From assembly GCA_030647005.1 (NCBI GenBank), contig JAUSKG010000031.1, positions 1-57,166 of the forward strand: a stretch of DNA of 57,166 nucleotides, in the 5' to 3' direction. Shown here piece by piece: positions 1 to 57,166 of this stretch. Both the position numbers and the translations under genes were made by a program. Numbering within the stretch: the first letter of the stretch is position 1; the number at the start of each line of letters is the position of its first letter. A model generated the notes under the pieces. The model worked only from the letters and a program-made list of their open reading frames with translations, did not search any database and had not been told where the DNA came from. This DNA comes from a bacterium (GTDB lineage Bacteria > Patescibacteriota > Patescibacteriia > JACPHY01).

Positions 1-21
1 TGCATCGATATCGCTCACAAA

Positions 22-528
22 TCATTCAACAATAGCACGGCTAGAAGCTTCGTGCGACTTAGAGGATGATCTTTGATGACTCTTGAAATCTTTCGGCGAA
101 TACTCTGTGACGCGCCCCTTGTCATCTACCGAGAAAACGTACAAACAGAGATGTCGCGCGGCTTGCCATGGGATCCGTCGCAGTGCTTTCTTGGCACTCT
201 CTTCTGGAAGCCCTAAACCGTATTTGTACGCATGCCGTGCGATGACCTTCATTCTCGTAATAACCTGACCGAGCGCGAAAAGAAACGTGGTGTCGGCGAT
301 GGATCGCGCGGATTTCGCGTAGGACTTCCCCTTGCACTCAATGTAAAACCGTCGCGCCTTATTCTTGTTGCGCGAATCGGTGACCACGATGTCGCATCCT
401 CGCTCATGGAGTCCTTTCGTCTTCACGTTGTAGTCCCACCCCTTTTTAGCGAGGTGCTTCAAGATTGCCCGCTCGACAAATTTTTCTGAAATGATTTTCT
501 GCATGATCGTCAAACCTGACACCAACAC
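22..528 (-). CDS. PD-(D/E)XK-fold (restriction-endonuclease/Mrr-like) protein, function unknown
   Basis: 168-aa ORF. 'ERGCDIVV...RRFYIECKGKS' looks like a D...(D/E)xK nuclease core. GTG start lies 3 nt after the stop of the upstream ORF; an alternative ATG is at 504. Visibly AT-richer than res/mod. Motif recognition only. Confidence 0.5.
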   Translation of the reverse strand: MLVSGLTIMQKIISEKFVERAILKHLAKKGWDYNVKTKGLHERGCDIVVTDSRNKNKARRFYIECKGKSYAKSARSIADTTFLFALGQVITRMKVIARHAYKYGLGLPEESAKKALRRIPWQAARHLCLYVFSVDDKGRVTEYSPKDFKSHQRSSSKSHEASSRAIVE

Positions 529-531
529 CGT

Positions 532-879
532 CTATCTGTAGGAATCTACGTGAGCTGGTCGTGAGTGTTCCTCCCTCTGCCGTTTTTCTTCCTCCTTTGT
601 CCATGGATCAATCTTGACTCCAAATTGAACCCTACTAACCGTTGCATTACGCGTCTGCTCGCCCACATCACCACCCGCCTCCACAAAATGCAGTACTCGA
701 ATACCGCCTTTCCCGGTCACATTTGTCTCCTGCTCTACCGTCACCGCAATATCAAACTCGACCGTTCGATGCTGTTCGTTATCGGTCAATTTCATCTTAC
801 GTACTGCTGTAGTACTCGCTCCCTCGACCGCTTCAACAAGATCAAGGAGGACGCGTTGCACGAAATCTTTGAGTTCCAT
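532..879 (-). CDS. Small hypothetical protein, Trypco2-like by sequence pattern
   Basis: 115-aa ORF with ATG 7 nt after the mod stop. 'VEFDIAVTVEQETNVTGKGGIRVLHFVEAGGDVGEQTRNATVSRVQFGVKI' matches my recollection of the trypsin-co-occurring domain 2 pattern (beta segment, G-rich loop, hxhxhxh C-terminal strand). No search run. Confidence 0.4.
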   Translation of the reverse strand: MELKDFVQRVLLDLVEAVEGASTTAVRKMKLTDNEQHRTVEFDIAVTVEQETNVTGKGGIRVLHFVEAGGDVGEQTRNATVSRVQFGVKIDPWTKEEEKRQREEHSRPAHVDSYR

Positions 880-886
880 AAATGTG

Positions 887-2857
887 CTACGTCACCCAGA
901 GGTTGGAGCCGAGGGAGTGGTTGAGTTTCCAGAGTTTGGTGGTGTCGACGGCGCGATGGAGGCAGATGAAGCGATCGGACTTGTGATCCTTGATGAGGCG
1001 ATCGACGGTGGGCATGGTGAGCTCGTGGTCGAGGCAGATGCGGGCGCTCTTGGAGGCGTCGGCGAGGAGGAAGACGAAGTTATCGGTGAACTCGTCTTGT
1101 TTCGTGGCGGTGAAGGTGGCGTCGAATCCGTCCTTGAGTGCGATTTCGGCGAGGAGTTCGTCACGATCGAAAAGGAAGGTGAGGACTTGCTTCGAGCGTT
1201 CGAGGCACTCCTTGAGCGCGACTTCGTTTTCTGCGTCGGTCTTCTCGGGGTCACGCGCGTATGCGGTGTCCGGGAACAAACTCCTCGTCAACTCGAATAC
1301 GCGGAAGCCGGTATCTACTTTTAGTTTCTCCGAACGGGAGGGTATAAAACCCTCCCCTACGTCGCCGTTGATCCGCGCGCCCGCGCGCTTCACGCGCTCG
1401 ATGGTGATCTGTGAAATGGTGTTGTACCCCGCCTTCCGCGCCTCGCTTTTCTCGTCCGTCTCCTCCGGCAACTGCACAAGGATGAACTTTCGATTTCCGC
1501 CGTCTTCCTTATTCAATGCCATCACCGCCTGTGCGGTGGTGCCGGAACCAGCGAAGAAGTCGAGGATGAGGTCATCCGCTCCTTTCCTTGAAACAAAATT
1601 GATCAATTTTTTGATGAGCGGATATGGCTTGGAGTAATCGAAGACCTTTTCCCCAAATATATCCTCCATTTGCTTGGTCGCCATTGTACTTGAGTACTCC
1701 TGAATGACAGCTAACGGAGGCAACGTCCTCGTGATCGGTTTATCTTCGTTATCAACACTGAAGTATTGCTTAGTGTAAATAATCCAGTTATCTCCCCCAT
1801 TTTTCTTGACGACAATAAAACCATTTTGCGCTCCCCATTCGTATTTTTTCTTCGACCACCTCCAACAGCCACGCTTTCCATTTTCGCTCGGGTGGATATC
1901 TCCGCCATCTGGAGCTTCAATCGGATAATCAAGGGATGGAGAGTACTGGATACTAAAGCTATTCAGCTTGATGAGCTTGTATTTCCCCCTTTCCTTGACA
2001 TGCTCATCCTGCCCCGGATAACCACTGTCGTCTTCCACCTCGGACCCAGGAATAACGAGTTGCTCGATATCTTTAGCGAAAACACAAACGTATTCGTGCT
2101 TTATCTTGAAGTACTTACTATCAGATCCACCACCACCTTCTCGGTTCTCCCAAACAATTTGCGCCACAAAATTCTCCTCCCCGAACACTTCGTCCATGAG
2201 CTTGCGGAGGTTATGGACCTCGTGGTCGTCGATGCTTACGAAAATCACGCCGTCGTCGCGGAGGAGCTGGCGGGCGAGGAGGAGGCGGTTCTGCATCATG
2301 TTGAGCCAGTTGCTGTGGTAGCGGCCGGCGGATTCGGTGTTCGTGTCCATGCGCATGCCGTCGTGGAAGACGCCGTTCTGTTCCCAGTACGCCTGCTTTC
2401 CTTCTGTGAAATTATCCGAGTACACGAAATCATGGCCGGTGTTGTACGGCGGATCAATGTAGATGCACTTCACTTTCCCGAAGTACGACTTCCGGAGCAG
2501 TTTTAGCACCTCGAGGTTGTCGCCTTCGATGATGAGGTTGCCCGTCGTATCGAAATCCACGCTGCGCTTTGGATTTGGCCGAAGCCGCGCGCGGCTCGGC
2601 GTGAATGCGATGCGCTTCGACGCTTGTTTGCCCGCCCATCGGAACTCGAACCGTTCGACATCCGGCACGCCGTAGTTGCCGACGAACGCACGCAGCTCGC
2701 GCTCGCTCAACTTGCCGTCACCGTCGAAGAGCGCGGGGTAGAGAGCGCGGAGAGAAGCGAGAAGCTCGGCGTGGATGTCGGGGGTTTCGTGAGGGATGTG
2801 CTGGAGATCGTTGGTGGGCATATATGATGCGACCGTTTTACTGATTCGCGTACTCAT
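887..2857 (-). CDS. mod: Type III restriction-modification DNA methyltransferase (Mod, beta-class N6-adenine MTase)
   Basis: ORF 887..2899. Motif IV 'IYIDPPYNTGHDF' precedes motif I 'ILDFFAGSGTTAQAV' by ~290 aa (TRD between them), the beta-class order typical of Type III Mod. Start placed at ATG 2857 (AAGGA upstream, 5 nt after the stop of ORF 2862..3050); 2899 and 2821 are alternatives. Confidence 0.85.
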   Translation of the reverse strand: MSTRISKTVASYMPTNDLQHIPHETPDIHAELLASLRALYPALFDGDGKLSERELRAFVGNYGVPDVERFEFRWAGKQASKRIAFTPSRARLRPNPKRSVDFDTTGNLIIEGDNLEVLKLLRKSYFGKVKCIYIDPPYNTGHDFVYSDNFTEGKQAYWEQNGVFHDGMRMDTNTESAGRYHSNWLNMMQNRLLLARQLLRDDGVIFVSIDDHEVHNLRKLMDEVFGEENFVAQIVWENREGGGGSDSKYFKIKHEYVCVFAKDIEQLVIPGSEVEDDSGYPGQDEHVKERGKYKLIKLNSFSIQYSPSLDYPIEAPDGGDIHPSENGKRGCWRWSKKKYEWGAQNGFIVVKKNGGDNWIIYTKQYFSVDNEDKPITRTLPPLAVIQEYSSTMATKQMEDIFGEKVFDYSKPYPLIKKLINFVSRKGADDLILDFFAGSGTTAQAVMALNKEDGGNRKFILVQLPEETDEKSEARKAGYNTISQITIERVKRAGARINGDVGEGFIPSRSEKLKVDTGFRVFELTRSLFPDTAYARDPEKTDAENEVALKECLERSKQVLTFLFDRDELLAEIALKDGFDATFTATKQDEFTDNFVFLLADASKSARICLDHELTMPTVDRLIKDHKSDRFICLHRAVDTTKLWKLNHSLGSNLWVT

Positions 2858-2861
2858 TTTT

Positions 2862-3050
2862 CTATTCCTTGATCCAAATATGTTGCTGCGCACCGTCACC
2901 CTCCCTTATTTCGTACTTCAAGCCCCTCTCTTTGCATACCCTAAGAACCTCTGCAAAATCCTCATTCCTCGGATCGAGTTTGCAGCACAATGCGTAACCT
3001 TCATTGTCTTTCGGTCTTGGATCATCGCTTGCGAGTTGGTTCCAATGCAT
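2862..3050 (-). CDS. Small hypothetical protein between res and mod
   Basis: 62-aa ORF with an ATG start, co-directional with res and mod, in a visibly AT-richer patch. No recognisable motif (no HTH seen). Confidence 0.35.
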   Translation of the reverse strand: MHWNQLASDDPRPKDNEGYALCCKLDPRNEDFAEVLRVCKERGLKYEIREGDGAQQHIWIKE

Positions 3051-3074
3051 ACAGATGACTCAAATGTTTGGCGT

Positions 3075-3109
3075 GAGATTGCTTCGTCGCACGGCTCCTC
3101 GCAATGACA
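3075..3109. repeat. Solo half-copy of the GTCATTGCGAGG...CCTCGCAATGAC palindromic repeat family
   Basis: 'gagattgcttcgtcgcacggctcctcgcaatgaca' matches the right arm of the copies at 46711..46739 and 34483..34522. It sits in the 60-nt res/small-ORF gap. Confidence 0.6.
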
Positions 3110-3110
3110 C

Positions 3111-5783
3111 CTAGAGAATCGGTTGGCTGTTTGCGTCGAGGGCGCGGGATCGGAGGGATTTGAAATCCTTGATGGGGGCGATGTACTGGCGGTCGGTTTT
3201 TGGGGCGAAGCCGAGGGCGGTGAAGTGAGCGAGGGCGCACTTTATTTTCAGCTGCTCATCGGGGCGAAGCATACCAAGATCGTTTGATCCCTTCGTCTCC
3301 ACCACGAGGTAGCTCCGCGATTCCCCTCCATCATCGAGCTCGCGCTGCTCCACCACGAATGCCCAGTCCGGATGGTAGTCGCCAATAGGTGTAGCAATCG
3401 CGTACCAGTTGGGCAGTTTGAGGAACACGCGTACGCGCTGTTCACCATCGAGTGCGAGCGCAAATGGTCGTTCAATAGTTTCACTGTCGTAGATGACGTG
3501 ATCGTAAATGCTGCGCCGCACCGAAACCGTCTGTTGGTAGGTCTGCTCAATCTTTTCAAGATCGGCGAGCGGGTACTGCTCGTTGGTGGGCTGATAGCGG
3601 ATGACCGCGACAAGTTCCTCGGCCAAAATGCGCTTCAAGCGTTGGGCTGCTTCTGCGAGGTAGACGAGTGGATTCCGAGCGAGCTGGTCGGTGTTCGTCA
3701 GGCCATCCACGATGCGCTGCACCGTGACCGTACTCAACGCAGTATCGGCGACGAGCGCGACGACTGGATTGACGAATGCGGTACTGCCATCGATCGCGAC
3801 GCGATCATCACCTTCATACGTTGCGGCTGCAATGTCCCCGAGGTCGCGGATGCGTCGTCGTTCGATGATGATCTGTGGCCGCGGAACGACAATCGCGCCA
3901 CACGCGGCGATCCCGCGCGCGACAAGCTCCTCTTCGCGGAAAAACGCCTCGTACGTGGTCTTCGGCGCGATGCGCTCCCAGAGCTGCCGGAAGTGCTCGC
4001 TGTCGTACTGGTCACGATTGAGCTGAATGCGTGTCGGCTTCGCGCGCTTGTTCCGCACGGGAACCTGCTCGACGCCTTCGCCGTACTCCTCAACAAGTTC
4101 TCGCTGGAGACCCTCCGCGAACGCGTGGTAGCTCTCATTGGCGACGACGGTGAGGAGGTTCACCTCTTTACCTTCTGGTGTACCCGCTAGGTCGAATACG
4201 CGTTCCCCGTTCTGATCCACGCAAATGCGCAAACCGCGACCGATTTCCTGCCGCTTCTTCATGATGCTCTCCGTCTCATTGAGCGTGCAAATGGTGAACA
4301 CGTTTGGATTGTCCCACCCCACGCCGAGCGCGGAGTGCGAGAAAATAAACTCCACTGGTTCATCGGTGCTCAAGAGGCGTTCTTTGTTGCGGAGGATGAG
4401 GTCGTACGCTTCGCTATTCTTCCGCATGGATGTCTCACTATCCGTCCAATCGCCACCACCTGTTTTTGCGAAGTATCCTTCGTGCACTGCATCCACGTGC
4501 TCAGGATCGCGATGGTATCGGCGGCGCCACTCCTCAACGTACAGTTCACGGAATAGGCGACGAATGATGCCATCTTCATTATTGTAGTTCGCCACGCGAT
4601 CAATGAAGAAAAGCGCGAGCGCCTTGATGCCACGCGGTGCGAGCGCGTCCTTCTTCTCAAAATGCGAACGGATCGCGTATCGGATTTGTTCGCGGAAGAT
4701 CGCCTCACGATTCCGCCCGTGCTGCGCTTGCTCCGTGATCTCCGTGCCGTTCGTAAACGCAATCTTCGCGGTGTCGCTCCCCATGTCCTTCGAGATGCGC
4801 TCCACGATCCATCCCGTATACACGGGATTCTTCGTCTTTGTGGCAAGGTCGTCTCCAAACTTCACCGTGACAACACGGTCACGGAGCTCACTGCTCGCCG
4901 TACGCACCGCAAGCATGAGCTTCGCTTTTGGTGCTTTTGCGGAGAACACCGCCTTGGTGAATGCGATACGCACGTCGCTCTGCGTGCCCTCCTCCGAAAT
5001 GGGGTACACTTCAATCTTCTTTACGAGGCCCTGCCGATACGCATCGTACGGTGTGAGACGGTAAAGAAGGTTCGTAAGCACGCGATGCGTTGCGGAGTAC
5101 CGGAGCGTGCAGAGCGGGTGGAGTGCCGCGCGGCGCTCGACCATGTTCGGTGTATCCATCCCCTCCTGCGGTTCATCGAGGATAAGGACGGGGGCGGTGC
5201 GCTGAATAAGATCAATGAGACGTTCACCGTAGAGCGTGTCGCGTTCTTGATTGATGATGCGATCTTCTGCGTTGAACGCCTGCATGTTCATCACCATGAT
5301 CTGCAGTGCATTCGAGATCGCAAAGTGTTTCACGCGGTTGAGATGCTTGCCATCATACGGAAATGCCTCGAACGGCATCGCGTGGAAGAGCGCGCGGAAA
5401 TGCTCACGCGTCACTTCAATCGTCTTAAGAACACCTTCACGCACAGCTACACTCGGCACAACGATGATAAACTTCGTGAGGCCATACGCGCGATGGAGTT
5501 CGAAAATCGTGCGGAGGTACACATACGTCTTTCCGGTTCCGGTTTCCATTTCAATGGAAAAATCGAGCGCATCGGTGGGCTTGCCGTCCGCGATGCGGTT
5601 GTCTGACATGATTGTAGTGCGATTCGTAAGTACCTGCTCACTCGAGATATCGATTTTGTTTGCGATGACCTCTGCAAAGATACGATCCTGTGGACGAATA
5701 TGCGGCGCGCCCTCAAAAAGGCGCACCACTGCATGGATAGCATCGAGCTGAAATTGGAGGTTGGGATCGAAATGGAATCGCAT
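3111..5783 (-). CDS. res: Type III restriction enzyme Res subunit (SF2 helicase + C-terminal PD-(D/E)XK nuclease)
   Basis: 890 aa. Walker A 'METGTGKTYVY', motif II 'VLILDEPQ', late helicase motifs ('HSALGVGWDNPNVF', 'QEIGRGLR'), and C-terminal 'PDWAFVVE...YLVVETKG' nuclease core. Confidence 0.85.
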   Translation of the reverse strand: MRFHFDPNLQFQLDAIHAVVRLFEGAPHIRPQDRIFAEVIANKIDISSEQVLTNRTTIMSDNRIADGKPTDALDFSIEMETGTGKTYVYLRTIFELHRAYGLTKFIIVVPSVAVREGVLKTIEVTREHFRALFHAMPFEAFPYDGKHLNRVKHFAISNALQIMVMNMQAFNAEDRIINQERDTLYGERLIDLIQRTAPVLILDEPQEGMDTPNMVERRAALHPLCTLRYSATHRVLTNLLYRLTPYDAYRQGLVKKIEVYPISEEGTQSDVRIAFTKAVFSAKAPKAKLMLAVRTASSELRDRVVTVKFGDDLATKTKNPVYTGWIVERISKDMGSDTAKIAFTNGTEITEQAQHGRNREAIFREQIRYAIRSHFEKKDALAPRGIKALALFFIDRVANYNNEDGIIRRLFRELYVEEWRRRYHRDPEHVDAVHEGYFAKTGGGDWTDSETSMRKNSEAYDLILRNKERLLSTDEPVEFIFSHSALGVGWDNPNVFTICTLNETESIMKKRQEIGRGLRICVDQNGERVFDLAGTPEGKEVNLLTVVANESYHAFAEGLQRELVEEYGEGVEQVPVRNKRAKPTRIQLNRDQYDSEHFRQLWERIAPKTTYEAFFREEELVARGIAACGAIVVPRPQIIIERRRIRDLGDIAAATYEGDDRVAIDGSTAFVNPVVALVADTALSTVTVQRIVDGLTNTDQLARNPLVYLAEAAQRLKRILAEELVAVIRYQPTNEQYPLADLEKIEQTYQQTVSVRRSIYDHVIYDSETIERPFALALDGEQRVRVFLKLPNWYAIATPIGDYHPDWAFVVEQRELDDGGESRSYLVVETKGSNDLGMLRPDEQLKIKCALAHFTALGFAPKTDRQYIAPIKDFKSLRSRALDANSQPIL

Positions 5784-5879
5784 AATGCCACAATCGTATC
5801 ATGTGATCATGCGCTTGTTACATTCTCACGGCTACTCTTCTCACCCACCATAAGTCGAAAAGAGTGAGAGCGACCATAC

Positions 5880-6476
5880 TCAATACCTCCGCATGACCGC
5901 GCGGACGACGCCTTGGACGATGCAGTCGCGGACGAAGATGGGTTTCATGGTGGCGTTGGCCGGCTCCAGGCGGATGCGGGTGCGTTCGCGGTAGAACTTC
6001 TTGAGGGTGGCGTGGTCGTTGTCGAGGAGTGCGACGACGACTTGGCCGTCGCGGGGGGAGGGATTGCGCTCGACAACGACGTAGTCGCCGTCGTGGATCC
6101 CCTCTTCGATCATGGACTCGCCTTGCACGCGGAGGACGTATGAGTTGAGACCGTCCACGACGAAGTCCGCCGGCACGGCGATGGCCTCCTGTTCTTCTAC
6201 GGCCTCGATGGGACGACCGGCTGCAATGGTGCCGAGGAGTGGGAGGGCGAATGATCGCCCGAGTCCCAGCGTCTGACGTGTGGGCATGCACGCGCGCGAT
6301 CCGGCACCTGCGACGTAGCCGGCACGACGGAGGGACTCGAGGTGCTCGTGGATCGTTGCGGGAGACGACACATCCAGCCCATCCGCAATCTCGCGAATGG
6401 ATGGCGCGTAGTCATGCTCGCGCACGAAGTTGATGATGAAGCTGAGCACTTGGTGTTGGCGTTTGGTGAGAGGCAT
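5880..6476 (-). CDS. lexA: LexA repressor
   Basis: ORF 5880..7010 trimmed to the in-frame ATG at 6476 ('MPLTKRQHQVLSFIINFVREHDYAPSIREIADGL' wHTH). The S24 peptidase part has 'VQGESMIEEGIHDGDYVVV' and 'ATLKKFY'. The upstream 178 codons are P/R-rich and overlap a repeat and promoter region. Confidence 0.9.
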   Translation of the reverse strand: MPLTKRQHQVLSFIINFVREHDYAPSIREIADGLDVSSPATIHEHLESLRRAGYVAGAGSRACMPTRQTLGLGRSFALPLLGTIAAGRPIEAVEEQEAIAVPADFVVDGLNSYVLRVQGESMIEEGIHDGDYVVVERNPSPRDGQVVVALLDNDHATLKKFYRERTRIRLEPANATMKPIFVRDCIVQGVVRAVMRRY

Positions 6477-6539
6477 GGGGGGGCGATTGATGATGGGGGA
6501 TTTGAGATTGATGATGTGTGAGAATCCGTCGCTGTTTTT

Positions 6540-6563
6540 AGTATACCCGAACGCAAACCGAAC
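6540..6563 (-). promoter_or_regulatory. Putative lexA promoter -10 (TATACT) with adjacent direct-repeat SOS-box candidate GTTC-N7-GTTC
   Basis: The minus strand reads 'cctGTTCggtttgcGTTCgggTATACTaaaaac' about 65-85 nt upstream of the lexA ATG. On the plus strand this is GAAC 6549..6552 and 6560..6563. The -10 is at 6540..6545. No good -35 is present, and the box occupies that position. Confidence 0.45.
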
Positions 6564-6622
6564 AGGAGAAGTATGGAGTGTGGATAACGTAAGGAAGTCC
6601 AAAAAGAAGCGCTGGTAGATGA

Positions 6623-6670
6623 ATGACCGGGATTGCCGCGTCGCGCGAGGACGCGCTCCTCGCAATGACA
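6623..6670. repeat. Truncated copy (right half) of the GTCATTGCGAGG-family MITE-like element
   Basis: 'atgaccgggattgccgcgtcgcgcgaggacgcgctcctcgcaatgaca' aligns to the right halves of the 118-bp copies at 34405..34522 and 49870..49987. Confidence 0.6.
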
Positions 6671-6762
6671 AGGGGGTGTGTAGGGCGGGGAAGAGGGAGG
6701 GAATCAGAGGTGGCTCGCACCCCCTCTTACTCCCCCTCAAGATGAGGGGGAGGATCAGAAAG

Positions 6763-6795
6763 GAGAAAAAGAACAAGCCCCGGGGTGTGGGGCTT
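6763..6795 (-). terminator. Probable intrinsic terminator after the exonuclease gene
   Basis: Minus strand: 'aagcccc acacccc ggggctt' (7-bp stem) followed by 'gttctttttctcc', 14 nt after the stop at 6809. Confidence 0.45.
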
Positions 6796-6808
6796 GGCGT
6801 GGGGGTGC

Positions 6809-7585
6809 TCATCGGCCGGGCTCGCCGTTCTTGCGGAGGCGGTAGATTTTGCCGAAGGTGGCGAAGTAGCGATCTGCGAGTGCGGTGGTTGCACGGAGGT
6901 CTTCGAGGTTGTACATGCAGCACTGCGTGAGTGCGCCGGCGCGCCAGAGCCGCTCGAACTGATCGCCGGACATGTGCTCCTTTGGCGAGGCGATACCGAG
7001 GCGGCGGCACCAGAAGTCCAGGGTGTACCGATCGCGCGTCGCGCCAAAGAAGGTGAGGCGATCCGCGAGATCAATGTGCGCATCGTCGTAGCGCGGGCCT
7101 GCGAGGTTCCGAGACGGTACGACACCGACGATGAGCGAGCGGAGCATGACGAACGGGCCATCGAAACTCCGCCCGTTGAAGGTGATGATCTGCGCGTAGT
7201 GTGCGAGATCGTCCCAGAACGCTCGGAGGAGTGTCGCTTCATCGTCAAAGCACTGCATTGCATCCCCCACGCGCTGCACTTCGCACTGCGCGCAGAGCGC
7301 CGCATCGCGCCAGAGCGTATCGGGATTCTTGGGGTCCGGCGGGACGAGGAAGTAGAGCTTCGCATGACCGGAATCGGGATTGCGCATCCCGATGAGCGCG
7401 ACTTGTCCCGTGAGTGGTGCGAGCGCGAGCACATCCTCCGCGGTCGTATCGTCATCACGCTGGGCCGCGCGCTTTGTGAGGTACCGCTGCTCCTGCTCGC
7501 TGAACGCCGCCCACGAACATCCGATGGTCTCGATGTCCAACACGACGCGCGTGGGGCGGTGGATCGCTGCTTTCCCATGGTCCAT
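6809..7585 (-). CDS. 3'-5' exonuclease, PolB-exonuclease-like (RNase H-fold)
   Basis: 258 aa. ExoI 'VVLDIETIG', 'IITFNGRSFDGPFVMLRS', 'HIDLADRL' and 'YNLEDLRATTAL' resemble the DNA_pol_B_exo2-type DEDD exonuclease layout. Confidence 0.7.
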   Translation of the reverse strand: MDHGKAAIHRPTRVVLDIETIGCSWAAFSEQEQRYLTKRAAQRDDDTTAEDVLALAPLTGQVALIGMRNPDSGHAKLYFLVPPDPKNPDTLWRDAALCAQCEVQRVGDAMQCFDDEATLLRAFWDDLAHYAQIITFNGRSFDGPFVMLRSLIVGVVPSRNLAGPRYDDAHIDLADRLTFFGATRDRYTLDFWCRRLGIASPKEHMSGDQFERLWRAGALTQCCMYNLEDLRATTALADRYFATFGKIYRLRKNGEPGR

Positions 7586-7685
7586 GGTTCCTCCAGAGAA
7601 AGAGTACTACACGACAACGCTATCGCGCGAACAGCTCACCGTCAACCTTTGGTGCTCCCGCGCCAGCTTCGGAGAGAACATTAAA

Positions 7686-7712
7686 GCTCCTCCCACTTGT
7701 GGTGGGAGGAGC
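7686..7712 (-). terminator. Probable intrinsic terminator after CDS 7721..8431
   Basis: Perfect 11-bp stem 'gctcctcccac/gtgggaggagc' with a 5-nt loop, followed on the minus strand by 'tttaatgttctc' (weak U-tract). Confidence 0.5.
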
Positions 7713-7720
7713 GTTGCGGA

Positions 7721-8431
7721 CTAGGGACTATCTTCTACCGTCTCCTGCTCGGTGCAGGAACGCTGGAGGAGCGCGGCGAGATCGGCGTCACGACGCACGA
7801 TCTCATCGTAGGCACGTGCGGGGAGGACATTGGAGTCCTCACAGAACTGCGCGATGATCCCGACCGATGCGGTACCGGCACGCACGAGCGTGAGTGCCTG
7901 CGTGAAACGGAACGTCCGCATGATGGTTGCTGCTGCTCCGGTGGGAGTATTCGCGTCGCCATCCGCGCGAGGCACTGCATGGACGCAGATGCTCGTCGCC
8001 GCATCGAGCTCGCTCTCGGGAACACCTGCTGCGACATGGATGGCGCGACAGGCATCTTCCGTCATGCCATCGAGCGCGGCCTGGGCGGTTGCATCGCCGC
8101 CGACTGCTGCGCGGCGGAGCATGACCATGAACGCTGCACGCGCACCGTCATCCGCACATCGGACAATCGTTCGAACGGATGCGTGGAGCGAGGCGGAACC
8201 GGTTGCACGCAGGTGCTCGCCCATCGCCTTCATGGAATCCGGCACGGGTCCTGCGTTCGCGCACGGCCCGGGGAGACCGGTGTCATCGAGGAACTGCACC
8301 GCGGCGGTGCGTGCGTGCTGCGCGCGATCGAGTGCGTCGGCGAGCCAGAGCTCACCGATGACCACACCGATCCCTGCCGCCCCGAGCGCGATGAATGCCG
8401 CGCGGGCGAGGATCCACAAGAGACGCATCAT
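7721..8431 (-). CDS. Hypothetical membrane-anchored protein
   Basis: 236 aa with an N-terminal hydrophobic anchor 'LLWILARAAFIALGAAGIGVVIG'. The ATG overlaps the PBP stop (ATGA). No recognisable domain. Confidence 0.55.
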   Translation of the reverse strand: MMRLLWILARAAFIALGAAGIGVVIGELWLADALDRAQHARTAAVQFLDDTGLPGPCANAGPVPDSMKAMGEHLRATGSASLHASVRTIVRCADDGARAAFMVMLRRAAVGGDATAQAALDGMTEDACRAIHVAAGVPESELDAATSICVHAVPRADGDANTPTGAAATIMRTFRFTQALTLVRAGTASVGIIAQFCEDSNVLPARAYDEIVRRDADLAALLQRSCTEQETVEDSP

Positions 8432-10779
8432 CCCTCCTCCTTTTCGCGGAGCGCATCCGTGAACGTTCGCGGTGCACCATGCGCGGCGAACGATGTCAGG
8501 GACGACTGTTCGAGTACGGGTTCTGCTGTCGGCATCAACCCGAGATTCCCGAGGTCCTTTGCCGCATGGAACACGGCGTGGACAATGGGGACGGCGAGCG
8601 TCGTGCTGCTCTCCTGCCTGCTGCCGTAGGTGAGCGACGCGGGAACGTCATATCCCACCCAGGCGACCACGAGGAGTTCCGGCGTGTAGGCCACGGTCCA
8701 CGCATCACGCGCGTCGTTCGTGGTGCCGGTCTTCGCACGAATGGTGAGCCCGAGTGCGTCGAGCTGGTGGCCGGTCCCGTCGGGCAACCGGACACCCTGG
8801 CGAAGCATCCAATCCAGCGTCGCCGCGAACTGCGGGGCGAGGAGCGGACGCGATGCCTCCTGCGGGACGACGGATGTTTCGCCGGAACGCGTGACCGCAT
8901 CGAGCCATCGGATCGGCACCGTGGTACCGCCGCGCGCGAGCGGGAGGTACGCACCGGCGAGCTCGAGCGGTGTCCACGCGAACGTGCCGAGCGCGATCGA
9001 AGGCACGGCCGGAAGTTGCTGCACGGGGTGGAATGCGGTGACGAACGCAGCGGTTCGCGCTGCGGTGGTACCGAGGAGCACCTGCACCGCGACCGTGTTC
9101 ACGGAACGCGCGAGCGCTTCGTACGCGAGCATGTCACCGTGAAATCCCACGTACCAGTTCTTTGGCTCCCACACGTCGCCGCTCCATGGATCAATGAAGG
9201 TGAGCGGGACATCCTGCATAGGCGTCAGGGGTGTCGTCGTCCCCGCAGCGAATGCCGCAGCGTACACGAATGGCTTCGCCGTGGATCCGATCGGCCGTGC
9301 TCCGCGGAGCACGCGATGGAAATCACCGCGTGTGTACTCGTACCCGCCGACGGCAGCGCGCACGGCACCGGAGCGCGGATCAATCGCGACGACTGCGCCC
9401 TCGACCTTGGGCCGAGGAACGAGCATGACCGGAATCGTGCCACCGCGCTCGGGGAGCGTGTCCGGGAGCACGACGTCTACCACTGCACCGATGGGAACGA
9501 CGGCAGTGATCTGCTGTTTCGTCCATGCGTACGACGGTGGCGCGAGAACGCCGGTAAAGTCACCGAGGTCCACATGCGCACCGTCTGCCGCATGTGCGAA
9601 TACGATGCCGGATGCCTGTCCCTTGGGGGTGGCCTTCCGGAGGATCGTCCCGCCAGCGGTACAGAGCGCATCGGGCGAACGGCGGTCCGAGAGCGACCGC
9701 AGATCGTAGACGAGCGGGGGCGGTGCACTCCAGGAATGCACGGTCGTGCGGAGCGCGGTGAGCTGCTCGCGCCACATGTCCAGCGCAGCGATCGGGATCA
9801 CGAACCGCGGACCACGGTGCTCGCCGCGCCGGTGCGCGTAGCGTTCGAGGTGCTCACGCAACGCGAGCGTTGCTGCGCGCTGGAGCGGGAGATCCATCGT
9901 TGTGGTGAGCGCCATACCGGGCGCGGTCGCCACACTGCTCGTGGCGACAGACGCAGCGGATGCGGTGACACCGATGTCCTCATCGTCACTCGCCAGCCGC
10001 ACGCGCACATCGAGACGTTCGGCCTCGGTGGCCTGCGTAGCATCGAGTACACCGGTCGCAACCATGCGACGGAGGACGATGCGCTGTCGCTCCCGCGCAC
10101 GCCCCGCGTCACAGAACGGTGACGTGTGGTTGGGCGCGGGAATCATGCCGATGAGCAGCGCGGATTCCGCGAGCGTGAGTGCCGATGCGGAGACGCCGAA
10201 GAGGTCGCGCGCCGCCGACTCGACGCCGGTGTTACCGTGGCCGAGGAAAACCGCGTTGAGGTAGAGCTCGAGCATCCCCTCCTTCCCGAGCAGCGCGTCG
10301 AAGCGCCGCACGAGCATGGCCTCCTCCACCTTCCGGAGGAGCCCGGGTCGCCCGCCGAGCATCGTGAGCTTGAGGAGTTGCTGCGGAATGGTCGAGCCGC
10401 CCTGACGCGCGCCGTTGACGACGGTCGCCTGCACGGCGCGGCCGATCCCTCTGGGGTCGAGACCCTCGTGTTGCCAGAACCGTGCATCCTCAGATGCCAC
10501 GACGGCATCAACGAGGTGCCGTGGAAATTCCGCGTACGGAACGACAATGCGATGCGCATCGCCGACACGGTAGCGCGCGAGCGGTGAGCGCTTGCGGTCA
10601 AGGAATTGGACATCCTGGACGAGCGACGATGCGCTGAGCGACTGCGGTTCCGGAAGTTCCCGAAACGCTTGATCCACGAGGACCCCCACGAACCCCGCAC
10701 TCATGCCCATGCCGATGAGCACGAGGACGGCAACGGTGATGACACTGTATCGAAGCAGCCGACAGACATGACGAACCAT
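8428..10779 (-). CDS. Class A penicillin-binding protein (transglycosylase/transpeptidase, PBP1A-type)
   Basis: GT51 motifs 'EDARFWQHEGLDPRGIGRA' and 'GGSTIPQQLLK'; transpeptidase motifs 'GSTAKPF' (SxxK) and 'KTGTTND'. Start refined to ATG 10779 ('MVRHVC...', AGGGGG SD upstream); the ORF extends to 10839. Confidence 0.9.
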   Translation of the reverse strand: MVRHVCRLLRYSVITVAVLVLIGMGMSAGFVGVLVDQAFRELPEPQSLSASSLVQDVQFLDRKRSPLARYRVGDAHRIVVPYAEFPRHLVDAVVASEDARFWQHEGLDPRGIGRAVQATVVNGARQGGSTIPQQLLKLTMLGGRPGLLRKVEEAMLVRRFDALLGKEGMLELYLNAVFLGHGNTGVESAARDLFGVSASALTLAESALLIGMIPAPNHTSPFCDAGRARERQRIVLRRMVATGVLDATQATEAERLDVRVRLASDDEDIGVTASAASVATSSVATAPGMALTTTMDLPLQRAATLALREHLERYAHRRGEHRGPRFVIPIAALDMWREQLTALRTTVHSWSAPPPLVYDLRSLSDRRSPDALCTAGGTILRKATPKGQASGIVFAHAADGAHVDLGDFTGVLAPPSYAWTKQQITAVVPIGAVVDVVLPDTLPERGGTIPVMLVPRPKVEGAVVAIDPRSGAVRAAVGGYEYTRGDFHRVLRGARPIGSTAKPFVYAAAFAAGTTTPLTPMQDVPLTFIDPWSGDVWEPKNWYVGFHGDMLAYEALARSVNTVAVQVLLGTTAARTAAFVTAFHPVQQLPAVPSIALGTFAWTPLELAGAYLPLARGGTTVPIRWLDAVTRSGETSVVPQEASRPLLAPQFAATLDWMLRQGVRLPDGTGHQLDALGLTIRAKTGTTNDARDAWTVAYTPELLVVAWVGYDVPASLTYGSRQESSTTLAVPIVHAVFHAAKDLGNLGLMPTAEPVLEQSSLTSFAAHGAPRTFTDALREKEEG

Positions 10780-10906
10780 CGGAAACCCCCTTTCTTGTCT
10801 CGTGATGAATTGTGCAAGGTTCCGTCCCAACGGTAGCACGAAAGAGCTGAGTTGTCAAGCAATATTGACACGCAGTTCCTTTTGCCGATACTCAGCTAAA
10901 AAGGGG

Positions 10907-11377
10907 CTACTCGCTCTTGCCTTTTACCGGTTGCTGACGAGCGGGACTGCGACGATTATTGAGGAATGTCTGCGCCTTTCGGAGCACCTGCTTGGCGTTC
11001 TCAAAATTGAGGTGAACCATGGCCTCACGGTACGATGCCCAGACGTAGCCGTCGTGTTCCTCCGAGACCTGGACGTTCCAACGCGTCGCCTCCGCGAGGT
11101 AGAGGACGGCATCCTTCGCGACGCTCTTGCCGGATCGCTTGAAGTGGAACCGGTACTTCTCGCGGAAGCCACGGAGGAACCGGAGCTCCGTAAGGCCCGT
11201 CTCCTCCCGAATCTCTCGGAGCGCCGTCGCGTGTTCGCGCTCGCCATCCTCCACGTGCCCGCGCGCGAACTCCCAGTACCCACCCGGGTACCGCAGGAGG
11301 AGAAAGAATGGCTCCACGCGACGCCCGTCGCGCTTCACCTTGTAGATGATGGCACCCGCTGATTTCTCGTAGGACAT
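10907..11377 (-). CDS. Nudix hydrolase
   Basis: Trimmed to ATG 11377 ('MSYEKSAGAIIY'). Nudix box 'GHVEDGEREHATALREIREETGL'. Confidence 0.8.
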   Translation of the reverse strand: MSYEKSAGAIIYKVKRDGRRVEPFFLLLRYPGGYWEFARGHVEDGEREHATALREIREETGLTELRFLRGFREKYRFHFKRSGKSVAKDAVLYLAEATRWNVQVSEEHDGYVWASYREAMVHLNFENAKQVLRKAQTFLNNRRSPARQQPVKGKSE

Positions 11378-11390
11378 GTATTTCGATGGC

Positions 11391-13175
11391 TCACACCGAA
11401 CGCTTGAGGATCCGTTTCTGAAACTGCTTCCATGGTAGCGCATTGATGACGTCACTGCGCTCGATCCAGCCCCGACGCGCCTGGGCGATGCCGAAGCGCG
11501 GGTCGAGGGCATCTGCGCTGTGCGCGTCGCTGTTGATGCAGACCTTCACTCCGCGATCATGGGCCTGGCGGCAGTGGATGTCATCGAGGTCGAGACGCAT
11601 CCATGACGCACTCACCTCCAGAGATACCCCATACTGCCGTGCGGCACCCATGACCGCCTCCCAGTCAAATGTCACACCGTCGCGCCGACCGATGAGCCGA
11701 CCCGTAGGATGGCCAAAGCAGGTGACCGCCGGATGAGCGAGTGCCCGTACGACGCGCGCGGTCTGCTTGGCACCGGGCTGCCGAAAACTCGAGTGGAGCG
11801 ATGCAACAACCCAGTCGAGCAACCGGAGCTCACCGTCCGAAAGGTAGAGCGATCCATCGGGAAGGATGTCCACTTCTGCACCGACGAGGACGTGGATCCC
11901 CCGCACCTTTCGCGCCGCTGCGCGCACCTGCTTCACGTAGGCCGCGATACTCCCGCCCGTTCGCCTGCTCGATGCCATAGGCGCGCTGCGTGTTCGGATT
12001 CCTCCCACGATCCCCTGCGTGGATGCGTGGTCGGTGATCGCAACGTACTCGTACCCCGCCCGCTTCGCCGCGGCGATCATCTCCACCATGCGCGCGCTCC
12101 CGTCGGAGAACGCCGAGTGCATGTGGAGGTCGCCCCGGAGGTGTTCTGCCTCGATGAGCTTCGGGAGTGTCCTCGCGCGTGCAGCTGACAGCTCGCCGCT
12201 GTCCTCGCGAATCTCCGGTGGAATGTACGGAAGTCCGATGGCTCGAAAAACGTCAACTTCGGTGCGACACGCGACTCGTCTCCCCTTCTCCGCTTTGGTT
12301 CCACGATAGACCCCGTACTCGGAGATTGTCAACCCCTTCACGATTGCGATCTTCCGCGTGGCGATGTTATGCGCCTTGGAGCCGGTGAAGTAGTGGAGGC
12401 CTGCGCCGAAGACCTCGGGGTCGAGCACGCGGAGGTCTGCCTCGATGCCCTGGTGGAGGAGCACATTCGCCTTCGTCGTACCCCGTGCGATAACGCGCCG
12501 GACATCGGGGAGCGCGCAGAAGAGCTCCATGACGCGCGTTGGGTGCTCGGTCGTCACGAGAATATCAAGGTCGCCGATCGTCTCCCTGCGTCGCCGGAGC
12601 GATCCTGCGATCTCGACCTCCGTGCAGAGCGCGGAGTGGCGGAGCGTCTCGACGATGCGCTCCGCGAGCGGAAGTGCCTGCCCAATCGGCATGCGTCCGG
12701 ACGATCGCTCGAGCATCGCGATGGCATACAGGAGGTTCTCAACGGACTTCGCCCCCCACCCGGGGACCTCCTCGAGCTTCCCGCTTGCGAGGAGTCGCTT
12801 GAGGTCGCGGATGTTCTCGACATCGAACTCCTTCCAAACGAACTGCGTCTTCATCGGCCCCATTCCCTCGATGGCGAGCACGTCCGTAAGCCCGCGCGGT
12901 ACCTCCTTACGGAGGTCAACGAGAAACTGGAGTCGCCCACGTTTGCAGAGTTCGAGGAGCTTCAGCGCGAGCTCTTCACCGATACCGGGGAGCTCACGGA
13001 GTGCACGGAGCCCGCCCTCCGCAGCGATCGCACAGCATGCGGTCGGCAACGCGGCGATAACCTCTGCCGCGCGCTCGTACGCAATCACGCGGAACCGATT
13101 CGCTCGCTGGAGCGACAACCGCTGCGCGATTTCGACAAACGTATTGGCGATGTCTTGATTGGTCGGCTTAGCCAT
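11391..13175 (-). CDS. polX: Family X DNA polymerase with C-terminal PHP phosphoesterase domain (PolX)
   Basis: 'MAKPTNQDIANTFVEIAQ', HhH regions, 'GSLRRRRETIGDLDILV', and PHP 'GDLHMHSAFSDGS...YVAITDHAS'. The ORF extends to 13208. Confidence 0.85.
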   Translation of the reverse strand: MAKPTNQDIANTFVEIAQRLSLQRANRFRVIAYERAAEVIAALPTACCAIAAEGGLRALRELPGIGEELALKLLELCKRGRLQFLVDLRKEVPRGLTDVLAIEGMGPMKTQFVWKEFDVENIRDLKRLLASGKLEEVPGWGAKSVENLLYAIAMLERSSGRMPIGQALPLAERIVETLRHSALCTEVEIAGSLRRRRETIGDLDILVTTEHPTRVMELFCALPDVRRVIARGTTKANVLLHQGIEADLRVLDPEVFGAGLHYFTGSKAHNIATRKIAIVKGLTISEYGVYRGTKAEKGRRVACRTEVDVFRAIGLPYIPPEIREDSGELSAARARTLPKLIEAEHLRGDLHMHSAFSDGSARMVEMIAAAKRAGYEYVAITDHASTQGIVGGIRTRSAPMASSRRTGGSIAAYVKQVRAAARKVRGIHVLVGAEVDILPDGSLYLSDGELRLLDWVVASLHSSFRQPGAKQTARVVRALAHPAVTCFGHPTGRLIGRRDGVTFDWEAVMGAARQYGVSLEVSASWMRLDLDDIHCRQAHDRGVKVCINSDAHSADALDPRFGIAQARRGWIERSDVINALPWKQFQKRILKRSV

Positions 13176-13214
13176 GGAGAGTGAGCAACGGAGAGACCAT
13201 CTCTCCATGCTACC

Positions 13215-13245
13215 AGAAAAGGAGCGGCCCTGCGGGGGCCACTCC
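13215..13245 (-). terminator. Probable intrinsic terminator after small CDS 13249..13413
   Basis: Minus strand 'ggagtggcccc cgca gggccgctcc' followed by 'ttttctgg', starting 3 nt after the stop. Confidence 0.55.
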
Positions 13246-13248
13246 TTG

Positions 13249-13413
13249 CTAGGTCAGATCGCCATGACGTGTACATCGCACCGCACCATTGCGCAGGACA
13301 TTGCCATTGTGCCCACAGCGTGGACACAAGGGGTAACGCACGCCTTCCACAATCACCCAGAGAACAGCGACTGCGATCATCGCGATCAGCGCGATGATGA
13401 TCATACCTTCCAT
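13249..13413 (-). CDS. Small membrane protein with Cys-rich (zinc-ribbon-like) tail
   Basis: 54 aa from ATG 13413, preceded by a strong SD-like GGAGGTG at 5 nt. TM 'MIIIALIAMIAVAVLWVIV' then 'CPRCGHNGN...CTRH'. The ORF track gives a longer 13249..13494. Confidence 0.45.
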   Translation of the reverse strand: MEGMIIIALIAMIAVAVLWVIVEGVRYPLCPRCGHNGNVLRNGAVRCTRHGDLT

Positions 13414-13490
13414 AACACCTCCACGGTTCACCGGAACCGTAGCACGAAACACCGTCGGCGTCAAGCCGACGATGTGTGCGTGCGGTGTCG

Positions 13491-13964
13491 TCACTCGACC
13501 TCTACCGTGTGCTCAGGAGACCAGTAGTGTTGGCCATCAATGACCGCGTGTGCGCGGAGGTAGTATGTACCGGGCTGTGGGAAAACGATGCCGCCGCTAA
13601 ATTCGCGCGGGAGTGAGAACGTGCCACTCGCGTAGTCCGAGATGAGTTCCGGGTAGGCCGTCTGCGCCGACGCAACATCCTGCCCGAGGATGCCGGGTAC
13701 GGAGACCGTCCCCCAGTGAATCGCCGTATGCGTGGTGGATGCACCCACCGGTGCTCGCACCTCCCAACGGAGGACCACCGCCTCACCGACTGCCGCGCTC
13801 TCCGGAGGAACCCGCAGGAGTGCTGCCGTTCCAAGTGTCGATTCCTGTACAGCGACATCCTCACGGACCCCCTGCCAGGTGATGAACGCGATGAGGAGCA
13901 GCACGACAAGCGCGCCGATCCATAGCTTCATGTTCCCCGACTTGGTCCGTGCACTCTCGCTCAT
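13491..13964 (-). CDS. Hypothetical membrane-anchored/secreted protein
   Basis: 157 aa with signal/anchor 'MKLWIGALVVLLLIAFI'. The rest looks like a beta-rich domain. No motif recognised. Confidence 0.55.
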   Translation of the reverse strand: MSESARTKSGNMKLWIGALVVLLLIAFITWQGVREDVAVQESTLGTAALLRVPPESAAVGEAVVLRWEVRAPVGASTTHTAIHWGTVSVPGILGQDVASAQTAYPELISDYASGTFSLPREFSGGIVFPQPGTYYLRAHAVIDGQHYWSPEHTVEVE

Positions 13965-13976
13965 ACGTGTGTACCC

Positions 13977-15275
13977 CTATAGTACCACACGCTGCTCATG
14001 GGTGAGATGTGCACGAGTCAAGGGCGCGTCTTGCACGAGTCCTTTCGTTGAGACGATCTGCCACAGGCACAGGCCACCGTAGCGAAAAGCCTCGGAAGAA
14101 CCCGTCAAATAGAGACGCCACATGCGAATGAATCGGTCGTCCAGCCCCTGTGCACGCACGGCATCGAGTTGCCGCTCGAAGCGTGCGCGCCAGTGATCGA
14201 GTGTCATCGCGTAGTGGATGCGGAGGTTTTCCACATCCGTGATCGTCTGGCCGGTCGCCGCAATCCCCTCTACGCACTCGCCGAGCGATGGGATGTAGCT
14301 ACCCGGGAAGATGTACCGATGGACCCACGGATCGCCCTTGTGCGGTCGCATGCGCCCGATCGTATGGAGGAGCGCAGTGCCGCCGTCTGCGAGCAACCGA
14401 TCAACTGCCTGGAAGTAGGCGGGGTGCTGTTCGAGTCCGACGTGCTCAAACATGCCGATGGAGAGTACCTTCTCAAATGGCACCTCGGTGAGTGTACGGT
14501 AATCAGCACGGCGGAGTTCGACGAGGTGCGTGAGGCCCGCCTCCGCGACACGGCGCTTGCCCTCTGCGAGCTGCGGCTCGGAGAGCGTCACGCCGAGCAC
14601 GCGCGCCTTGTAGTGCTGCGCGGCGTAGATGGCAAACCCGCCCCAACCACACCCGATGTCGAGCACGCGCTTTTTTTCCCGGAGCTGGAGCTTCCGACAG
14701 ATGAGCTCAAGCTTCTGCTCTTGCGCGCGCTCGAGCGTATCGTCCGACGCACGGAAATACGCGCAGGAGTACATCATGCGCTCGTCGAGCCAGCGCGTGT
14801 AGAAATCATTACCGTGGTTGTAGTGACGCGCGATGTTGTCACCGGCCCGCGCGAGCGTACTGCGCTGCCGAAGCACCATCATCGCGATGCGGATCCTCGC
14901 GATGAACGAGAGTGCCCGCAAACGCTCCTGGACCTCCGGCGCGTTGGACAAACGCAGGAACGCCTCGAGCGACCCCTCCACGGTGATCGCGCCATCCATG
15001 TACCCCTCACCAAACCCCAACGAGATGCTCCCGAACAGCGCACGGAGCGCACGCTCATGTCGGAAGGATACCGTGAACACCGGCTCCCGGCCAGGCGGAC
15101 CAAACCGCCGTTCCTCCCCATCCCAAAAACGCACGGCGTATGCCGTGTCCTGGGGGAACCGCCCGAAGAGCTCGAGCACGATGCGTTTGCGTGCTGCCAT
15201 ACCAAGTCCGCTTTTCCAGCATTTCTTCGTAACCGCGTAAACCGTGGCATCAATGGGGCCAAGTCCCATTTTCAC
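13977..15275 (-). CDS. cfa: Cyclopropane-fatty-acyl-phospholipid synthase family SAM methyltransferase
   Basis: 432 aa. SAM motif 'VLDIGCGWGGFAIYAA' and CFA-synthase-like flanks ('HYNHGNDFYTRWLDERMMYSCAYF'). An alternative start is at 15200. Confidence 0.8.
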   Translation of the reverse strand: MKMGLGPIDATVYAVTKKCWKSGLGMAARKRIVLELFGRFPQDTAYAVRFWDGEERRFGPPGREPVFTVSFRHERALRALFGSISLGFGEGYMDGAITVEGSLEAFLRLSNAPEVQERLRALSFIARIRIAMMVLRQRSTLARAGDNIARHYNHGNDFYTRWLDERMMYSCAYFRASDDTLERAQEQKLELICRKLQLREKKRVLDIGCGWGGFAIYAAQHYKARVLGVTLSEPQLAEGKRRVAEAGLTHLVELRRADYRTLTEVPFEKVLSIGMFEHVGLEQHPAYFQAVDRLLADGGTALLHTIGRMRPHKGDPWVHRYIFPGSYIPSLGECVEGIAATGQTITDVENLRIHYAMTLDHWRARFERQLDAVRAQGLDDRFIRMWRLYLTGSSEAFRYGGLCLWQIVSTKGLVQDAPLTRAHLTHEQRVVL

Positions 15276-15287
15276 CTTTCTGCGGTT

Positions 15288-15836
15288 CTATTTTTTGCCC
15301 TTACTTTCTAGTGCAGCATTTAGTAACGATTTGTTGTATGAATTTGTCAACCTCATCTCATTCAATATTTGATTGTCGAAAGCGGCTACAGAAACTTCAA
15401 GTGAATAAAAAGAATTGAGCTGATCTAAAAGTCCCACTGCAGTGCGCATATCATTTTCTGATGCACTGTCCGATCCTAGTTTTATGTATTCTCGACCTAA
15501 CGACTGTTCGGCGTTTCCAATTTCCTGAAGCTGTGCTTTTCCCGTACTACAGGAAAGAGTCGCCGATTCCCACTCATACTCATAATTGACACAATCTATG
15601 CTAGTTGCAAACTCTAGGGTTTCCTCACCTTCAGCTACGTAATCAGCTCCTATTTCATCAAACGGAACTAGTTCATCTTCTGATACGTTATTTACATATT
15701 GCTCGGCCTGCTCTTGTGTAAATCCTGTATCTTCAGCAAAATTATCAACCACCGCCTGCTGATTAAAAGTGAAAGCGGTTCCACCTATAACAAGGGTAAT
15801 AATACCCCCTGTAATAATGTTTTTTAGGTTATTCAT
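15288..15836 (-). CDS. Hypothetical membrane-anchored acidic protein on a strongly AT-rich patch
   Basis: 182 aa with N-terminal TM 'IITGGIITLVIGGTAF'. Composition is sharply AT-richer than both flanks. No SD seen. Confidence 0.55.
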   Translation of the reverse strand: MNNLKNIITGGIITLVIGGTAFTFNQQAVVDNFAEDTGFTQEQAEQYVNNVSEDELVPFDEIGADYVAEGEETLEFATSIDCVNYEYEWESATLSCSTGKAQLQEIGNAEQSLGREYIKLGSDSASENDMRTAVGLLDQLNSFYSLEVSVAAFDNQILNEMRLTNSYNKSLLNAALESKGKK

Positions 15837-15854
15837 ATGTAGGGGAGATCGTGT

Positions 15855-15896
15855 CCGGAAACCGTGTCATCGAAACCGTGTCAAGTCCGATTTTTT
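15855..15896. repeat. Tandem 'GAAACCGTGTCA' x2 + 'AGTCCGATTTTTT' motif, related in architecture to the left arm of repeats R1/R2
   Basis: 'ggaaaccgtgtcatcgaaaccgtgtcaagtccgatttttt' compared with R1/R2 'agaaaggggtcataaagaaaggggtcaagtccattttt'. Located just upstream of the AT-rich gene 15288..15836. Confidence 0.45.
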
Positions 15897-15938
15897 CTTA
15901 TTTATTACACATTTACATTTACGCGCATTTACGCGATA

Positions 15939-16937
15939 TCAATGGGGTGATCGCTTTGCACGTGCACGCGTAGTGCGCGATATCACCGGTTGTCCATCGG
16001 CACGACGGATCTCGATGCGTCGTACGAGCGTGCGTGGAAAATCCGTGAAAATCCCGACGCGATACTCCGGATCCTTGGGATGCACACGCCTCCTCGCGAT
16101 GGATTCTTCGGGATAGTATGGAAGCTTTCCGATCGCACAGAACAAGCTCGCCTCGGCCTCGAATCCAAACGAACGCTCATTCCAGATGTAGAGATCGAGA
16201 TCGCGGATAAGAAGAAAAATGAGGATCACCGCACTTGCTATGAGTACCGTGACGATGTCGAAGAAGAGTGCACCAGTGCGAAGGCCGTAGAGCGATGCGA
16301 CGACGAGACCTGCGAGCGCGAAGAGGACGGCCCAGGAGAAGACGGAGAGTGATTTCGCGCCGAGGACGAGGAGTTGTTGGCGTGCGAGTGCGATGCCATC
16401 AAGCTCGCCCATGATGACCTGGTGGATGGACGACACTTCCTTCTTAAAGGGAAGTGCTTGGATCACGGCGGATGCGGCATCGTACTCAGCAATCGTGTGC
16501 TTTGGGTAGTCTATAATTTCGTAGTCAAACGTACGCCGGACGTACGTATCAATCACCTCCGCGAGCGCTGCGGCTGCGGACGGATGGTAGAGCGTCACTG
16601 AGCGAAAAAGCGACGCCCATCCGGACGTTTCCGTGGCGATGAGATTCTTCACATGGATGTAATCTGTGGACGTGATATAAATGTAGAACCCTGCGATGAT
16701 CCCAAAGAGGAACGTGGTGATTGTGAGGATTGTGGAACCCGGGCCTTCCGCGATGAATCCGGTTCGCGGGAAGACAAAAAGTAACGCGATGAAAATAATC
16801 ATCGAACACACGAACACGATCGGCGTGTGAAGGAGCTTTGGGAGACCCTGGAGTCCACCAGGTGATTTGCGCATAACAGTTGAGCGTAGAGCAAGATGGT
16901 GTGACGAAGCACTGGTCAGTTTTTCATAGTATATCAC
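15939..16937 (-). CDS. Hypothetical integral membrane protein
   Basis: 332-aa ORF (GTG start) with several hydrophobic helices. Possibly DUF4239-like, but not verifiable here. Confidence 0.5.
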   Translation of the reverse strand: MIYYEKLTSASSHHLALRSTVMRKSPGGLQGLPKLLHTPIVFVCSMIIFIALLFVFPRTGFIAEGPGSTILTITTFLFGIIAGFYIYITSTDYIHVKNLIATETSGWASLFRSVTLYHPSAAAALAEVIDTYVRRTFDYEIIDYPKHTIAEYDAASAVIQALPFKKEVSSIHQVIMGELDGIALARQQLLVLGAKSLSVFSWAVLFALAGLVVASLYGLRTGALFFDIVTVLIASAVILIFLLIRDLDLYIWNERSFGFEAEASLFCAIGKLPYYPEESIARRRVHPKDPEYRVGIFTDFPRTLVRRIEIRRADGQPVISRTTRARAKRSPH

Positions 16938-16982
16938 AAGCCGCTCAACGCAAAACGTCTCTGCATACGCAGAGACGTTTTG

Positions 16983-17054
16983 CTCCGGGGCTGGGATTCG
17001 AACCCAGGACCAATGCGTTAACAGCGCACTGCTAGACCGCTGAGCTACCCCGGA
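16983..17054 (-). tRNA. tRNA-Asn (anticodon GTT)
   Basis: 72-nt cloverleaf by hand: acceptor TCCGGGG/CCCCGGA, anticodon arm GTGCG-CTGTTAA-CGCAT, T arm CTGGG-TTCGAAT-CCCAG, discriminator G. CCA is not encoded. Confidence 0.9.
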
Positions 17055-17075
17055 TCACAGAATGACAGCGTACCA

Positions 17076-17861
17076 CTAGTAGTATCCGTCCACCACACTA
17101 CCCGGTACGAGGTGCTCGCGCAAGTCCTCGTAGGGAATGGCGATGGCGATGATGCCTGCGGCTCGCGGGGCGACGATGCCTGGGTTCCAGAAGAAGGTGA
17201 TCGCGTGCTCGTTGAGCACGAAGGTGTCACCAAATCCGGCGGTGGGCGATGTCCCGCGTGCGATGCGCGCGAGGGCCTCGGCATCCGGCTCCCGCCCCTC
17301 CATACGGAGGAGCTGGACGCGCACGAGCTGTGCAGCCGCGTGGAGCCCGTCTTCGCCTGCGACGATATCCGCGAGGGTGACCGGAGCGGACGCGGTGAAA
17401 TCGTACGTGTACGTCGTCGTCACGATCTCCGGAGACGCGGTACCGGTGCTCTCCGTGCGCGTAATCTGGATGCTCAGGAGCCGATCCGTAAAGTGACGAA
17501 CCTCGAAAACACTCCGGAACGTGTGCGGCGCTGCGCCGACGAGGTCCGGACGATCCGCGAATGCGCGGGCCTCGAAACGCGCCATCGCGTCCAGGATGGG
17601 CTGGCGCATGGCCGCGTTGATCTCGCGTTGCACTGCGCGATCCGCGAGACCATCCACTGCGGGAAGATCTGCGATGAGCCGGTGGGCGACACTCGTCTCC
17701 ATCGCCCGCGTACTCTTGACGGTCAACGGTGTCTCGACGATCTCCGCCGGCAACGCCGCGTACCACACGTACCCCAATGCCGCGATCGCGATAACCGCGA
17801 CCGCAACGACGCCTGTCACCATCGTCCTCCTTGTCTCCTGCTCCATAGCAGTAATGCTCAC
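17076..17861 (-). CDS. Membrane-anchored DUF3298/PdaC-like domain protein (tentative)
   Basis: 261 aa with an N-terminal TM. The C-terminal 'FVLNEHAITFFWNPGIVAPRAAGIIAIAIPYEDL' resembles the DUF3298 ending. Confidence 0.5.
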   Translation of the reverse strand: MSITAMEQETRRTMVTGVVAVAVIAIAALGYVWYAALPAEIVETPLTVKSTRAMETSVAHRLIADLPAVDGLADRAVQREINAAMRQPILDAMARFEARAFADRPDLVGAAPHTFRSVFEVRHFTDRLLSIQITRTESTGTASPEIVTTTYTYDFTASAPVTLADIVAGEDGLHAAAQLVRVQLLRMEGREPDAEALARIARGTSPTAGFGDTFVLNEHAITFFWNPGIVAPRAAGIIAIAIPYEDLREHLVPGSVVDGYY

Positions 17862-19219
17862 TAGTAATCCTTCAACTTCTCAACGCCCTTGAGCGTCTGG
17901 ATACGCTCGATCGCTTTCGCCTCGATCTGGCGGATGCGCTCGCGTGTGACGTCAAACTCGCGTCCCACCTCCTCAAGCGTGTGCGGGACACCGTCGGTGA
18001 GCCCGAAGCGCATGTCGAGGATCTTCTGCTCGCGCGGTGCGAGCTCCTTCACGATATTTTTGACGTAGTCGCGGAGGAGCTGGAGCGCCGCAGCGCGATC
18101 CGGCGAGACCGTGCGCACGTCCTCGATAAAATCGGAGAGTGTGGAATCCTCATCGCTCTCGCCGACGGAGGTCTCGAGCGATACCGTGTCCTGCGAGATT
18201 TTAATGATGTGGTTGACCTTGTCGATCGGCTCGCCCATTTCTGCCGCGATCTCCTCCGGCATGGGCTCGCGCCCGAGGTCCTGGATGAGCCGGCGCTCGA
18301 TCTGCTGGAACTTGTTGATCGTCTCCACCATGTGCACCGGAATGCGGATGGTGCGCGACTGGTCTGCGAGCGCGCGCGTGATGGACTGACGAATCCACCA
18401 CGTCGCGTACGTGGAGAACTTGTAGCCCTTCCGGTAGTCAAACTTCTCCACCGCACGGAAGAGGCCGATGTTCCCCTCCTGGATGAGGTCGAGGAGCGAA
18501 AGCTGCTTGCCGACAAACTTCTTGGCAATGGAAACGACGAGGCGAAGGTTCGCCTCGATGAGCCGCTTCGCCGCCTCGCGGTCGTTGCGATCCTTCCGCT
18601 TCGCGAGAAGCACCTCCTCTTTTGGCGTGAGGAGCGGTACGCGGCCAATCTCGCGAAGGTACATCTGAATCGAATCCGAGGTGAGCTCTGGAATCTCGTA
18701 CTGTTTCGCTTTCTTTCCCTTGCCCTTCTTTGTTCCCTTCGGCTCCTTGCCGCGGTGCACGACTTCCTGAATTTCGGCGCGCTTGCCGAGCATCTCACCG
18801 CCGGTCTCGATGATCTGGATACCGAGACGCTCGATGTGGTCGAGGAACTGCTCGAACTCCGTGATGTGCTCCTCGAGTTCGCGGAATCCGTAGAGCAGCT
18901 CCGTCTCGGTGATGAAGTTGCGAATCTGCCCCTTCGCGACGAGGATGTCCATGGCCTCCTTCGGTGGCGGCACCGGCGGCATCGCGGGGCGCGGAGGATG
19001 CGCTACTGCCAGACGCTTCGACGGCATCTGCTTGGGTGCGCGGTGCTTCTTTTGGATCGTGCGCGGTGCTGATTTGGACACGCGCGCAGGACGCGAACGG
19101 CGGTGTACCGCCTGCGCAACCTTCTTCTTCACGTCTGCGACGCGCTTGCGCAGCTGCTGCTTTGCCGCGTGCTTCTTTGGGGAGTGCTGTTTCTTGTTCT
19201 TGCCCTTGATGGTCGCCAT
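17861..19219 (-). CDS. rpoD: RNA polymerase primary sigma factor (sigma-70, RpoD)
   Basis: Region 2 '[40 protein letters not shown]', region 3/4 '[23 protein letters not shown]', and a basic N-terminal extension. Confidence 0.95.
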
Positions 19220-19280
19220 ACGGACTCAACGACAAACCGCGACACTCCGAGCGAGCCGCATTCAAGCGTCTCGCATTCTC

Positions 19281-21122
19281 CTACGTCGCGGCGTGGAGTA
19301 ATGACAGCTCATCGGCCAACTCGTGAAATGCGCGCTCGAGCGCGAGCATGTGCTCACGCGCATGCGGATCCCCTGCGTGATCCTCTAGCACCTTCATCCG
19401 TCGCTTGATGTCGTGGAGTTTTTTGTCAACGGCATGACGACGGAGCTGGGTTGTGCACTGGTCAATCTCGCTCGTGATCGCGGCGGTGGGGAGATCTCCA
19501 AACTCGCGATCCGCAAAGAATTCTAAGCGCTCCACGAAATCACGCTGCTCCGTATCCATAACATTCGCTCCATGGAGCGACTCTTGCTTACTGTAGCCAA
19601 GATGGAGCGTTTTGTACAATGCCTGTTGCTTTGGGGTGACAAAGTTATCCACAACAAATGACTCAAACACCCGTTTTCCTTGATCCGGGTGACGAATGAG
19701 GAGCGCGAGGAGCCGATTTCCAAATCGCTCAACGGGGTCTTGTCGAACCTGCTGCTCTCCGCCTGTTGCGGACGACGTGTTCGATGTCGCTCGCGTACGC
19801 ATCGCTCGTCCCGCCGCCGCAACCGCCTCGCGGAGTGCCGACTCCGGAACGTCGAGCGCGTCTGCTCCGCGCTGCGCCCATGCCGCGCGCTCGATGGGGT
19901 CTACGATGTGCGCGAGCCGCGCGACGAGCACGCGAGCGGCATCGCGCTTACCAGCCGGTGTCGTGCAATCAAACTGTGTGCGAACGCGCGACAGCTCGTA
20001 GTCGAGCACCGGCACCGCGCCCTCCACGGCCTCACGCCAGCGATGCGCATCCGCGCGGAGACATTCATCCGGGTCCTTGCCGATCGGCACGCCGTGCTCG
20101 TCACGCGGCACGCGGATGACCCGCACATCGAACGCCGCGTCGAGCGCCGCGTCGATGCCGCGCTCCGCAGCGCTCACCCCCGCCGCATCCGCATCGAACG
20201 CGAGGTGGAGCCGCGAGGTGAATCGCTTGAGGATGCGGAGCTGCTGCTCCGTGAACGCGGTACCAGATGTCGCAACGGTCTGCGCGAGTCCGCCGGCGTG
20301 CGACGTGACGACATCCATCTGCCCTTCCACGAGCAGCGCATAGCCCGCGGTGCGAATGGCATCCTTGGCGAAGACGAGCCCATACACGACCTCGCTCTTC
20401 TTGTAGAGCGCGGTCTCGGGCGTGTTCACGTACTTCGCCGGCGCATCACCCACGGTGGTTCCGCCCTCGAGCACACGGCCGGTGAATCCCACGATGCGAC
20501 CATGGATGTCGTGGATCGGAAACATGAGCCGGTGGCGGAAGCGATCGTAGATGCTCCCCGAACGCTTGCCGGGCGACGCGAGCCCCGCGTCCACAATCTC
20601 CTGCGTGCGAAACCCACGCTGCACGAGGTGCGTCGCGAGCGTATCCCAGGAATCCGGCGCGTACCCGATCTGAAACCGCTCCGCTGTCTCCTCAGCAATC
20701 CCCCGCTCGGTGACGTACCGCGTTGCAGCCGCGGACTGTCCGAGCTGGCGCCGGAAGAACGCCGATGCCTCGGTGAGCGCGTCGAGTGAACGGATCTTCT
20801 GCCCCTCGAGACGCGGATCGCGCGCTTCAAGCTGCACGCCCGCACGCTCCGCGAGCAGTTTGAGCGCCTCGGAGAATTCGAGACCCTCGCGCTCCTGCAC
20901 GAACGTGAAGAGATCACCGCCCTTGGAGCACCCGAAGCAGAACCACACCTGCTTCTGCCGGTTCACCATGAACGACGGCGACTTCTCGTTATGAAACGGA
21001 CAGCACGCCTTCAAGCTCGCCCCCGCCTGCTTGAGCTGTACCCCCTGCTCCAGAAGGTACTCCGCGAGGTCAATCTTCGATTTGATGTCGTCGGTGGTAC
21101 TCACACGCTGCAAGCCACTCAC
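19281..21122 (-). CDS. dnaG: DNA primase DnaG
   Basis: Zinc finger 'CPFHNEKSPSFMVNRQKQVWFCFGCSKGGD' and TOPRIM 'LLVEGQMDV...AFDADAAG'. Confidence 0.95.
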   Translation of the reverse strand: MSGLQRVSTTDDIKSKIDLAEYLLEQGVQLKQAGASLKACCPFHNEKSPSFMVNRQKQVWFCFGCSKGGDLFTFVQEREGLEFSEALKLLAERAGVQLEARDPRLEGQKIRSLDALTEASAFFRRQLGQSAAATRYVTERGIAEETAERFQIGYAPDSWDTLATHLVQRGFRTQEIVDAGLASPGKRSGSIYDRFRHRLMFPIHDIHGRIVGFTGRVLEGGTTVGDAPAKYVNTPETALYKKSEVVYGLVFAKDAIRTAGYALLVEGQMDVVTSHAGGLAQTVATSGTAFTEQQLRILKRFTSRLHLAFDADAAGVSAAERGIDAALDAAFDVRVIRVPRDEHGVPIGKDPDECLRADAHRWREAVEGAVPVLDYELSRVRTQFDCTTPAGKRDAARVLVARLAHIVDPIERAAWAQRGADALDVPESALREAVAAAGRAMRTRATSNTSSATGGEQQVRQDPVERFGNRLLALLIRHPDQGKRVFESFVVDNFVTPKQQALYKTLHLGYSKQESLHGANVMDTEQRDFVERLEFFADREFGDLPTAAITSEIDQCTTQLRRHAVDKKLHDIKRRMKVLEDHAGDPHAREHMLALERAFHELADELSLLHAAT

Positions 21123-21490
21123 CCGAAAAGTTTTCCAAAAAATCCCTTCTTCTCCTCTTTCGGTTCCTCCGCACTCGCACCGTGCGCCTCGCGACCGTGC
21201 GCGAGATCGCGCAGACGGTCGGCTTCCTGTGCAACGAGCGGCCCGTCGTACTCACCGCTGTGCGCCTTGCCGCTCCCGTACGTCGGTGCCTTCTGATCAA
21301 CGTGGAGGTTGACCTGCAACGCGCGCGCCCCGCTTGCAGCTTCCACCACGTACGCGTGGTAGCGCGGGAAGTCGCTCGCGCCTACACGGCGGATGAACGC
21401 GGCCTCTCCCCCGCCCTCTTTCTGGAAACCATAGCCCGCGCGGCGCATGAAGTGCATGGCGTGATCCGATGTCGTGACGGTGATCTTCAT
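21119..21490 (-). CDS. Hypothetical protein
   Basis: 123 aa, overlaps the dnaG start by 4 nt. No recognised motif. Confidence 0.5.
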   Translation of the reverse strand: MKITVTTSDHAMHFMRRAGYGFQKEGGGEAAFIRRVGASDFPRYHAYVVEAASGARALQVNLHVDQKAPTYGSGKAHSGEYDGPLVAQEADRLRDLAHGREAHGASAEEPKEEKKGFFGKLFG

Positions 21491-21987
21491 AGAGTGTAGC
21501 GATAGAGTTTCGGAGAGCCCGCGCTGGTGTCCACGAGGTCATGCTGCCACCCGTCCATGGGCCAGACGTAGAGGATGACGCGCGTACCCGGACGGCACTC
21601 GCGCTCGAGCTTGCGACGCAGCGTGCGGTACACCTTCGGCATGAGGAAGACGTAGATGACGTCAGCATCGGAGAGGTCTTGCCTCCAGAAGTCACGGTAC
21701 CGCACCACACCGCGCCGCCTCCCGCGGATCCTGGCGATGAGGTACGGGAGCAGGGAGACCTCAAAACCGGTCGCGTGCGCACCCGCGGCTGCCGCGGCGC
21801 GCACGAGTCGCCCGTCACCGCACCCGAGATCGTAGAACCGCTCACCGGGCCGGAGCTGCGCCATACGGTGGAATCGCGCGACATCGCGCGCATGCATCGG
21901 CACCCACGGCGCGGCGCTCAGTGCTCCGTAGGAGAACGTCCCCACGATGGGCAGGAGGAGGAGCGCACCGACAAGGATCGGGTCCAT
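21487..21987 (-). CDS. Class I SAM-dependent methyltransferase (small, membrane-anchored?)
   Basis: 166 aa with 'RFYDLGCGDGRLVRAAA' motif I. 4-nt overlap with the downstream gene. Confidence 0.7.
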   Translation of the reverse strand: MDPILVGALLLLPIVGTFSYGALSAAPWVPMHARDVARFHRMAQLRPGERFYDLGCGDGRLVRAAAAAGAHATGFEVSLLPYLIARIRGRRRGVVRYRDFWRQDLSDADVIYVFLMPKVYRTLRRKLERECRPGTRVILYVWPMDGWQHDLVDTSAGSPKLYRYTL

Positions 21988-22003
21988 ACGCGGCGCGCGA
22001 ATG

Positions 22004-22816
22004 CTAGTCCAAAACGATCATCGCCTTTCCACCGGTCGGTGCCCCATCCTCGTGCATCCAGTCGGCAATCGCGCCGTAGAGGTCGTCATAGGTGTAGCGC
22101 TGGCCCGCGCCTTTCGTGTTCGTCCCGACATCGTTCGTGATGAACTCCTGCCGTGCGTCGTCGTACCCGATGATGACAAGCATGTGGTAGAGCGGGCCGG
22201 GCGGCGTGAAGTATGGTGAATCGAGCTCGCGGCCGCGCGCGGGCACGATGACCGGCTTGCCGGCATCAATCGCCGCCATGATGTCTGCGATCGTCACGAA
22301 ACGGACCTCGCGCGTGTTCTCGTGTCCAAACTTCTCTCGGAGGATGCGCGCGGTCTCGGCCACGGTCGTATCTTCCCACGTGCCGAGGTGTTCCTCCTCC
22401 CACTGCTTGATATCCATGAGTGCCGCGTCGAGCTCGCTCGCCGTGTCCACCCGCTCTCCCGACGCAAAGAGGTGCAGCGTGAGCACCGATGCCTCCTCGC
22501 AGAACTCCTTATACGGCAACGACCAGACGCGGTACGGTGCCTGAGAGACGAAGGGAACATCGAGACGGACGACACCGCGAGCGACCACACCCCGCGCCTC
22601 CTCCAGCGGTGTGTCTGCAGCGGTGCTCTCTTCGCTTGCGGGGGGTGTCAACGCGGGCACAGCAGAATTGCCCTTCGTCTCCACGACGAGGGGCACCGGC
22701 GGGGACTCGCTCGCGGGAGTCGTCGCGATGTGCGCCTCACGCTGTACAAAACCCAACCAGCCGGCCACCACGACGGTGCCGACGAGAAGCAGGCGAACGG
22801 TCCAGGTTCCAAACAT
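22004..22816 (-). CDS. Peptidase C39-like domain protein (secreted/anchored)
   Basis: 270 aa with an N-terminal TM. 'VPFVSQAPYRVWSLPYKEFCEEASVL' and 'YHMLVIIGYD' resemble Peptidase_C39_2 Cys/His regions. Confidence 0.65.
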   Translation of the reverse strand: MFGTWTVRLLLVGTVVVAGWLGFVQREAHIATTPASESPPVPLVVETKGNSAVPALTPPASEESTAADTPLEEARGVVARGVVRLDVPFVSQAPYRVWSLPYKEFCEEASVLTLHLFASGERVDTASELDAALMDIKQWEEEHLGTWEDTTVAETARILREKFGHENTREVRFVTIADIMAAIDAGKPVIVPARGRELDSPYFTPPGPLYHMLVIIGYDDARQEFITNDVGTNTKGAGQRYTYDDLYGAIADWMHEDGAPTGGKAMIVLD

Positions 22817-22866
22817 ACGCCGAAAGCATACCCCGCAGCCGCGCGATCGTCAACGCTCATTGCAGC

Positions 22867-23427
22867 TTACATGCCCGCGAGACCGAGCACCGCATCGAGC
22901 GCCTCCGGGAGCTCGCGGATGCCACTCGACCCCTCAAAGTGCCGCTTGCTATGCAGTGTGATGATCGTTGCACCGAGACGTTTCTTGAACACCGCACCGT
23001 GCGTGAGCGGGACGAATGCATCATCATCGGAATGGAGCGCGACGAAACCACTCACGACACGCGCCTGGATGCGGTCCCAGTTGATCGGTGTCGTGAAGTA
23101 GCTCGCGAGCTCCGCATACCCGAGCGCGTCGGTGAAGCCCGCGACGAGCACAACACCGCCGATCTGCTCCCCCGCGTCGAGTCCTTCGAGGTACCGGAGG
23201 ATCGTGATACATCCCACGGAGTGTCCGATGAGGTACGTATCCGGCGTGGGCACGCCAACCACCCCCGCGAGCTGCGGGACCCACCCCGCGAGCGTCGGCG
23301 CATCCGCAGGCGTCATCGCTGGCACATCCACCACGAACCCCTGCGCCTCGAGTTGGCTCTTGAGCCATGGGAAAAAACCCTCCTCGGGGTTCCCCTCCCA
23401 CCCATGGATGATGAAGGCACGACGCAT
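22867..23427 (-). CDS. Alpha/beta serine hydrolase, YdeN/RBBP9-like
   Basis: Trimmed to ATG 23427 ('MRRAFIIHGWEGNPEEGFFPWL'). Nucleophile elbow 'GHSVG', then 'SDDDAFVP' and 'HF'. Confidence 0.7.
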   Translation of the reverse strand: MRRAFIIHGWEGNPEEGFFPWLKSQLEAQGFVVDVPAMTPADAPTLAGWVPQLAGVVGVPTPDTYLIGHSVGCITILRYLEGLDAGEQIGGVVLVAGFTDALGYAELASYFTTPINWDRIQARVVSGFVALHSDDDAFVPLTHGAVFKKRLGATIITLHSKRHFEGSSGIRELPEALDAVLGLAGM

Positions 23428-23438
23428 ACGCTCCACGG

Positions 23439-24086
23439 TCACCGTTTCCGCATGTACGGCTTCGTGAACCAGAGGAGCAACGAGCCGATGACCGAGAGCA
23501 CCACGACGGTGATGATGAGCGTCGGGAACCCCTCGCTGGCAGCGAGGTACCCTCCGAGTGCCGCGAGCGTGGCACCGGTGATGTCGATGAGCGTGTAGTA
23601 GATCCCCCACTCCGTCCCCTCCTTCGAGCGATCAATGTGCCGCGTGAACATCGCCATGAACGTCGGGAACGTGAACGACGCGAAGAGACCGAGGAAGAAC
23701 TGGACGAGGTAGAGATGGAACGGCGTCGAAACGAACAGGTAGAGGAGTGGCGTGAGCGACATGAGGACGGACGCAACGAGGAGGATCCAGAAGTCATCGC
23801 GCTCACCGCGAATCCGGTCAATGATGTAGGCGACTGGAATCTGCAACGCGCTCTTCGTGAAGAGGTAGATCGCGGCGGCAAGTCCAGCGACCGCCTCGTT
23901 CCCTCCCTGCACGAAGTCCTCGATGAAGAGCGCGAAGACCGGACCAAACAGCCCCCACGAACCCAGGATGATCGTATCCGAAAGGATGAGGAACCGCACG
24001 ACCGGATTGACATCCTGGAGGAAGAGGTGGCGGAAGTTGATAGAACGTTTCATAGACAGTACGCGTGCACGCTCAACGCGTCGCAC
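23439..24086 (-). CDS. Six-helix MFS-like membrane protein (half-size)
   Basis: 215 aa with ~6 predicted TM helices and an MFS-like loop 'IIDRIRGERD'. An alternative start is at 24053. Confidence 0.5.
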   Translation of the reverse strand: MRRVERARVLSMKRSINFRHLFLQDVNPVVRFLILSDTIILGSWGLFGPVFALFIEDFVQGGNEAVAGLAAAIYLFTKSALQIPVAYIIDRIRGERDDFWILLVASVLMSLTPLLYLFVSTPFHLYLVQFFLGLFASFTFPTFMAMFTRHIDRSKEGTEWGIYYTLIDITGATLAALGGYLAASEGFPTLIITVVVLSVIGSLLLWFTKPYMRKR

Positions 24087-24194
24087 TGATGCAGTGGGAT
24101 GTAAGAACGCCTCTCACCAGCATACCCCATAACAGTGACATTGGTCGCAATACTGCGCCCGCCACTCGGGTCGCACGTGCGGAGTCGGCAGCCG

Positions 24195-25205
24195 CTACTC
24201 GTGACGGTCGTTCGGGTTTCCATCGGCCGCGTTTCCTTGGTCCGTTGACGGAACGATGCGCTCGATAATGTACGCGCTGCCGCTACGACCAACCAGGCGG
24301 TAGCGATCTGCGGAGAGGCCGGTGAGCACTTGGCGCACCGTGGACGGTTCGCTCATGTAGCCAACGGCGGTTGCGATGATGATGCCGCCCGGCGCAAGTA
24401 GGTGATCAACGGCGCGAAATGCATGCTCGTGTGTCACCGAGACGCCGGTGGTATCCAAGAGGATGGCATCGGCGGACCCTGCGGCGAGGTCGCCATCTGC
24501 AATTGCGACATCGAGTGTTTTTTTGATGAGTCGTGCTTCACGCCCCTTTGCCCGGGCCTTCACATCCGCGCCCTGCGGCCCGCCGGTCGTCACACAATCC
24601 ACCGATGCAACCGGCGCGCGATCAATGTGGTCGAGCATCCTACTCGCATCTCCACCGGATGCCGGATAGACCACGCGGAGATCCGTGCGACCCGTTTGCG
24701 CGCCGAGCCATCGAAGTGCGCGAGCAACGGCAAAGCTATTCTCCGTAAATCCGTGTTCCTCAAATACGCGGAGCACCGTATCCACGAATGAGCCGCCGAT
24801 GGTTTTGCGATCAGCGGACTTTTCTGCAAGCGTTGCAATACGCCGCGCCAACGCGCCATCACCCACGAGATCCTTCAGCGCGTCGAGGTCGGTGTGCTCG
24901 CCAGTGAGCGCGACATCGCGCGTGCGTTCGCGAAGCTCCTGCGGTATCTCGGGGGCAAGGATGTCCAATGCATCGCGCAGACGCACCTCCGGTGTATCTT
25001 CCCACGGCACTGCACGCTCGACGCTACGCGCTTGCTCAAAAATCGTGCGCGGGTGCTGTTCTGTCGGTGCATCCGGTGTGACGCGCGCCTGCTCGGTCGC
25101 ATGGGATTTTGTTGGTTCTTCTTGCATAGTGTTGTGCGGTCCGTTAGACCATAGGTGCAATACTGGAAGAGTACGAAAAAACCCCATGGAAAGCCATGGG
25201 GTCAT
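24195..25205 (-). CDS. Hypothetical protein (C-terminal Rossmann/methyltransferase-like?)
   Basis: 336 aa. The ATG overlaps the upstream stop (ATGA). 'LRVVYPASGGD...AILLDTTG...LLAPGGIIIA' is weakly MTase-like. Confidence 0.5.
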   Translation of the reverse strand: MTPWLSMGFFRTLPVLHLWSNGPHNTMQEEPTKSHATEQARVTPDAPTEQHPRTIFEQARSVERAVPWEDTPEVRLRDALDILAPEIPQELRERTRDVALTGEHTDLDALKDLVGDGALARRIATLAEKSADRKTIGGSFVDTVLRVFEEHGFTENSFAVARALRWLGAQTGRTDLRVVYPASGGDASRMLDHIDRAPVASVDCVTTGGPQGADVKARAKGREARLIKKTLDVAIADGDLAAGSADAILLDTTGVSVTHEHAFRAVDHLLAPGGIIIATAVGYMSEPSTVRQVLTGLSADRYRLVGRSGSAYIIERIVPSTDQGNAADGNPNDRHE

Positions 25206-25558
25206 CTGGTGAGCCGTGCAAACGCGCGCTCCGTGTCTTCAAGGAGGTCCTCCGAGAGGTACGCGACGGTGTATCCGTTCACGGACTCGGACTGCACGTC
25301 ACGCCGGAATCCATGAGGAAGCAACGCGAGGATACTCACCTCACCGGTCGCCTTCCGCTCGACAAGGCACTTGATGAGATCGAATATCGCGCTGAATGGC
25401 ACCGCGAAACGCGTAGGTGCATCCATCTCGGTCGGGATTGCATCGAGCGACGGGAGATCCACGAACGCGTGATGCATCCGCTGTGCGATGGACCGCAACG
25501 CGGTGAGGTGTACGGGCACACATCCGTAGCAGTAGAGTGTCGGCATAGGCACACCCAT
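25202..25558 (-). CDS. Hypothetical protein
   Basis: Trimmed to ATG 25558, which overlaps the dsbD-like stop (TAATG). 118 aa, no motif recognised. Confidence 0.45.
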   Translation of the reverse strand: MGVPMPTLYCYGCVPVHLTALRSIAQRMHHAFVDLPSLDAIPTEMDAPTRFAVPFSAIFDLIKCLVERKATGEVSILALLPHGFRRDVQSESVNGYTVAYLSEDLLEDTERAFARLTR

Positions 25559-26784
25559 TATCGCACAGACACTTCCGCCGTGCGAAGAGCGTTCAGGAAC
25601 TGGGCGACGTTGACCTTGCCGTTGATGCGGCCGACTTCGCGCCCGCACGAACGATCCAGGAACACAACGGTTGGCAGTCCGCGCGGTTCGTAACGATCCG
25701 CGATGGCGGGCACCACATCCACATCGAGTCGAATGCGGCCATGTGTGGCGAGCGCGTCCGCGACGGCAGGATGTGCAAGCGTCGTTGCATCAAACTCGTG
25801 ACATGCGACGCACCACTCGGCACCGAAGTCCATGACGACGAGATCGGAGTCATTGCACGCGTTCGCGAGGCACGTGCCCGATGCATCTTCGGCACACCAA
25901 CCCTGCGCCGCGGGAGTGGCGAGCGTATTCACGAGCACCGACGCTGCAACGGTTGCCACCATCCCGGCTGCGAGACGCGCAACGCGCATGCGGCGTTCGT
26001 ATGCACGTGGGGACACACTCGCTGTGATGCCGACAGCAAGTGCCGTTCCCAGAAGCAGCACGAGCGCGCCGACCGATGGCGATGGGAGGAACACCGTGCG
26101 GAGCGCGGGAATCGCGTTGCGGAAAAACCAGAACGCGCCGATGCAGAGCACGATACCGAGCGTCCACTTCACCGCCTCCATCCACGGGCCGCTGCGCGGA
26201 AGACGACCAGCGCCGATGCCAACGCAAAAGAATGGAAGGCCAAACCCGAGTGCGTGTACGGCGAGGAGCCCGACGCCGAGCGTCGCACTGCCTGCGGTAC
26301 CAACGACGGCGAGGATTGCAGCGAGCACCGGACCGGTGCATGGGAGTGCAAGGAGTCCCGTTGCAGCACCGACCGCACATGCGCCCGCCGTACTCGCGCC
26401 ACCCACCCGCGCGAGGCGCTGGCGCAACGCGAACGGAAGCCGCAGCTCGTACATGCCAAACATCGCGCACGCGAGTGCTACGAAGAGCACGCCCATGACG
26501 ACGTGAGTCGCCGTATACTGATAGATCGCGCCAGCCATTCCGCCGGTTGCTCCAGCAGTGAAGCCGAAGACGCAGTACGTCGCAACGATACCCGCGACGA
26601 ACGCAGCACTGCGACGCACCGCTACACCACGCGCACCACCTGCACCGGCACCGACGTACCCGAGGGTCACCGGCACCATCGGGAGCACGCATGGCGTTGC
26701 GACCGTAACGATACCGGAAACGAACGCGATGATCCACAGCAGCACGGAGTGCGTCGCGAACGCGTCCGTGAAGATTTCAGCCAT
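25558..26784 (-). CDS. DsbD/CcdA-type thiol:disulfide transporter fused to a C-terminal thioredoxin domain
   Basis: Start at ATG 26784 with AAGGAGG upstream. Membrane cysteines 'ATPCVLPMVP' and 'ALPCTGPVLAAIL'. C-terminal 'DFGAEWCVACHEF' CxxC. Confidence 0.8.
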   Translation of the reverse strand: MAEIFTDAFATHSVLLWIIAFVSGIVTVATPCVLPMVPVTLGYVGAGAGGARGVAVRRSAAFVAGIVATYCVFGFTAGATGGMAGAIYQYTATHVVMGVLFVALACAMFGMYELRLPFALRQRLARVGGASTAGACAVGAATGLLALPCTGPVLAAILAVVGTAGSATLGVGLLAVHALGFGLPFFCVGIGAGRLPRSGPWMEAVKWTLGIVLCIGAFWFFRNAIPALRTVFLPSPSVGALVLLLGTALAVGITASVSPRAYERRMRVARLAAGMVATVAASVLVNTLATPAAQGWCAEDASGTCLANACNDSDLVVMDFGAEWCVACHEFDATTLAHPAVADALATHGRIRLDVDVVPAIADRYEPRGLPTVVFLDRSCGREVGRINGKVNVAQFLNALRTAEVSVR

Positions 26785-26999
26785 CTCTTCCTCCTTGTTA
26801 ACTCCAAGTTGTAAAGGTGCGTCTGCACCGTAACACGAGGATTCATACGTGTCAAGCATCTGTAGTGGGCTCATACGGCGACTTGACTCCAAGATCAATA
26901 TATGATGTAGTGGTACGTCGCTGGATAATCCAGTGGCACGTTTTTTCACAACTGGCTGCAAGCCACAATCCCCAACCCATACCCCATAGGAGGTGATTC

Positions 27000-28826
27000 A
27001 TGTCGCTGTCACTAATGCAGCAAGTCGTCCTCACACAACGTCTCGTCGTATCCATGCCGGAGATCCAGTGGAGCCTTCTCCAGGCGTACCAGAACGGAAT
27101 CATCGGGCCGCCGCCCTACGTCGAGCCGACGTTCGAGGAAGAGAACTTCACCCCGCGCCTCAAGCTCACGCAGAGCAAAATCGAGGGCTTCGAGACCCTC
27201 GGCCACGTCGAGCGTATGCGCCTCGTGGATACGGCCAACGAGATCTTCCGCTTCGCCTACACGCGCGGCGTTGATGAGGCAGACAACAGGAAAAAGGGCT
27301 ACTACAAGATCCCCCTCCTGCGTGACCGCACCATCATGGACGCGCACGACGGGATAGACACGATCAAGAAGCGCATCAGCCGCGCCGAGTACGATCGGGC
27401 AATCGCCATACTGGAGTCCGTCGGCGAAATGGAACGCATCGCCCGCGCCATCCCGTACTTCGGCCTGTACCAGACGGTCGTCAAGCACCTCCGCCGCGCC
27501 CACAAGGTTGGTCTCGAGCAGACCGTGCTCGTGTCTGTAGACCGCGGTGGTCGCCTTCCCTGCATCATCCTGCAACGCGCTCTTGGTCTCACCGAGATGC
27601 ACAGCATCAAGGTGGATCAGAGCGGTGGTCGGCTCGACGAGGACAAGCTCGGGGAGCTCGCCAAGCAGGGAGTTCTCCGAGGCAAGCACGTCCTCTTCGT
27701 GGATTCGACGGTGGACTCCGGCCGTCAGATCCGAGTGTTGGTGCAGTACTTCGATGCGGACAAGTGGCGCAACGTGCTCGGTCACTCGAGCTGGAGTATC
27801 GTCGGCTCGAACGAGTACGGCGACAACCTCGACCGCCACTGCAACGTCAACTGGGGCGTTGACCCAGACGACACCTTCGAGGACAATCCGGAACTCATGG
27901 GCATTGACTATGCCCCCGGCACCCATACCAAGATCGTGGAGCGTCCCACGGAAGCATCCAAGACGATCCGCAAGTGCCTGCTTGCCGTCCCCGACGGCTA
28001 CATCTATGTCGCCGCGGATGCCGACAACCAGATCGAGGAGCAGCGCAAGAAGTGGACCGAACGACAAAAAAACCGACGTGCGGGACACGACCAGCAGGTC
28101 ATCGAGGAACGGGCCGAACACGCACAGGAGGTAGTCAAGTACAAGGAGCAGCAGAAGCAGGCCAGGACCGAGGAAGCCAAACGTCGCAAGCGTGAGCAGG
28201 TCGAGCGAAAACTCGAGAGAATCACGTCCAGCAAGCGGTGGAAGAAGCTCGTCGCCAACTGCACCGCCCTACCCGAGGAGTCGTTGCCGGTGGCCTTGCC
28301 GAACGGAACCCATCACGCGCGCCACAATGTGCTCGTGGTCGGGTCAGGGAAGCAGGTAGACCTTCCGCGGAGCGCGGTGCAGTTCGTGGCCGACAACCTC
28401 GGTCCCCACTGCTCGTTCTTTGCGGGAACGCCGGACGGCAACCCTGGCGCAATCCTCAATGCGACCCTCACGAGCAACAAGGTCGCCCAACCGGAAGTTC
28501 GTCTCTACCAGCCCAGCTTCATGCAGGGCAGAACGGACGATTCGTTCGGCGGAGCACCCATCATGTTCGTGGGCGAGAAGGATGACATGCGTCGGCAGAT
28601 GATCTCCGACAGCAACGTCGTCCTGACCCTCGGCGGCGCACAGGGCACGCTTCGCGAAGTACTCCTCGCGCTTGCCGCCGGCAAACCGACCATCCTGATC
28701 GAGGGCTACGGTGCAGTTTCGGCCTACGTGCTCTCCACCAAGAGCACGCGCCAGAATCCGAACCTGAGGCCGTGCAAGACCCTCGTCGAGGCCGCGCAGA
28801 CCATCCTGGACATGTCCAAAGCGTAG
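27000..28826 (+). CDS. Phosphoribosyltransferase (PRTase) - coiled coil - SLOG/LOG-like (TIGR00725-type) Rossmann fusion protein
   Basis: 608 aa with AGGAGG 7 nt upstream of the ATG. PRTase: 'TVLVSVDRGGRLPCIILQRAL' and PRPP loop 'KHVLFVDSTVDSGRQI'. K/E/R/Q-rich segment ~aa 345-415. C-terminal 'NVLVVGSGK' and 'VVLTLGGAQGTLREVLLALAAGKPTILIEG' resemble the LOG-family GGxGTxxE motif. Confidence 0.6.
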   Translation: MSLSLMQQVVLTQRLVVSMPEIQWSLLQAYQNGIIGPPPYVEPTFEEENFTPRLKLTQSKIEGFETLGHVERMRLVDTANEIFRFAYTRGVDEADNRKKGYYKIPLLRDRTIMDAHDGIDTIKKRISRAEYDRAIAILESVGEMERIARAIPYFGLYQTVVKHLRRAHKVGLEQTVLVSVDRGGRLPCIILQRALGLTEMHSIKVDQSGGRLDEDKLGELAKQGVLRGKHVLFVDSTVDSGRQIRVLVQYFDADKWRNVLGHSSWSIVGSNEYGDNLDRHCNVNWGVDPDDTFEDNPELMGIDYAPGTHTKIVERPTEASKTIRKCLLAVPDGYIYVAADADNQIEEQRKKWTERQKNRRAGHDQQVIEERAEHAQEVVKYKEQQKQARTEEAKRRKREQVERKLERITSSKRWKKLVANCTALPEESLPVALPNGTHHARHNVLVVGSGKQVDLPRSAVQFVADNLGPHCSFFAGTPDGNPGAILNATLTSNKVAQPEVRLYQPSFMQGRTDDSFGGAPIMFVGEKDDMRRQMISDSNVVLTLGGAQGTLREVLLALAAGKPTILIEGYGAVSAYVLSTKSTRQNPNLRPCKTLVEAAQTILDMSKA

Positions 28827-28850
28827 GCAGACAACGTCGAGGAACAACCC

Positions 28851-28882
28851 AAGACCCGCACAAAAGTGCGGGTCTTGTTCTT
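28851..28882 (+). terminator. Probable intrinsic terminator of the PRTase-SLOG gene
   Basis: Perfect 11-bp stem 'aagacccgcac/gtgcgggtctt', loop AAAA, then 'gttctt' (weak U-tract), 25 nt after the stop. Confidence 0.55.
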
Positions 28883-28964
28883 GGCGGTTTCAGCTTCCCC
28901 ATGCAACACTGCTCCGGATTTGCAATTCGGTTAAAGATGCGGGTGTAAAAAACGCAGAAGTAGT

Positions 28965-29012
28965 GTCATTGCGAGGAGTCCCGAGCTTGCCTCGGGACTC
29001 CTCGCAATGACA
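28965..29012. repeat. Short perfect palindrome of the GTCATTGCGAGG family
   Basis: 'gtcattgcgaggagtcccgag cttgc ctcgggactcctcgcaatgac': 21-bp arms. Confidence 0.8.
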
Positions 29013-29094
29013 CTAACATGCAAAAATGAAATACCCTGCGGTCTCTGCCGAAGGGTATTTCATTGGACTTGACCCCTTACCCCAATACACTACC

Positions 29095-29123
29095 TTGACA
29101 CAACCGATATTTCCTGCTATGAT
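29095..29123 (+). promoter_or_regulatory. Near-consensus sigma-70 promoter for the CSD-fusion gene
   Basis: TTGACA (29095..29100), 17-nt spacer, TATGAT (29118..29123). Predicts a ~115-nt leader before ATG 29244. Confidence 0.6.
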
Positions 29124-29243
29124 GGGGAATACCGTGCTCCCCGGCCCTCTGCGCAGGTACAGCCCCGCGCAGGGTCCCCGGGTGGGCATAATGCTCATTC
29201 CCAAAGGAAATCTGACTGACTGCTGCTGTCTGGAGTGTTACAA

Positions 29244-30716
29244 ATGTCGAAAGCAAAGGAGTACCTCGGTCGAATCGTGACGGTTCGGCAAGAGGAGGGG
29301 TTTGGATTCATCGGATTGGACTCGGTGTCCATGGATGACGGAAGCGACCACGATCTCGAAACGACCGGCGACATCTTCGTCCACCAGGACGATTGCGGGT
29401 CACCCCTTCAAGTCGGCGTGACGCTGCAATTTGAGGTCGTTGCGGACCACCGTCGCGGCGACGGGTTCCTCCGCGCGCGTTGCGCCACGGAACTGGCCGA
29501 GGTTGAGGTCATGCCGGACAACGATCCGGTCGTGATGGCACTCGCCACGCAGCGTGACGCGTATCGTGGCGAGCACGCGCTCGCGATGCCGATCCCGCCG
29601 CACCCGATGCGACACCGCATGAAGCAGGTGCCGGAGGAGACGGTCGCGCAGGTCGTGCAGAACGACCCGCTCCCGGAAACATCGCGAGATGAGACCGATG
29701 CCATGGACCCCAACGACCCGCGCACCGCGCAGGCGCTCCGGGCGTTCATGGAGCACGCGTACCCACATCTCGCAGGTCTCGAGATTGGCTACGACGTCCT
29801 CAACGCGGACGAGGAAGCATTCGACACGAAAGTCGCGGAGGCAACCGCGGGTCTCCGCGAGCTTGGCATGGAAGAGCAGGCGCAGCACGTCGAAAGCGAG
29901 ATGGGACGATTCCGCGGCGTGCGCCGCGTACTCGGGTTCATGGCCGAGCAACGCTTGCTCCGGCCGAATACGTGCATTCCGACACGGTATCTGCCGGACC
30001 TCTTCATGGCATGCCCGGTCTGGTTCCACGCAACGGATGAGCAAGCCGGAGGTGCCGCGAATGCGGAGTGGGACAGCGCGGACCCCCGTGTCCATGCTGC
30101 GACGATCGCGCTCTGCGACATCTTTCCGAAAAACGAACGCTGGTCGGACACGGTGCAGCTCTTCAACCGTCGGCTGCGGACCCTCGCGCGGTACAAGGGT
30201 GACGTGATCCCGTTGCAGATCACGCGCCTCATTCGTGAAGCACGACAGCACTTCGATCACCTCGTCATCGCGACCCCGTACCACGACGTGGCCGGACGCG
30301 AGTGGCAGGATCCGAACTGGCTCCGTGGCATTGACCCATACGTCATCGGCATGCAGAACGGCTGTTCGCACTTCTTCATCCTCGGACGGTTCTCGGACTC
30401 CGGCGTGTTCCCGCTGCTCCATGAGCTCGTCGGGGACACCATCGAGTTCCTACGCAAGAACCGCGAAAAACTCGCGGGGTTCAATGAGACGAACGATCCG
30501 TACTGGCACGTCGGAAGCACTGGAGTCCACTGCCACTCCCAACGCTCCTGGCATGGGAGGACCAGGGTCAAGCTCGGCACCTTCCTCCAGAGCCATGTGG
30601 ACGCACTCCTGCGTGCCTTCGATGCAGGGAAGCTCTTCGACTGGCTCCGTGGCGAGTGGAGCGAAGATGCGACATCCGCCAGCCCGACCACGAGCAGCGC
30701 ACCCCCGCGTACCTGA
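29244..30716 (+). CDS. Cold-shock-domain (CSD/OB) N-terminal fusion protein with large uncharacterised C-terminal region
   Basis: ORF from GTG 29235; ATG 29244 is preferred (GGAG 8 nt upstream). N-terminal 'GRIVTVRQEEGFGFIGLD...GDIFVHQDD' resembles CSD RNP1/RNP2-like motifs. The remaining ~400 aa are unrecognised. Confidence 0.6.
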   Translation: MSKAKEYLGRIVTVRQEEGFGFIGLDSVSMDDGSDHDLETTGDIFVHQDDCGSPLQVGVTLQFEVVADHRRGDGFLRARCATELAEVEVMPDNDPVVMALATQRDAYRGEHALAMPIPPHPMRHRMKQVPEETVAQVVQNDPLPETSRDETDAMDPNDPRTAQALRAFMEHAYPHLAGLEIGYDVLNADEEAFDTKVAEATAGLRELGMEEQAQHVESEMGRFRGVRRVLGFMAEQRLLRPNTCIPTRYLPDLFMACPVWFHATDEQAGGAANAEWDSADPRVHAATIALCDIFPKNERWSDTVQLFNRRLRTLARYKGDVIPLQITRLIREARQHFDHLVIATPYHDVAGREWQDPNWLRGIDPYVIGMQNGCSHFFILGRFSDSGVFPLLHELVGDTIEFLRKNREKLAGFNETNDPYWHVGSTGVHCHSQRSWHGRTRVKLGTFLQSHVDALLRAFDAGKLFDWLRGEWSEDATSASPTTSSAPPRT

Positions 30717-30818
30717 TAGCACCACGAACCCCCTCCGATACTCTCGGAGGGGGTTCTTCTTTTGGACCTAGTACAGATACTTTTAGATCGTTTGGAAAAT
30801 GGTGTCAAATTCTTTGTT

Positions 30819-30957
30819 AAAGAAAGGGGTCATAAAGAAAGGGGTCAAGTCCATTTTTCATTCGATCACCTCATACTTCCCATAGCCGTCATCGTTAAAT
30901 AAATGGACTTGACCCCTTTATTAGACCCCTTTATTTACATATTGACCCCTTTATTTA
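30819..30957. repeat. Repeat R1: internally palindromic ~105-bp element plus extra GACCCCTTTAT iterations
   Basis: 'aaagaaaggggtcataaagaaaggggtcaagtccatttttcattcgatcacctc...aaatggacttgacccctttat', then 2 more 'gacccctttattta'. Direct repeat of R2 (31558..31664). Confidence 0.75.
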
Positions 30958-30994
30958 GCCGCACTTCTGGCATTTCGGCGAAAAAATCCGGCGG

Positions 30995-31456
30995 CTATCT
31001 AATAAATCCTCCATGTATCAAACAACGATACACAATTTTCTCATTCAACAAAATTTCCTCCTGACCAGCAAAGTTTTCTAACCCACCCCTTGCCGTAAAT
31101 TGATAAGTCCATTCGCCATCAGAAAACTTTGCTGGTCCTCGAACTGGTATTACATCGTCATACTCTTGCATAAGTGCTTGTCGGAGAAAATCGTATACAT
31201 CTTTCTCGCTTACTTTTTCATCAAGGACAAAGCCGAAATAATTTGCTCCCCATACCGGCTTTTCATTTTCATATACGATTTCCTCGCCGATAAAATCGCG
31301 CCCACCAAAATAAGTGTCGTGGTAAATTAAGCCGTCCTTTTCAAAATGATAATCTTCTGATCTCAAGCGAGAGGGCGCGACTTTTGGAGCGGTCTTGTTG
31401 GCGTAGGTTGCCTTGTTCGCCTCATTTAGAAACTTTGCAAGATTTTTTATGTCCAT
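30995..31456 (-). CDS. DUF5680-like protein on a strongly AT-rich cassette
   Basis: 153 aa. 'ATYANK...SRLRSEDYHFEKDGLIYHDTYFGGRDFIGEEIVYENEKPVWGANYFG...RGP...VYRCLIHGGFI' matches my recollection of the DUF5680 pattern. Composition is sharply AT-richer than the surrounding genome. Confidence 0.6.
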   Translation of the reverse strand: MDIKNLAKFLNEANKATYANKTAPKVAPSRLRSEDYHFEKDGLIYHDTYFGGRDFIGEEIVYENEKPVWGANYFGFVLDEKVSEKDVYDFLRQALMQEYDDVIPVRGPAKFSDGEWTYQFTARGGLENFAGQEEILLNEKIVYRCLIHGGFIR

Positions 31457-31557
31457 AGTTATTTACCATTATACTTATCCAAAAATTTACCAATTATCTT
31501 ATTGGCCTCCTCGATAATTTCAGGGTGATAACGATAATCGTGGTCTGATTTTAATGG

Positions 31558-31664
31558 GGAAGAAAGGGGCCATCACGAAGAAAGGGGTCAAGTCCATTTT
31601 TCATTCGATCACCTCGTGCTCCCTAAAGCCGCCATCGTCAAAGAAATGGACTTGACCCCTTTAT
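31558..31664. repeat. Repeat R2: direct copy of R1
   Basis: 'ggaagaaaggggccatcacgaagaaaggggtcaagtccatttttcattcgatcacctcgtgctccctaaagccgccatcgtcaaagaaatggacttgacccctttat'. High identity to R1 by eye, same orientation. Confidence 0.75.
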
Positions 31665-31787
31665 CTATTCCTACCAGGTTACACTTTTTGTAAAGTCCAG
31701 TATACGTTTGGTAAAAAACACGTTATTTTGGCTAAAATGAGCTGATAATTTTCATACCAATTCTCTGTCCCTCGCTAGAGCAAGATT

Positions 31788-31861
31788 TGGCTGGGGGGGA
31801 AGGAATCGAACCCTCATGCTGGGCTTCAAAGGCCCATGTCCTACCATTAGACGACCCCCCA
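31788..31861 (-). tRNA. tRNA-Gln (anticodon TTG), CCA encoded
   Basis: 74-nt cloverleaf by hand: acceptor TGGGGGG/CCCCCCA, anticodon arm TGGGC-CTTTGAA-GCCCA, T arm GAGGG-TTCGATT-CCTTC, G-CCA 3' end. Confidence 0.9.
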
Positions 31862-31900
31862 ATGAGGAAGTATCACCCGCCTCAATGCATTGTACCGTAT

Positions 31901-31934
31901 GAGATTTCTCGGTCGTGGACTCTCTCGAAATGAC
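31901..31934. repeat. Half-copy of the second palindromic repeat family (...GAGATTTCTCG...TCGAAATGAC)
   Basis: 'gagatttctcggtcgtggactctctcgaaatgac' matches the right arm of 47923..48069. Confidence 0.5.
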
Positions 31935-31953
31935 AAAGGGGGCGCAGATGTCT

Positions 31954-32883
31954 TTATACTCGAAGGTACCTGCGGATGGCGATGGCGGAGATGGTGGTGG
32001 TGAGGAGGGCGAGGCCGAGGAACTCGGCGGCGGCGATCTCCCAGAGATGGTAGTGGAAGAAGGTGGCGATGTCAATGCCGCGCGCGCCGAGGAACTGGCG
32101 GAGGGTGGGCTCTGCGAGTTGGAGGGCGGGGAACGTGAGGAGCTGGGTGATAACCGTGGCGATCGCGGCGGCGAGCACGCCCATAATGAGGAACGGCGTA
32201 CGGACGAACCAGTTGGTCGCGCCGACGAGCTTCATGATGCCCACCTCATCGCGGCGGACGTACGTGATGACGCGCATCGCGTTGATGATGATGAGGAGCG
32301 TGACGAGGAAGGAGAGGCCGCTCATCGCGAGACCCGCGTAGCGGAGCTTCGCGGTGAGCGCATTGAGGCGTTCCACGAGCAGCGCGCGGTCCCCTGCTCC
32401 GGTCTCGATGATACGCTCCGAGAGCTGCGGATCATCGAGGAGCGCGGCGAGGATGGGGAAGTCCTCCGGTGTGCGCGCTTGGATGCGGAGCTCGGGGCCA
32501 AAGGGATTCTCGCCGAGTTCCGCGATTGCTTCCAGGATGTCATCGTTGCCGCGATGCGTCGCAGTGAACTCCTCAAACACCTGCGCGCGCGAGATGTGCG
32601 TGATGCCGAGGACCTCCTCGCGTGCGAGGAGCTGCGTGCGGATCGCGTCCACTTCGTCCTCCGCGACGGTGGGACGGAACTGGATGCGGAGGTCTACGCG
32701 CGCGCCAAGCTCATCGAGGGCGATGCGACCGGCGACGTTCATGCCGAGGAGCACCTGCACGCTGATGAGCGTGAGCGTGAGCATGACGACCGTGGTCATG
32801 GACAACCAGATGTTCCGAGCGAAGTCCACGAGCGCGTACTTGAGGAGGCGGAGGAAGGAGATGAACACAGGTGTGCGGTGCAA
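31954..32883 (-). CDS. ftsX: Cell division permease FtsX
   Basis: 309 aa. N-terminal 'LLKYALVDFARNIWLSMTTVVMLTLTL', 4-TM FtsX topology, located directly downstream of ftsE. Confidence 0.85.
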   Translation of the reverse strand: MHRTPVFISFLRLLKYALVDFARNIWLSMTTVVMLTLTLISVQVLLGMNVAGRIALDELGARVDLRIQFRPTVAEDEVDAIRTQLLAREEVLGITHISRAQVFEEFTATHRGNDDILEAIAELGENPFGPELRIQARTPEDFPILAALLDDPQLSERIIETGAGDRALLVERLNALTAKLRYAGLAMSGLSFLVTLLIIINAMRVITYVRRDEVGIMKLVGATNWFVRTPFLIMGVLAAAIATVITQLLTFPALQLAEPTLRQFLGARGIDIATFFHYHLWEIAAAEFLGLALLTTTISAIAIRRYLRV

Positions 32884-32891
32884 TGGGGGAA

Positions 32892-33572
32892 CTATAACCG
32901 GTAGGTGCCGTGCTTCTTATCCGCGACGATGCGGCCGTTATCGAGCGTGATGACGCGACGGCGGAGCATGTTCACGACGTCGCGGTTGTGCGTGACGAGG
33001 AGGACGGTCGTGCCAAAGCTATTAATCTTCTCGAGGAGGTCCGCGATCTCGCGCGTGTGGATGGAATCGAGGTTGCCGGTTGGCTCATCGGCGACGAGGA
33101 TCTTTGGACCGTGCACGAGCGCGCGCGCGACCGCGACGCGCTGCTGCTCGCCGCCAGAGAGCTGCCACGGGAAGCGCTCGCCCTTCCCATCGAGCCCGAC
33201 GATGTCGAGCACGTTTGGCACCACATCGCGGATGCGCTTCGTGGGTGCACCGCAGACCTCGAGCGCGAACGCGACGTTCTCGGAAACGGTCTTGTGGCGC
33301 AGGAGCTTGAAGTCCTGGAACACCGTCCCAATCTGCCGCCGGAGCACGGGGATGTCGCCATGGGGGATCGCGCTGATGTCCCAACCGCCGATGACAATCG
33401 AACCCTTGCTCGGCCGCTCCTCGGCGATGAGGAGCCGCACGAGCGTCGTCTTGCCCGTGCCGCTCTGCCCGACGATCGACACGAACTCCCCGGGCGCAAT
33501 ATGAAAATCAACACCGTCGAGTGCCTTGGTGTCCGGAGGGTACTGCTTGGTGATGCCGGTGAATTGAATCAT
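32892..33572 (-). CDS. ftsE: Cell division ABC ATPase FtsE
   Basis: Trimmed to ATG 33572 ('MIQFTGITKQY'). Walker A 'GQSGTGKTT', signature 'LSGGEQQR', Walker B 'ILVADEPTGNLD'. The start overlaps the upstream stop (ATGA). Confidence 0.9.
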   Translation of the reverse strand: MIQFTGITKQYPPDTKALDGVDFHIAPGEFVSIVGQSGTGKTTLVRLLIAEERPSKGSIVIGGWDISAIPHGDIPVLRRQIGTVFQDFKLLRHKTVSENVAFALEVCGAPTKRIRDVVPNVLDIVGLDGKGERFPWQLSGGEQQRVAVARALVHGPKILVADEPTGNLDSIHTREIADLLEKINSFGTTVLLVTHNRDVVNMLRRRVITLDNGRIVADKKHGTYRL

Positions 33573-34351
33573 GCGCGGAGCGTGACGAGGATACCGTTCC
33601 CGCGCTTCCATCGGAACGATCCGTCTATCTGTGCGAGGAGCCAGGGCACGGGATAGGTGAGGAGCGCGAACCACTTCCCGATGCCCTGCGCGAGCTGGAA
33701 GAGCTCCCACGCGAGTGCGCCCGGTGGGCCGAACGTGTGGCGCATTGCTGCGACGTGGAGACCCGCACACGTGGCGAGCGTGACGAGCTCCTCGGGCTCA
33801 AAGCCATCGCGCGCGTGATCGTGCTGGTCGTAGTGCACAAACTTTCGAAAGAACCGACGCTGGTGCACGCGGGGAACGTGGATGAGGATCGCACCGCGCG
33901 GCGTGAGGAGCCCCGCGAGCGAGCGAAGTGCCTCCTCCGGATGCGCGAGGTGCTCAAAGACATCCACACTGTAGATGATAGCATATCGCGCGTCGGGAGG
34001 CCCGACGGGTGTCGTTGCAAGCTGCTCGATATCCGCACGGTACGCTCGGAGCATCAACGGATGCACAGCGGTAAACCGACGTTGTGCGAGCGCGACGAGT
34101 CGCTCATCAATGTCAACCGCATCCACAGGACACGCGAACATGCGCGCACACCAGAGCGCGTTATCCCCGCGCCCGCACCCCGCATCGAGGATGCACTGCG
34201 GACGCAGGTGGCGCAACGCGCGATGGAGCGCGCGGCGACGAATGACCTCGCCGATGTGTCGTCGCCCCCATGAGAGGAGGAGCTGTTCTCGGAGTGGCAT
34301 AGATCTCCATGCTAGCATGACACGTCGTTCCATACCGCGCGTGGAACGCAC
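33569..34351 (-). CDS. Class I SAM-dependent methyltransferase
   Basis: 260 aa with 'ILDAGCGRGDNALWCA' motif I. Start uncertain: GTG at 34351 or the in-frame ATG near 34300. Confidence 0.7.
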   Translation of the reverse strand: MRSTRGMERRVMLAWRSMPLREQLLLSWGRRHIGEVIRRRALHRALRHLRPQCILDAGCGRGDNALWCARMFACPVDAVDIDERLVALAQRRFTAVHPLMLRAYRADIEQLATTPVGPPDARYAIIYSVDVFEHLAHPEEALRSLAGLLTPRGAILIHVPRVHQRRFFRKFVHYDQHDHARDGFEPEELVTLATCAGLHVAAMRHTFGPPGALAWELFQLAQGIGKWFALLTYPVPWLLAQIDGSFRWKRGNGILVTLRA

Positions 34352-34404
34352 AACACCGCGCGTACTACGCGCGGTGTTGTGCCCAATACACCCCCCATTA
34401 TCGT

Positions 34405-34522
34405 GTCATTGCGAGGAGCAAGTCCGCGAGCGACGTGACAATCCCGGTCATACCAGCACAATGGTGAAAGCCGTGTACAGTCTATGACCGGGATTGCCAC
34501 GTCGCGGACTCCTCGCAATGAC
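34405..34522. repeat. Full-length (118-bp) MITE-like element of the GTCATTGCGAGG family (inverted relative to the copies at 49870 and 56701)
   Basis: Long terminal inverted repeats 'gtcattgcgaggagcaagtccgcgagcgacgtgacaatcccggtcat' and 'atgaccgggattgccacgtcgcggactcctcgcaatgac' around a 32-nt core. The core is related, in reverse complement, to the cores of the other two copies. Confidence 0.8.
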
Positions 34523-34530
34523 ACACTGAT

Positions 34531-34761
34531 GATTTGAACCCACGACCCATCGCTTACCACGCAATGAGCGAGAGACGTAGCAATGTCTTACGCCTAAGCC
34601 GATGGTGGGATGCGATGTTTTCCGCAGGGGATGCCCCTGCGCGACCCCGCCACATCGTCACGCGCGGGTCGGGCAGAGCCCTTCCACCCGCACGCGCCGA
34701 TGCGCCCCACAACCCATCGCTTACCAACCGACGAACGAGAGCCCGAATGCCTGACGCCCAC
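34531..34761 (-). pseudogene. Mosaic of tRNA-Thr-derived fragments (non-functional) with a structured spacer
   Basis: The 27-mer 'gatttgaacccacgacccatcgcttac' at 34531..34557 is identical to 34774..34800 inside tRNA-Thr. The 15-mer 'agccgatggtgggat' at 34597..34611 equals 34762..34776. A third partial copy is at 34711..34725. No fragment completes a cloverleaf. Confidence 0.6.
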
Positions 34762-34833
34762 AGCCGATGGTGGGATTTGAACCCACGACCCATCGCTTAC
34801 GAAGCGATTGCTCTACCACTGAGCTACATCGGC
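34762..34833 (-). tRNA. tRNA-Thr (anticodon CGT)
   Basis: 72-nt cloverleaf: GCCGATG/CATCGGC acceptor, GCTC-AGTGGTA-GAGC D arm, ATCGC-TTCGTAA-GCGAT anticodon arm, GTGGG-TTCAAAT-CCCAC T arm. Confidence 0.9.
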
Positions 34834-34880
34834 AAGGGGCGTCAGGTATTCGAGACCGAACAAAACAACAGGGTACCACG

Positions 34881-34951
34881 AGCGGGTGAGGGGAATCGAA
34901 CCCCCGTCTCAAGCTTGGGAAGCTCGCATTCTGCCATTGAACTACACCCGC
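34881..34951 (-). tRNA. tRNA-Gly (anticodon CCC)
   Basis: 71-nt cloverleaf: GCGGGTG/CACCCGC acceptor, CGAGC-TTCCCAA-GCTTG anticodon arm, GGGGG-TTCGATT-CCCCT T arm. Confidence 0.9.
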
Positions 34952-34986
34952 ATCGACATCCATCGTACCCCGTCCCTCCATCGTCG

Positions 34987-35376
34987 TCAATGGAAGAGGT
35001 GGTGCCACCACCGCGTAAAGTTGGACCCCTCCTCCGCGGCGGGTGGTGCGGCCGCATCGGGCGCGTCGAACACGGTACCCGAGGGGACGATGAGGACATC
35101 CTCGCCGGGTTGCTGGAGGCCTAGGCGCAGACGCGCCTCGCGCTCGATGAACTCCGGTGTCTCGGACTGCTCGAGGAGATCGGTGAGCCGCACGCGCTGC
35201 TGCTCGAGCGCGGAGACCGTATCGGCAATCATTCGGATCTCCTCCTCGACCGCGCGCTTGCGACGGTACTCGCTCACGATGGCGGATAGCACGAATCCCA
35301 CCACGACGATGCCGATGAGGAGCGCGGCCCGCGATCGGAGTAGCGTACGGTCACGTGGTGCGTTCGTGCGCCTCAT
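34987..35376 (-). CDS. Septum formation initiator family protein (FtsB/DivIC-like)
   Basis: 129 aa with a single TM 'AALLIGIVVVGFVLSAIV', then a coiled coil, then 'PEFIEREARLRLGLQQPGEDVLIVP'. Confidence 0.7.
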   Translation of the reverse strand: MRRTNAPRDRTLLRSRAALLIGIVVVGFVLSAIVSEYRRKRAVEEEIRMIADTVSALEQQRVRLTDLLEQSETPEFIEREARLRLGLQQPGEDVLIVPSGTVFDAPDAAAPPAAEEGSNFTRWWHHLFH

Positions 35377-35990
35377 ACGTCGCCACCCTCGCGCGCTCGC
35401 AGCGCGAGGTCAATCCGCTCGCGGAGCCGCACGAGCTCAATCGTCGTGTACGCCGAGAGGTCGAGCACTGCGACGCCTGGTGGCGGCACGGTCGCACGGT
35501 GCTGCGCGTCGTGCTGCAGCGCACTGAGCATCTCATGCACGTGCTCCGGGTGCGGTAGGTTTCGGAGCTCAATGAGTGCGCTCGCGCCAGCGGTCTGGAT
35601 CTGAATCGTCCCCAGGCGGAAGATCGTCGCAATAATGCCTTTGATTTCGAGCGCGAGGTCGTCTATCCGATCGAATCGCGCCTCCGCAATGACGCGGTGG
35701 AAGACACCGACTTGATCGAGGTCTATGACGCGGAGATCCGTCACCATGAGCACCGTCCGGTACCAAAACCACCACGCGCGGATAAAGAGCACCACGCCGG
35801 TGGCGAGAAGGAGCACAAAGCCAATCAGGCCAAATGGACGCGAGGAGAGCAGCGGCACGATGAGAAAGAACGCAAGGACAATGAGCGACCCGCCGATGAG
35901 CGCGGTGGGCGCAGGGACGAGTTTCGAACGGCGGATGGTCGCTCGAACGACCTCGCCGTCACGGAGTGCCAGTCGTTGCGGGAGGTGCAT
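35373..35990 (-). CDS. Membrane protein with bacterial PH domain (bPH_2/YdbT-like)
   Basis: Trimmed to ATG 35990 ('MHLPQRLALRDGEVV'). Two TM helices followed by 'LGTIQIQTAGASALIELRNLPHPEHVHEML'. Overlaps the murE-type gene end by ~30 nt. Confidence 0.6.
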   Translation of the reverse strand: MHLPQRLALRDGEVVRATIRRSKLVPAPTALIGGSLIVLAFFLIVPLLSSRPFGLIGFVLLLATGVVLFIRAWWFWYRTVLMVTDLRVIDLDQVGVFHRVIAEARFDRIDDLALEIKGIIATIFRLGTIQIQTAGASALIELRNLPHPEHVHEMLSALQHDAQHRATVPPPGVAVLDLSAYTTIELVRLRERIDLALRAREGGDV

Positions 35991-37200
35991 AGTGCTTCTG
36001 AAGGAGTTCCCGAATGACCACGCGGTCGTCCCACGGGGTCTTCTTTCCACGCGGACCGACGATGGCCTGCTCGCAGCCCTTGCCGGTGATGAGAATGCGA
36101 TCCCCTGGTTGTGCGAGCGTGAGTGCTCGGGTGAACGCCTCACGCCGGTCGAGAATCTCCTCCACCACGGTATCGCTTCCCGTGCGCGCAATCCCGTCGA
36201 GCGCGCCGCGCGAAACCGCAGCGATGATCACGCGGGGGTCGTCGTCGTAGGGGTCCTCGTTTGTCACCAAAACGACGTTCGCGTGCTCGGCCGCGACCGC
36301 GCCCATTGTCGCGCGCTTGCGAACATCGCGGCCGCCGCCCACGCCGCCGAGGATGTGGATGGTCTTCCCCACCGGCTTCGGGAGTGCCGCGTATACCACC
36401 TCGAGCGCATGCGGTGTGTGCGCGTAGTCCACGATGACCTCGAACGGCTGGCCCGCAACGATGGATTCCAACCGCCCGGGGAGCGCGGTGATCCGTTCGA
36501 GCGCGCGCTCGACGTCCGCTGCGCCGATACCGAGTGCCGCGCAGACGACCTTCACCACCGCAACGTTCTCGGGGAACGCGGAGATTGCGGGCGCATACCC
36601 CGCACCGTCACGCGGGTTGAAGGTCGCGGTCGCCGTGAAGCGACGGTCGAGGAACTGCTCCGCGCGGTCGAGCGACGCGGGAACAATGCCAATGCGGCGC
36701 GCCTTCCGTCCGCGCGCGACGTGCGCGAAGAGCGCGGCCTTCGCGGCGCGGTAGGACGCAAACCCGCCGTGCGCCTCGAGGTGCTCCTCGCCAAGGTTCG
36801 TGAGGGCGACGACATCATAGGCGATCCCGCGGTGGCGGTACTGCGCAATCCCCTGCGACGAGGTCTCAATGATCACGTACGTGCAACCGTTGCGCGCGCA
36901 CGCTCGGAGGAACCGCTGGAGCGCGAACCGCCCGGGCATCGTCATCTTGAGCGCGTTCATCCACGTGCGAACACCGTCTCTCACCGTCGCGGTGGAGAAC
37001 CAACCGACTCGCACTCCTGCATCGCCCAACACCTGACCGAGCAACATGACGACCGACGACTTCCCGTGCGTGCCGGTGATACCGATGACCGTGAGCGATC
37101 GGCTCGGGTTGCCATACGCGAGCATGGCACCATACGCGAGTATAAAATGGTACGCGCGCACGAGGGGCTTAGGAATCAATGCTCGCATGGTGTGGAGCAT
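35959..37200 (-). CDS. Mur ligase family protein, MurE-type (short N-terminus)
   Basis: 413 aa with 'VIGITGTHGKSSVVMLLGQVL' P-loop, 'DYAHTPHALEVVY' and 'LGGVGGGRD'. Lacks the usual N-terminal domain. Confidence 0.8.
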   Translation of the reverse strand: MLHTMRALIPKPLVRAYHFILAYGAMLAYGNPSRSLTVIGITGTHGKSSVVMLLGQVLGDAGVRVGWFSTATVRDGVRTWMNALKMTMPGRFALQRFLRACARNGCTYVIIETSSQGIAQYRHRGIAYDVVALTNLGEEHLEAHGGFASYRAAKAALFAHVARGRKARRIGIVPASLDRAEQFLDRRFTATATFNPRDGAGYAPAISAFPENVAVVKVVCAALGIGAADVERALERITALPGRLESIVAGQPFEVIVDYAHTPHALEVVYAALPKPVGKTIHILGGVGGGRDVRKRATMGAVAAEHANVVLVTNEDPYDDDPRVIIAAVSRGALDGIARTGSDTVVEEILDRREAFTRALTLAQPGDRILITGKGCEQAIVGPRGKKTPWDDRVVIRELLQKHYAPPATTGTP

Positions 37201-37209
37201 ACGCGTAGG

Positions 37210-38586
37210 TCACTTCCTGCGCACCGCACGGAGGAATTGCTCACCGCGATCAAACTCGTGCACGAACAAGCCGAAGGATGCCGCGCCTGGACTCAAGAGC
37301 ACCGTATCACCTCGACGCGCCGCCCGCCGCGCCTTCCGTACTGCTTCCCGCATCGAACGCGCGATGGTGACCGGAACCTCAACGTGGGGCAACGCCTGGA
37401 GCGACGCGAGCATCTTCTCCGTCGCTGTTCCTGGAAGGAAGATGATCTGTTTCACGGAGCACGCGACCACCTGCGCCCACGCGCCGTACACGAGGTTCTT
37501 ATCCGTCCCACCGGCGATGAGCACCACCTCCCCTCCCCCACCGGAGTTGAGTGCCTTGAGGCCGGCAATCGTCGCGTCTGGTGTCGTCGCGCAGGTGTCG
37601 TTGATCCAGGTGATGCCAAAGGCGCGACTCACCGGCTCCAGACGACCCGGGAGTCCGACGTATGTTTGGAGCGCGCGCGCGATTGCCGCAGGTGCGACGC
37701 CAACAACTCGCGCTGCGGCAGCCGCGGCAGCAATGTTCTCCCGATTGTGTGCACCGCGAAGCGACGGATTGTCCACGCCCTTTCGGGAGGTTGCAAACCA
37801 CACCACCTTCCTCGTCGCTCTCCCCGCCATCGCCCGCACCGGTGGTGATTGCCGGTTGAGCACCGCGATCCCCGACCCCGAGAGGATCTTCCGCTTCGCC
37901 GCGGCGTACGATCGCATGGACGCGTACCGATTGAGGTGATCGCGCATGATGTTCGTCACGATCGCGACATCGGGACCACCCGTCTGCCGCGAGAGCCGCT
38001 CGCAGTGCCAACTCGAGAGCTCGAGGACAACGAAGACCTCCTGTCGTCGCGCGGCGCGCATGATCGCGGCAATCTGATCGAACATGGGACGGCGGATGTT
38101 CCCCGCGAGGTACGCTTTCCGCCCATCGGCAAGGACCATTTGATGGAGGAGAGCTGCCGTGGTAGATTTGCCACGCGTGCCCGTCACCGCCATAATCTGC
38201 GGCGGTGACGGCACGCCCTTGAGGATCCGGAAGAAGAGCGACGCCTCATTCTCGATTGCCACGCCCGCCCGCGCTGCTGCCGCAAGGTACGGGGACTCCC
38301 GCGGCACACCGGGGTTCTGCACGACGAGGTCCGCATGCGTAAAATCCCGCATGCGGTGTTTGCCGAGCACGAGGTGCAACCGCTCGCGGAAAGCGGGGTG
38401 TCGCACGAGGAGCTGCGCGAGCGCACGGACGCTCGGCGCGAGCTCGCCAGCGGTCTTACGATCCGTCACCGTCACCATGGCGCCATGCGTGAGGAACCAC
38501 GCGGTGACGGCCAACCCCCCGCCATGGAGCCCGAGGCCCATGACGGTGACGCGTTTTCCCATAAAACTCTTTGGTGTCCATTGCAT
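37210..38586 (-). CDS. murD: UDP-N-acetylmuramoylalanine--D-glutamate ligase MurD
   Basis: Start refined to ATG 38586. 'KRVTVMGLGLHGGGLAV', 'AVTGTRGKSTTAALLHQM' and 'NDTCATTPDATIAGLKAL'. The ORF extends to 38727. Confidence 0.85.
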   Translation of the reverse strand: MQWTPKSFMGKRVTVMGLGLHGGGLAVTAWFLTHGAMVTVTDRKTAGELAPSVRALAQLLVRHPAFRERLHLVLGKHRMRDFTHADLVVQNPGVPRESPYLAAAARAGVAIENEASLFFRILKGVPSPPQIMAVTGTRGKSTTAALLHQMVLADGRKAYLAGNIRRPMFDQIAAIMRAARRQEVFVVLELSSWHCERLSRQTGGPDVAIVTNIMRDHLNRYASMRSYAAAKRKILSGSGIAVLNRQSPPVRAMAGRATRKVVWFATSRKGVDNPSLRGAHNRENIAAAAAAARVVGVAPAAIARALQTYVGLPGRLEPVSRAFGITWINDTCATTPDATIAGLKALNSGGGGEVVLIAGGTDKNLVYGAWAQVVACSVKQIIFLPGTATEKMLASLQALPHVEVPVTIARSMREAVRKARRAARRGDTVLLSPGAASFGLFVHEFDRGEQFLRAVRRK

Positions 38587-38647
38587 ATGTGGTGCTACCA
38601 CGTCAGCATGCTCCCTCTGAAGCTGGCGCGGGAGCGCCAAAGATGCG

Positions 38648-39640
38648 CTACTCCTTGAGCACGCCGCGAGCCGTTTCCCACATGGAAGCATCTCCGTGCG
38701 CGCGGAGCCAGTACCAGTACTCCGCACCCCAGAGGTAGATCTCGCGGAAGCCTGTGGACCGCGCGAAGGCGACGTTCCGAAGGAATCGCTCCGCGTCCAT
38801 GGAGCGCCGTTGCTCGACGATCGGGAGCACCGTCACGTCACCATGTGGTGCCCACGGTTCTGCCTGGAGTTCCGAGATCACCATGTGTTCTGGCGACACG
38901 CCGACGAGGAACGCCTTGAGACGATACCACGCGGCGGGGATGAACGTATCGTAGCTCCAATACCCCACGAACCGCGACCAGACGACGCGGTACATCGTCG
39001 TGCCAAGCCGATCACCAACACGCGCAGCGCGATGCCAGAACGAGAGTTCTCCCGAGTCCGTGATGAGGATGTCGTGGTGCGGATCGAGTGCGCGGACGAT
39101 CTCCACCTCACGCTGGAGCGATGCCACATCGAGCTCCGGGCACTCCCCGAACACGGAGAGGAACGGTTCGTTCTCCACCTGCCACATGACGAGCGCAGGG
39201 TGGGCACGGTACCGCTCGACAACGACGCGAATGACGCGCTCGATGGCCTCCTGCTGCTCGGCATCGGGCAGTTGCGTCGCCCAATCCGGAATGTGGCACT
39301 CCGGCCACCGTGGGAGTCGCCGGCCCACGGCGAGGAGCACGGATGCGCCGCGGGTGTTTGCCTCATCCATCATCCAGTCGAGATCACGGAAGTCAAACGT
39401 GCCGGGCTGTGGCTCGACATCGGGCCAGTTCGCGCTGAGGCGCACGCGACGCACGGAGAGGTCATCGAGGAGCGCGCGATAGGTCTCCTGCCAGTCGAGC
39501 CCCAACGACACCGCGTGCTGTTTGGAGAAGTGCACACCGATGACCGCTCCCCCCGCACGTGGCGGCACGAGGAAGAGCGCTGCATACGCGATGATACAGA
39601 CGCTGAGCGCGAGCGCTCCGTATTGCGCAAGACGCTTCAC
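38648..39640 (-). CDS. Clan GH-A (GH5/GH42-like) TIM-barrel glycoside hydrolase, membrane-anchored
   Basis: ORF 38648..40006 overlaps the upstream EamA gene, so the start is placed at the in-frame GTG (codon 123, 'VKRLAQYGALALSVCIIAYAALFLV' anchor). 'MWQVENEPF' looks like a catalytic NEP motif. Start uncertain. Confidence 0.6.
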   Translation of the reverse strand: MKRLAQYGALALSVCIIAYAALFLVPPRAGGAVIGVHFSKQHAVSLGLDWQETYRALLDDLSVRRVRLSANWPDVEPQPGTFDFRDLDWMMDEANTRGASVLLAVGRRLPRWPECHIPDWATQLPDAEQQEAIERVIRVVVERYRAHPALVMWQVENEPFLSVFGECPELDVASLQREVEIVRALDPHHDILITDSGELSFWHRAARVGDRLGTTMYRVVWSRFVGYWSYDTFIPAAWYRLKAFLVGVSPEHMVISELQAEPWAPHGDVTVLPIVEQRRSMDAERFLRNVAFARSTGFREIYLWGAEYWYWLRAHGDASMWETARGVLKE

Positions 39641-39656
39641 GCGCCACGCGCGCGGC

Positions 39657-40556
39657 CTACGCACCCGCAGCAAGGAGCGCGAGGCCGATCGCAATGAGGA
39701 CCATCGAGATGATTTTGCCAGAGATGATGCGCCGATTGAGCCGCTCACGCAGCTGCGGGAAGCGCCCGCCAAAAAACACTGCAAAGAGGAAGAGGAACGC
39801 GTACTGCACGCCCTGGAGTGCGTTGATGATCGTCGGCGAGGCCACGCTGATCGCGTACTGGAGTGCGAAAAACCCAAGCGCGCCGGCACCCTGGCCGGCA
39901 ATGAAAAGTCCGGCAGTACTGCCGCGGGGACGTGCGGCCGGTTGTACAATCGCGCGACGGCTTGGCGCGTGGAGGAGGATGGCCAACGCAGCGATTGTCG
40001 CACCAACGCGCGTCCATGCGAACCCCGCGAGGAACGACTGCTCGGTGAAGACGGCCTTCATGAGCACCGCGGTCACCGCGAACGCGATTGCACTCAGGGA
40101 TGCCATCGTGTACGCGTGCCGCTTGCGCTCCCCACCTCTGCCCCCCTCCCGCGTGATGAGCGCGGAACCAGCGACAAGGACGATGAACGCGAAGAGCGCA
40201 GGCGCGGCGAGTCGCTCTCCAAGGAAGAGGTACGCGAGGACAAACGTCCAGATGGGAATGGTACCGCCCACATACGGAACGATGCGCGATGCCTCCCCGC
40301 GCTTCAACGCACCAAAGAAGCATAGGAGTGCGATGACGAACGTCGCACCCGCTGCGCCGTCGAGCACCCACTGACCGCCTGACGGAAGTTGCCAGTCAAA
40401 CGGGAGGGCCAAGATCCCAAGTGACCCGAGGAGCCCGACGTAGAACGCGTACACTGCCGGCTTGGGCACCGCTCTCGCGAGGAGGTACTTGTCCACGAGG
40501 AACGCCACGGCGTTCAGGAGGTGCGCGGCGATGACGACGATGAGCCAGAACGGCAT
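39657..40556 (-). CDS. EamA/DMT-family transporter
   Basis: 299 aa, ~10 TM, with two EamA-like halves. Confidence 0.7.
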   Translation of the reverse strand: MPFWLIVVIAAHLLNAVAFLVDKYLLARAVPKPAVYAFYVGLLGSLGILALPFDWQLPSGGQWVLDGAAGATFVIALLCFFGALKRGEASRIVPYVGGTIPIWTFVLAYLFLGERLAAPALFAFIVLVAGSALITREGGRGGERKRHAYTMASLSAIAFAVTAVLMKAVFTEQSFLAGFAWTRVGATIAALAILLHAPSRRAIVQPAARPRGSTAGLFIAGQGAGALGFFALQYAISVASPTIINALQGVQYAFLFLFAVFFGGRFPQLRERLNRRIISGKIISMVLIAIGLALLAAGA

Positions 40557-40573
40557 ACGAGAGTACGCGAGAC

Positions 40574-41920
40574 CTAGACGACGAGCGGATGCGGCTCGAG
40601 CTCAATGGGCTTCCCTTTCACGATGGATTCGATGCGGTACGTCCCGTGCGTTGGTGCCTCGATGTAGCCGTTCCAAGCCATACGCGCGAGCGCGCCGGAC
40701 TGGATCCAATCCCAGAGCCACTCATCCGCGTACTGCGGATCGAGCTGATCAATGCCACCGCCGATCTGCTGGAGCCACTGACGATTGAACTCCTCCTGCG
40801 ATCCGATGGGCTCGGTCATGATGATCGGGATACCAAGGCCGGTGGAGAACGAGAGTTCGGACGGCTTGGTCCAGAGGATGTCCACGTCGTGAAGGGCGTG
40901 CGTGAAGTCATGGAAGTACTCACTCCGATGTTTCCGCGCGAGCACCATAACGCCCCCACGACGGAGCTCGCGTGTGAGCCGGAGTTCACGGATGCTCTCC
41001 TCAAAGTACCTCGCCACTTCCATGCGCGTCCCCGGAATAAGGAGCACGCGCATCTCGTTGCGCCGAATGCGTCGCCGGAGCGCGCGGAGCATCGCAACGC
41101 CGGCACGCTTCTGTGCTCCCGCACCGCCGACCGCGAACGCCACGGTGATCGGCCGCGTTTCCTGCTCGTGGAAGTGCTTGCCGAGGTGACGCGCGAGCGT
41201 CGCCTCGTGCCGGTGGCGATAGTACCCGTTTGGATCGAGGTTCTTCATACGCACACCGAGGTCGTGCTTCAGCGTGCGCGACTCCGCTCCGCCCACGAGC
41301 TCCTTGGGAAGTGCGAAGCCCGTGAGGTAGATATGCTTCCGCGGGACCCCGTAGAGCATGAGTCGCTCCACGCACCTCCCGTTCGGTGCAAAGTACTTGA
41401 TGCGACTCTTCTTGGGATTCCAGTGCGCCCACACGCGCGCGATGTCCGCATCCGTCACGAGGCAGTAGATCTCACCCGTGTAATCAAACTCCTCCGCCAT
41501 GAACGCCGGCGCAAAAAATGTCGTCACAAACGGAAGTGGACGCTTGTACGCTTCATTCTTACGATTGAGTGACTCGATGAGGTGCCGCCCCTGCTTACGC
41601 TCGACGATCGCGTGCTGGATCAACCGCAACTGCAACGAGATCTCCGAGAGATCACGTCGCGGGTAGAACGCATCAATTTCCTGCTGGTGATCCACGAGCG
41701 CGTGAAAGATGGTCTTCCCGATCACCGGCATGGGCTGCATGCGCGAGACCGCTTCGTAGTACTTCCTCCCCGTCTCCCAGAGATCTCGGTCGTCCTTCGG
41801 GATGCCCGGGTAGTCGTTCGCAATGATAATCTCGCCGCCGGAGAGTTCCCGCAAAGCATACGCCGGCCGCTCATGGCCGTACCCCATGTTCACCGCAACG
41901 AGGTGTGCAAACTTACGCAT
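40574..41920 (-). CDS. GT-B fold glycosyltransferase (MGDG-synthase/GT28-like)
   Basis: Start refined to ATG 41920 ('MRKFAHLVAVNMGYGHERPA'). C-terminal 'ILWTKPSELSFSTGLGIPIIMTEPIGSQEEFNRQWL' resembles the GT28 C-terminal motif. Confidence 0.6.
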   Translation of the reverse strand: MRKFAHLVAVNMGYGHERPAYALRELSGGEIIIANDYPGIPKDDRDLWETGRKYYEAVSRMQPMPVIGKTIFHALVDHQQEIDAFYPRRDLSEISLQLRLIQHAIVERKQGRHLIESLNRKNEAYKRPLPFVTTFFAPAFMAEEFDYTGEIYCLVTDADIARVWAHWNPKKSRIKYFAPNGRCVERLMLYGVPRKHIYLTGFALPKELVGGAESRTLKHDLGVRMKNLDPNGYYRHRHEATLARHLGKHFHEQETRPITVAFAVGGAGAQKRAGVAMLRALRRRIRRNEMRVLLIPGTRMEVARYFEESIRELRLTRELRRGGVMVLARKHRSEYFHDFTHALHDVDILWTKPSELSFSTGLGIPIIMTEPIGSQEEFNRQWLQQIGGGIDQLDPQYADEWLWDWIQSGALARMAWNGYIEAPTHGTYRIESIVKGKPIELEPHPLVV

Positions 41921-42000
41921 AGACGTTCGATGGGGATAAAACACCCACTCACCCCATTGTAGCAGAGCGCCTCCGGAGTTGCGCCGGAGGCGAGTCACCC

Positions 42001-43095
42001 CTAGAGGTATTCCGTCATCCCTCGCCGCTCGAGTTCTAGAACGACCTCCCGCACGTGCTGCGCGCGCTCGCGCGGGCAGATGAGGAGCGCGTCCTCTGTA
42101 TCAATGATGACGCAATCCCGCATCCCGTAGGTCGCAATGAGTTTCCCCTCAGGCGCGACGACGAGGTTCCCATCACCCTGGAGTCCCACGTGCGTCGCTC
42201 GGATCGCACGCGGCGTTGCGCGACCGCTATCCGTGAGGATGTCATGCACGGCGCGCCAGTTTCCGACATCTGCCCAGCCGAAGGATGCGGGCACCACGAC
42301 GAGGTGCGCGAGGCGCTCCACGATTCCGACGTCAATGGATACGCTGCTCATGGAGAGGAACGCTCGCGTCCACGCCGCACGGTCCGAGACATCCGCGGCG
42401 TTCCGGAATGCGGCGTGGTGGTCGGGGAGATGCACAGCAATCTGACTGAGCAACTTTTGTGCTCGGAACGAGAACAGCCCGAGGTTCCAGAGGTACCGTC
42501 CACTCTCGACGTACTGCTCTGCAATGACGCGCTCCGGTTTCTCGACGAATCGCGTCACTGGCAACGCCATCGTCCCGTCCGCGCGCTCCGCCACATCCGC
42601 CATCTCGATGTACCCGTACCCCGTCTCTGCGTACGTCGGCGCGACACCGACGAGTGCCGCGTCCACGTCCGGTCGCTCCGCTGCGGCGAGCGCGGTCTCG
42701 ATGGCAACATGGTACTGCGCGTCATCCGCGACGTACGCGTCACTGTGCATCGTCACGAAACGCGCGTCGCAGTCGCGCGCGACGAGCGATACGGCGGCGA
42801 GGCCGAGCGCGGCAGCCGTCCCGCGCGGCAACGGCTCCTCCAGGAGATTCTCCACCGGGAGCTCCGGGAGCTGCTCACGCACCGACGCCGCGTGCGCGCT
42901 CGTCGTCGCCACGATAATCGCGTCCGGCGCGAACCGCTGCCGGGCTCGCGCGTAGGTCTTCTGGAGCATCGTCTCCTCATCGAGGAGCGCGTGCACCTGC
43001 TTGGGCGCGCTCCGCCTCGATAGCGGCCAGAGGCGCGTCCCATTCCCTCCAGCGAGAATCACTGCGTAGGTACCCATAGTCATCCACGGTAGCAC
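42001..43095 (-). CDS. Mannose-1-phosphate guanylyltransferase-like nucleotidyltransferase
   Basis: 'AVILAGGNGTRLWPLSRRSAPKQ' NTP-transferase signature. Starts at 43083 or 43077 are also possible. Confidence 0.8.
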   Translation of the reverse strand: MLPWMTMGTYAVILAGGNGTRLWPLSRRSAPKQVHALLDEETMLQKTYARARQRFAPDAIIVATTSAHAASVREQLPELPVENLLEEPLPRGTAAALGLAAVSLVARDCDARFVTMHSDAYVADDAQYHVAIETALAAAERPDVDAALVGVAPTYAETGYGYIEMADVAERADGTMALPVTRFVEKPERVIAEQYVESGRYLWNLGLFSFRAQKLLSQIAVHLPDHHAAFRNAADVSDRAAWTRAFLSMSSVSIDVGIVERLAHLVVVPASFGWADVGNWRAVHDILTDSGRATPRAIRATHVGLQGDGNLVVAPEGKLIATYGMRDCVIIDTEDALLICPRERAQHVREVVLELERRGMTEYL

Positions 43096-43188
43096 GTCCG
43101 GGGCACCTCAGCACCGCCATTCCATCCATCGCTTCGACTTGACGCCGAGAATGTGCTATACTAGATATAGTCAGGACAGTTCCTTGCT

Positions 43189-43884
43189 GTGGATACACCT
43201 GCCAGGGGCTCCAAGAATCTCAACGAGACCTCCTACGGCACGTCGGTATCAGCAGCCCTGCAGCAAACGGGGAGGGGTGTGTACGACCTCGCCACGAACA
43301 GCCACTACACTGTGCGAAAGTTGGAACACCACGCGCGGACACATTGCCGAACGTCCCGAACGCCCACGCTCGTGGGTGTTCTTGCGTGCGCACTCCTCCT
43401 CTTCACCCTCGCTGCTCCCGCGCGTACCATCTCTGCCGGCGTCCATGCGGACGGCGTCGTCGCACGGACGAACGCGGTGCGCGCACAGGAAGGTGTTGTC
43501 CCACTCCGCGCCGACGCATCGCTCACCGCCGCAGCACAGGACCGCGCAGAGGGTATCGTACGCTCTGGGGTCTTCTCCCACGTACAGGCGGACGGTACGC
43601 CGTTCTCGCATGCGGCGCAGGAGCACGGGTACGCATTCGCCCACCTCGGCGAAAATCTCGCGATCAACCTCCTCAGCGAAGAGCCACTCATCACCGCGTG
43701 GAATGAAAGTCCGACGCACCGGCAAAACCTCCTCGGCGCACACTACCGCGACGTGGGTGTCGGCATCGCCTCGGGGTACGTTGATGGCGTCCCCACGATG
43801 GTAGTCGTCGAGCTCTTTGGCTCGTTGCAGGATCCCCTCCTCCGCGACTGGGAGCGACTGCCCGCGAGCATCCCCATGGCGTAG
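43189..43884 (+). CDS. Secreted CAP/SCP (YkwD-like) domain protein
   Basis: 'TNAVRAQEGVVPLRADASLTAAAQDRA...GENLA...WNESPTHRQNLLGAHYRDVGVG'. The signal-like 'LVGVLACALLLFTLAAPA' begins ~aa 63, so the true start is probably downstream of GTG 43189. Confidence 0.7.
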   Translation: MDTPARGSKNLNETSYGTSVSAALQQTGRGVYDLATNSHYTVRKLEHHARTHCRTSRTPTLVGVLACALLLFTLAAPARTISAGVHADGVVARTNAVRAQEGVVPLRADASLTAAAQDRAEGIVRSGVFSHVQADGTPFSHAAQEHGYAFAHLGENLAINLLSEEPLITAWNESPTHRQNLLGAHYRDVGVGIASGYVDGVPTMVVVELFGSLQDPLLRDWERLPASIPMA

Positions 43885-43901
43885 CACTGACGCACACAGA
43901 A

Positions 43902-43931
43902 ACACCACGCGAACAGCGTGGCGTTTTTTCT
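43902..43931 (+). terminator. Intrinsic terminator (CAP gene; also abuts the convergent PAP2 gene)
   Basis: 'acaccacgc gaaca gcgtggcgt' stem followed by 'tttttctt'. Confidence 0.7.
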
Positions 43932-43944
43932 TCCCCGCAAGAAC

Positions 43945-44451
43945 CTAGTGCAGAAGCTGTTCCATCACGACCCAGACCATGCCGCCGATGATTGCTCCCG
44001 CAACGACATCCGAGACGTAGTGGAGCCCGACGAGGACGCGGCCGACGGCGACGAGCGTTGCTCCGGTGAGGAGCGCCACCTGCATCCCCCACCCCACGAA
44101 CGGCACGAGTGGAAGGACGAGCGCGAACGCGATCGCGGCGTGATCCGAGGGGAACGATTTCTCATGCGCGGCGCGGGTGACCAGTGGGACCACCGCATCG
44201 AGTGCCACGAAGGGCCGTCTCCGAAACCGCAACGCCCCAATGCCGTGGCTCACCGCGAGCGCGATTGCGCTCGAAAGCGCGACGAGCAGGAGGCGATCCG
44301 CAAAGCGCGGTGACAGGAGGAGCACCGCCATCACCCCCACCACCGCCGCGAGGAACCAGATGAGCCCCGATGCGAGGAAGATGCTCAGGAACGTCCACCC
44401 GGGCGACCTGCGAGCGAGACGGTTGCACCAGAGCGCGAGGATACGATCCAT
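43945..44451 (-). CDS. PAP2-family phosphatase (undecaprenyl-diphosphatase/BcrC-like)
   Basis: 168 aa with 'SFPSDHAAIAFAL' and 'GRVLVGLHYVSDVVAG' PAP2 motifs. Confidence 0.8.
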   Translation of the reverse strand: MDRILALWCNRLARRSPGWTFLSIFLASGLIWFLAAVVGVMAVLLLSPRFADRLLLVALSSAIALAVSHGIGALRFRRRPFVALDAVVPLVTRAAHEKSFPSDHAAIAFALVLPLVPFVGWGMQVALLTGATLVAVGRVLVGLHYVSDVVAGAIIGGMVWVVMEQLLH

Positions 44452-44454
44452 ACA

Positions 44455-45405
44455 CTACACCATCAACTGCTTGAACTCCTCCACCATGGGCACGCGCTCG
44501 GGATCCGCACCGTTCGCGATCGCCGTGTGGTACGCCATCCAATCCGCCGTGAGGAGCGAGTTCCACACGCGCGCCCACGTCCCCGCCCCTTCGAGCTGCA
44601 CTACCTCCACGGGCACGCCGCGGTCGCGGTACATAGTCGCACAGACCTCCATGCGCCGACGGGTGCGCTCGTCATCGCGATCATCATGGAGAAAGATGCC
44701 GTGGAACATGCTCGTCCGCGTCCGGGTCGCCGGCATGGCCTCAAAGCCGTTCATCTCATTGTGGTTCAGCTCCGGAAACACGTTCATGAACGCGGGAATC
44801 TTCCCGGTCTCATTGAGCTTGATCTTCCAATTGTACGCGATGGCGCGATTGCGCGTGGATGCGTAGACAACGGGCACCCGACCAGCGAGCTGTCCTGCGA
44901 GCACCTTCCCACGACTCGCGCTCGCGTCCGTGGCGAGCTCGACATGCTGGAGCTCCGGGACACCATCGGGATCAACGAGCGCGAGGAGTGCGAGCGTGCT
45001 GTACCCAAGCGCGGTCCGCGGTTGAATCCCCGTCGCAGGCATCTGAACGTACGGAAGTCCCTCGGCTTGCGCGACCGTGAGCAGCTCCCCGCCCGTCGCC
45101 ACTACGGCCACATCGAGTCCGCGTGCCCGTGCGGCTGCGAGCGCGTCGAGGGTCTCCTCCGTATTCCCCGAGTAGGAACTTGCGATGAAGAGACGCTCTG
45201 AGAGATCGGTGCATGATGGCAGCCCGTAGTCGCGGTGCGTGACCATATCGAGCTCGGGCTTCCACAGGCGGAGGAGGCCGACCGCGAGCGCGGAACCGCC
45301 CATGCCCGCCACAACGAACGCGCGGTGTTTCCGGACGGTCCCCACGATCTCCGGCGTGAAGGTGAACTGCTGCGGAAAATCCTTGATCGCTTGATCCATG
45401 GCCAT
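44455..45405 (-). CDS. Bifunctional phosphoglucose/phosphomannose isomerase (SIS domain)
   Basis: Start refined to ATG 45405 ('MAMDQAIKDFPQQF'). 'VVAGMGGSALAVGL' and 'IASSYSGNTEETL'. The ORF extends to 45450. Confidence 0.8.
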   Translation of the reverse strand: MAMDQAIKDFPQQFTFTPEIVGTVRKHRAFVVAGMGGSALAVGLLRLWKPELDMVTHRDYGLPSCTDLSERLFIASSYSGNTEETLDALAAARARGLDVAVVATGGELLTVAQAEGLPYVQMPATGIQPRTALGYSTLALLALVDPDGVPELQHVELATDASASRGKVLAGQLAGRVPVVYASTRNRAIAYNWKIKLNETGKIPAFMNVFPELNHNEMNGFEAMPATRTRTSMFHGIFLHDDRDDERTRRRMEVCATMYRDRGVPVEVVQLEGAGTWARVWNSLLTADWMAYHTAIANGADPERVPMVEEFKQLMV

Positions 45406-45456
45406 ACGGAGGAACGGTAATGACACGGGGCGTGCGGCACGACGTCGCACCTAGCA

Positions 45457-46620
45457 CTATCCTAGCACAGAAGCCGTGAGCGTCTCGACCCATGCGTCCG
45501 CACCGAGCTGTTGCTCCGCGCGGTCGAGGTCCTGTACGGTCGAGCGTGTTGCGGGATGTGCGGGCGTGAAGAGCGAGCAGCAATCGTCGTAGGGACGCTT
45601 TGAGATCTCCGCGGTACCGATCCGCTCCGCGAACTCGATGATGTCCTGCTTGTCTTCACCGATGAGCGGACGGAGTACGGGGAGCGTCGTTGCCGCCTCC
45701 ACCGCCGCGAGGTTCGGGATGGTCTGCGAGGCCACCTGGCCAACACTCTCGCCGGTGACGAGCGCGCCGTTGTGCTGCGCGATCGCGATGCGCGTGGCGA
45801 CGCGCAGCATCATCCTGCGGTAGAGGAGCACGCGGAGGTCTGCTGGCGCATCCATCATCACCTGCTTCTGGTAGTCAATGAGCGAGACGTGCGTGAGTCG
45901 CCCTCGATCCTGCTGCCACGGCTGGAGGGTCTGCACGATCTCGTCCACGTTCCGCATCGAAGCGTCGGACGTGTACGGGTACGAGTGGAAGTGCACGAAG
46001 TCCACGATGCATCCGCGCCGCATGAGCTTCCATGCCGCAACTGGCGAATCGAACCCGCTCGAGATGAGACAGAGCACCGGTCCGGACACCCCGACCGGCA
46101 ACCCGCCCGCACCGGAGCGTTTCGTTGTGAACACAAAAGATGTTCGCTCAATGATCTCGACGTACACCGTTATGTCGGGGGTCGTGAGGTTAACTGCCAT
46201 GCCGGTCGCCTGCACGATCGCCGCCCCGAGCTCGCGCTCGAGCTCCATGGAGTTCTTCGGGTAACTCTTCTGCCCCCGCTTCACGCGCACGACGAAGGAC
46301 CTGCCGCTCGTATCTGGAACCTGGCACCTCACGCTCTCGACGACATCCTGTTCAAGCTCCGCGTACGGCTGTCGCACCTCGTGGCCCGTGAGGATGTTTA
46401 CGATACCAAAGATTTTCTGGAGACGCTCTGCGACATTCGCCACTGCGCCCGCGCCGTCTACTCCCCTGACCACGATCCGCCCGCTCATCCGCTTCACCTC
46501 ACATCCGGCAACAGCACGGAGTGCCCATCGAATATTCTCGACGAGCTGCTTCTCGAACATGTCACGATTCCGCCCCTTGAGCGCAATCTCGTGGTAGTGG
46601 GCAATAATGGCGGGGGTCAT
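45457..46620 (-). CDS. thiI: tRNA 4-thiouridine synthase ThiI
   Basis: Start refined to ATG 46620 ('MTPAIIAHYHEIALKGRNR'). THUMP region and PP-loop 'LISSGFDSPVAAW'. Confidence 0.9.
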   Translation of the reverse strand: MTPAIIAHYHEIALKGRNRDMFEKQLVENIRWALRAVAGCEVKRMSGRIVVRGVDGAGAVANVAERLQKIFGIVNILTGHEVRQPYAELEQDVVESVRCQVPDTSGRSFVVRVKRGQKSYPKNSMELERELGAAIVQATGMAVNLTTPDITVYVEIIERTSFVFTTKRSGAGGLPVGVSGPVLCLISSGFDSPVAAWKLMRRGCIVDFVHFHSYPYTSDASMRNVDEIVQTLQPWQQDRGRLTHVSLIDYQKQVMMDAPADLRVLLYRRMMLRVATRIAIAQHNGALVTGESVGQVASQTIPNLAAVEAATTLPVLRPLIGEDKQDIIEFAERIGTAEISKRPYDDCCSLFTPAHPATRSTVQDLDRAEQQLGADAWVETLTASVLG

Positions 46621-46657
46621 AGAGCTGCAAGTATATCTTGGAGACCTCTCCAACGGT

Positions 46658-46739
46658 CGTCATTGCGAGTCCGCGAAGCAATCTCATGCGGTTCAGCCAA
46701 TTGTTGCAGGTGAGATTGCTTCGCGGACTCGCAATGACG
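46658..46739. repeat. 82-bp palindromic element of the GTCATTGCGAG family
   Basis: Arms 'cgtcattgcgagtccgcgaagcaatctca' and 'tgagattgcttcgcggactcgcaatgacg' around a 24-nt loop. Confidence 0.8.
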
Positions 46740-46806
46740 ACGGGGGTGTTGAGGAAGCATTTACCGGGGTGTATGCTATCGGTAAGAGCTTCTCATATTT
46801 TCCTTT

Positions 46807-47478
46807 ATGGATCAAGTACACGAAACATCAACCACACCGCAAGAGCCAACGCGTCCGTTTCCGTTGGTGCATGTGATTGTGGCAGCCGCCGCGGCTACGG
46901 TTATCGTCGGTGGAATCGCTGCGCTCCTGCTTACCATAACCCAACAGGGCGAAGAGGAGGACGCAGCATTCCTCCGCGCGCAGAACGCGGTGCTCATGGA
47001 GCAAATTGCAAAGATCGAACAGATGAAGGACGATCAATCTGTAGAACTCGAACAGCTCAGACGTGGCTACGGCGAGTTGATCGAGGTCGCCGCATCGGAA
47101 ATTGGATCCATAGATGCGCTTTTCAAAAGCGTGGCGCGCAAGCAACGGGCAACCGTCGAACGATTCTTCGATCTCGTCCTCCCTCCCGATCCTCTTGATT
47201 ACGATGCCGCCACGTATCTCCTTGCTGGTGATCTCGCCGAACAACTGAGGGCGGATATTTCCTGGGTGCCACGCACCCTTGGAATCCAAGACAGCCCTGA
47301 TCGTATCGCTGTACTCGATCTCGAAGGCTACTTCGGTATCTTTGGAGCGCGCGTCGCTGGATACTACGGCGACGCCAACGAGCCCGAGCGCATTTGGCGA
47401 GTGAGCGGCATTTTTGAAGAGAGGCCGACATTCGAACCTGGTACGTGGGTGATCACCGACATTGCAGTTTTGCGGTAA
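46807..47478 (+). CDS. Hypothetical membrane-anchored coiled-coil protein
   Basis: 223 aa with TM 'LVHVIVAAAAATVIVGGIAALLL', then a coiled-coil-like segment. No known motif. Confidence 0.55.
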   Translation: MDQVHETSTTPQEPTRPFPLVHVIVAAAAATVIVGGIAALLLTITQQGEEEDAAFLRAQNAVLMEQIAKIEQMKDDQSVELEQLRRGYGELIEVAASEIGSIDALFKSVARKQRATVERFFDLVLPPDPLDYDAATYLLAGDLAEQLRADISWVPRTLGIQDSPDRIAVLDLEGYFGIFGARVAGYYGDANEPERIWRVSGIFEERPTFEPGTWVITDIAVLR

Positions 47479-47493
47479 ACATCGTGCGCGAAC

Positions 47494-47529
47494 GCCGGGT
47501 CCCAAGCTTGGGACCCGGCATATTTTCTG
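47494..47529 (+). terminator. Intrinsic terminator between convergent genes
   Basis: Perfect palindrome 'gccgggtcccaagcttgggacccggc' followed by 'atattttct'. Confidence 0.7.
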
Positions 47530-47574
47530 CACCCAGAGCAACATCTGTGCACGCCGTGGATCATCGGCCAACCG

Positions 47575-47838
47575 TCATCCGAGCATCTGCTCCGTCACCT
47601 CCTCACCCCAGCTCTCCTCGACGGCTTGTTTGATGACGGCGCGGGAGAAGTTGTTGCGATGGAGACGTGTGACGAGCTCTTGGATCGTCACCTTCTGACC
47701 CGCATCGCGCGCGATGCGGTAGGCGTCGCAGTGCTCGATCGCACGGCGGAGCTGGACGTGCACATCGTCGAGACCATGCTCCACCTCCGGCGTGGACGAG
47801 GCTGCCTTCCTGCGCTTGAAGATGTCGAGGATACGCAT
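47575..47838 (-). CDS. Small hypothetical protein
   Basis: 87-aa ORF with ATG start. No motif recognised. Confidence 0.45.
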   Translation of the reverse strand: MRILDIFKRRKAASSTPEVEHGLDDVHVQLRRAIEHCDAYRIARDAGQKVTIQELVTRLHRNNFSRAVIKQAVEESWGEEVTEQMLG

Positions 47839-47922
47839 AGGAAAATTTTTAGATTTGCGATGTTAGATGTAAGAATCACGAGAGTTGTTTACACTTTTCT
47901 GTCTCATCGTCCACTATATTTC

Positions 47923-48069
47923 GTCATCTCGACCCCGTTCGACTCGCGGACTCGCTCAGGGCAGGCTCCGCAACAGAGAGCGGAGAGATCTCTATGGTAT
48001 GACGATTCCCCAGAGAAGATGAGATTTCTCGACTTCGTTCGCCCATGCGCTCACTTCGCTCGAAATGAC
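47923..48069. repeat. Second palindromic repeat family (GTCATCTCGA...TCGAAATGAC)
   Basis: ~147-bp element. The right arm 'gagatttctcgacttcgttcgcccatgcgctcacttcgctcgaaatgac' is related to 31901..31934. Confidence 0.5.
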
Positions 48070-48154
48070 GGGGGGACGGAGATCGTCTACGAGAAGTGCT
48101 GTGTGTAAACAACGCTCAAAAAATTCACATGTTAGATTTGAAATTGCTGGTGGT

Positions 48155-49735
48155 CTACAGCAACGATTGTCCCGTCATGGCCGATGGTTTTCTCATGCCC
48201 ATGATCTTGAGGATGGTGGGTGCAACATCCGCGAGGATGCCGGTGGGCTGGAGGAGCGAGAGGTCGCCACCGAGCGACTCCAGCTCTGCATTCACCTGCC
48301 CCGCGAACTGCTCTCCGCAGACAATGAACGGTACGGGATTGGTCTCGTGCTCCTTGTCGATCTCGCCGGTATCGAGCTTCTTCACGATCTCCGCGTTCCC
48401 GTGATCCGCGGTAATCACGAGGATACCACCCTTCGCGAGGACCGCGTGCTCGAGCGCACCGATGCACGCGTCGATCGCTTCGACCGCTTTCACGGTAGGC
48501 CCGAGCTTTCCCGTATGGCCAACCATGTCGACGTTCGCGAAGTTCACCACGACGACATCGTACGCGCCAGCAGCAACCTCCTGCACCACGCGTTTCGTGA
48601 TCTTCTCCGCAGCCATCGCCGGCACCGTATCGTACGTCGCAACGCTCGGTGAGGGAACGAGCACGCGCTCCTCGCCGCGGTACGCCTCCTCCCGCATCCC
48701 ATTGAAGAAGAACGTCACATGCGCGTACTTTTCGGTCTCGGCAACATGGAGCTGCGCGAGGCCGGCATCCGACCACACTTTTGCGAGGCACGTTGGGATG
48801 TCCTCGGACGGAAACGCGACTTCCTTCGTGAGCCCCTCCTCGTACTCCATCATGGTCCCAAAGAAGAGCCGCTGGACCTTCGTGCGCTCGAACTCCCTGA
48901 AGTCCTTATCTACAAATGCGTGTGAGAGTTGCCGAGCGCGATCCGCACGAAAGTTGAAGAACAGTATCGCATCGTCGTCCGCAATCTTCCCGATCGGCTC
49001 CCCGCCCTCCACGATGACCGTCGGGACGAACTCCTCGTCGTAGACGCGCTTCGCGTAGCTCGCCGCGATGGAATCTCCTGCGTCGGTCGCCAATGCCCCC
49101 TCGCCGTCCACCATCGCGTGGTACGCGAGCGCAACGCGATCCCATCGGTGATCACGATCCATGGCGTAGTAGCGACCGGAGAGCGACGCGATCTTCCCCA
49201 CACCGACCTTCTCCATGCGCCGCTCCAACGCAGCGACAAATCGCCCGCCGCTGTTATGAATCGCATCACGCCCGTCGAGGATGACGTGGACAAATATCTC
49301 GGCAACACCGGCCTGCTTTGCAACCTCGAGAAGCGCGAAGCAGTGATCCTGGTGGCTATGAATGCCACCGGGTGAGAGGAGACCAACGATGTGGAGCCGC
49401 GAACCGTGCTCCCGAACGTGTGCCGCTGCGCGTTGAAAGACGGAATTCTCCTGAAACGCGCCGCTGAGGATGGCCTGATCGATACGGGGGCGATTCTGGT
49501 AGAACACCCGCCCGGTTCCGATGTTCAGGTGCCCCACCTCGGAGTTCCCCATCTCACCGCGTGCAAGCCCCACCTCGAGACCGGCCGCAGCGAGCGTCAT
49601 CGTCGGGTACGTCTGCACGAGCCGATCAAAGTGTGGCGTCTTCGCCCGCGTGATCGCGTTTCCCTCGTGATCCGGCGCAATGCCGTACCCATCGAGGATG
49701 CAGAGGACGACAGGTTTTGGACGCTTGGTGGACAT
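48155..49735 (-). CDS. gpmI: 2,3-bisphosphoglycerate-independent phosphoglycerate mutase
   Basis: 526 aa with 'VVLCILDGYGIA', 'GNSEVGHLNIGTGR' and 'ITADHGNAE'. Confidence 0.95.
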   Translation of the reverse strand: MSTKRPKPVVLCILDGYGIAPDHEGNAITRAKTPHFDRLVQTYPTMTLAAAGLEVGLARGEMGNSEVGHLNIGTGRVFYQNRPRIDQAILSGAFQENSVFQRAAAHVREHGSRLHIVGLLSPGGIHSHQDHCFALLEVAKQAGVAEIFVHVILDGRDAIHNSGGRFVAALERRMEKVGVGKIASLSGRYYAMDRDHRWDRVALAYHAMVDGEGALATDAGDSIAASYAKRVYDEEFVPTVIVEGGEPIGKIADDDAILFFNFRADRARQLSHAFVDKDFREFERTKVQRLFFGTMMEYEEGLTKEVAFPSEDIPTCLAKVWSDAGLAQLHVAETEKYAHVTFFFNGMREEAYRGEERVLVPSPSVATYDTVPAMAAEKITKRVVQEVAAGAYDVVVVNFANVDMVGHTGKLGPTVKAVEAIDACIGALEHAVLAKGGILVITADHGNAEIVKKLDTGEIDKEHETNPVPFIVCGEQFAGQVNAELESLGGDLSLLQPTGILADVAPTILKIMGMRKPSAMTGQSLL

Positions 49736-49780
49736 GGACGTAGTATAACAAACGGAGTACGGCCGTGTGGGAGGCGCGAA

Positions 49781-50030
49781 CGGGAGGGGGTAAACCCCTC
49801 CCCTACGGGGATCGTGACGTCACATGCAGTGACACCGCAAGGATGTCATCTATCATCACCCCTCTCTCTGTCATTGCGAGGCACGAGTCCCTGAGTGCCG
49901 TGGCAATCCCGGTCATAGAGCGTACGCGGTTTTCACCTCTGTACTGGTATGACCGGGATTGCCACGTCGCGGACTCCTCGCAATGACAGAGAGGAGCGGA
50001 CTCCCTCGCAATGACACGGTGGTGGCGGAA
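49781..50030. repeat. Composite repeat block, copy 1: 36-nt G/C hairpin module + 118-bp MITE (49870..49987) + extra half-site (49993..50016)
   Basis: 'cgggagggggtaaacccctcccctacggggatcgtg' is identical to 56616..56651. The MITE is near-identical to 56701 onwards. The block ends '...ctcgcaatgacacggtggtggcggaaa'. Confidence 0.8.
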
Positions 50031-50065
50031 ACCCAAATCCAAACCCCAAAACCAAATGCTGGGTC

Positions 50066-51310
50066 TCAGCGCACGGAACGCAGCCGACCGGTCGAGCCCG
50101 CAATCCCGGGAGCATTCCGACGCACGCCCAGCCCATCGGTGCTCCAGTACACGCCCACCGCAGGACGATCGGGAAACCGCTGCGGATCAATAACCCCAAA
50201 CAGCCACGACCAGGTCGTGCGATCGAGCTCATGTCCTGCTCCGCCCTCGGCATCGTAGTGTTGCCGGAAGAGGACGAGGTACTGAGAGAGAGTGGGAATA
50301 GGGTAGCGGAGACGGACGGCGTCGAGCTGGGACTTGTTCTGGATGGTTTCGGCGGTGAGCGTCGCGGGATTTTGGGGATCAGGAATCAGGCGATCTGTTG
50401 GTGGATGTTGCTCCCAGGCGACAAAGGATACTTCTGGGGGAGGGGTCTCGTGGGTTTCGGGGTCAATGATGGCGGGGCACTTGAGCGTGGGGTAGAGGGC
50501 TTGGAGGTATTCGAGCCAGTGATCTTTGTCAAAGGGGACGGGAATGTAGTTCGGGTCTTCCGGGGGGAGGGTGTTCCGCGTGAGGTCTCTGAGGGTGAGG
50601 TCGCGGAGCTGGTTGAGGAAGTCGTCAGGGGTGGGGTTCATGCGTGGCCAGACCTTGATGTTGCTGTTGCGGATGAGCCGGTCAAAGAGCACGCGGGTGA
50701 GGGTGCGGGGGAGGTCTCCGAGTGTTGGATCGGAGATTTCGTCTGGTGTGAGGGTTTCTTTTCGGGGTGGGGAAACGAGGAGGAGGTGGTTGACTTCTCT
50801 GCGCTCGATAGCTGCCTTGATGTCCTCGAGACGCTCCGGGGTCATGGTGAGGACGCGGAAGTCAACGGTGAAGTTGGGGTCGTTGTAGGTGGAGCGGTAC
50901 CAGTCCTGCTGGTGTTCCAGGCATTGCTCAATGGTGGAGCCGTCTTTGAGCTCCAGGTTGTTTTGGTGGAGGAAGTCGTTGAGGTCTGTGCTCCATGCTT
51001 CGTATGGGAGGTGACCTTCGGGGGCTTCGGATTCGGGGATGGTTCCCGTGCGGTATGCCTCGGAGAGGGCGTGGGAGAGGGTGGTGAGGTGGGTGATGCT
51101 CGGGAGGTCGCGGGGGGTGGTGGTGGTGCGGAGGGAGGCGACGGCGGTTTCCACCTCATCAATGTTCGTGAGGGGTCCGTGGTATCCGAGTGCACGGAAC
51201 TGGTCTCGGATTTGCTGTTCGAGGTTTTTCACGTAGGAACGGACATCGCGGGGGAGGTCGTGCTTCGCGATGCCGTGGTGGCGTTCGGGGATGGGGGGAT
51301 GTTCCATCAT
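50066..51310 (-). CDS. Hypothetical protein (orphan family; paralog fragment at 56922..57166)
   Basis: ORF 50066..51415 trimmed to ATGATG at 51310, overlapping the rplI stop. 414 aa, P/T/D/E/L-rich, no motif recognised. The C-terminal 'LSQYLVLFRQHYD...TTWSWLFGVIDP...YWSTDGL' is conserved in the paralog. Confidence 0.6.
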   Translation of the reverse strand: MMEHPPIPERHHGIAKHDLPRDVRSYVKNLEQQIRDQFRALGYHGPLTNIDEVETAVASLRTTTTPRDLPSITHLTTLSHALSEAYRTGTIPESEAPEGHLPYEAWSTDLNDFLHQNNLELKDGSTIEQCLEHQQDWYRSTYNDPNFTVDFRVLTMTPERLEDIKAAIERREVNHLLLVSPPRKETLTPDEISDPTLGDLPRTLTRVLFDRLIRNSNIKVWPRMNPTPDDFLNQLRDLTLRDLTRNTLPPEDPNYIPVPFDKDHWLEYLQALYPTLKCPAIIDPETHETPPPEVSFVAWEQHPPTDRLIPDPQNPATLTAETIQNKSQLDAVRLRYPIPTLSQYLVLFRQHYDAEGGAGHELDRTTWSWLFGVIDPQRFPDRPAVGVYWSTDGLGVRRNAPGIAGSTGRLRSVR

Positions 51311-51750
51311 GCTGCCTCTACGATCACACGGAACTCTGCCTCTAGGCCGTGCGGCATGGCGCACCGTACGGTGTACTCGCCGATCTCGGTGAGCGGCGTA
51401 TCGAGCTGCATCCACGCTCCTGCTACATCTCTCCCCTCTGCTGCGAGTCGCGTGACAATCTGAGGAATGCCGATCGCTCCCGTGAGCGTTCCCTCTGCAT
51501 TCGCGCTCGCGGTAATGACGAGCTCGTACCCGTCGAGGTCCTCTGCGAGCTGCTGGAGTTCGCCAAGTTCATGCTCGCTCGCGATGCGCTGCGCCTCCGC
51601 CGCGGCAGCATGCTCCGCGAGAGCTTCCTCGGTTGCAGAGATCGCGAGGTGCTTCGGGAACAGGGTGTCCTGTGCGTGGCTACCTTCCACCTCCACGACA
51701 TCACCCGCATCGCCGAGGTCCGGAATGTCCTTGAGGAGAATGACGCGCAT
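51307..51750 (-). CDS. rplI: 50S ribosomal protein L9
   Basis: 147 aa with 'MRVILLKDIPDLGDAGDVVEV'. Confidence 0.9.
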   Translation of the reverse strand: MRVILLKDIPDLGDAGDVVEVEGSHAQDTLFPKHLAISATEEALAEHAAAAEAQRIASEHELGELQQLAEDLDGYELVITASANAEGTLTGAIGIPQIVTRLAAEGRDVAGAWMQLDTPLTEIGEYTVRCAMPHGLEAEFRVIVEAA

Positions 51751-51761
51751 ACGTACTCGCC

Positions 51762-53024
51762 TTATTCCACACGCAACGCATCGAGTTCCATGAGTGCCCG
51801 CTCGAGTTGCGGGTCACTCCCCGCCTCCGCATCGTCTTCCGCATCTGGTACCACGATATCCGGCGTGATGCCACGCTCCTCAATGGACATGCCGGACGGC
51901 GTGAGCCACTCCGCGATCGTGAGCTTGAGCGCAGAGCCGTCACGCAGACCGGTGAGGTGCTGCACCGTGCCCTTGCCAAAGGTCTGTTCCCCGACGATCG
52001 TTGCGTACGCGTAGTCCTGGAGCGCACCAGCGACGATCTCCGACGCCGACGCGCTGCCACCGTTCACGAGCACGACCGTCGGGAGGTGCTGGAGTCGTGC
52101 GAGTCCACTCGCGCGATGCTCCTGCACGCGGCCGTCATTCGCCCGCTCGCGCACGATGACCTTGCGCTCGGCCCACTCCCCCGCCACGGCGATGGCCGCA
52201 TCAAGGAACCCGCCGGGATCATTCCGGAGATCGAGGACGATGCCGCGATCACCGCGTCCGAGGAGTGCGCGCACCGCCATGTCAAACCGCTCGAGTGTGT
52301 CGCCGTTGAAGTGCGAGATGCGCACGACGGCAACGGTGTTGCCAGCCGGTGTCGTGCGTGTCTCCGTGACAACGCTCTCGATCTCGATGACATCACGGAC
52401 GATGGAAACATCCCGCGGTGCGTCGTCCCCGGGGGTCTGAACGAAGAGTTTCACGGAGGTCCCGCGTATGCCGCGAATGCGCGCGACGGCCTCCTCGAGC
52501 GTCAAATCCATCGTCGGCGCATCGTCAACGGCGAAAATGAGGTCGCCCGCCCGCAATCCCGCCGCCTCCGCCGGCGTTCCGGCGAGTGGCGCGATGACCG
52601 TGAGCGTGTCGTTGCGGATGCCGATCTCCGCGCCGATGCCCTCGAGCGATCCGGAGAGGTCCTCGCGGAAGAGCTTCGCGCGCTCGGGATCGAAAAATGC
52701 GGAGTACGGATCGTGGAGCGCGGCGACCATGCCGGCGAGGGACCCGTAGAAGCGTTCACCCTCATCCACGGGACGGCGGAGGTAGTCGCGGTCAATGAGC
52801 GACCACACCTCCCAGTACAACCCAAAATCCACCTCCCGCACGTCCTGCGGGACCGGTTGGTCGCGCGCGACAACGCGCGTCGGCGTCTCGCCAACGAGCA
52901 ACTCGCTCCGCGCGCGCTGTTGGCCGGAGAAGTACCCCACCCACCAGCTCGCAACAAGGAGCGCGATGCCGACGAGTGCTTGGAGGTGTCGTCGTGTGAT
53001 CTGCATACTCGTATACCGTAGCAC
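51762..53024 (-). CDS. Carboxy-terminal processing protease (S41, CtpA/Prc-like) with PDZ domain
   Basis: 'GIGAEIGIRNDTLTVIAPLAGTPAEAAGLRAGDLI' (PDZ), 'VVLVNGGSASASEIVAGAL' (Ser) and 'TFGKGTVQ' (Lys). An alternative ATG is at 53006. Confidence 0.85.
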   Translation of the reverse strand: MLRYTSMQITRRHLQALVGIALLVASWWVGYFSGQQRARSELLVGETPTRVVARDQPVPQDVREVDFGLYWEVWSLIDRDYLRRPVDEGERFYGSLAGMVAALHDPYSAFFDPERAKLFREDLSGSLEGIGAEIGIRNDTLTVIAPLAGTPAEAAGLRAGDLIFAVDDAPTMDLTLEEAVARIRGIRGTSVKLFVQTPGDDAPRDVSIVRDVIEIESVVTETRTTPAGNTVAVVRISHFNGDTLERFDMAVRALLGRGDRGIVLDLRNDPGGFLDAAIAVAGEWAERKVIVRERANDGRVQEHRASGLARLQHLPTVVLVNGGSASASEIVAGALQDYAYATIVGEQTFGKGTVQHLTGLRDGSALKLTIAEWLTPSGMSIEERGITPDIVVPDAEDDAEAGSDPQLERALMELDALRVE

Positions 53025-53046
53025 GTTTCACGAGGAGGATTACCCC

Positions 53047-54339
53047 CTACGACTGAGTGCCGCCCTCGCGTCGCTCGATGCGCACGCCGATCGCGCGCAG
53101 TCGCGCTTCAATGCGCTCGAACCCGCGATCCACTTGGTACACGTTGTGGATGGTGCTCGTACCCTCAGCCGCTGCGGCGGCGATGACGAGTGCGATTCCG
53201 GCGCGGATATCCGGTGAGCCGAGAACTGCCGCGTACAGACGCTGCGGCCCCGCGACGACGCAGCGATGCGGATCACAGAGAATAATGTTCGCGCCCATCC
53301 TATTCAGACGATCCACGTAGAAGAGTCGGCCCTCGTAGATCGTCTCGTGCACGAGCGCAACGCCGGATGCCTGGGTGAGCGCGACGGTGAGCGGCGGCTG
53401 GAAGTCCGTTGCCATGCCCGGGTACTCGTGCGTCCGAAACGACACGGAGCGCAGTGGTCCATCCACCGTCACCCGTAGCGATGTTGTACCCTCCTCGATG
53501 ACTGCCCCCATGGCACGGAGGTACGCGATCGGCACGCGGAGGTGTGCAGGATCACAATCGGTGATCTCGAGAGATCCACCGCACGTTGCGACGAACGCCG
53601 CGAACGTCACGGCCTCGATGCGATCCGGAATGCACGTGACAATCCCACCGGCGAGCCGATCCACGCCATCAATGCGCAACGTCGGCGTCCCAAGCCCGTC
53701 AATGCGCGCGCCGCACGCATTGAGGAACTCGCCAAGCGCGACGACCTCCGGCTCCATCGCGACGTTCTCAAGGGTCGTCATCCCGGGGGCGCGCACCGCG
53801 TAGAGCAGGAGCGCCTCGGTCCCCGTGACGCTGACGAATGGGAATGTGTAGTGCGATGCACCGATGCGCGATGGTACGATGGTGAACCGCACCGCATTCG
53901 GCTGCTCATCTACCGTCACACCGAATGCCCGAAAACCGTCAATGAAAAAATCAATGGGGCGTCGCCCGATGACATCGCCGCCAGGGAGTGACACGACGGT
54001 TTTGCCAAAACGATGGAGGAGCGGGCCGATGAGTACGAGACCAGCCCGGAGTTTCCCCATGAGTGCCTCCGGCAGCTCGGCAACTGCGAGCGACGCGGCA
54101 TCAATGGTATACTCGTGAGGACCCCCCGTCACCGTCGCGCCGAGCGCGCGCACCATCTCTACCATCCGTCGGACGTCCTCGATGTCCGGCGTGCGGCGCA
54201 CCGTCACGGGTGCGTCCGCAAGGAGGGCGGCGGCAAAGAGCTTCAACGCTTCGTTCTTCGCTCCGGCAACAGCAATCGAACCGTGGATGGTGGACGGTCC
54301 AGTGATCGAGAACAATGGATCGGGATACATACATTGCAT
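53047..54339 (-). CDS. murA: UDP-N-acetylglucosamine 1-carboxyvinyltransferase MurA
   Basis: Start refined to ATG 54339. 'GSIAVAGAKNEALKLFAAALLA' and EPSP-synthase-fold repeats. The ORF extends to 54459. Confidence 0.9.
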   Translation of the reverse strand: MQCMYPDPLFSITGPSTIHGSIAVAGAKNEALKLFAAALLADAPVTVRRTPDIEDVRRMVEMVRALGATVTGGPHEYTIDAASLAVAELPEALMGKLRAGLVLIGPLLHRFGKTVVSLPGGDVIGRRPIDFFIDGFRAFGVTVDEQPNAVRFTIVPSRIGASHYTFPFVSVTGTEALLLYAVRAPGMTTLENVAMEPEVVALGEFLNACGARIDGLGTPTLRIDGVDRLAGGIVTCIPDRIEAVTFAAFVATCGGSLEITDCDPAHLRVPIAYLRAMGAVIEEGTTSLRVTVDGPLRSVSFRTHEYPGMATDFQPPLTVALTQASGVALVHETIYEGRLFYVDRLNRMGANIILCDPHRCVVAGPQRLYAAVLGSPDIRAGIALVIAAAAAEGTSTIHNVYQVDRGFERIEARLRAIGVRIERREGGTQS

Positions 54340-54345
54340 GACACT

Positions 54346-55704
54346 ATGCCACTCTGGCTCCGCCGAACAATCTATGTGAGTTTCATGGCCGTCTTCTTTA
54401 TCGTGGCACCTCTCCTGGCATTGTACAGCATGGGGTACCGCTACCACCCTGGCAAGCACCGCCTCGAGCGGACCGGGCTCATCGTCGTGGATGGGGGTCC
54501 AAGCGATGCCGTCGTGCTCGTGGATGGCGAGGTGCGCGCGACGCGACTACCCGCGCGCGTTGGCGGCCTTGGGGAGAACGTCTACACGCTCCGCGTGATG
54601 CGGGATGGCTATCACCCCTGGGAGCAGCGCGTCGCAGTCGTGAGCGGCGAGACCACCTTCGCGACGGACGTGCACCTCTTCCGCGACGCGAGCCCGTCGC
54701 TCCTCGTGCGCGGCACCATCACGACGTACACCGCGAGCGCGGACGCACGCTTTGGCGCAGCGATCCGCGCCGATGCGGGGTTCGAGGAGCTCTGGATCCA
54801 CGACCTCAAGGACGGCACGCGCACGCTCGTCCTCCGCACACCGCAGGACGCGCGCCGCGCGATGGAAGTCATCTGGTCACCGCGTGATGCGCGACTCCTC
54901 GTGCGCACGGCGACGGATGTCCTCGTCATTGATCCCCGTGCACCCCACGAGCCCCTCGCACTCGCGCGCATCCTCGATGCGGCCCCGGACACCGCGCAGT
55001 GGGAGCTCGGTTCCGGCGACGCGGTCATCGCCACGACCGCCGGTCGCATCTTCCGCATTTCCGTGGACAGCGGCCGCGCGATCCCACTCCCGATCGCCAT
55101 TCCGGAAACACCGTTCGCCGTTTCGCGCGATGCGCTCTACACGACGGTGCGCACGGCACACGGCAACACGCTCCAGCGCATCCCCACGAACGGCGATCCG
55201 ACGACGACCGTCGCCACGCTCGCCACCGACCTCGCGCTCACGCGTTTTCTCGACCTCCGTGGAACGACGATTACCGTGGAGACCGATGCCCCGAGACGCA
55301 CCGTCACGGTGAATACCACGACGGGTACCATCACCGTACGCGAGGGGTTTGATTTTCGTCGGTCGCCATACGACGCGACCGCCGCGCGCTGGTTCACCGA
55401 AACGTTCGAGCTCTGGACCGAGGAGCACGACCCGCCCACGGAGCGCCTCCTCGTCAGGCGCGACGCGCCGCTCGTGGATGCGCTCTGGCTCCCGGGCACG
55501 TCATCGCTCATCGTCGCAACCGCAAAGGATGTCCATGCTCTCGCGCGGGACAGTGCCGGTGAAGCGTCTACGACACCCCTCGCCGCGTTCGATGGAATCC
55601 GCGGAATCACCGTGCAGCAGGACGGGAGTACGCTCTTCATCGCCGGCGAGCGCGACGGCGCGTCCGGCCTCTGGGAGCTTCCGCTCTCGGGACCGCGCCG
55701 GTGA
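54346..55704 (+). CDS. Membrane-anchored PEGA-domain protein with beta-propeller-like C-terminal region
   Basis: Trimmed to ATG 54346 ('MPLWLRRTIYVSFMAVFFIVAPLLAL'). PEGA: 'GLIVVDGGPSDAVVLVDGEV...YTLRVMRDGYHPWEQRVAVVSGE'. Confidence 0.7.
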   Translation: MPLWLRRTIYVSFMAVFFIVAPLLALYSMGYRYHPGKHRLERTGLIVVDGGPSDAVVLVDGEVRATRLPARVGGLGENVYTLRVMRDGYHPWEQRVAVVSGETTFATDVHLFRDASPSLLVRGTITTYTASADARFGAAIRADAGFEELWIHDLKDGTRTLVLRTPQDARRAMEVIWSPRDARLLVRTATDVLVIDPRAPHEPLALARILDAAPDTAQWELGSGDAVIATTAGRIFRISVDSGRAIPLPIAIPETPFAVSRDALYTTVRTAHGNTLQRIPTNGDPTTTVATLATDLALTRFLDLRGTTITVETDAPRRTVTVNTTTGTITVREGFDFRRSPYDATAARWFTETFELWTEEHDPPTERLLVRRDAPLVDALWLPGTSSLIVATAKDVHALARDSAGEASTTPLAAFDGIRGITVQQDGSTLFIAGERDGASGLWELPLSGPRR

Positions 55705-55708
55705 TCGG

Positions 55709-56584
55709 TCATCGCGTATCGCGCGCGAGCTCCGCGAGGAACAACGCGAGCGCATCCTCCCACCGCTGCAACGGTGGGAGTTTCGTTGTGACAAGCACCG
55801 AGCTCGCCGGACGCGCGGCGGGACGCGGGAAACGCGATGGCGGAACCGCGACGAGCTCGCCCTGCCACCCTATTCGCGCGAGTATCGCCTCCGCAAACGC
55901 GTACCAGGTACATGCACCATCGTTGGTCCGATGGTAGATGCCGTTCGCGTACGTCCCCGAGATGAGCGCGCGCGTCGCTACCGCAAGGTCCGGCGCGTAC
56001 GTCGGCGACGCGCACTCGCCGTCTACCACCTCAAGCCGATCCGTCGTTGCCGCTCGCTCGAGGATGAGCTCGACGAAACTCCGCTTCGCACCAGCCGAGC
56101 GCGCGGCCGTCCCGAACAGCCGCGAGAGGCGGATGCAGTACCATCGCAAACGCGGGTGCGCAGTAGCAACGCGCCGGAGCTCCTGTTCTCCCAAGAGCTT
56201 CGAGCGTCCGTACGCGGAGATCGGACAGGGTTCCGCATCCTCGGGGTATGCCCCGAGCGCAGCAGCTCCACCTCCAAACACGTAATCGCTCGAGTAGTGC
56301 ACGAAAGATGCCCCACACGCGGCTGCTGCTTCCGCGAGGAATCCCACCGCGTACCCGTTCACCGCGTTCGCGGACTCCGGTTCCTCCTCTGCACGGTCCA
56401 CGGCGTTGTATGCGGTCGCGTTGATGACAATCGCCGGCGCGGCGGCGCAAATCATCTCCCGTACCGCAACAGCGTCGGTCACATCACACGCCGCGCGCCC
56501 CCACGCGAAGACATCATCATCCGAAAATGCTCGGACGAGCTGCTGTCCGAGCATCCCAGTTGACCCCACGATGACAACACGCAT
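55709..56584 (-). CDS. rfbD: dTDP-4-dehydrorhamnose reductase (RmlD/RfbD)
   Basis: 291 aa with 'MRVVIVGSTGMLGQQL' Rossmann, 'YGRSKLLGE' YxxxK, and RmlD-like length. Confidence 0.8.
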   Translation of the reverse strand: MRVVIVGSTGMLGQQLVRAFSDDDVFAWGRAACDVTDAVAVREMICAAAPAIVINATAYNAVDRAEEEPESANAVNGYAVGFLAEAAAACGASFVHYSSDYVFGGGAAALGAYPEDAEPCPISAYGRSKLLGEQELRRVATAHPRLRWYCIRLSRLFGTAARSAGAKRSFVELILERAATTDRLEVVDGECASPTYAPDLAVATRALISGTYANGIYHRTNDGACTWYAFAEAILARIGWQGELVAVPPSRFPRPAARPASSVLVTTKLPPLQRWEDALALFLAELARDTR

Positions 56585-56615
56585 AGATAGGAGTATAGTG
56601 CATCAAACGCGGGGA

Positions 56616-56888
56616 CGGGAGGGGGTAAACCCCTCCCCTACGGGGATCGTGGCACCACGCGCAGTGACACCGCGGGGTCAAAACCCATCACACCCCCCCT
56701 GTCATTGCGAGGCACGAGTCCCCGAGTGCCGTGGCAATCCCGGTCATAGAGCGTACGCGGTTTTCACCGTTGTGCTGGTATGATCGGGATTGCCACGTCG
56801 CGGATGCCGACGTTGCGAGATGGAAGCAAGCCGGAATCCCGAGGCAAGCTCGCGGACTCCCTCGCAATGACACGGGTGTGGCGGAAAA
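56616..56888. repeat. Composite repeat block, copy 2: G/C hairpin module + MITE (56701..56872, with internal insertion)
   Basis: Same order and orientation as 49781..50030. Ends '...ctcgcaatgacacgggtgtggcggaaaag'. Confidence 0.8.
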
Positions 56889-56921
56889 GTAAAAGTAAAA
56901 TGCAAAAGTAAAATCTAGGGG

Positions 56922-57166
56922 TCATCGAGCGCACCGCAACCGCGAATCCGAACGCGCATGCCCAGGGCGATCGCGAAGCAGAAACAGCCCATCGGTGCTC
57001 CAGCCCGCGTTCACACACGGCCCGTCGGACGCTGTGCTCGGGTCCACGACACCAAAGAGCCACGACCAGGTGCCTCCCGGTTGAGTGAAATCATCCAACG
57101 GCTCCCCCGTCTTCTCATGGTGCTGCGCGAAGAGGGTGAGATACGCAGAGAGGGGTGGAAGGGGGT
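56922..57166 (-). CDS. C-terminal fragment (window-truncated) of a paralog of CDS 50066..51310
   Basis: Hand translation of the minus strand gives '...LSAYLTLFAQHHEKTGEPLDDFTQPGGTWSWLFGVVDPSTASDGPCVNAGWSTDGLFLL...*', which aligns with the C-terminus of the 50066..51310 product. It is not in the ORF track because no start lies in the window. Confidence 0.6.
   Translation of the reverse strand, partial: PLPPLSAYLTLFAQHHEKTGEPLDDFTQPGGTWSWLFGVVDPSTASDGPCVNAGWSTDGLFLLRDRPGHARSDSRLRCAR

Follow-up and report, generated by a model that had tools for sequence, protein, structure and literature searches.

The window analysed here, a stretch of 57,166 nt, contains a gene whose product joins a phosphoribosyltransferase (PRTase), a long helix and a SLOG domain in one chain. 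The initial annotation proposed this fusion as a candidate core of an undescribed nucleotide-centred system of conflict or signalling. Is it one, or does the protein belong to nucleotide metabolism? The fusion, found in ultra-small symbiotic bacteria and archaea, resembles an enzyme of nucleotide recycling more than a system of antiviral defence.

The fusion gene and its parts

The proposed 608-aa plus-strand ORF was borne out, together with its strong Shine-Dalgarno-like AGGAGG and a terminator-like hairpin of its own after the stop codon:

26988..26993, plus strand: Shine-Dalgarno-like AGGAGG, 6 nt before the ATG, read from the sequence
27000..28826, plus strand: complete ORF of the fusion protein (PRTase / helix / SLOG), ATG start, stop codon included, 608 aa
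28850..28877, plus strand: terminator-like hairpin, 12-bp stem with 8 G-C pairs, 24 nt past the stop codon
30830-30921 and 31573-31664: 92-nt direct repeats flanking a low-GC DUF5680 gene

Its 128 homologues put the ORF far beyond chance; the best of them reach E = 0 and are 33–82% identical to it over the full length. Homologues begin with the same M-S/G-M/L-S-L peptide, which supports the chosen start codon. The G+C-rich hairpin is a palindrome that the scan lists on the minus strand; on the plus strand it is followed by TTCTTGG, a weak T-tract. Farther downstream of the fusion ORF there are only hairpins, at 28961-29015 and 29025-29064. No riboswitch or leader RNA was found upstream of the gene (Rfam, E-value mode). 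The G+C content of the ORF (0.61) equals that of the contig, and its assignment to the minority strand is true locally. The gene had also been placed between repeats, which is incorrect: the direct repeats belong to the DUF5680 cassette and were rejected as part of the fusion gene.

The claimed order of PRTase, long helix and SLOG/LOG-like domain was confirmed by profile searches, AlphaFold and Foldseek, and the full-length AF2 model has a mean pLDDT of 92.8. The protein divides as follows:

27000..27035, plus strand: N-terminal peptide, aa 1-12, MSLSLMQQVVLT, low-complexity, rich in S/G/M/L/Q, predicted to be disordered
27036..27509, plus strand: N-terminal family-specific region, aa 13-170 (alignment, Pfam, Foldseek, AF2)
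27510..28019, plus strand: type I PRTase domain, aa 171-340, of the same kind as XGPRT and archaeal GpT and carrying a conserved hood of its own at the C-terminal end
28020..28304, plus strand: K/E/R/Q-rich long helix, aa 341-409, and connector, to aa 435 (AF2, alignment)
28305..28823, plus strand: SLOG-superfamily Rossmannoid domain of the TIGR00725 / SLOG cluster4 / LOG-like kind, aa 436-608

The region ahead of the PRTase domain had been overlooked in the earlier reading. Its residues 13-170 matched nothing in Pfam and nothing in the PDB by Foldseek (best E 0.85), and an exhaustive search for the ~170-aa region in other architectures returned the fusion family alone. Within it W24, A29, N80, Y87, P105, R108, R146, I147 and Y153 are invariant. 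Modelled alone, the N-terminal region reaches a pLDDT of 79; in the full-length model most of it exceeds 90 (73-95 for aa 11-50), and residues 13-170 probably pack against the PRTase domain, enlarging its hood. The preceding peptide has pLDDT < 50 over aa 1-11, and its pattern is kept in both bacterial and archaeal members (alignment A1, 48 sequences). A likeness of this peptide to sigma-54 region I was rejected because only one of seven peptides matched, at a non-significant E of 0.07.

The linker, earlier described as coiled-coil-like, is one continuous helix over aa 341-409 in the AF2 model. It is the part of the protein with the lowest identity, and alignment gaps show that it is short or absent in DPANN and Peregrinibacteria forms; across homologues, the distance from the hood motif to the SLOG glycine loop has a bimodal distribution. 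The helix would be a spacer or oligomerisation element only.

Nucleotide sites of the PRTase and SLOG domains

The peptides previously read as PRTase signatures lie where they were reported (TVLVSVDRGGRLPCIILQRAL at aa 174-194 and KHVLFVDSTVDSGRQI at aa 229-244), and profiles, AF2 and Foldseek agree on the domain. Its match to Pfam PF00156 (E 3.5e-3, 17.1 bits) is below the gathering cut-off of 26.3; some homologues carry a precomputed PF00156 match. Other profiles gave E 1.8e-4 (NCBIfam XPRT), 2.4e-5 (PDB 4trb) and 2.6e-5 (1vdm). The core fold, a five-stranded alpha/beta core plus hood, is present (AF2, Foldseek). Foldseek assigns probability 1.0 to HGPRT, XGPRT and GpT structures at a target TM of just 0.35-0.47, because the hood differs. 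Three motifs stand out in the domain (counts are over 120 full-length homologues):

27540..27554, plus strand: PPi-binding loop D181-R182-G183-G184-R185, aligned with the (A/S)RGG of GpT-1, 1vdm and XGPRT (alignment-based)
27702..27728, plus strand: PRPP / 5'-phosphate loop D235-S-T-V-D239-S-G-R-Q243 (alignment-based)
27852..27884, plus strand: acidic/aromatic, almost invariant hood motif W285-G-V-D-P-D-D-T-F-E-D295

The DRGGR loop is present in 120/120 homologues and invariant in A1. DSTVDSGRQ is equally universal (120/120), and D[DE] occurs in 0/120. In the PRPP motif, VLFV-DS-TVDSGRQ, the first acid and the S/T-G are kept, as is the third Asp, and the second acid of the canonical DD/ED pair is a Ser (S236). 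The counterpart of D239 in the DDxxDTG loop of XGPRT and GpT is the third Asp, the catalytic base of 6-oxopurine PRTases. The hood pattern WG..PD..FED occurs in 119/120 homologues; by its position alone, the motif is a probable base-binding and specificity element.

The closest likeness is to metabolic 6-oxopurine PRTases (S. solfataricus GpT-1, the P. horikoshii enzyme and E. coli XGPRT) and not to defence PRTases, for which PADLOC gave no match. What the fusion has in common with S. solfataricus GpT-1/GpT-2 (4trb/4z1o), with P. horikoshii 1vdm and with XGPRT of E. coli is the core fold, an RGG PPi loop, and a PRPP loop at the same position with its third Asp. However, the profile E-values are just about 1e–5, and the fusion differs in having DS for DD, another hood, extra N- and C-terminal elements and a SLOG domain. 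It is also no orthologue of Hpt, Apt, PyrE or ComF, in line with the earlier view that this is not a housekeeping protein: it falls far below every NCBIfam equivalog cut-off (XPRT, 21.1 bits versus 138; HGPRTase, 12.1 versus 150), and has 608 aa with three extra parts versus about 150-180 aa for Hpt/Gpt/Xpt orthologues. No conserved housekeeping synteny was seen around the homologues.

The SLOG/LOG reading of the C-terminus held in its main part. NVLVVGSGK (aa 443-451) and VVLTLGGAQGTLREV (aa 540-554) are present and profiles and Foldseek support the fold, but the motif is GGxxGTxxE, in the TIGR00725/TM1055 register, and not GGxGTxxE as claimed. The sites of interest are:

28425..28448, plus strand: glycine-rich loop G476-T-P-D-G-N-P-G483, from alignment, with a putative binding role
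28590..28592, plus strand: R531, nearly invariant, at or adjoining the LOG catalytic Arg position (CgLOG Arg99)
28632..28658, plus strand: GGxxGTxxE nucleotide-binding motif G545-G-A-Q-G-T-L-R-E553 (alignment-based)

Pfam SLOG matches of the 608-aa protein are cluster4, cluster2 and LSDAT; PF03641 (LOG) gave no Pfam match. The domain itself scores below threshold against PF18306 (SLOG cluster4; E 5.6e-5, 23.2 bits versus a cut-off of 26.3) and TIGR00725 (E 3.3e-5, 23.4 bits versus 106.9), and family members P0119, P0120, P0122, P0124 and P0128 pass PF18306 at 28.6-37.9. TM1055 (1rcu) is the best combined sequence and structure match (profile E 1.6e-6; Foldseek E 8.7e-6, target TM 0.71), with the same GGxxGTxxE register and a matching Arg; unlike the fusion, it is a standalone protein of 170-195 aa, of unknown function. 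Target TM values were 0.64-0.68 for the LOGs 5its, 5zbl and 5zbk and 0.75-0.80 for MoCo carriers (2iz5, 0.80).

The G476-G483 loop may correspond to the phosphate-binding GGGxxGxMG loop of LOG enzymes. G476, T477, N481 and G483 are invariant in A1, and GT..GN.G occurs in 111/120 homologues. GG..GT..E is found in 105/120, with G546, G549, T550 and E553 invariant in A1. The exact LOG motif PGGxGTxxE is absent from the protein (LGGAQGTLRE) and was seen only in the distant variants P0119 and P0125. The catalytic residues of CgLOG are Arg99 and Glu122 (PMC4979012). E553 aligns with this Glu, and R531 aligns exactly with the TM1055 Arg but misses the Arg of the LOG 'ERK' by one residue in HMM alignments. 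Both nucleotide sites are intact and strongly conserved, with E553 (invariant in A1) at the position of the LOG catalytic Glu and R531 at or beside that of the Arg, which would favour an enzyme.

Similar Gly-rich and Glu motifs are retained in SLOG domains that bind ligands without cleaving them, such as those of ThsA, TRPM2 and the MoCo carrier, and the motifs therefore do not prove catalysis. One domain might be catalytic and the other an allosteric sensor: the PRTase fold could sense PRPP, GMP or (p)ppGpp, as in PurR/PyrR and Hpt/Gpt, and control a LOG-type nucleosidase, or the SLOG domain could sense a nucleotide and control the PRTase. The SLOG superfamily does include pure binders, MoCo carriers are among the best structural matches, and the TRPM2 SLOG was matched weakly in the profile search. 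The replacement of the second acid in the PRPP loop by Ser in 120/120 members points the same way, but it does not imply inactivity, because UPRTs, which are active enzymes, likewise carry just one acid there, in a 'DP' pair. Moreover, PpnN, a member of the LOG family, is under allosteric control and has regulatory domains on its flanks, and Hpt and Gpt are (p)ppGpp targets (PMC10311079). Conservation at both sites (D239, the PPi loop, E553/R531) is, however, more typical of active sites, and we regard a sensor–enzyme pair as rather unlikely.

Together, S236, the hood motif peculiar to the family and its novel N-terminal region hint at a non-standard substrate, which weighs against the bifunctional purine enzyme favoured below. 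IPT-LOG fusions make cytokinins, and the LOG-domain fusions of Rhodococcus and Claviceps are of this IPT-LOG kind. By analogy, the fusion could be an assembly line for a modified base or ribotide, in which the PRTase loads an unusual heterocycle on PRPP, the ribotide is modified (possibly by the N-terminal region or a host enzyme) and the LOG-like domain frees the base as a possible symbiont–host signal or effector. LOG enzymes typically free modified bases from ribotides (PMC4979012; PMC9503650), and LOG-domain fusions are reported from phytopathogenic Rhodococcus (PMC4092121). The invariant hood motif, S236, the unmatched and highly conserved 170-aa region and the confinement of the family to host-dependent lineages would all fit. 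However, the N-terminal region has no recognisable catalytic fold, no biosynthetic partner genes lie nearby, and in structure the PRTase domain comes closest to ordinary purine enzymes, which leaves such an assembly line distinctly improbable.

Family distribution and the defence question

The full fusion is rare: we found about 128 clusters among 5.8 billion proteins, 19 of 185,579 species genomes and 41 metagenome contigs. A literature search found no described LOG-PRTase fusion. Carriers are CPR/Patescibacteria and DPANN archaea, plus one diderm MAG; this restriction had gone unnoticed in the initial annotation. The rarity rules out a universal CPR/DPANN core gene. The family tree splits cleanly into bacterial and archaeal clades, with no sign of rampant transfer. 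All four parts of the protein are under purifying selection (dN/dS 0.15-0.29), although the value against the closest homologue, about 0.25, is just moderately low. Apart from the linker, no hypervariable sensing surface was found, and the nucleotide-site motifs are kept in 105-120 of 120 members.

No neighbour gene is conserved across 70 loci (49 independent groups), and no nucleotide-metabolism gene is linked to the fusion at the 49 independent loci. The flanks consist of housekeeping or miscellaneous genes and differ even between 80%-identical copies; certain loci are surrounded by hypothetical genes and a recombinase. A gene that stands alone in 49 independent loci fits a complete enzyme. 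The downstream CSD-like 493-aa gene was considered as a partner and dismissed: it is not linked to the family at the 49 independent loci. Among the closest standalone relatives examined, no split PRTase and SLOG gene pairs occur. P0142, the closest standalone relative sharing the DRGG/DST motifs, adjoins purA, purB, purF and purC in an archaeon; of the two standalone relatives with informative flanks it is the only one to have purine neighbours, and the contigs of a further one, P0148, are too short to tell.

Against this background the proposed conflict or signalling core finds no conserved partner in 49 loci, no PADLOC match, no defence neighbours and no viral copy. PADLOC defence HMMs gave just a chance-level coiled-coil match to the 608-aa protein (E 0.12), and no defence genes recur around the homologues, nor is there a defence-island context. 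IMG/VR holds no relatives, and PHROGs and BFVD gave only generic single-domain PRTase and SLOG matches; a viral origin was rejected on these grounds. With no conserved neighbour, defence island, PADLOC match, viral copy, riboswitch, CSD link or repeats of its own, the conflict-system reading is unsupported.

The fusion might still act as a single-protein anti-phage or conflict system, in which SLOG would sense a signal made of a nucleotide and a nucleotide pool would be depleted or modified by the PRTase (or LOG) domain. Burroughs and colleagues are said to have tied the SLOG cluster4 Pfam family to conflict systems in 2015, and several family members exceed the PF18306 threshold. The rare and patchy distribution, the variable flanks and the loci among hypothetical genes and a recombinase could be read likewise. 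SLOG-PRTase gene pairs also occur among nucleotide-centred conflict systems (PMC6459960). In these YpsA-clade pairs (Burroughs et al. 2015; Brzozowski et al. 2019, PMC6459960) a SLOG domain is functionally coupled to a PRTase, as it may be here, but they consist of two genes with a YpsA-type SLOG (GxD/E), whereas the fusion is one chain with a LOG-like/cluster4 SLOG, in CPR/DPANN; the 608-aa protein has no YpsA-family Pfam match at E <= 1. Thoeris ThsA (SIR2-SLOG) likewise fuses SLOG to an enzymatic domain, but the fusion lacks a SIR2 or TM effector, a ThsB/TIR partner, a PADLOC match and a defence context. Against a conflict role stand the missing defence neighbours and TIR or cyclase partner, the missing viral or anti-defence counterpart, purifying selection on all parts with no variable sensing surface, the clean bacterial/archaeal split and the resemblance of the PRTase domain to metabolic purine enzymes. 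We consider such a role improbable.

A candidate role in nucleotide scavenging

We favour, tentatively, a bifunctional enzyme that would interconvert purine NMP and base plus ribose-phosphate, for nucleotide scavenging in host-dependent cells. This builds on the observed domain identities, motif conservation, rarity, standalone status and purifying selection, from which we infer both activities, the substrates and reciprocal regulation. The protein would be self-contained and probably oligomeric. Its LOG-like SLOG domain would hydrolyse the N-glycosidic bond of an NMP to free base and ribose 5-phosphate, and the XGPRT/GpT-like PRTase domain would run in the opposite direction, from base and PRPP to NMP and PPi. 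With opposing activities on one chain, ligands could decide which way the flux runs: in one direction nucleotides would be scavenged for ribose-phosphate, carbon and PRPP, and in the other needed purine nucleotides would be rebuilt. Regulation or specificity would most likely reside in the N-terminal region and the peptide docked ahead of it.

A precedent for such opposition exists in E. coli, where the LOG-family nucleosidase PpnN and the PRTases Gpt/Hpt form an opposing pair reciprocally regulated by (p)ppGpp, and PpnN supplies R5P for PRPP (PMC10311079). PpnN (YgdH) and Gpt/Hpt carry out the same two chemistries that the fusion may combine (NMP to base and R5P; base and PRPP to NMP), and the C-terminal domain of the fusion resembles the PpnN/LOG core (Foldseek 9hs1, E 6.6e-4). 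However, E. coli has a separate protein for each activity, and the fusion would unite them in a single polypeptide. The fusion also lacks the flanking regulatory domains of PpnN, and its SLOG is of the TIGR00725/cluster4 kind and not PF03641. In comparison with Gpt/Hpt, its PRTase differs by the Ser in place of the second acid, by its unique hood and by the 170 aa added at the N-terminus.

One objection to the bifunctional enzyme is that both domains acting on the same base would amount to net futile PRPP hydrolysis. We consider it quite unlikely, but conceivable, that the protein is a ligand-switched two-way purine nucleotide valve in episymbionts, with the N-terminal region and peptide toggling between breakdown (R5P supply) and rebuilding in the style of PFK-2/FBPase-2, or else a maker and releaser of a non-canonical base for symbiont–host communication.

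CPR and DPANN are reported to possess nucleoside/nucleotide-salvage genes such as form III RuBisCO (PMC5113843, PMC7304191 and others), and a preprint reports transfer of salvage genes between archaea and Patescibacteriota. The fusion is far too rare (19/185,579 genomes; 41 metagenome loci) for a general CPR/DPANN salvage route. Its gene would rather be a rare, laterally spread accessory trait of host-dependent CPR/DPANN cells that lack nucleotide biosynthesis.

Much of microbial diversity belongs to CPR and DPANN, which rely on scavenged nucleotides, and the balance between breakdown and re-synthesis in them is poorly known. New with the family are a highly conserved but uncharacterised region of 170 aa and a clade of PRTases whose PRPP loop invariably has DS, not DD; the family also illustrates that a SLOG-containing architecture need not mean a defence system. 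If the bifunctional enzyme is real, it would be an example of opposing enzymes fused in one chain, and a conserved protein joining both steps would offer a compact, testable handle on the nucleotide economy of CPR and DPANN.

The fusion gene and its surroundings

The fusion gene is real: 128 proteins match its product at E <= 1e-3, the strongest at E = 0, and identities are 33-82% along almost the entire length. In G+C content (0.61) the gene equals the contig. Every peptide quoted in the initial annotation was found in the ORF; the C-terminal motif, given there as GGxGTxxE, has the actual register GGxxGTxxE. The features of the locus are as follows (the first two by sequence reading).

26988-26993: AGGAGG, 6 nt before the ATG of the fusion ORF
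27000..28826, plus strand: fusion ORF, 608 aa, ATG start
28850-28877: 12-bp G+C-rich hairpin after the fusion ORF
28961-29015: perfect palindrome with 25-bp arms, unique within the window
29025-29064: second hairpin
29095-29123: strong promoter-like site of the CSD-like gene, TTGACA-17-TATGAT with TG
29235-30716, plus strand: CSD-like ORF, 493 aa, cold-shock-domain-like N-terminus (GFGFI)
30830-30921 and 31573-31664: 92-nt direct repeats, 89% identical, an internal inverted repeat in each copy
30995..31456, minus strand: DUF5680 gene, bracketed by the direct repeats

The fusion ORF had been placed between repeats. The direct repeats flank the DUF5680 gene instead, and only the palindrome and the second hairpin lie downstream of the ORF, between its terminator and the promoter-like site. 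The DUF5680 gene has a G+C content of 0.43 versus about 0.62 for the contig, and together with its repeats (30830-31664) it looks like a small inserted cassette. The CSD-like ORF has no match in Pfam, NCBIfam, PADLOC or PHROGs. It has its own promoter-like site, and elsewhere it is not linked to the fusion family. A search for a riboswitch at the fusion gene found none.

Domain architecture and conserved residues

A single-sequence scan of the fusion protein gave sub-threshold but mutually concordant matches to PF18306 SLOG cluster4 (aa 534-584, E 5.6e-5), TIGR00725 (E 3.3e-5), PF00156 PRTase (aa 170-249, E 3.5e-3) and the xanthine PRTase family (E 1.8e-4); five family variants score above Pfam's own PF18306 threshold. 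The AlphaFold model built from a 48-sequence alignment of the family has a mean pLDDT of 92.8. In Foldseek comparisons with the PDB, its C-terminal domain matched TM1055/1rcu (E 8.7e-6, target TM 0.71), several LOG structures (0.64-0.68), MoCo carrier proteins (up to 0.80) and PpnN, while the middle domain matched many HGPRT/XGPRT/GpT structures. Profile searches of PDB sequences were concordant on both domains (1rcu at 1.6e-6 for the SLOG part; S. solfataricus GpT-1 at 2.4e-5 and a P. horikoshii PRTase at 2.6e-5 for the PRTase part). These checks uphold the initial assignment of both domains, and at the level of predicted fold and motif the fusion can be placed in the SLOG superfamily (cluster4/TIGR00725-like) and among the type I PRTases.

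In residue-by-residue alignments, DRGGR (aa 181-185) lines up with the (A/S)RGG PPi loop, D235-S236 with the canonical DD pair, and D239 with the third Asp in DDxxDTG, a loop residue that serves 6-oxopurine PRTases as catalytic base. E553 aligns with the LOG catalytic Glu (Glu122 of CgLOG), and R531 lies at or adjoining the position of the LOG catalytic Arg (PMC4979012). Among 120 full-length homologues, DRGGR and DSTVDSGRQ are present in all, a DD/DE pair in none, WG..PD..FED in 119 and GG..GT..E in 105; in P0119 and P0125, which are long variants, the last of these motifs takes the canonical LOG form PGGxGTxxE. Both nucleotide sites are under purifying selection, with dN/dS of 0.15-0.29 in each of four parts of the fusion (against two homologues).

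The K/E/R/Q-rich segment is modelled as one long helix (aa 341-409), variable across the family and largely missing from DPANN and Peregrinibacteria forms; it may be a spacer or oligomerisation element. The N-terminal 170 aa, which went unmentioned in the initial annotation, are conserved as strongly as the remainder (invariant W24, N80, Y87, P105, R108, R146 and Y153). They matched nothing in Pfam or among PDB structures (Foldseek, best E 0.85), and an exhaustive HMM search found no other architecture carrying them. The model of this region is more confident in the full-length context than in isolation (pLDDT 79), so it probably forms an enlarged hood packed against the PRTase domain.

The protein starts with a conserved low-complexity peptide, M-(S/G)-(M/L)-(S/G)-L-x-L-x-Q-x-L-x-L-T-Q-(R/Q)-L (window 27000-27035; alignment columns 1-100), common to bacterial and archaeal members and present in two copies in P0124. 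Its resemblance to sigma-54 region I is loose, with non-significant Pfam support, and this identity was rejected. Large extensions occur in P0119, P0120, P0124, P0125 and P0128: P0119 (991 aa) has Fis-type HTH_8 domains at its C-terminus, P0125 (L024:87-5189) reaches 1700 aa and comes from a MAG labelled Nitrospira, and several variants have N-terminal extensions of about 120-130 aa.

Distribution and genomic context

The family is tiny and sharply bounded: only 34 representatives at E <= 1e-30 among 1.84 billion, 19 loci in a set of 185,579 species-representative genomes, 41 in 241 million metagenome records, and none found in IMG/VR. Named carriers are CPR/Patescibacteria (Uhrbacteria, Yanofskybacteria, Parcubacteria, Peregrinibacteria, Peribacteria) and DPANN archaea (Micrarchaeota, Woesearchaeota, Nanoarchaeota, Diapherotrites). 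In a midpoint-rooted NJ tree the family falls into two cleanly separated clades, one bacterial and one archaeal, and two bacterial-labelled copies nest in the archaeal one. One of these, at locus L022, is from a genuine diderm by its gene neighbours (the fusion gene lies between ftsZ and mlaDEF, followed by ftsX-like, M23 peptidase and S41/Ctp protease genes). This topology suggests that the gene crossed between domains a few times long ago and was then inherited and lost, rather than being exchanged rampantly.

The window is an ordinary chromosomal segment (DnaG, RpoD, PBP1a, PolX, iPGM, LexA, a MurD-like ligase, FtsEX); around the fusion ORF lie genes for a DsbD-like protein, a C39-like peptidase, a serine hydrolase, an MFS fragment and two unknowns. 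A low-GC patch (0.47, 15001-16000) overlaps an ORF without Pfam match (15288..15836, minus strand) and adjoins a bestrophin-like protein gene (15939..16937, minus strand). One end of the window carries its only clear defence locus, which is situated 21 kb from the fusion ORF and is lower in G+C (0.51-0.58).

887-5783, minus strand: type III restriction-modification pair
887..2899, minus strand: its N6_N4 methylase gene
3111..5783, minus strand: its ResIII and endonuclease gene

The initial annotation proposed a single-protein conflict system, a reading favoured by the rarity of the fusion and its SLOG cluster4 affinity. However, PADLOC returned nothing, PHROGs and BFVD gave only generic single-domain matches, and flanking ORFs clustered across 70 loci (49 independent groups) revealed no shared neighbour beyond lineage-local synteny; the homologues' flanks are unrelated (Mur ligase/HrcA-GrpE-DnaK, ParAB/TopA, ZnuABC, proteasome/aCPSF1 and others). 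With no sign of a defence signature, a partner gene, a counterpart in viruses or a rapidly evolving surface, a conflict role appears improbable.

Proposed function

The fusion falls outside LOG proper (no PF03641 match, another motif register). Nor is it an Hpt/Gpt equivalog, a ThsA-like system or the YpsA-PRTase pair described in PMC6459960. No description of a PRTase–LOG-like fusion was found in the searchable literature; source annotations read 'hypothetical protein' or 'hypoxanthine phosphoribosyltransferase / predicted Rossmann-fold nucleotide-binding protein'.

The closest standalone relative, P0142 (L070:5001-5729), shares the unusual DRGG/DST motifs, has no Pfam match at E <= 0.01 and adjoins purA, purB, purF and purC in an archaeon. 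A second, P0143 (L073:5001-5756), has an information-processing context. Both belong to a clade of PRTase-like archaeal proteins that stand alone, measure about 240-250 aa and carry DRGGR and a DST-type PRPP loop; the clade may represent a type of purine PRTase not yet recognised in archaea.

We tentatively favour a bifunctional purine enzyme. Against it count the futile cycle that would result if both domains acted on one base, the extreme rarity of the gene and its lack of linkage to metabolic genes. A further point against it is that Ser236, which is invariant, the unique hood and the novel N-terminal region each suggest a substrate other than the standard ones. One domain might instead be merely an allosteric sensor: SLOG domains of MoCo carrier and TRPM2 are binders, PpnN is under allosteric control and Hpt/Gpt bind (p)ppGpp, yet we consider this unlikely. 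About as doubtful as a conflict role is a ribotide-scaffolded route to a modified base, by analogy with IPT-LOG fusions.

For the bifunctional enzyme there is a precedent in E. coli, where PpnN, a nucleosidase of the LOG family, opposes the PRTases Gpt/Hpt: (p)ppGpp regulates the two sides reciprocally, and R5P and PRPP connect them (PMC10311079); the fusion can be likened to this pair on one chain. In CPR and DPANN, genes for nucleoside/nucleotide salvage, for example form III RuBisCO, have been described (PMC5113843, PMC7304191 and others), and a preprint reports transfer of such genes between archaea and Patescibacteriota. Because the fusion stands alone as a complete unit, has two nucleotide sites that are intact by their residues and predicted to run opposite chemistries, its PRTase part resembles metabolic purine PRTases and not defence PRTases, P0142 has pur neighbours, the E. 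coli pair offers a model and the carriers are host-dependent cells, we suggest that it possibly interconverts purine NMP and base plus ribose-phosphate, with the N-terminal region and peptide as putative regulatory or specificity elements.

Follow-up and report, generated by a model that had tools for sequence, protein, structure and literature searches.

A divergent cold-shock domain fused to a C-terminal module without a fold match and encoded downstream of a conserved leader RNA in Patescibacteria

We propose that positions 29095-30766 of the window, i.e., the whole 57,166-nt stretch of patescibacterial DNA analysed here, constitute one self-contained monocistronic expression unit of promoter, leader RNA, 490-aa protein and terminator, in which the leader would mediate feedback by the protein's own cold-shock domain. 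Taken as a whole, feedback included, we give this explanation an even chance of being correct. On comparative sequence grounds, the leader belongs to a conserved family of RNAs for which Rfam has no entry, and the set of promoter, leader and protein recurs as a whole in very different genomes, with a G+C content of 37–65%. Patescibacteria have tiny genomes with many genes of unknown function; here they offer a sharply defined and testable unit, including a candidate cis-regulator supported by covariation, while hardly any such elements have been described from this phylum.

The genome, which is 98% complete, encodes the fusion gene once, and the features of its locus are compiled in Table 1. 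The consensus promoter that an initial annotation of this DNA had placed upstream of the ATG was found again as a strong promoter of the gene's own and represents the sole site scoring above 9/12 in 5.5 kb. Its –10 element ends 120 nt upstream of the start codon, so that a leader of ~113 nt is expected, while homologous leaders span 105–135 nt. Near-consensus promoters (at least 10/12) at the same distance to the leader were found in 21 of 31 homologous loci. The public runs containing the stretch are groundwater metagenome DNA, one of them probably its source, with no RNA run among those listed. The terminator downstream of the coding sequence had been absent from the feature list of the initial annotation.

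Table 1. Features of the fusion-gene locus and of the preceding spacer (positions refer to the window).
Feature	Position	Strand	Details
Perfect 25-bp inverted repeat	28961..29015	.	5-nt loop; arms 100% complementary
Hairpin upstream of the promoter	29025..29064	.	17-nt arms 29025-29041 and 29048-29064, 94% complementary
15-nt arm motif TGGACTTGACCCCTT, solo copy	29064..29078	+	also found as the arms of the palindromic elements R1/R2 further downstream
Sigma-70-type promoter TTGACA-17-TATGAT	29095..29123	+	11/12; TG one base 5' of the –10 element (extended –10)
5' leader RNA	29133..29243	+	~113 nt from an inferred start near 29130
Leader tail AAUCUGACUGACUGCUGCUGUCUGGAG	29209..29235	+	(A)CUG repeats in tandem (units of the pyrimidine-pyrimidine-purine type) that extend into the Shine-Dalgarno sequence GGAG (29232-29235)
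CDS (P0001)	29244..30716	+	490 aa; GGAG 8 nt 5' of the ATG
N-terminal cold-shock domain (aa 1-87), predicted	29244..29504	+	17-aa insertion between an RNP1-like GFGFI and an RNP2-like DIFVHQ
Linker (aa 88-118), poorly conserved, probably disordered	29505..29597	+	pLDDT <50 for residues 87-118; variable in the alignment
C-terminal module, ~355-370 aa	29598..30659	+	predicted helical hairpin and alpha/beta core
Intrinsic terminator	30726..30766	+	13-bp G+C-rich stem followed by TTCTTTTGG; 10 nt past the stop codon

A long, regulatory-looking leader with a G/C-rich imperfect hairpin had already been noted, and both folding and a search for covariation had been suggested. Folded as a single sequence, the window leader did not surpass shuffled controls (z –1.03), whereas comparison of homologous leaders revealed a structure that is conserved and covaries, shared by 24 loci, where it directly follows a near-consensus promoter. 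In this family, a long bipartite hairpin, P1, lies at the very 5' end, and in most members a second, short helix (P2) encloses a pyrimidine-rich loop that is conserved as well. In the 3' tail, a single-stranded stretch of (A)ACUG repeats adjoins the ribosome-binding site. P1 of the window leader is a long two-part hairpin (29134-29189), with the G/C-rich hairpin described before (ggccctctgcgc...gcgcagggtcc) as its core. A covariance model built from eight leaders yielded 25 plus-strand matches, all of them directly upstream of a family gene, and a search of 151 class genomes gave four full-length leader matches, each of them likewise located just 5' of a family gene. Searched against the window's own 1.06-Mb genome, model R2 returned a sole match at 29133-29228, whose score of 25.9 bits marks the window leader as a weak and divergent member without a recognisable P2.

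Of all cells in the structural alignment of 20 sequences, 94.5% were paired, compared to 76% in shuffles and 40–55% with slid partners, and compensatory changes were present in 26 of the 27 pairs, values reached by none of 500 shuffles; as this alignment was fitted to the model, the pair counts are inflated. P1 was recovered unchanged from MAFFT-only alignments. Searches of Rfam (Rfam 15) gave no match on the leader for the window at gathering thresholds and only a chance-level miRNA match (14 bits) on it for positions 28800-29300 at E <= 5, while the strong leaders L020, L021 and L029 gave nothing at E <= 1.

No leader was detected other than upstream of family genes. It probably regulates the expression of its own gene, as its conserved, covarying structure suggests; the most likely mode is control of translation, possibly via the protein's own cold-shock domain. 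In this proposal, the leader would govern translation initiation, and the domain would bind ACUG/pyrimidine-rich single-stranded parts of the leader and thereby change the equilibrium of P1 with an alternative helix, in which the 3' arm of P1 pairs with the P2 loop instead, resulting in a feedback resembling that of csp genes. If the domain indeed binds its own leader, this would represent a simple autoregulatory circuit, in which csp logic is reused in a multidomain protein. Several observations support the idea. A leader precedes 24 of the 35 family genes with a cold-shock domain and none of the five without it, although this association is confounded by the relatedness of the genes. The leader tail is an array of AACUG-type YYR units, the kind preferred by CspA, and most leaders of homologues contain CUGACUG just 5' of the initiation codon. 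Furthermore, the alternative helix exceeds shuffles (mean z –2.7); its covariation is modest (88% paired vs. 84% in shuffles, with double changes in five of six pairs) and largely driven by base composition. Finally, the layout of the leader parallels the cspB/cspC switch of Staphylococcus aureus (PMC8034633).

The YYR preference of Escherichia coli CspA, which was tested with the oligonucleotide AACUGGUA, is weak, with a Kd of about 1 uM (PMC9947658), and the repeats are therefore not a specific signature. For the P2 loop, base-pairing to the RBS region in the tail did not exceed chance (z –0.5), and sequestration of the RBS is not evident from the sequences. Eleven divergent domain-bearing genes have no detectable leader; in L005/L023 and L044, which are among the domain-bearing loci where it was not detected, CUAA/CUAC repeats stand where others have CUGA. 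One speculation is that (CUGA)n could act as a stop in all three frames, which fits the CUGA and CUAA repeats but not the CUAC variants. A pairing of the tail via CUGACUGA with the P1 5' arm was considered as well and dropped, since inspection of the homologous leaders showed that it is not conserved.

Long 5' UTRs are well described for csp genes. In E. coli, the cspA leader is a thermosensor and CspA acts on its own mRNA (PMC9947658), while cspB and cspC of S. aureus carry RNA thermoswitches with two competing pairings (PMC8034633). Like these, the leader described here is a structured 5' UTR of more than 100 nt in front of a cold-shock-domain gene, and it shares with them a long hairpin whose two arms are pyrimidine-rich (anti-RBS-like) and purine-rich (SD-like), respectively, along with the possibility of an alternative pairing and single-stranded YYR/U-rich sites of the kind bound by Csps. 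Unlike the csp 5' UTRs, however, it is specific to the fusion-gene family in Patescibacteria; there is no similarity in sequence or model, and the Rfam cspA leader family was not matched.

Alternatively, the leader could be a cis-acting sensor operating without the protein, either a csp-type RNA thermoswitch or a small-molecule riboswitch, in which case the link to the cold-shock domain would reflect shared ancestry only. The three-helix architecture and the strongly conserved unpaired nucleotides of the P2 loop (UUCCUUUACAAGAUUCUGACUG) are typical of RNAs forming ligand or tertiary contacts, the two possible pairings would suit a thermoswitch as in the S. aureus genes (PMC8034633), and thermosensing by csp 5' UTRs is established (PMC9947658). 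However, a groundwater organism presumably experiences small temperature shifts only, and neither a known ligand nor a metabolic neighbour gene hinting at one was found. The window copy moreover has no recognisable P2, which would be the ligand pocket, and the leader is missing before the domain-less forms, including the close homologue L035 (46% identity). We therefore regard a sensor of this type as unlikely, yet as an alternative to be taken seriously, and continue with the protein-responsive leader proposed above.

The OB fold resembling a cold-shock domain, which had been recognised at the N-terminus in the initial annotation, is supported by structure prediction and structure search, both indicating a cold-shock-type five-stranded antiparallel beta-barrel. 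RNP1 (EGFGFI) is located at aa 19-24 and RNP2 (DIFVHQ) at aa 43-48. Across an alignment of 32 family members, H47 never varies, while F22, D43 and D49 do so only rarely. In the Pfam search, P0001 itself did not match PF00313, while weak matches occurred in 10 of the 32 family members (best E 0.017), and the family profile retrieved CspB from the PDB at E 0.049; the Pfam threshold gauges detection rather than structure. We regard the N-terminus as a divergent cold-shock domain, which is predicted to bind single-stranded RNA or DNA. In comparison to the CspA/CspB family (PF00313), Unr/CSDE1, Lin28 and YB-1, the window protein is too divergent for the Pfam model and differs from all of them by the insertion between RNP1 and RNP2. 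Whereas bacterial Csps are single-domain proteins of ~70 aa, the predicted domain is here joined via a disordered linker to a ~355-aa module absent from other protein families. A canonical csp gene was not detected in the genome of the window (G000), and the fusion protein, as the only cold-shock domain detected there, might substitute for a Csp. The distribution of canonical csp relative to the fusion gene follows no clear pattern: it is lacking in G000 and G002, while G023 contains both.

The C-terminal module is predicted with high confidence (pLDDT 87, pTM 0.87), contains invariant motifs including PVW, FNRRxR, TPYHD, DPY and RFSxxG, and is also encoded alone, without a cold-shock domain. 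About 400 C-terminal residues had initially been left unassigned, and a profile and structure search of this region had been recommended; ~370 aa indeed matched no known family. Searches of Pfam, NCBIfam and PADLOC with the whole protein resulted in chance-level rows only, with no match to the defence models of PADLOC-DB at E <= 1 or to the PHROGs phage families at E <= 0.1. The predicted C-terminal model matched nothing in the PDB (Foldseek, best E 1.1) or BFVD (best E 0.12), and searches of the ESM Atlas by features and by structure gave only rows that covered the cold-shock domain or had TM < 0.3. Provisionally, and for the model of the whole module including its alpha/beta core (aa ~236-472), there is thus no known fold. 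Confident prediction and strong conservation, together with the lack of detected relatives, make it a candidate new fold.

On its substrates, the cold-shock domain would bring the C-terminal module to single-stranded RNA. A more far-reaching joint reading holds that the module combines a new fold with a new activity on RNA, and that the leader, with its 5'-terminal long hairpin and a platform of (A)ACUG repeats, represents a new class of protein-responsive riboregulator setting the level of the protein itself. This extended version is tentative, and we consider it somewhat unlikely to hold in all its parts; if true, Patescibacteria would exchange an autonomous unit made up of an RNA element and an RNA-binding enzyme.

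The protein had at first been called an orphan, which is refuted by 95 full-length homologues (29–58% identity) and by an exhaustive profile search of 1.84 billion representatives, where all 197 clusters retrieved belong to one family. This family is rare and almost confined to Patescibacteria. Hypothetical proteins from metagenome-assembled genomes of Ca. Uhrbacteria, Kaiserbacteria and other Patescibacteria (e.g., HYV74_00680 and A3A40_01865) are true members with this full-length identity, which agree in architecture and, for the most part, also in the leader, but none of them has a name, a Pfam domain or a study, and our literature search found no paper on the protein family or the leader motif. 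The nearest homologue of the window protein shows 54% identity. Of 41 relatives examined, 3 encode the gene; for the class, the count is 9 of 401 genomes (~2%), scattered over families. All-vs-all clustering of the flanking ORFs from 46 loci revealed no cluster in more than four loci. The patchy distribution and variable neighbourhoods fit an independent gene, which the initial annotation had offered as its fallback.

Such a pattern raises the possibility that the unit is the cargo of a mobile element or cassette, or a conflict gene of anti-phage or toxin-like type, with the domain sensing foreign nucleic acid and the C-terminal module acting as effector. Besides its sporadic occurrence in several families and its absence from a genome of the same genus, the unit adjoins a tRNA-Gln gene and is flanked by the solo arm motif at 29064 on one side and by palindromic elements on the other, which enclose unrelated, AT-rich cassette genes at three loci of the genome. 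Against this reading stand the lack of PADLOC and PHROG matches, the absence of an integrase or transposase nearby and of a partner gene, and the housekeeping genes surrounding many family members. The G+C content of the unit (~61%) also equals that of the host, compared to ~43% in the flanking cassettes. A conflict or cargo gene consequently appears improbable, and mobility of the gene as such may be considered as a candidate reading only. The self-contained expression unit, with a leader that would respond to the protein, remains our preferred explanation.

Within the window, the fusion gene directly follows a PRTase-SLOG gene (27000-28826) on the same strand, and both had been suggested to form a two-gene module, with co-occurrence of the two as its test. 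Comparative evidence indicates that the unit is independent of this neighbour: no PRTase or SLOG gene adjoins it in any of 6 long contexts or 46 homologous loci, and homologues of the two were never seen to co-occur in the genomes and loci searched. G001, a 94%-complete genome of the same genus, encodes PRTase-SLOG at 80% amino-acid identity in a different context and without the fusion gene, its homology to the window ending at 28882, while G002 and G023 contain the fusion gene and lack PRTase-SLOG. That the fusion protein is a nucleic-acid-binding partner or effector of PRTase-SLOG is therefore highly improbable, as only adjacency and common orientation in one genome speak for it, whereas the genes occur separately elsewhere and are here divided by a 417-nt spacer with a 25-bp palindrome, a second hairpin and the consensus promoter. 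This removes a false lead, namely a PRTase-SLOG two-gene system at this locus.

Regarding the spacer itself, the 25-bp palindrome, which the earlier inspection had overlooked, is located 3' of the PRTase-SLOG gene and outside the expression unit; an Rfam search returned only spurious miRNA-like rows for it. The separate hairpin reported 5' of the promoter is present, as is the motif shared with the repeats R1 and R2. The latter, TGGACTTGACCCCTT, occurs in five copies in the window compared to 0.04 expected, and the whole genome contains 16 copies at three loci.

P0001, a 490-aa protein encoded in the window, adds a member to a rare family that has no public description and is confined almost entirely to Patescibacteria. 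In this family, a domain and a regulatory logic of familiar kind, namely a cold-shock domain and a long regulatory leader, come together with a module unassigned in fold and function and with an RNA motif outside Rfam. The label "orphan" given in the initial annotation does not hold, as a word-indexed search returned 95 homologues of 29–58% identity, most of them full-length (430–560 aa), and an exhaustive profile search with the C-terminal part against 1.84 billion cluster representatives brought together 197 proteins (E <= 0.001), every one belonging to this family. The few named homologues are each a "hypothetical protein" of Ca. Uhrbacteria, Kaiserbacteria or Patescibacteria, and of the 40 loci that a GTDB genome scan yielded, almost every one is in a Patescibacteria MAG. 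The gene has a sparse, patchy distribution: it is present in one copy in the window's genome (1.06 Mb, 98% complete), in 3/41 close relatives, the same-genus genome G001 not being among them, and in 9/401 genomes across the class, spread over different families. In the related genome G063, a family gene occurs in two pieces on separate contigs (C41 5136–5842 and C21 18624–19415), the second with an in-frame TAG, which may reflect an assembly break or a pseudogene.

In the window, region 29095–30766 is a clean single-gene unit (see table), with a promoter that is the sole site scoring >9/12 in the 5.5 kb scored and a Shine-Dalgarno-type GGAG 8 nt 5' of the start codon. The sequence features initially noted here, i.e., the promoter, both hairpins and the 15-nt motif, are all real, and the G/C-rich leader hairpin proved to be the core of a longer one.

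Features of the P0001 gene region and of the palindrome-bracketed genes (window coordinates unless a contig of the window's genome, G000, is named)
Feature	Position	Strand	Basis or remark
Perfect 25-bp palindrome, 5-nt loop	28961–29015		Spacer between PRTase-SLOG gene and promoter
Hairpin	29025–29064		Inverted-repeat search
15-nt repeat-arm motif, solo copy	29064–29078	+	Motif search
Sigma-70-type promoter TTGACA-17-TATGAT, extended -10 TG	29095–29123	+	Score 11/12
G/C-rich leader hairpin	Core of 29134–29189	+	Folding
ORF P0001, 490 aa	ATG 29244 to stop 30716	+	ORF call
Terminator-like 13-bp G+C-rich stem, then T-run	30726–30766	+	Begins 10 nt past stop
~92-nt palindromic repeats bracketing DUF5680 cassette	30830–30921 and 31573–31664		Adjoin tRNA-Gln
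Locus of bracketed AT-rich gene, DUF5680	30819–31664		Palindromic elements
Locus of bracketed AT-rich genes, NUDIX and HNH endonuclease	G000 contig C12 28384–29846 (L017)		Palindromic elements
Locus of bracketed AT-rich ORF, unknown, 153 aa	G000 contig C2 56587–57918 (L016)		Palindromic elements

The suggestion of a cold-shock-like N-terminus was confirmed by structure prediction and search. The RNP1-like GFGFI and the RNP2-like DIFVHQ are kept in the family and H47 is invariant. P0001 itself has no match to the Pfam cold-shock model, which weakly matches 10/32 family members; judged by its sequence, the domain is too divergent for this model. An AlphaFold2 model based on a 32-sequence alignment reached pLDDT 85, with residues 88–118 forming an unconserved linker of low model confidence. 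The remaining ~370 aa, modelled alone (pLDDT 87, pTM 0.87), are predicted to consist of a helical part, which includes a long hairpin, and an alpha/beta core after it, and carry the invariant motifs PVW, FNRRxR, TPYHD, DPY and RFSxxG. Searches of ESM Atlas, Pfam, NCBIfam, PADLOC and PHROGs found nothing similar to this module, which provisionally appears to be of no known fold, the alpha/beta core having been searched only within larger models. As the module also occurs without the cold-shock domain, in ~360–400-aa proteins starting inside the linker, it is the core of the family and the cold-shock domain an add-on. A canonical cold-shock protein gene (PF00313) exists in 19/41 related genomes; none was detected genome-wide in the window's 98% complete genome, where the P0001 fusion is the only cold-shock domain detected. 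Two stand-alone modules of ~29% identity stem from MAG records titled Ca. Woesearchaeota archaeon (L055, a DPANN archaeon by its label) and uncultured Actinomycetes bacterium (L056, on a 450-kb contig); if these labels are correct, the stand-alone module may extend outside Patescibacteria.

That the long leader is structured, as had been proposed, is borne out by conserved covariation across homologous leaders and not by the fold of the window's leader, whose z of -1.03 is no better than that of shuffled sequence, so that a single sequence gives no demonstration of structure. In homologues spanning 37–62% G+C, the upstream regions all have a near-consensus TTGACA promoter ~134–210 nt 5' of the annotated start, and the leaders are visibly alike. 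For eight well-aligned leaders, RNAalifold predicted a long two-part hairpin and a short helix, and the covariance model R1, derived from these eight, gave 25 plus-strand matches, each directly 5' of a family gene and including the window copy (29133–29228, 25.6 bits); minus-strand matches were disregarded, as they arise from the reverse complement of the hairpin. In a 20-sequence alignment, which was fitted to the model and is hence biased toward structure, 94.5% of cells pair compared with 76% in column shuffles and 40–55% with slid partners, changes on both sides occur in 26/27 pairs (111 cells), and 0/500 shuffles reached any one of the observed measures. Aligning 23 leaders with MAFFT alone recovered the long hairpin (P1) again, with compensatory changes in 15/16 pairs. 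A second model, R2, has its sole match in the window's genome at 29133–29228 and, in 151 genomes of the class, four full-length matches, all immediately 5' of a family gene, plus one partial hairpin match in a genome without the gene. Rfam 15 holds no family matching the leader, which by these comparisons is a conserved, covarying RNA.

P1, composed of P1a (10 bp) and P1b (12 bp), begins 2–3 nt past the inferred transcript start and has a pyrimidine-rich 5' arm (UUUUCCUUCAG) and a purine-rich, SD-like 3' arm (CUGAAGGAAAA). The short helix P2 (5 bp, all pairs covarying) closes a loop with conserved UUCCUUUACAAGAUUCUGACUG, and the tail AAACUGACUGA(CUGGAG) continues into the start site. The window copy is divergent: P1 and a CUG-repeat tail are retained, and the P2 region is shortened, with P2 not recognisable. 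AT-rich family members carry CUAA/CUAC/UAAC repeats, e.g., CUAGCUACUAACUAAGUAACUACCUACCUAC, instead of the (CUGA)n tail (loci L005/L023 at about 5870–6000, L044 at about 2390–2458 and L022 at about 2380–2430), retaining the 4-nt period and the pyrimidine-pyrimidine-purine (YYR) character despite the sequence change. Both CUGA and CUAA repeats put a stop codon into each of the three reading frames immediately 5' of the RBS.

Regarding its possible mode of action, the pyrimidine stretch in the P2 loop mimics the P1 5' arm and could pair with the P1 3' arm in an alternative fold. Pairing of these two segments gave a mean RNAduplex z of -2.7 compared with shuffled loops (negative in 19/20 sequences), and loop–RBS pairing did not exceed chance (z -0.5). 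On the alignment, a 6-bp alternative helix is 88% paired (shuffles, 84%) and 5/6 of its pairs show double changes, a modest covariation signal that partly reflects base composition. The layout resembles that of the Staphylococcus aureus cspB/cspC thermoswitches, in which an anti-RBS sequence is part of a long hairpin and bound CspA shifts the balance to the other conformer (PMC8034633). The leader tail consists of serial AACUG-type YYR units. On its own mRNA, E. coli CspA has a preference for YYR sites, and its measured Kd on AACUGGUA is about 1 uM (PMC9947658); by analogy, the tail units are possible cold-shock-domain binding sites. The leader occurs in 24/35 family genes with a cold-shock domain and in 0/5 without, including L035 at 46% identity (naive one-sided Fisher p ~0.007, inflated by relatedness). 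We infer that the leader controls translation and that it probably responds to the cold-shock domain of its own gene product.

The P0001 gene is flanked by the PRTase-SLOG gene on one side and by an AT-rich DUF5680 cassette on the other, and may, with low probability, itself be carried by a cassette or mobile region. In favour of this, the gene is sporadically distributed, and just 5' of its promoter sits a solo copy of the arm motif of the cassette's palindromic repeats, a motif otherwise confined to three loci in the genome, each with unrelated small genes bracketed by such palindromes. Against it, no recombinase is present, the G+C of the gene equals that of the host, and many homologues lie among housekeeping genes. 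The bracketed AT-rich genes themselves look like a cassette array without visible recombinase, with palindromes of about 92–105 nt and arms AAAGGGGTCAAGTCCATTT / AAATGGACTTGACCCCTTT. A 13-nt string spanning most of the solo motif, CATTGGACTTGAC (29061–29073), also serves as the promoter's -35 region at L003 (about 7835–7850), the closest long-contig homologue, so a -35-type promoter element may be contained in the repeat arm or be its origin. A defence role found no support from PADLOC or PHROGs.

The initial interpretation is partly right: a regulatory-looking leader is supported, and a two-gene module with the PRTase-SLOG gene is not. In the co-occurrence check, which the initial annotation had itself named as able to refute the module, the neighbours of six homologues on long contigs varied, were unrelated and included neither a PRTase nor a SLOG gene, and clustering of the flanking ORFs of 46 loci found no neighbour family in >4 loci. 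Moreover, the genes occur separately: G001 has only the PRTase-SLOG gene (80% amino-acid and 84% nucleotide identity to that of the window), its homology to the window stopping at 28882, just past this gene, whereas the related genomes G002 and G023 have only the cold-shock-domain gene. The module was therefore rejected. In region 20001–40000, the only stretch shared with the G001 locus L015 is 27030–28882 (G001:C30, 10171–12025; 84% nucleotide identity), and as both flanks differ, the PRTase-SLOG gene also lies in a variable context. An element related to the 25-bp palindrome is located directly 3' of the G001 PRTase-SLOG gene (L015 10105–10145 versus window 34485–34525).
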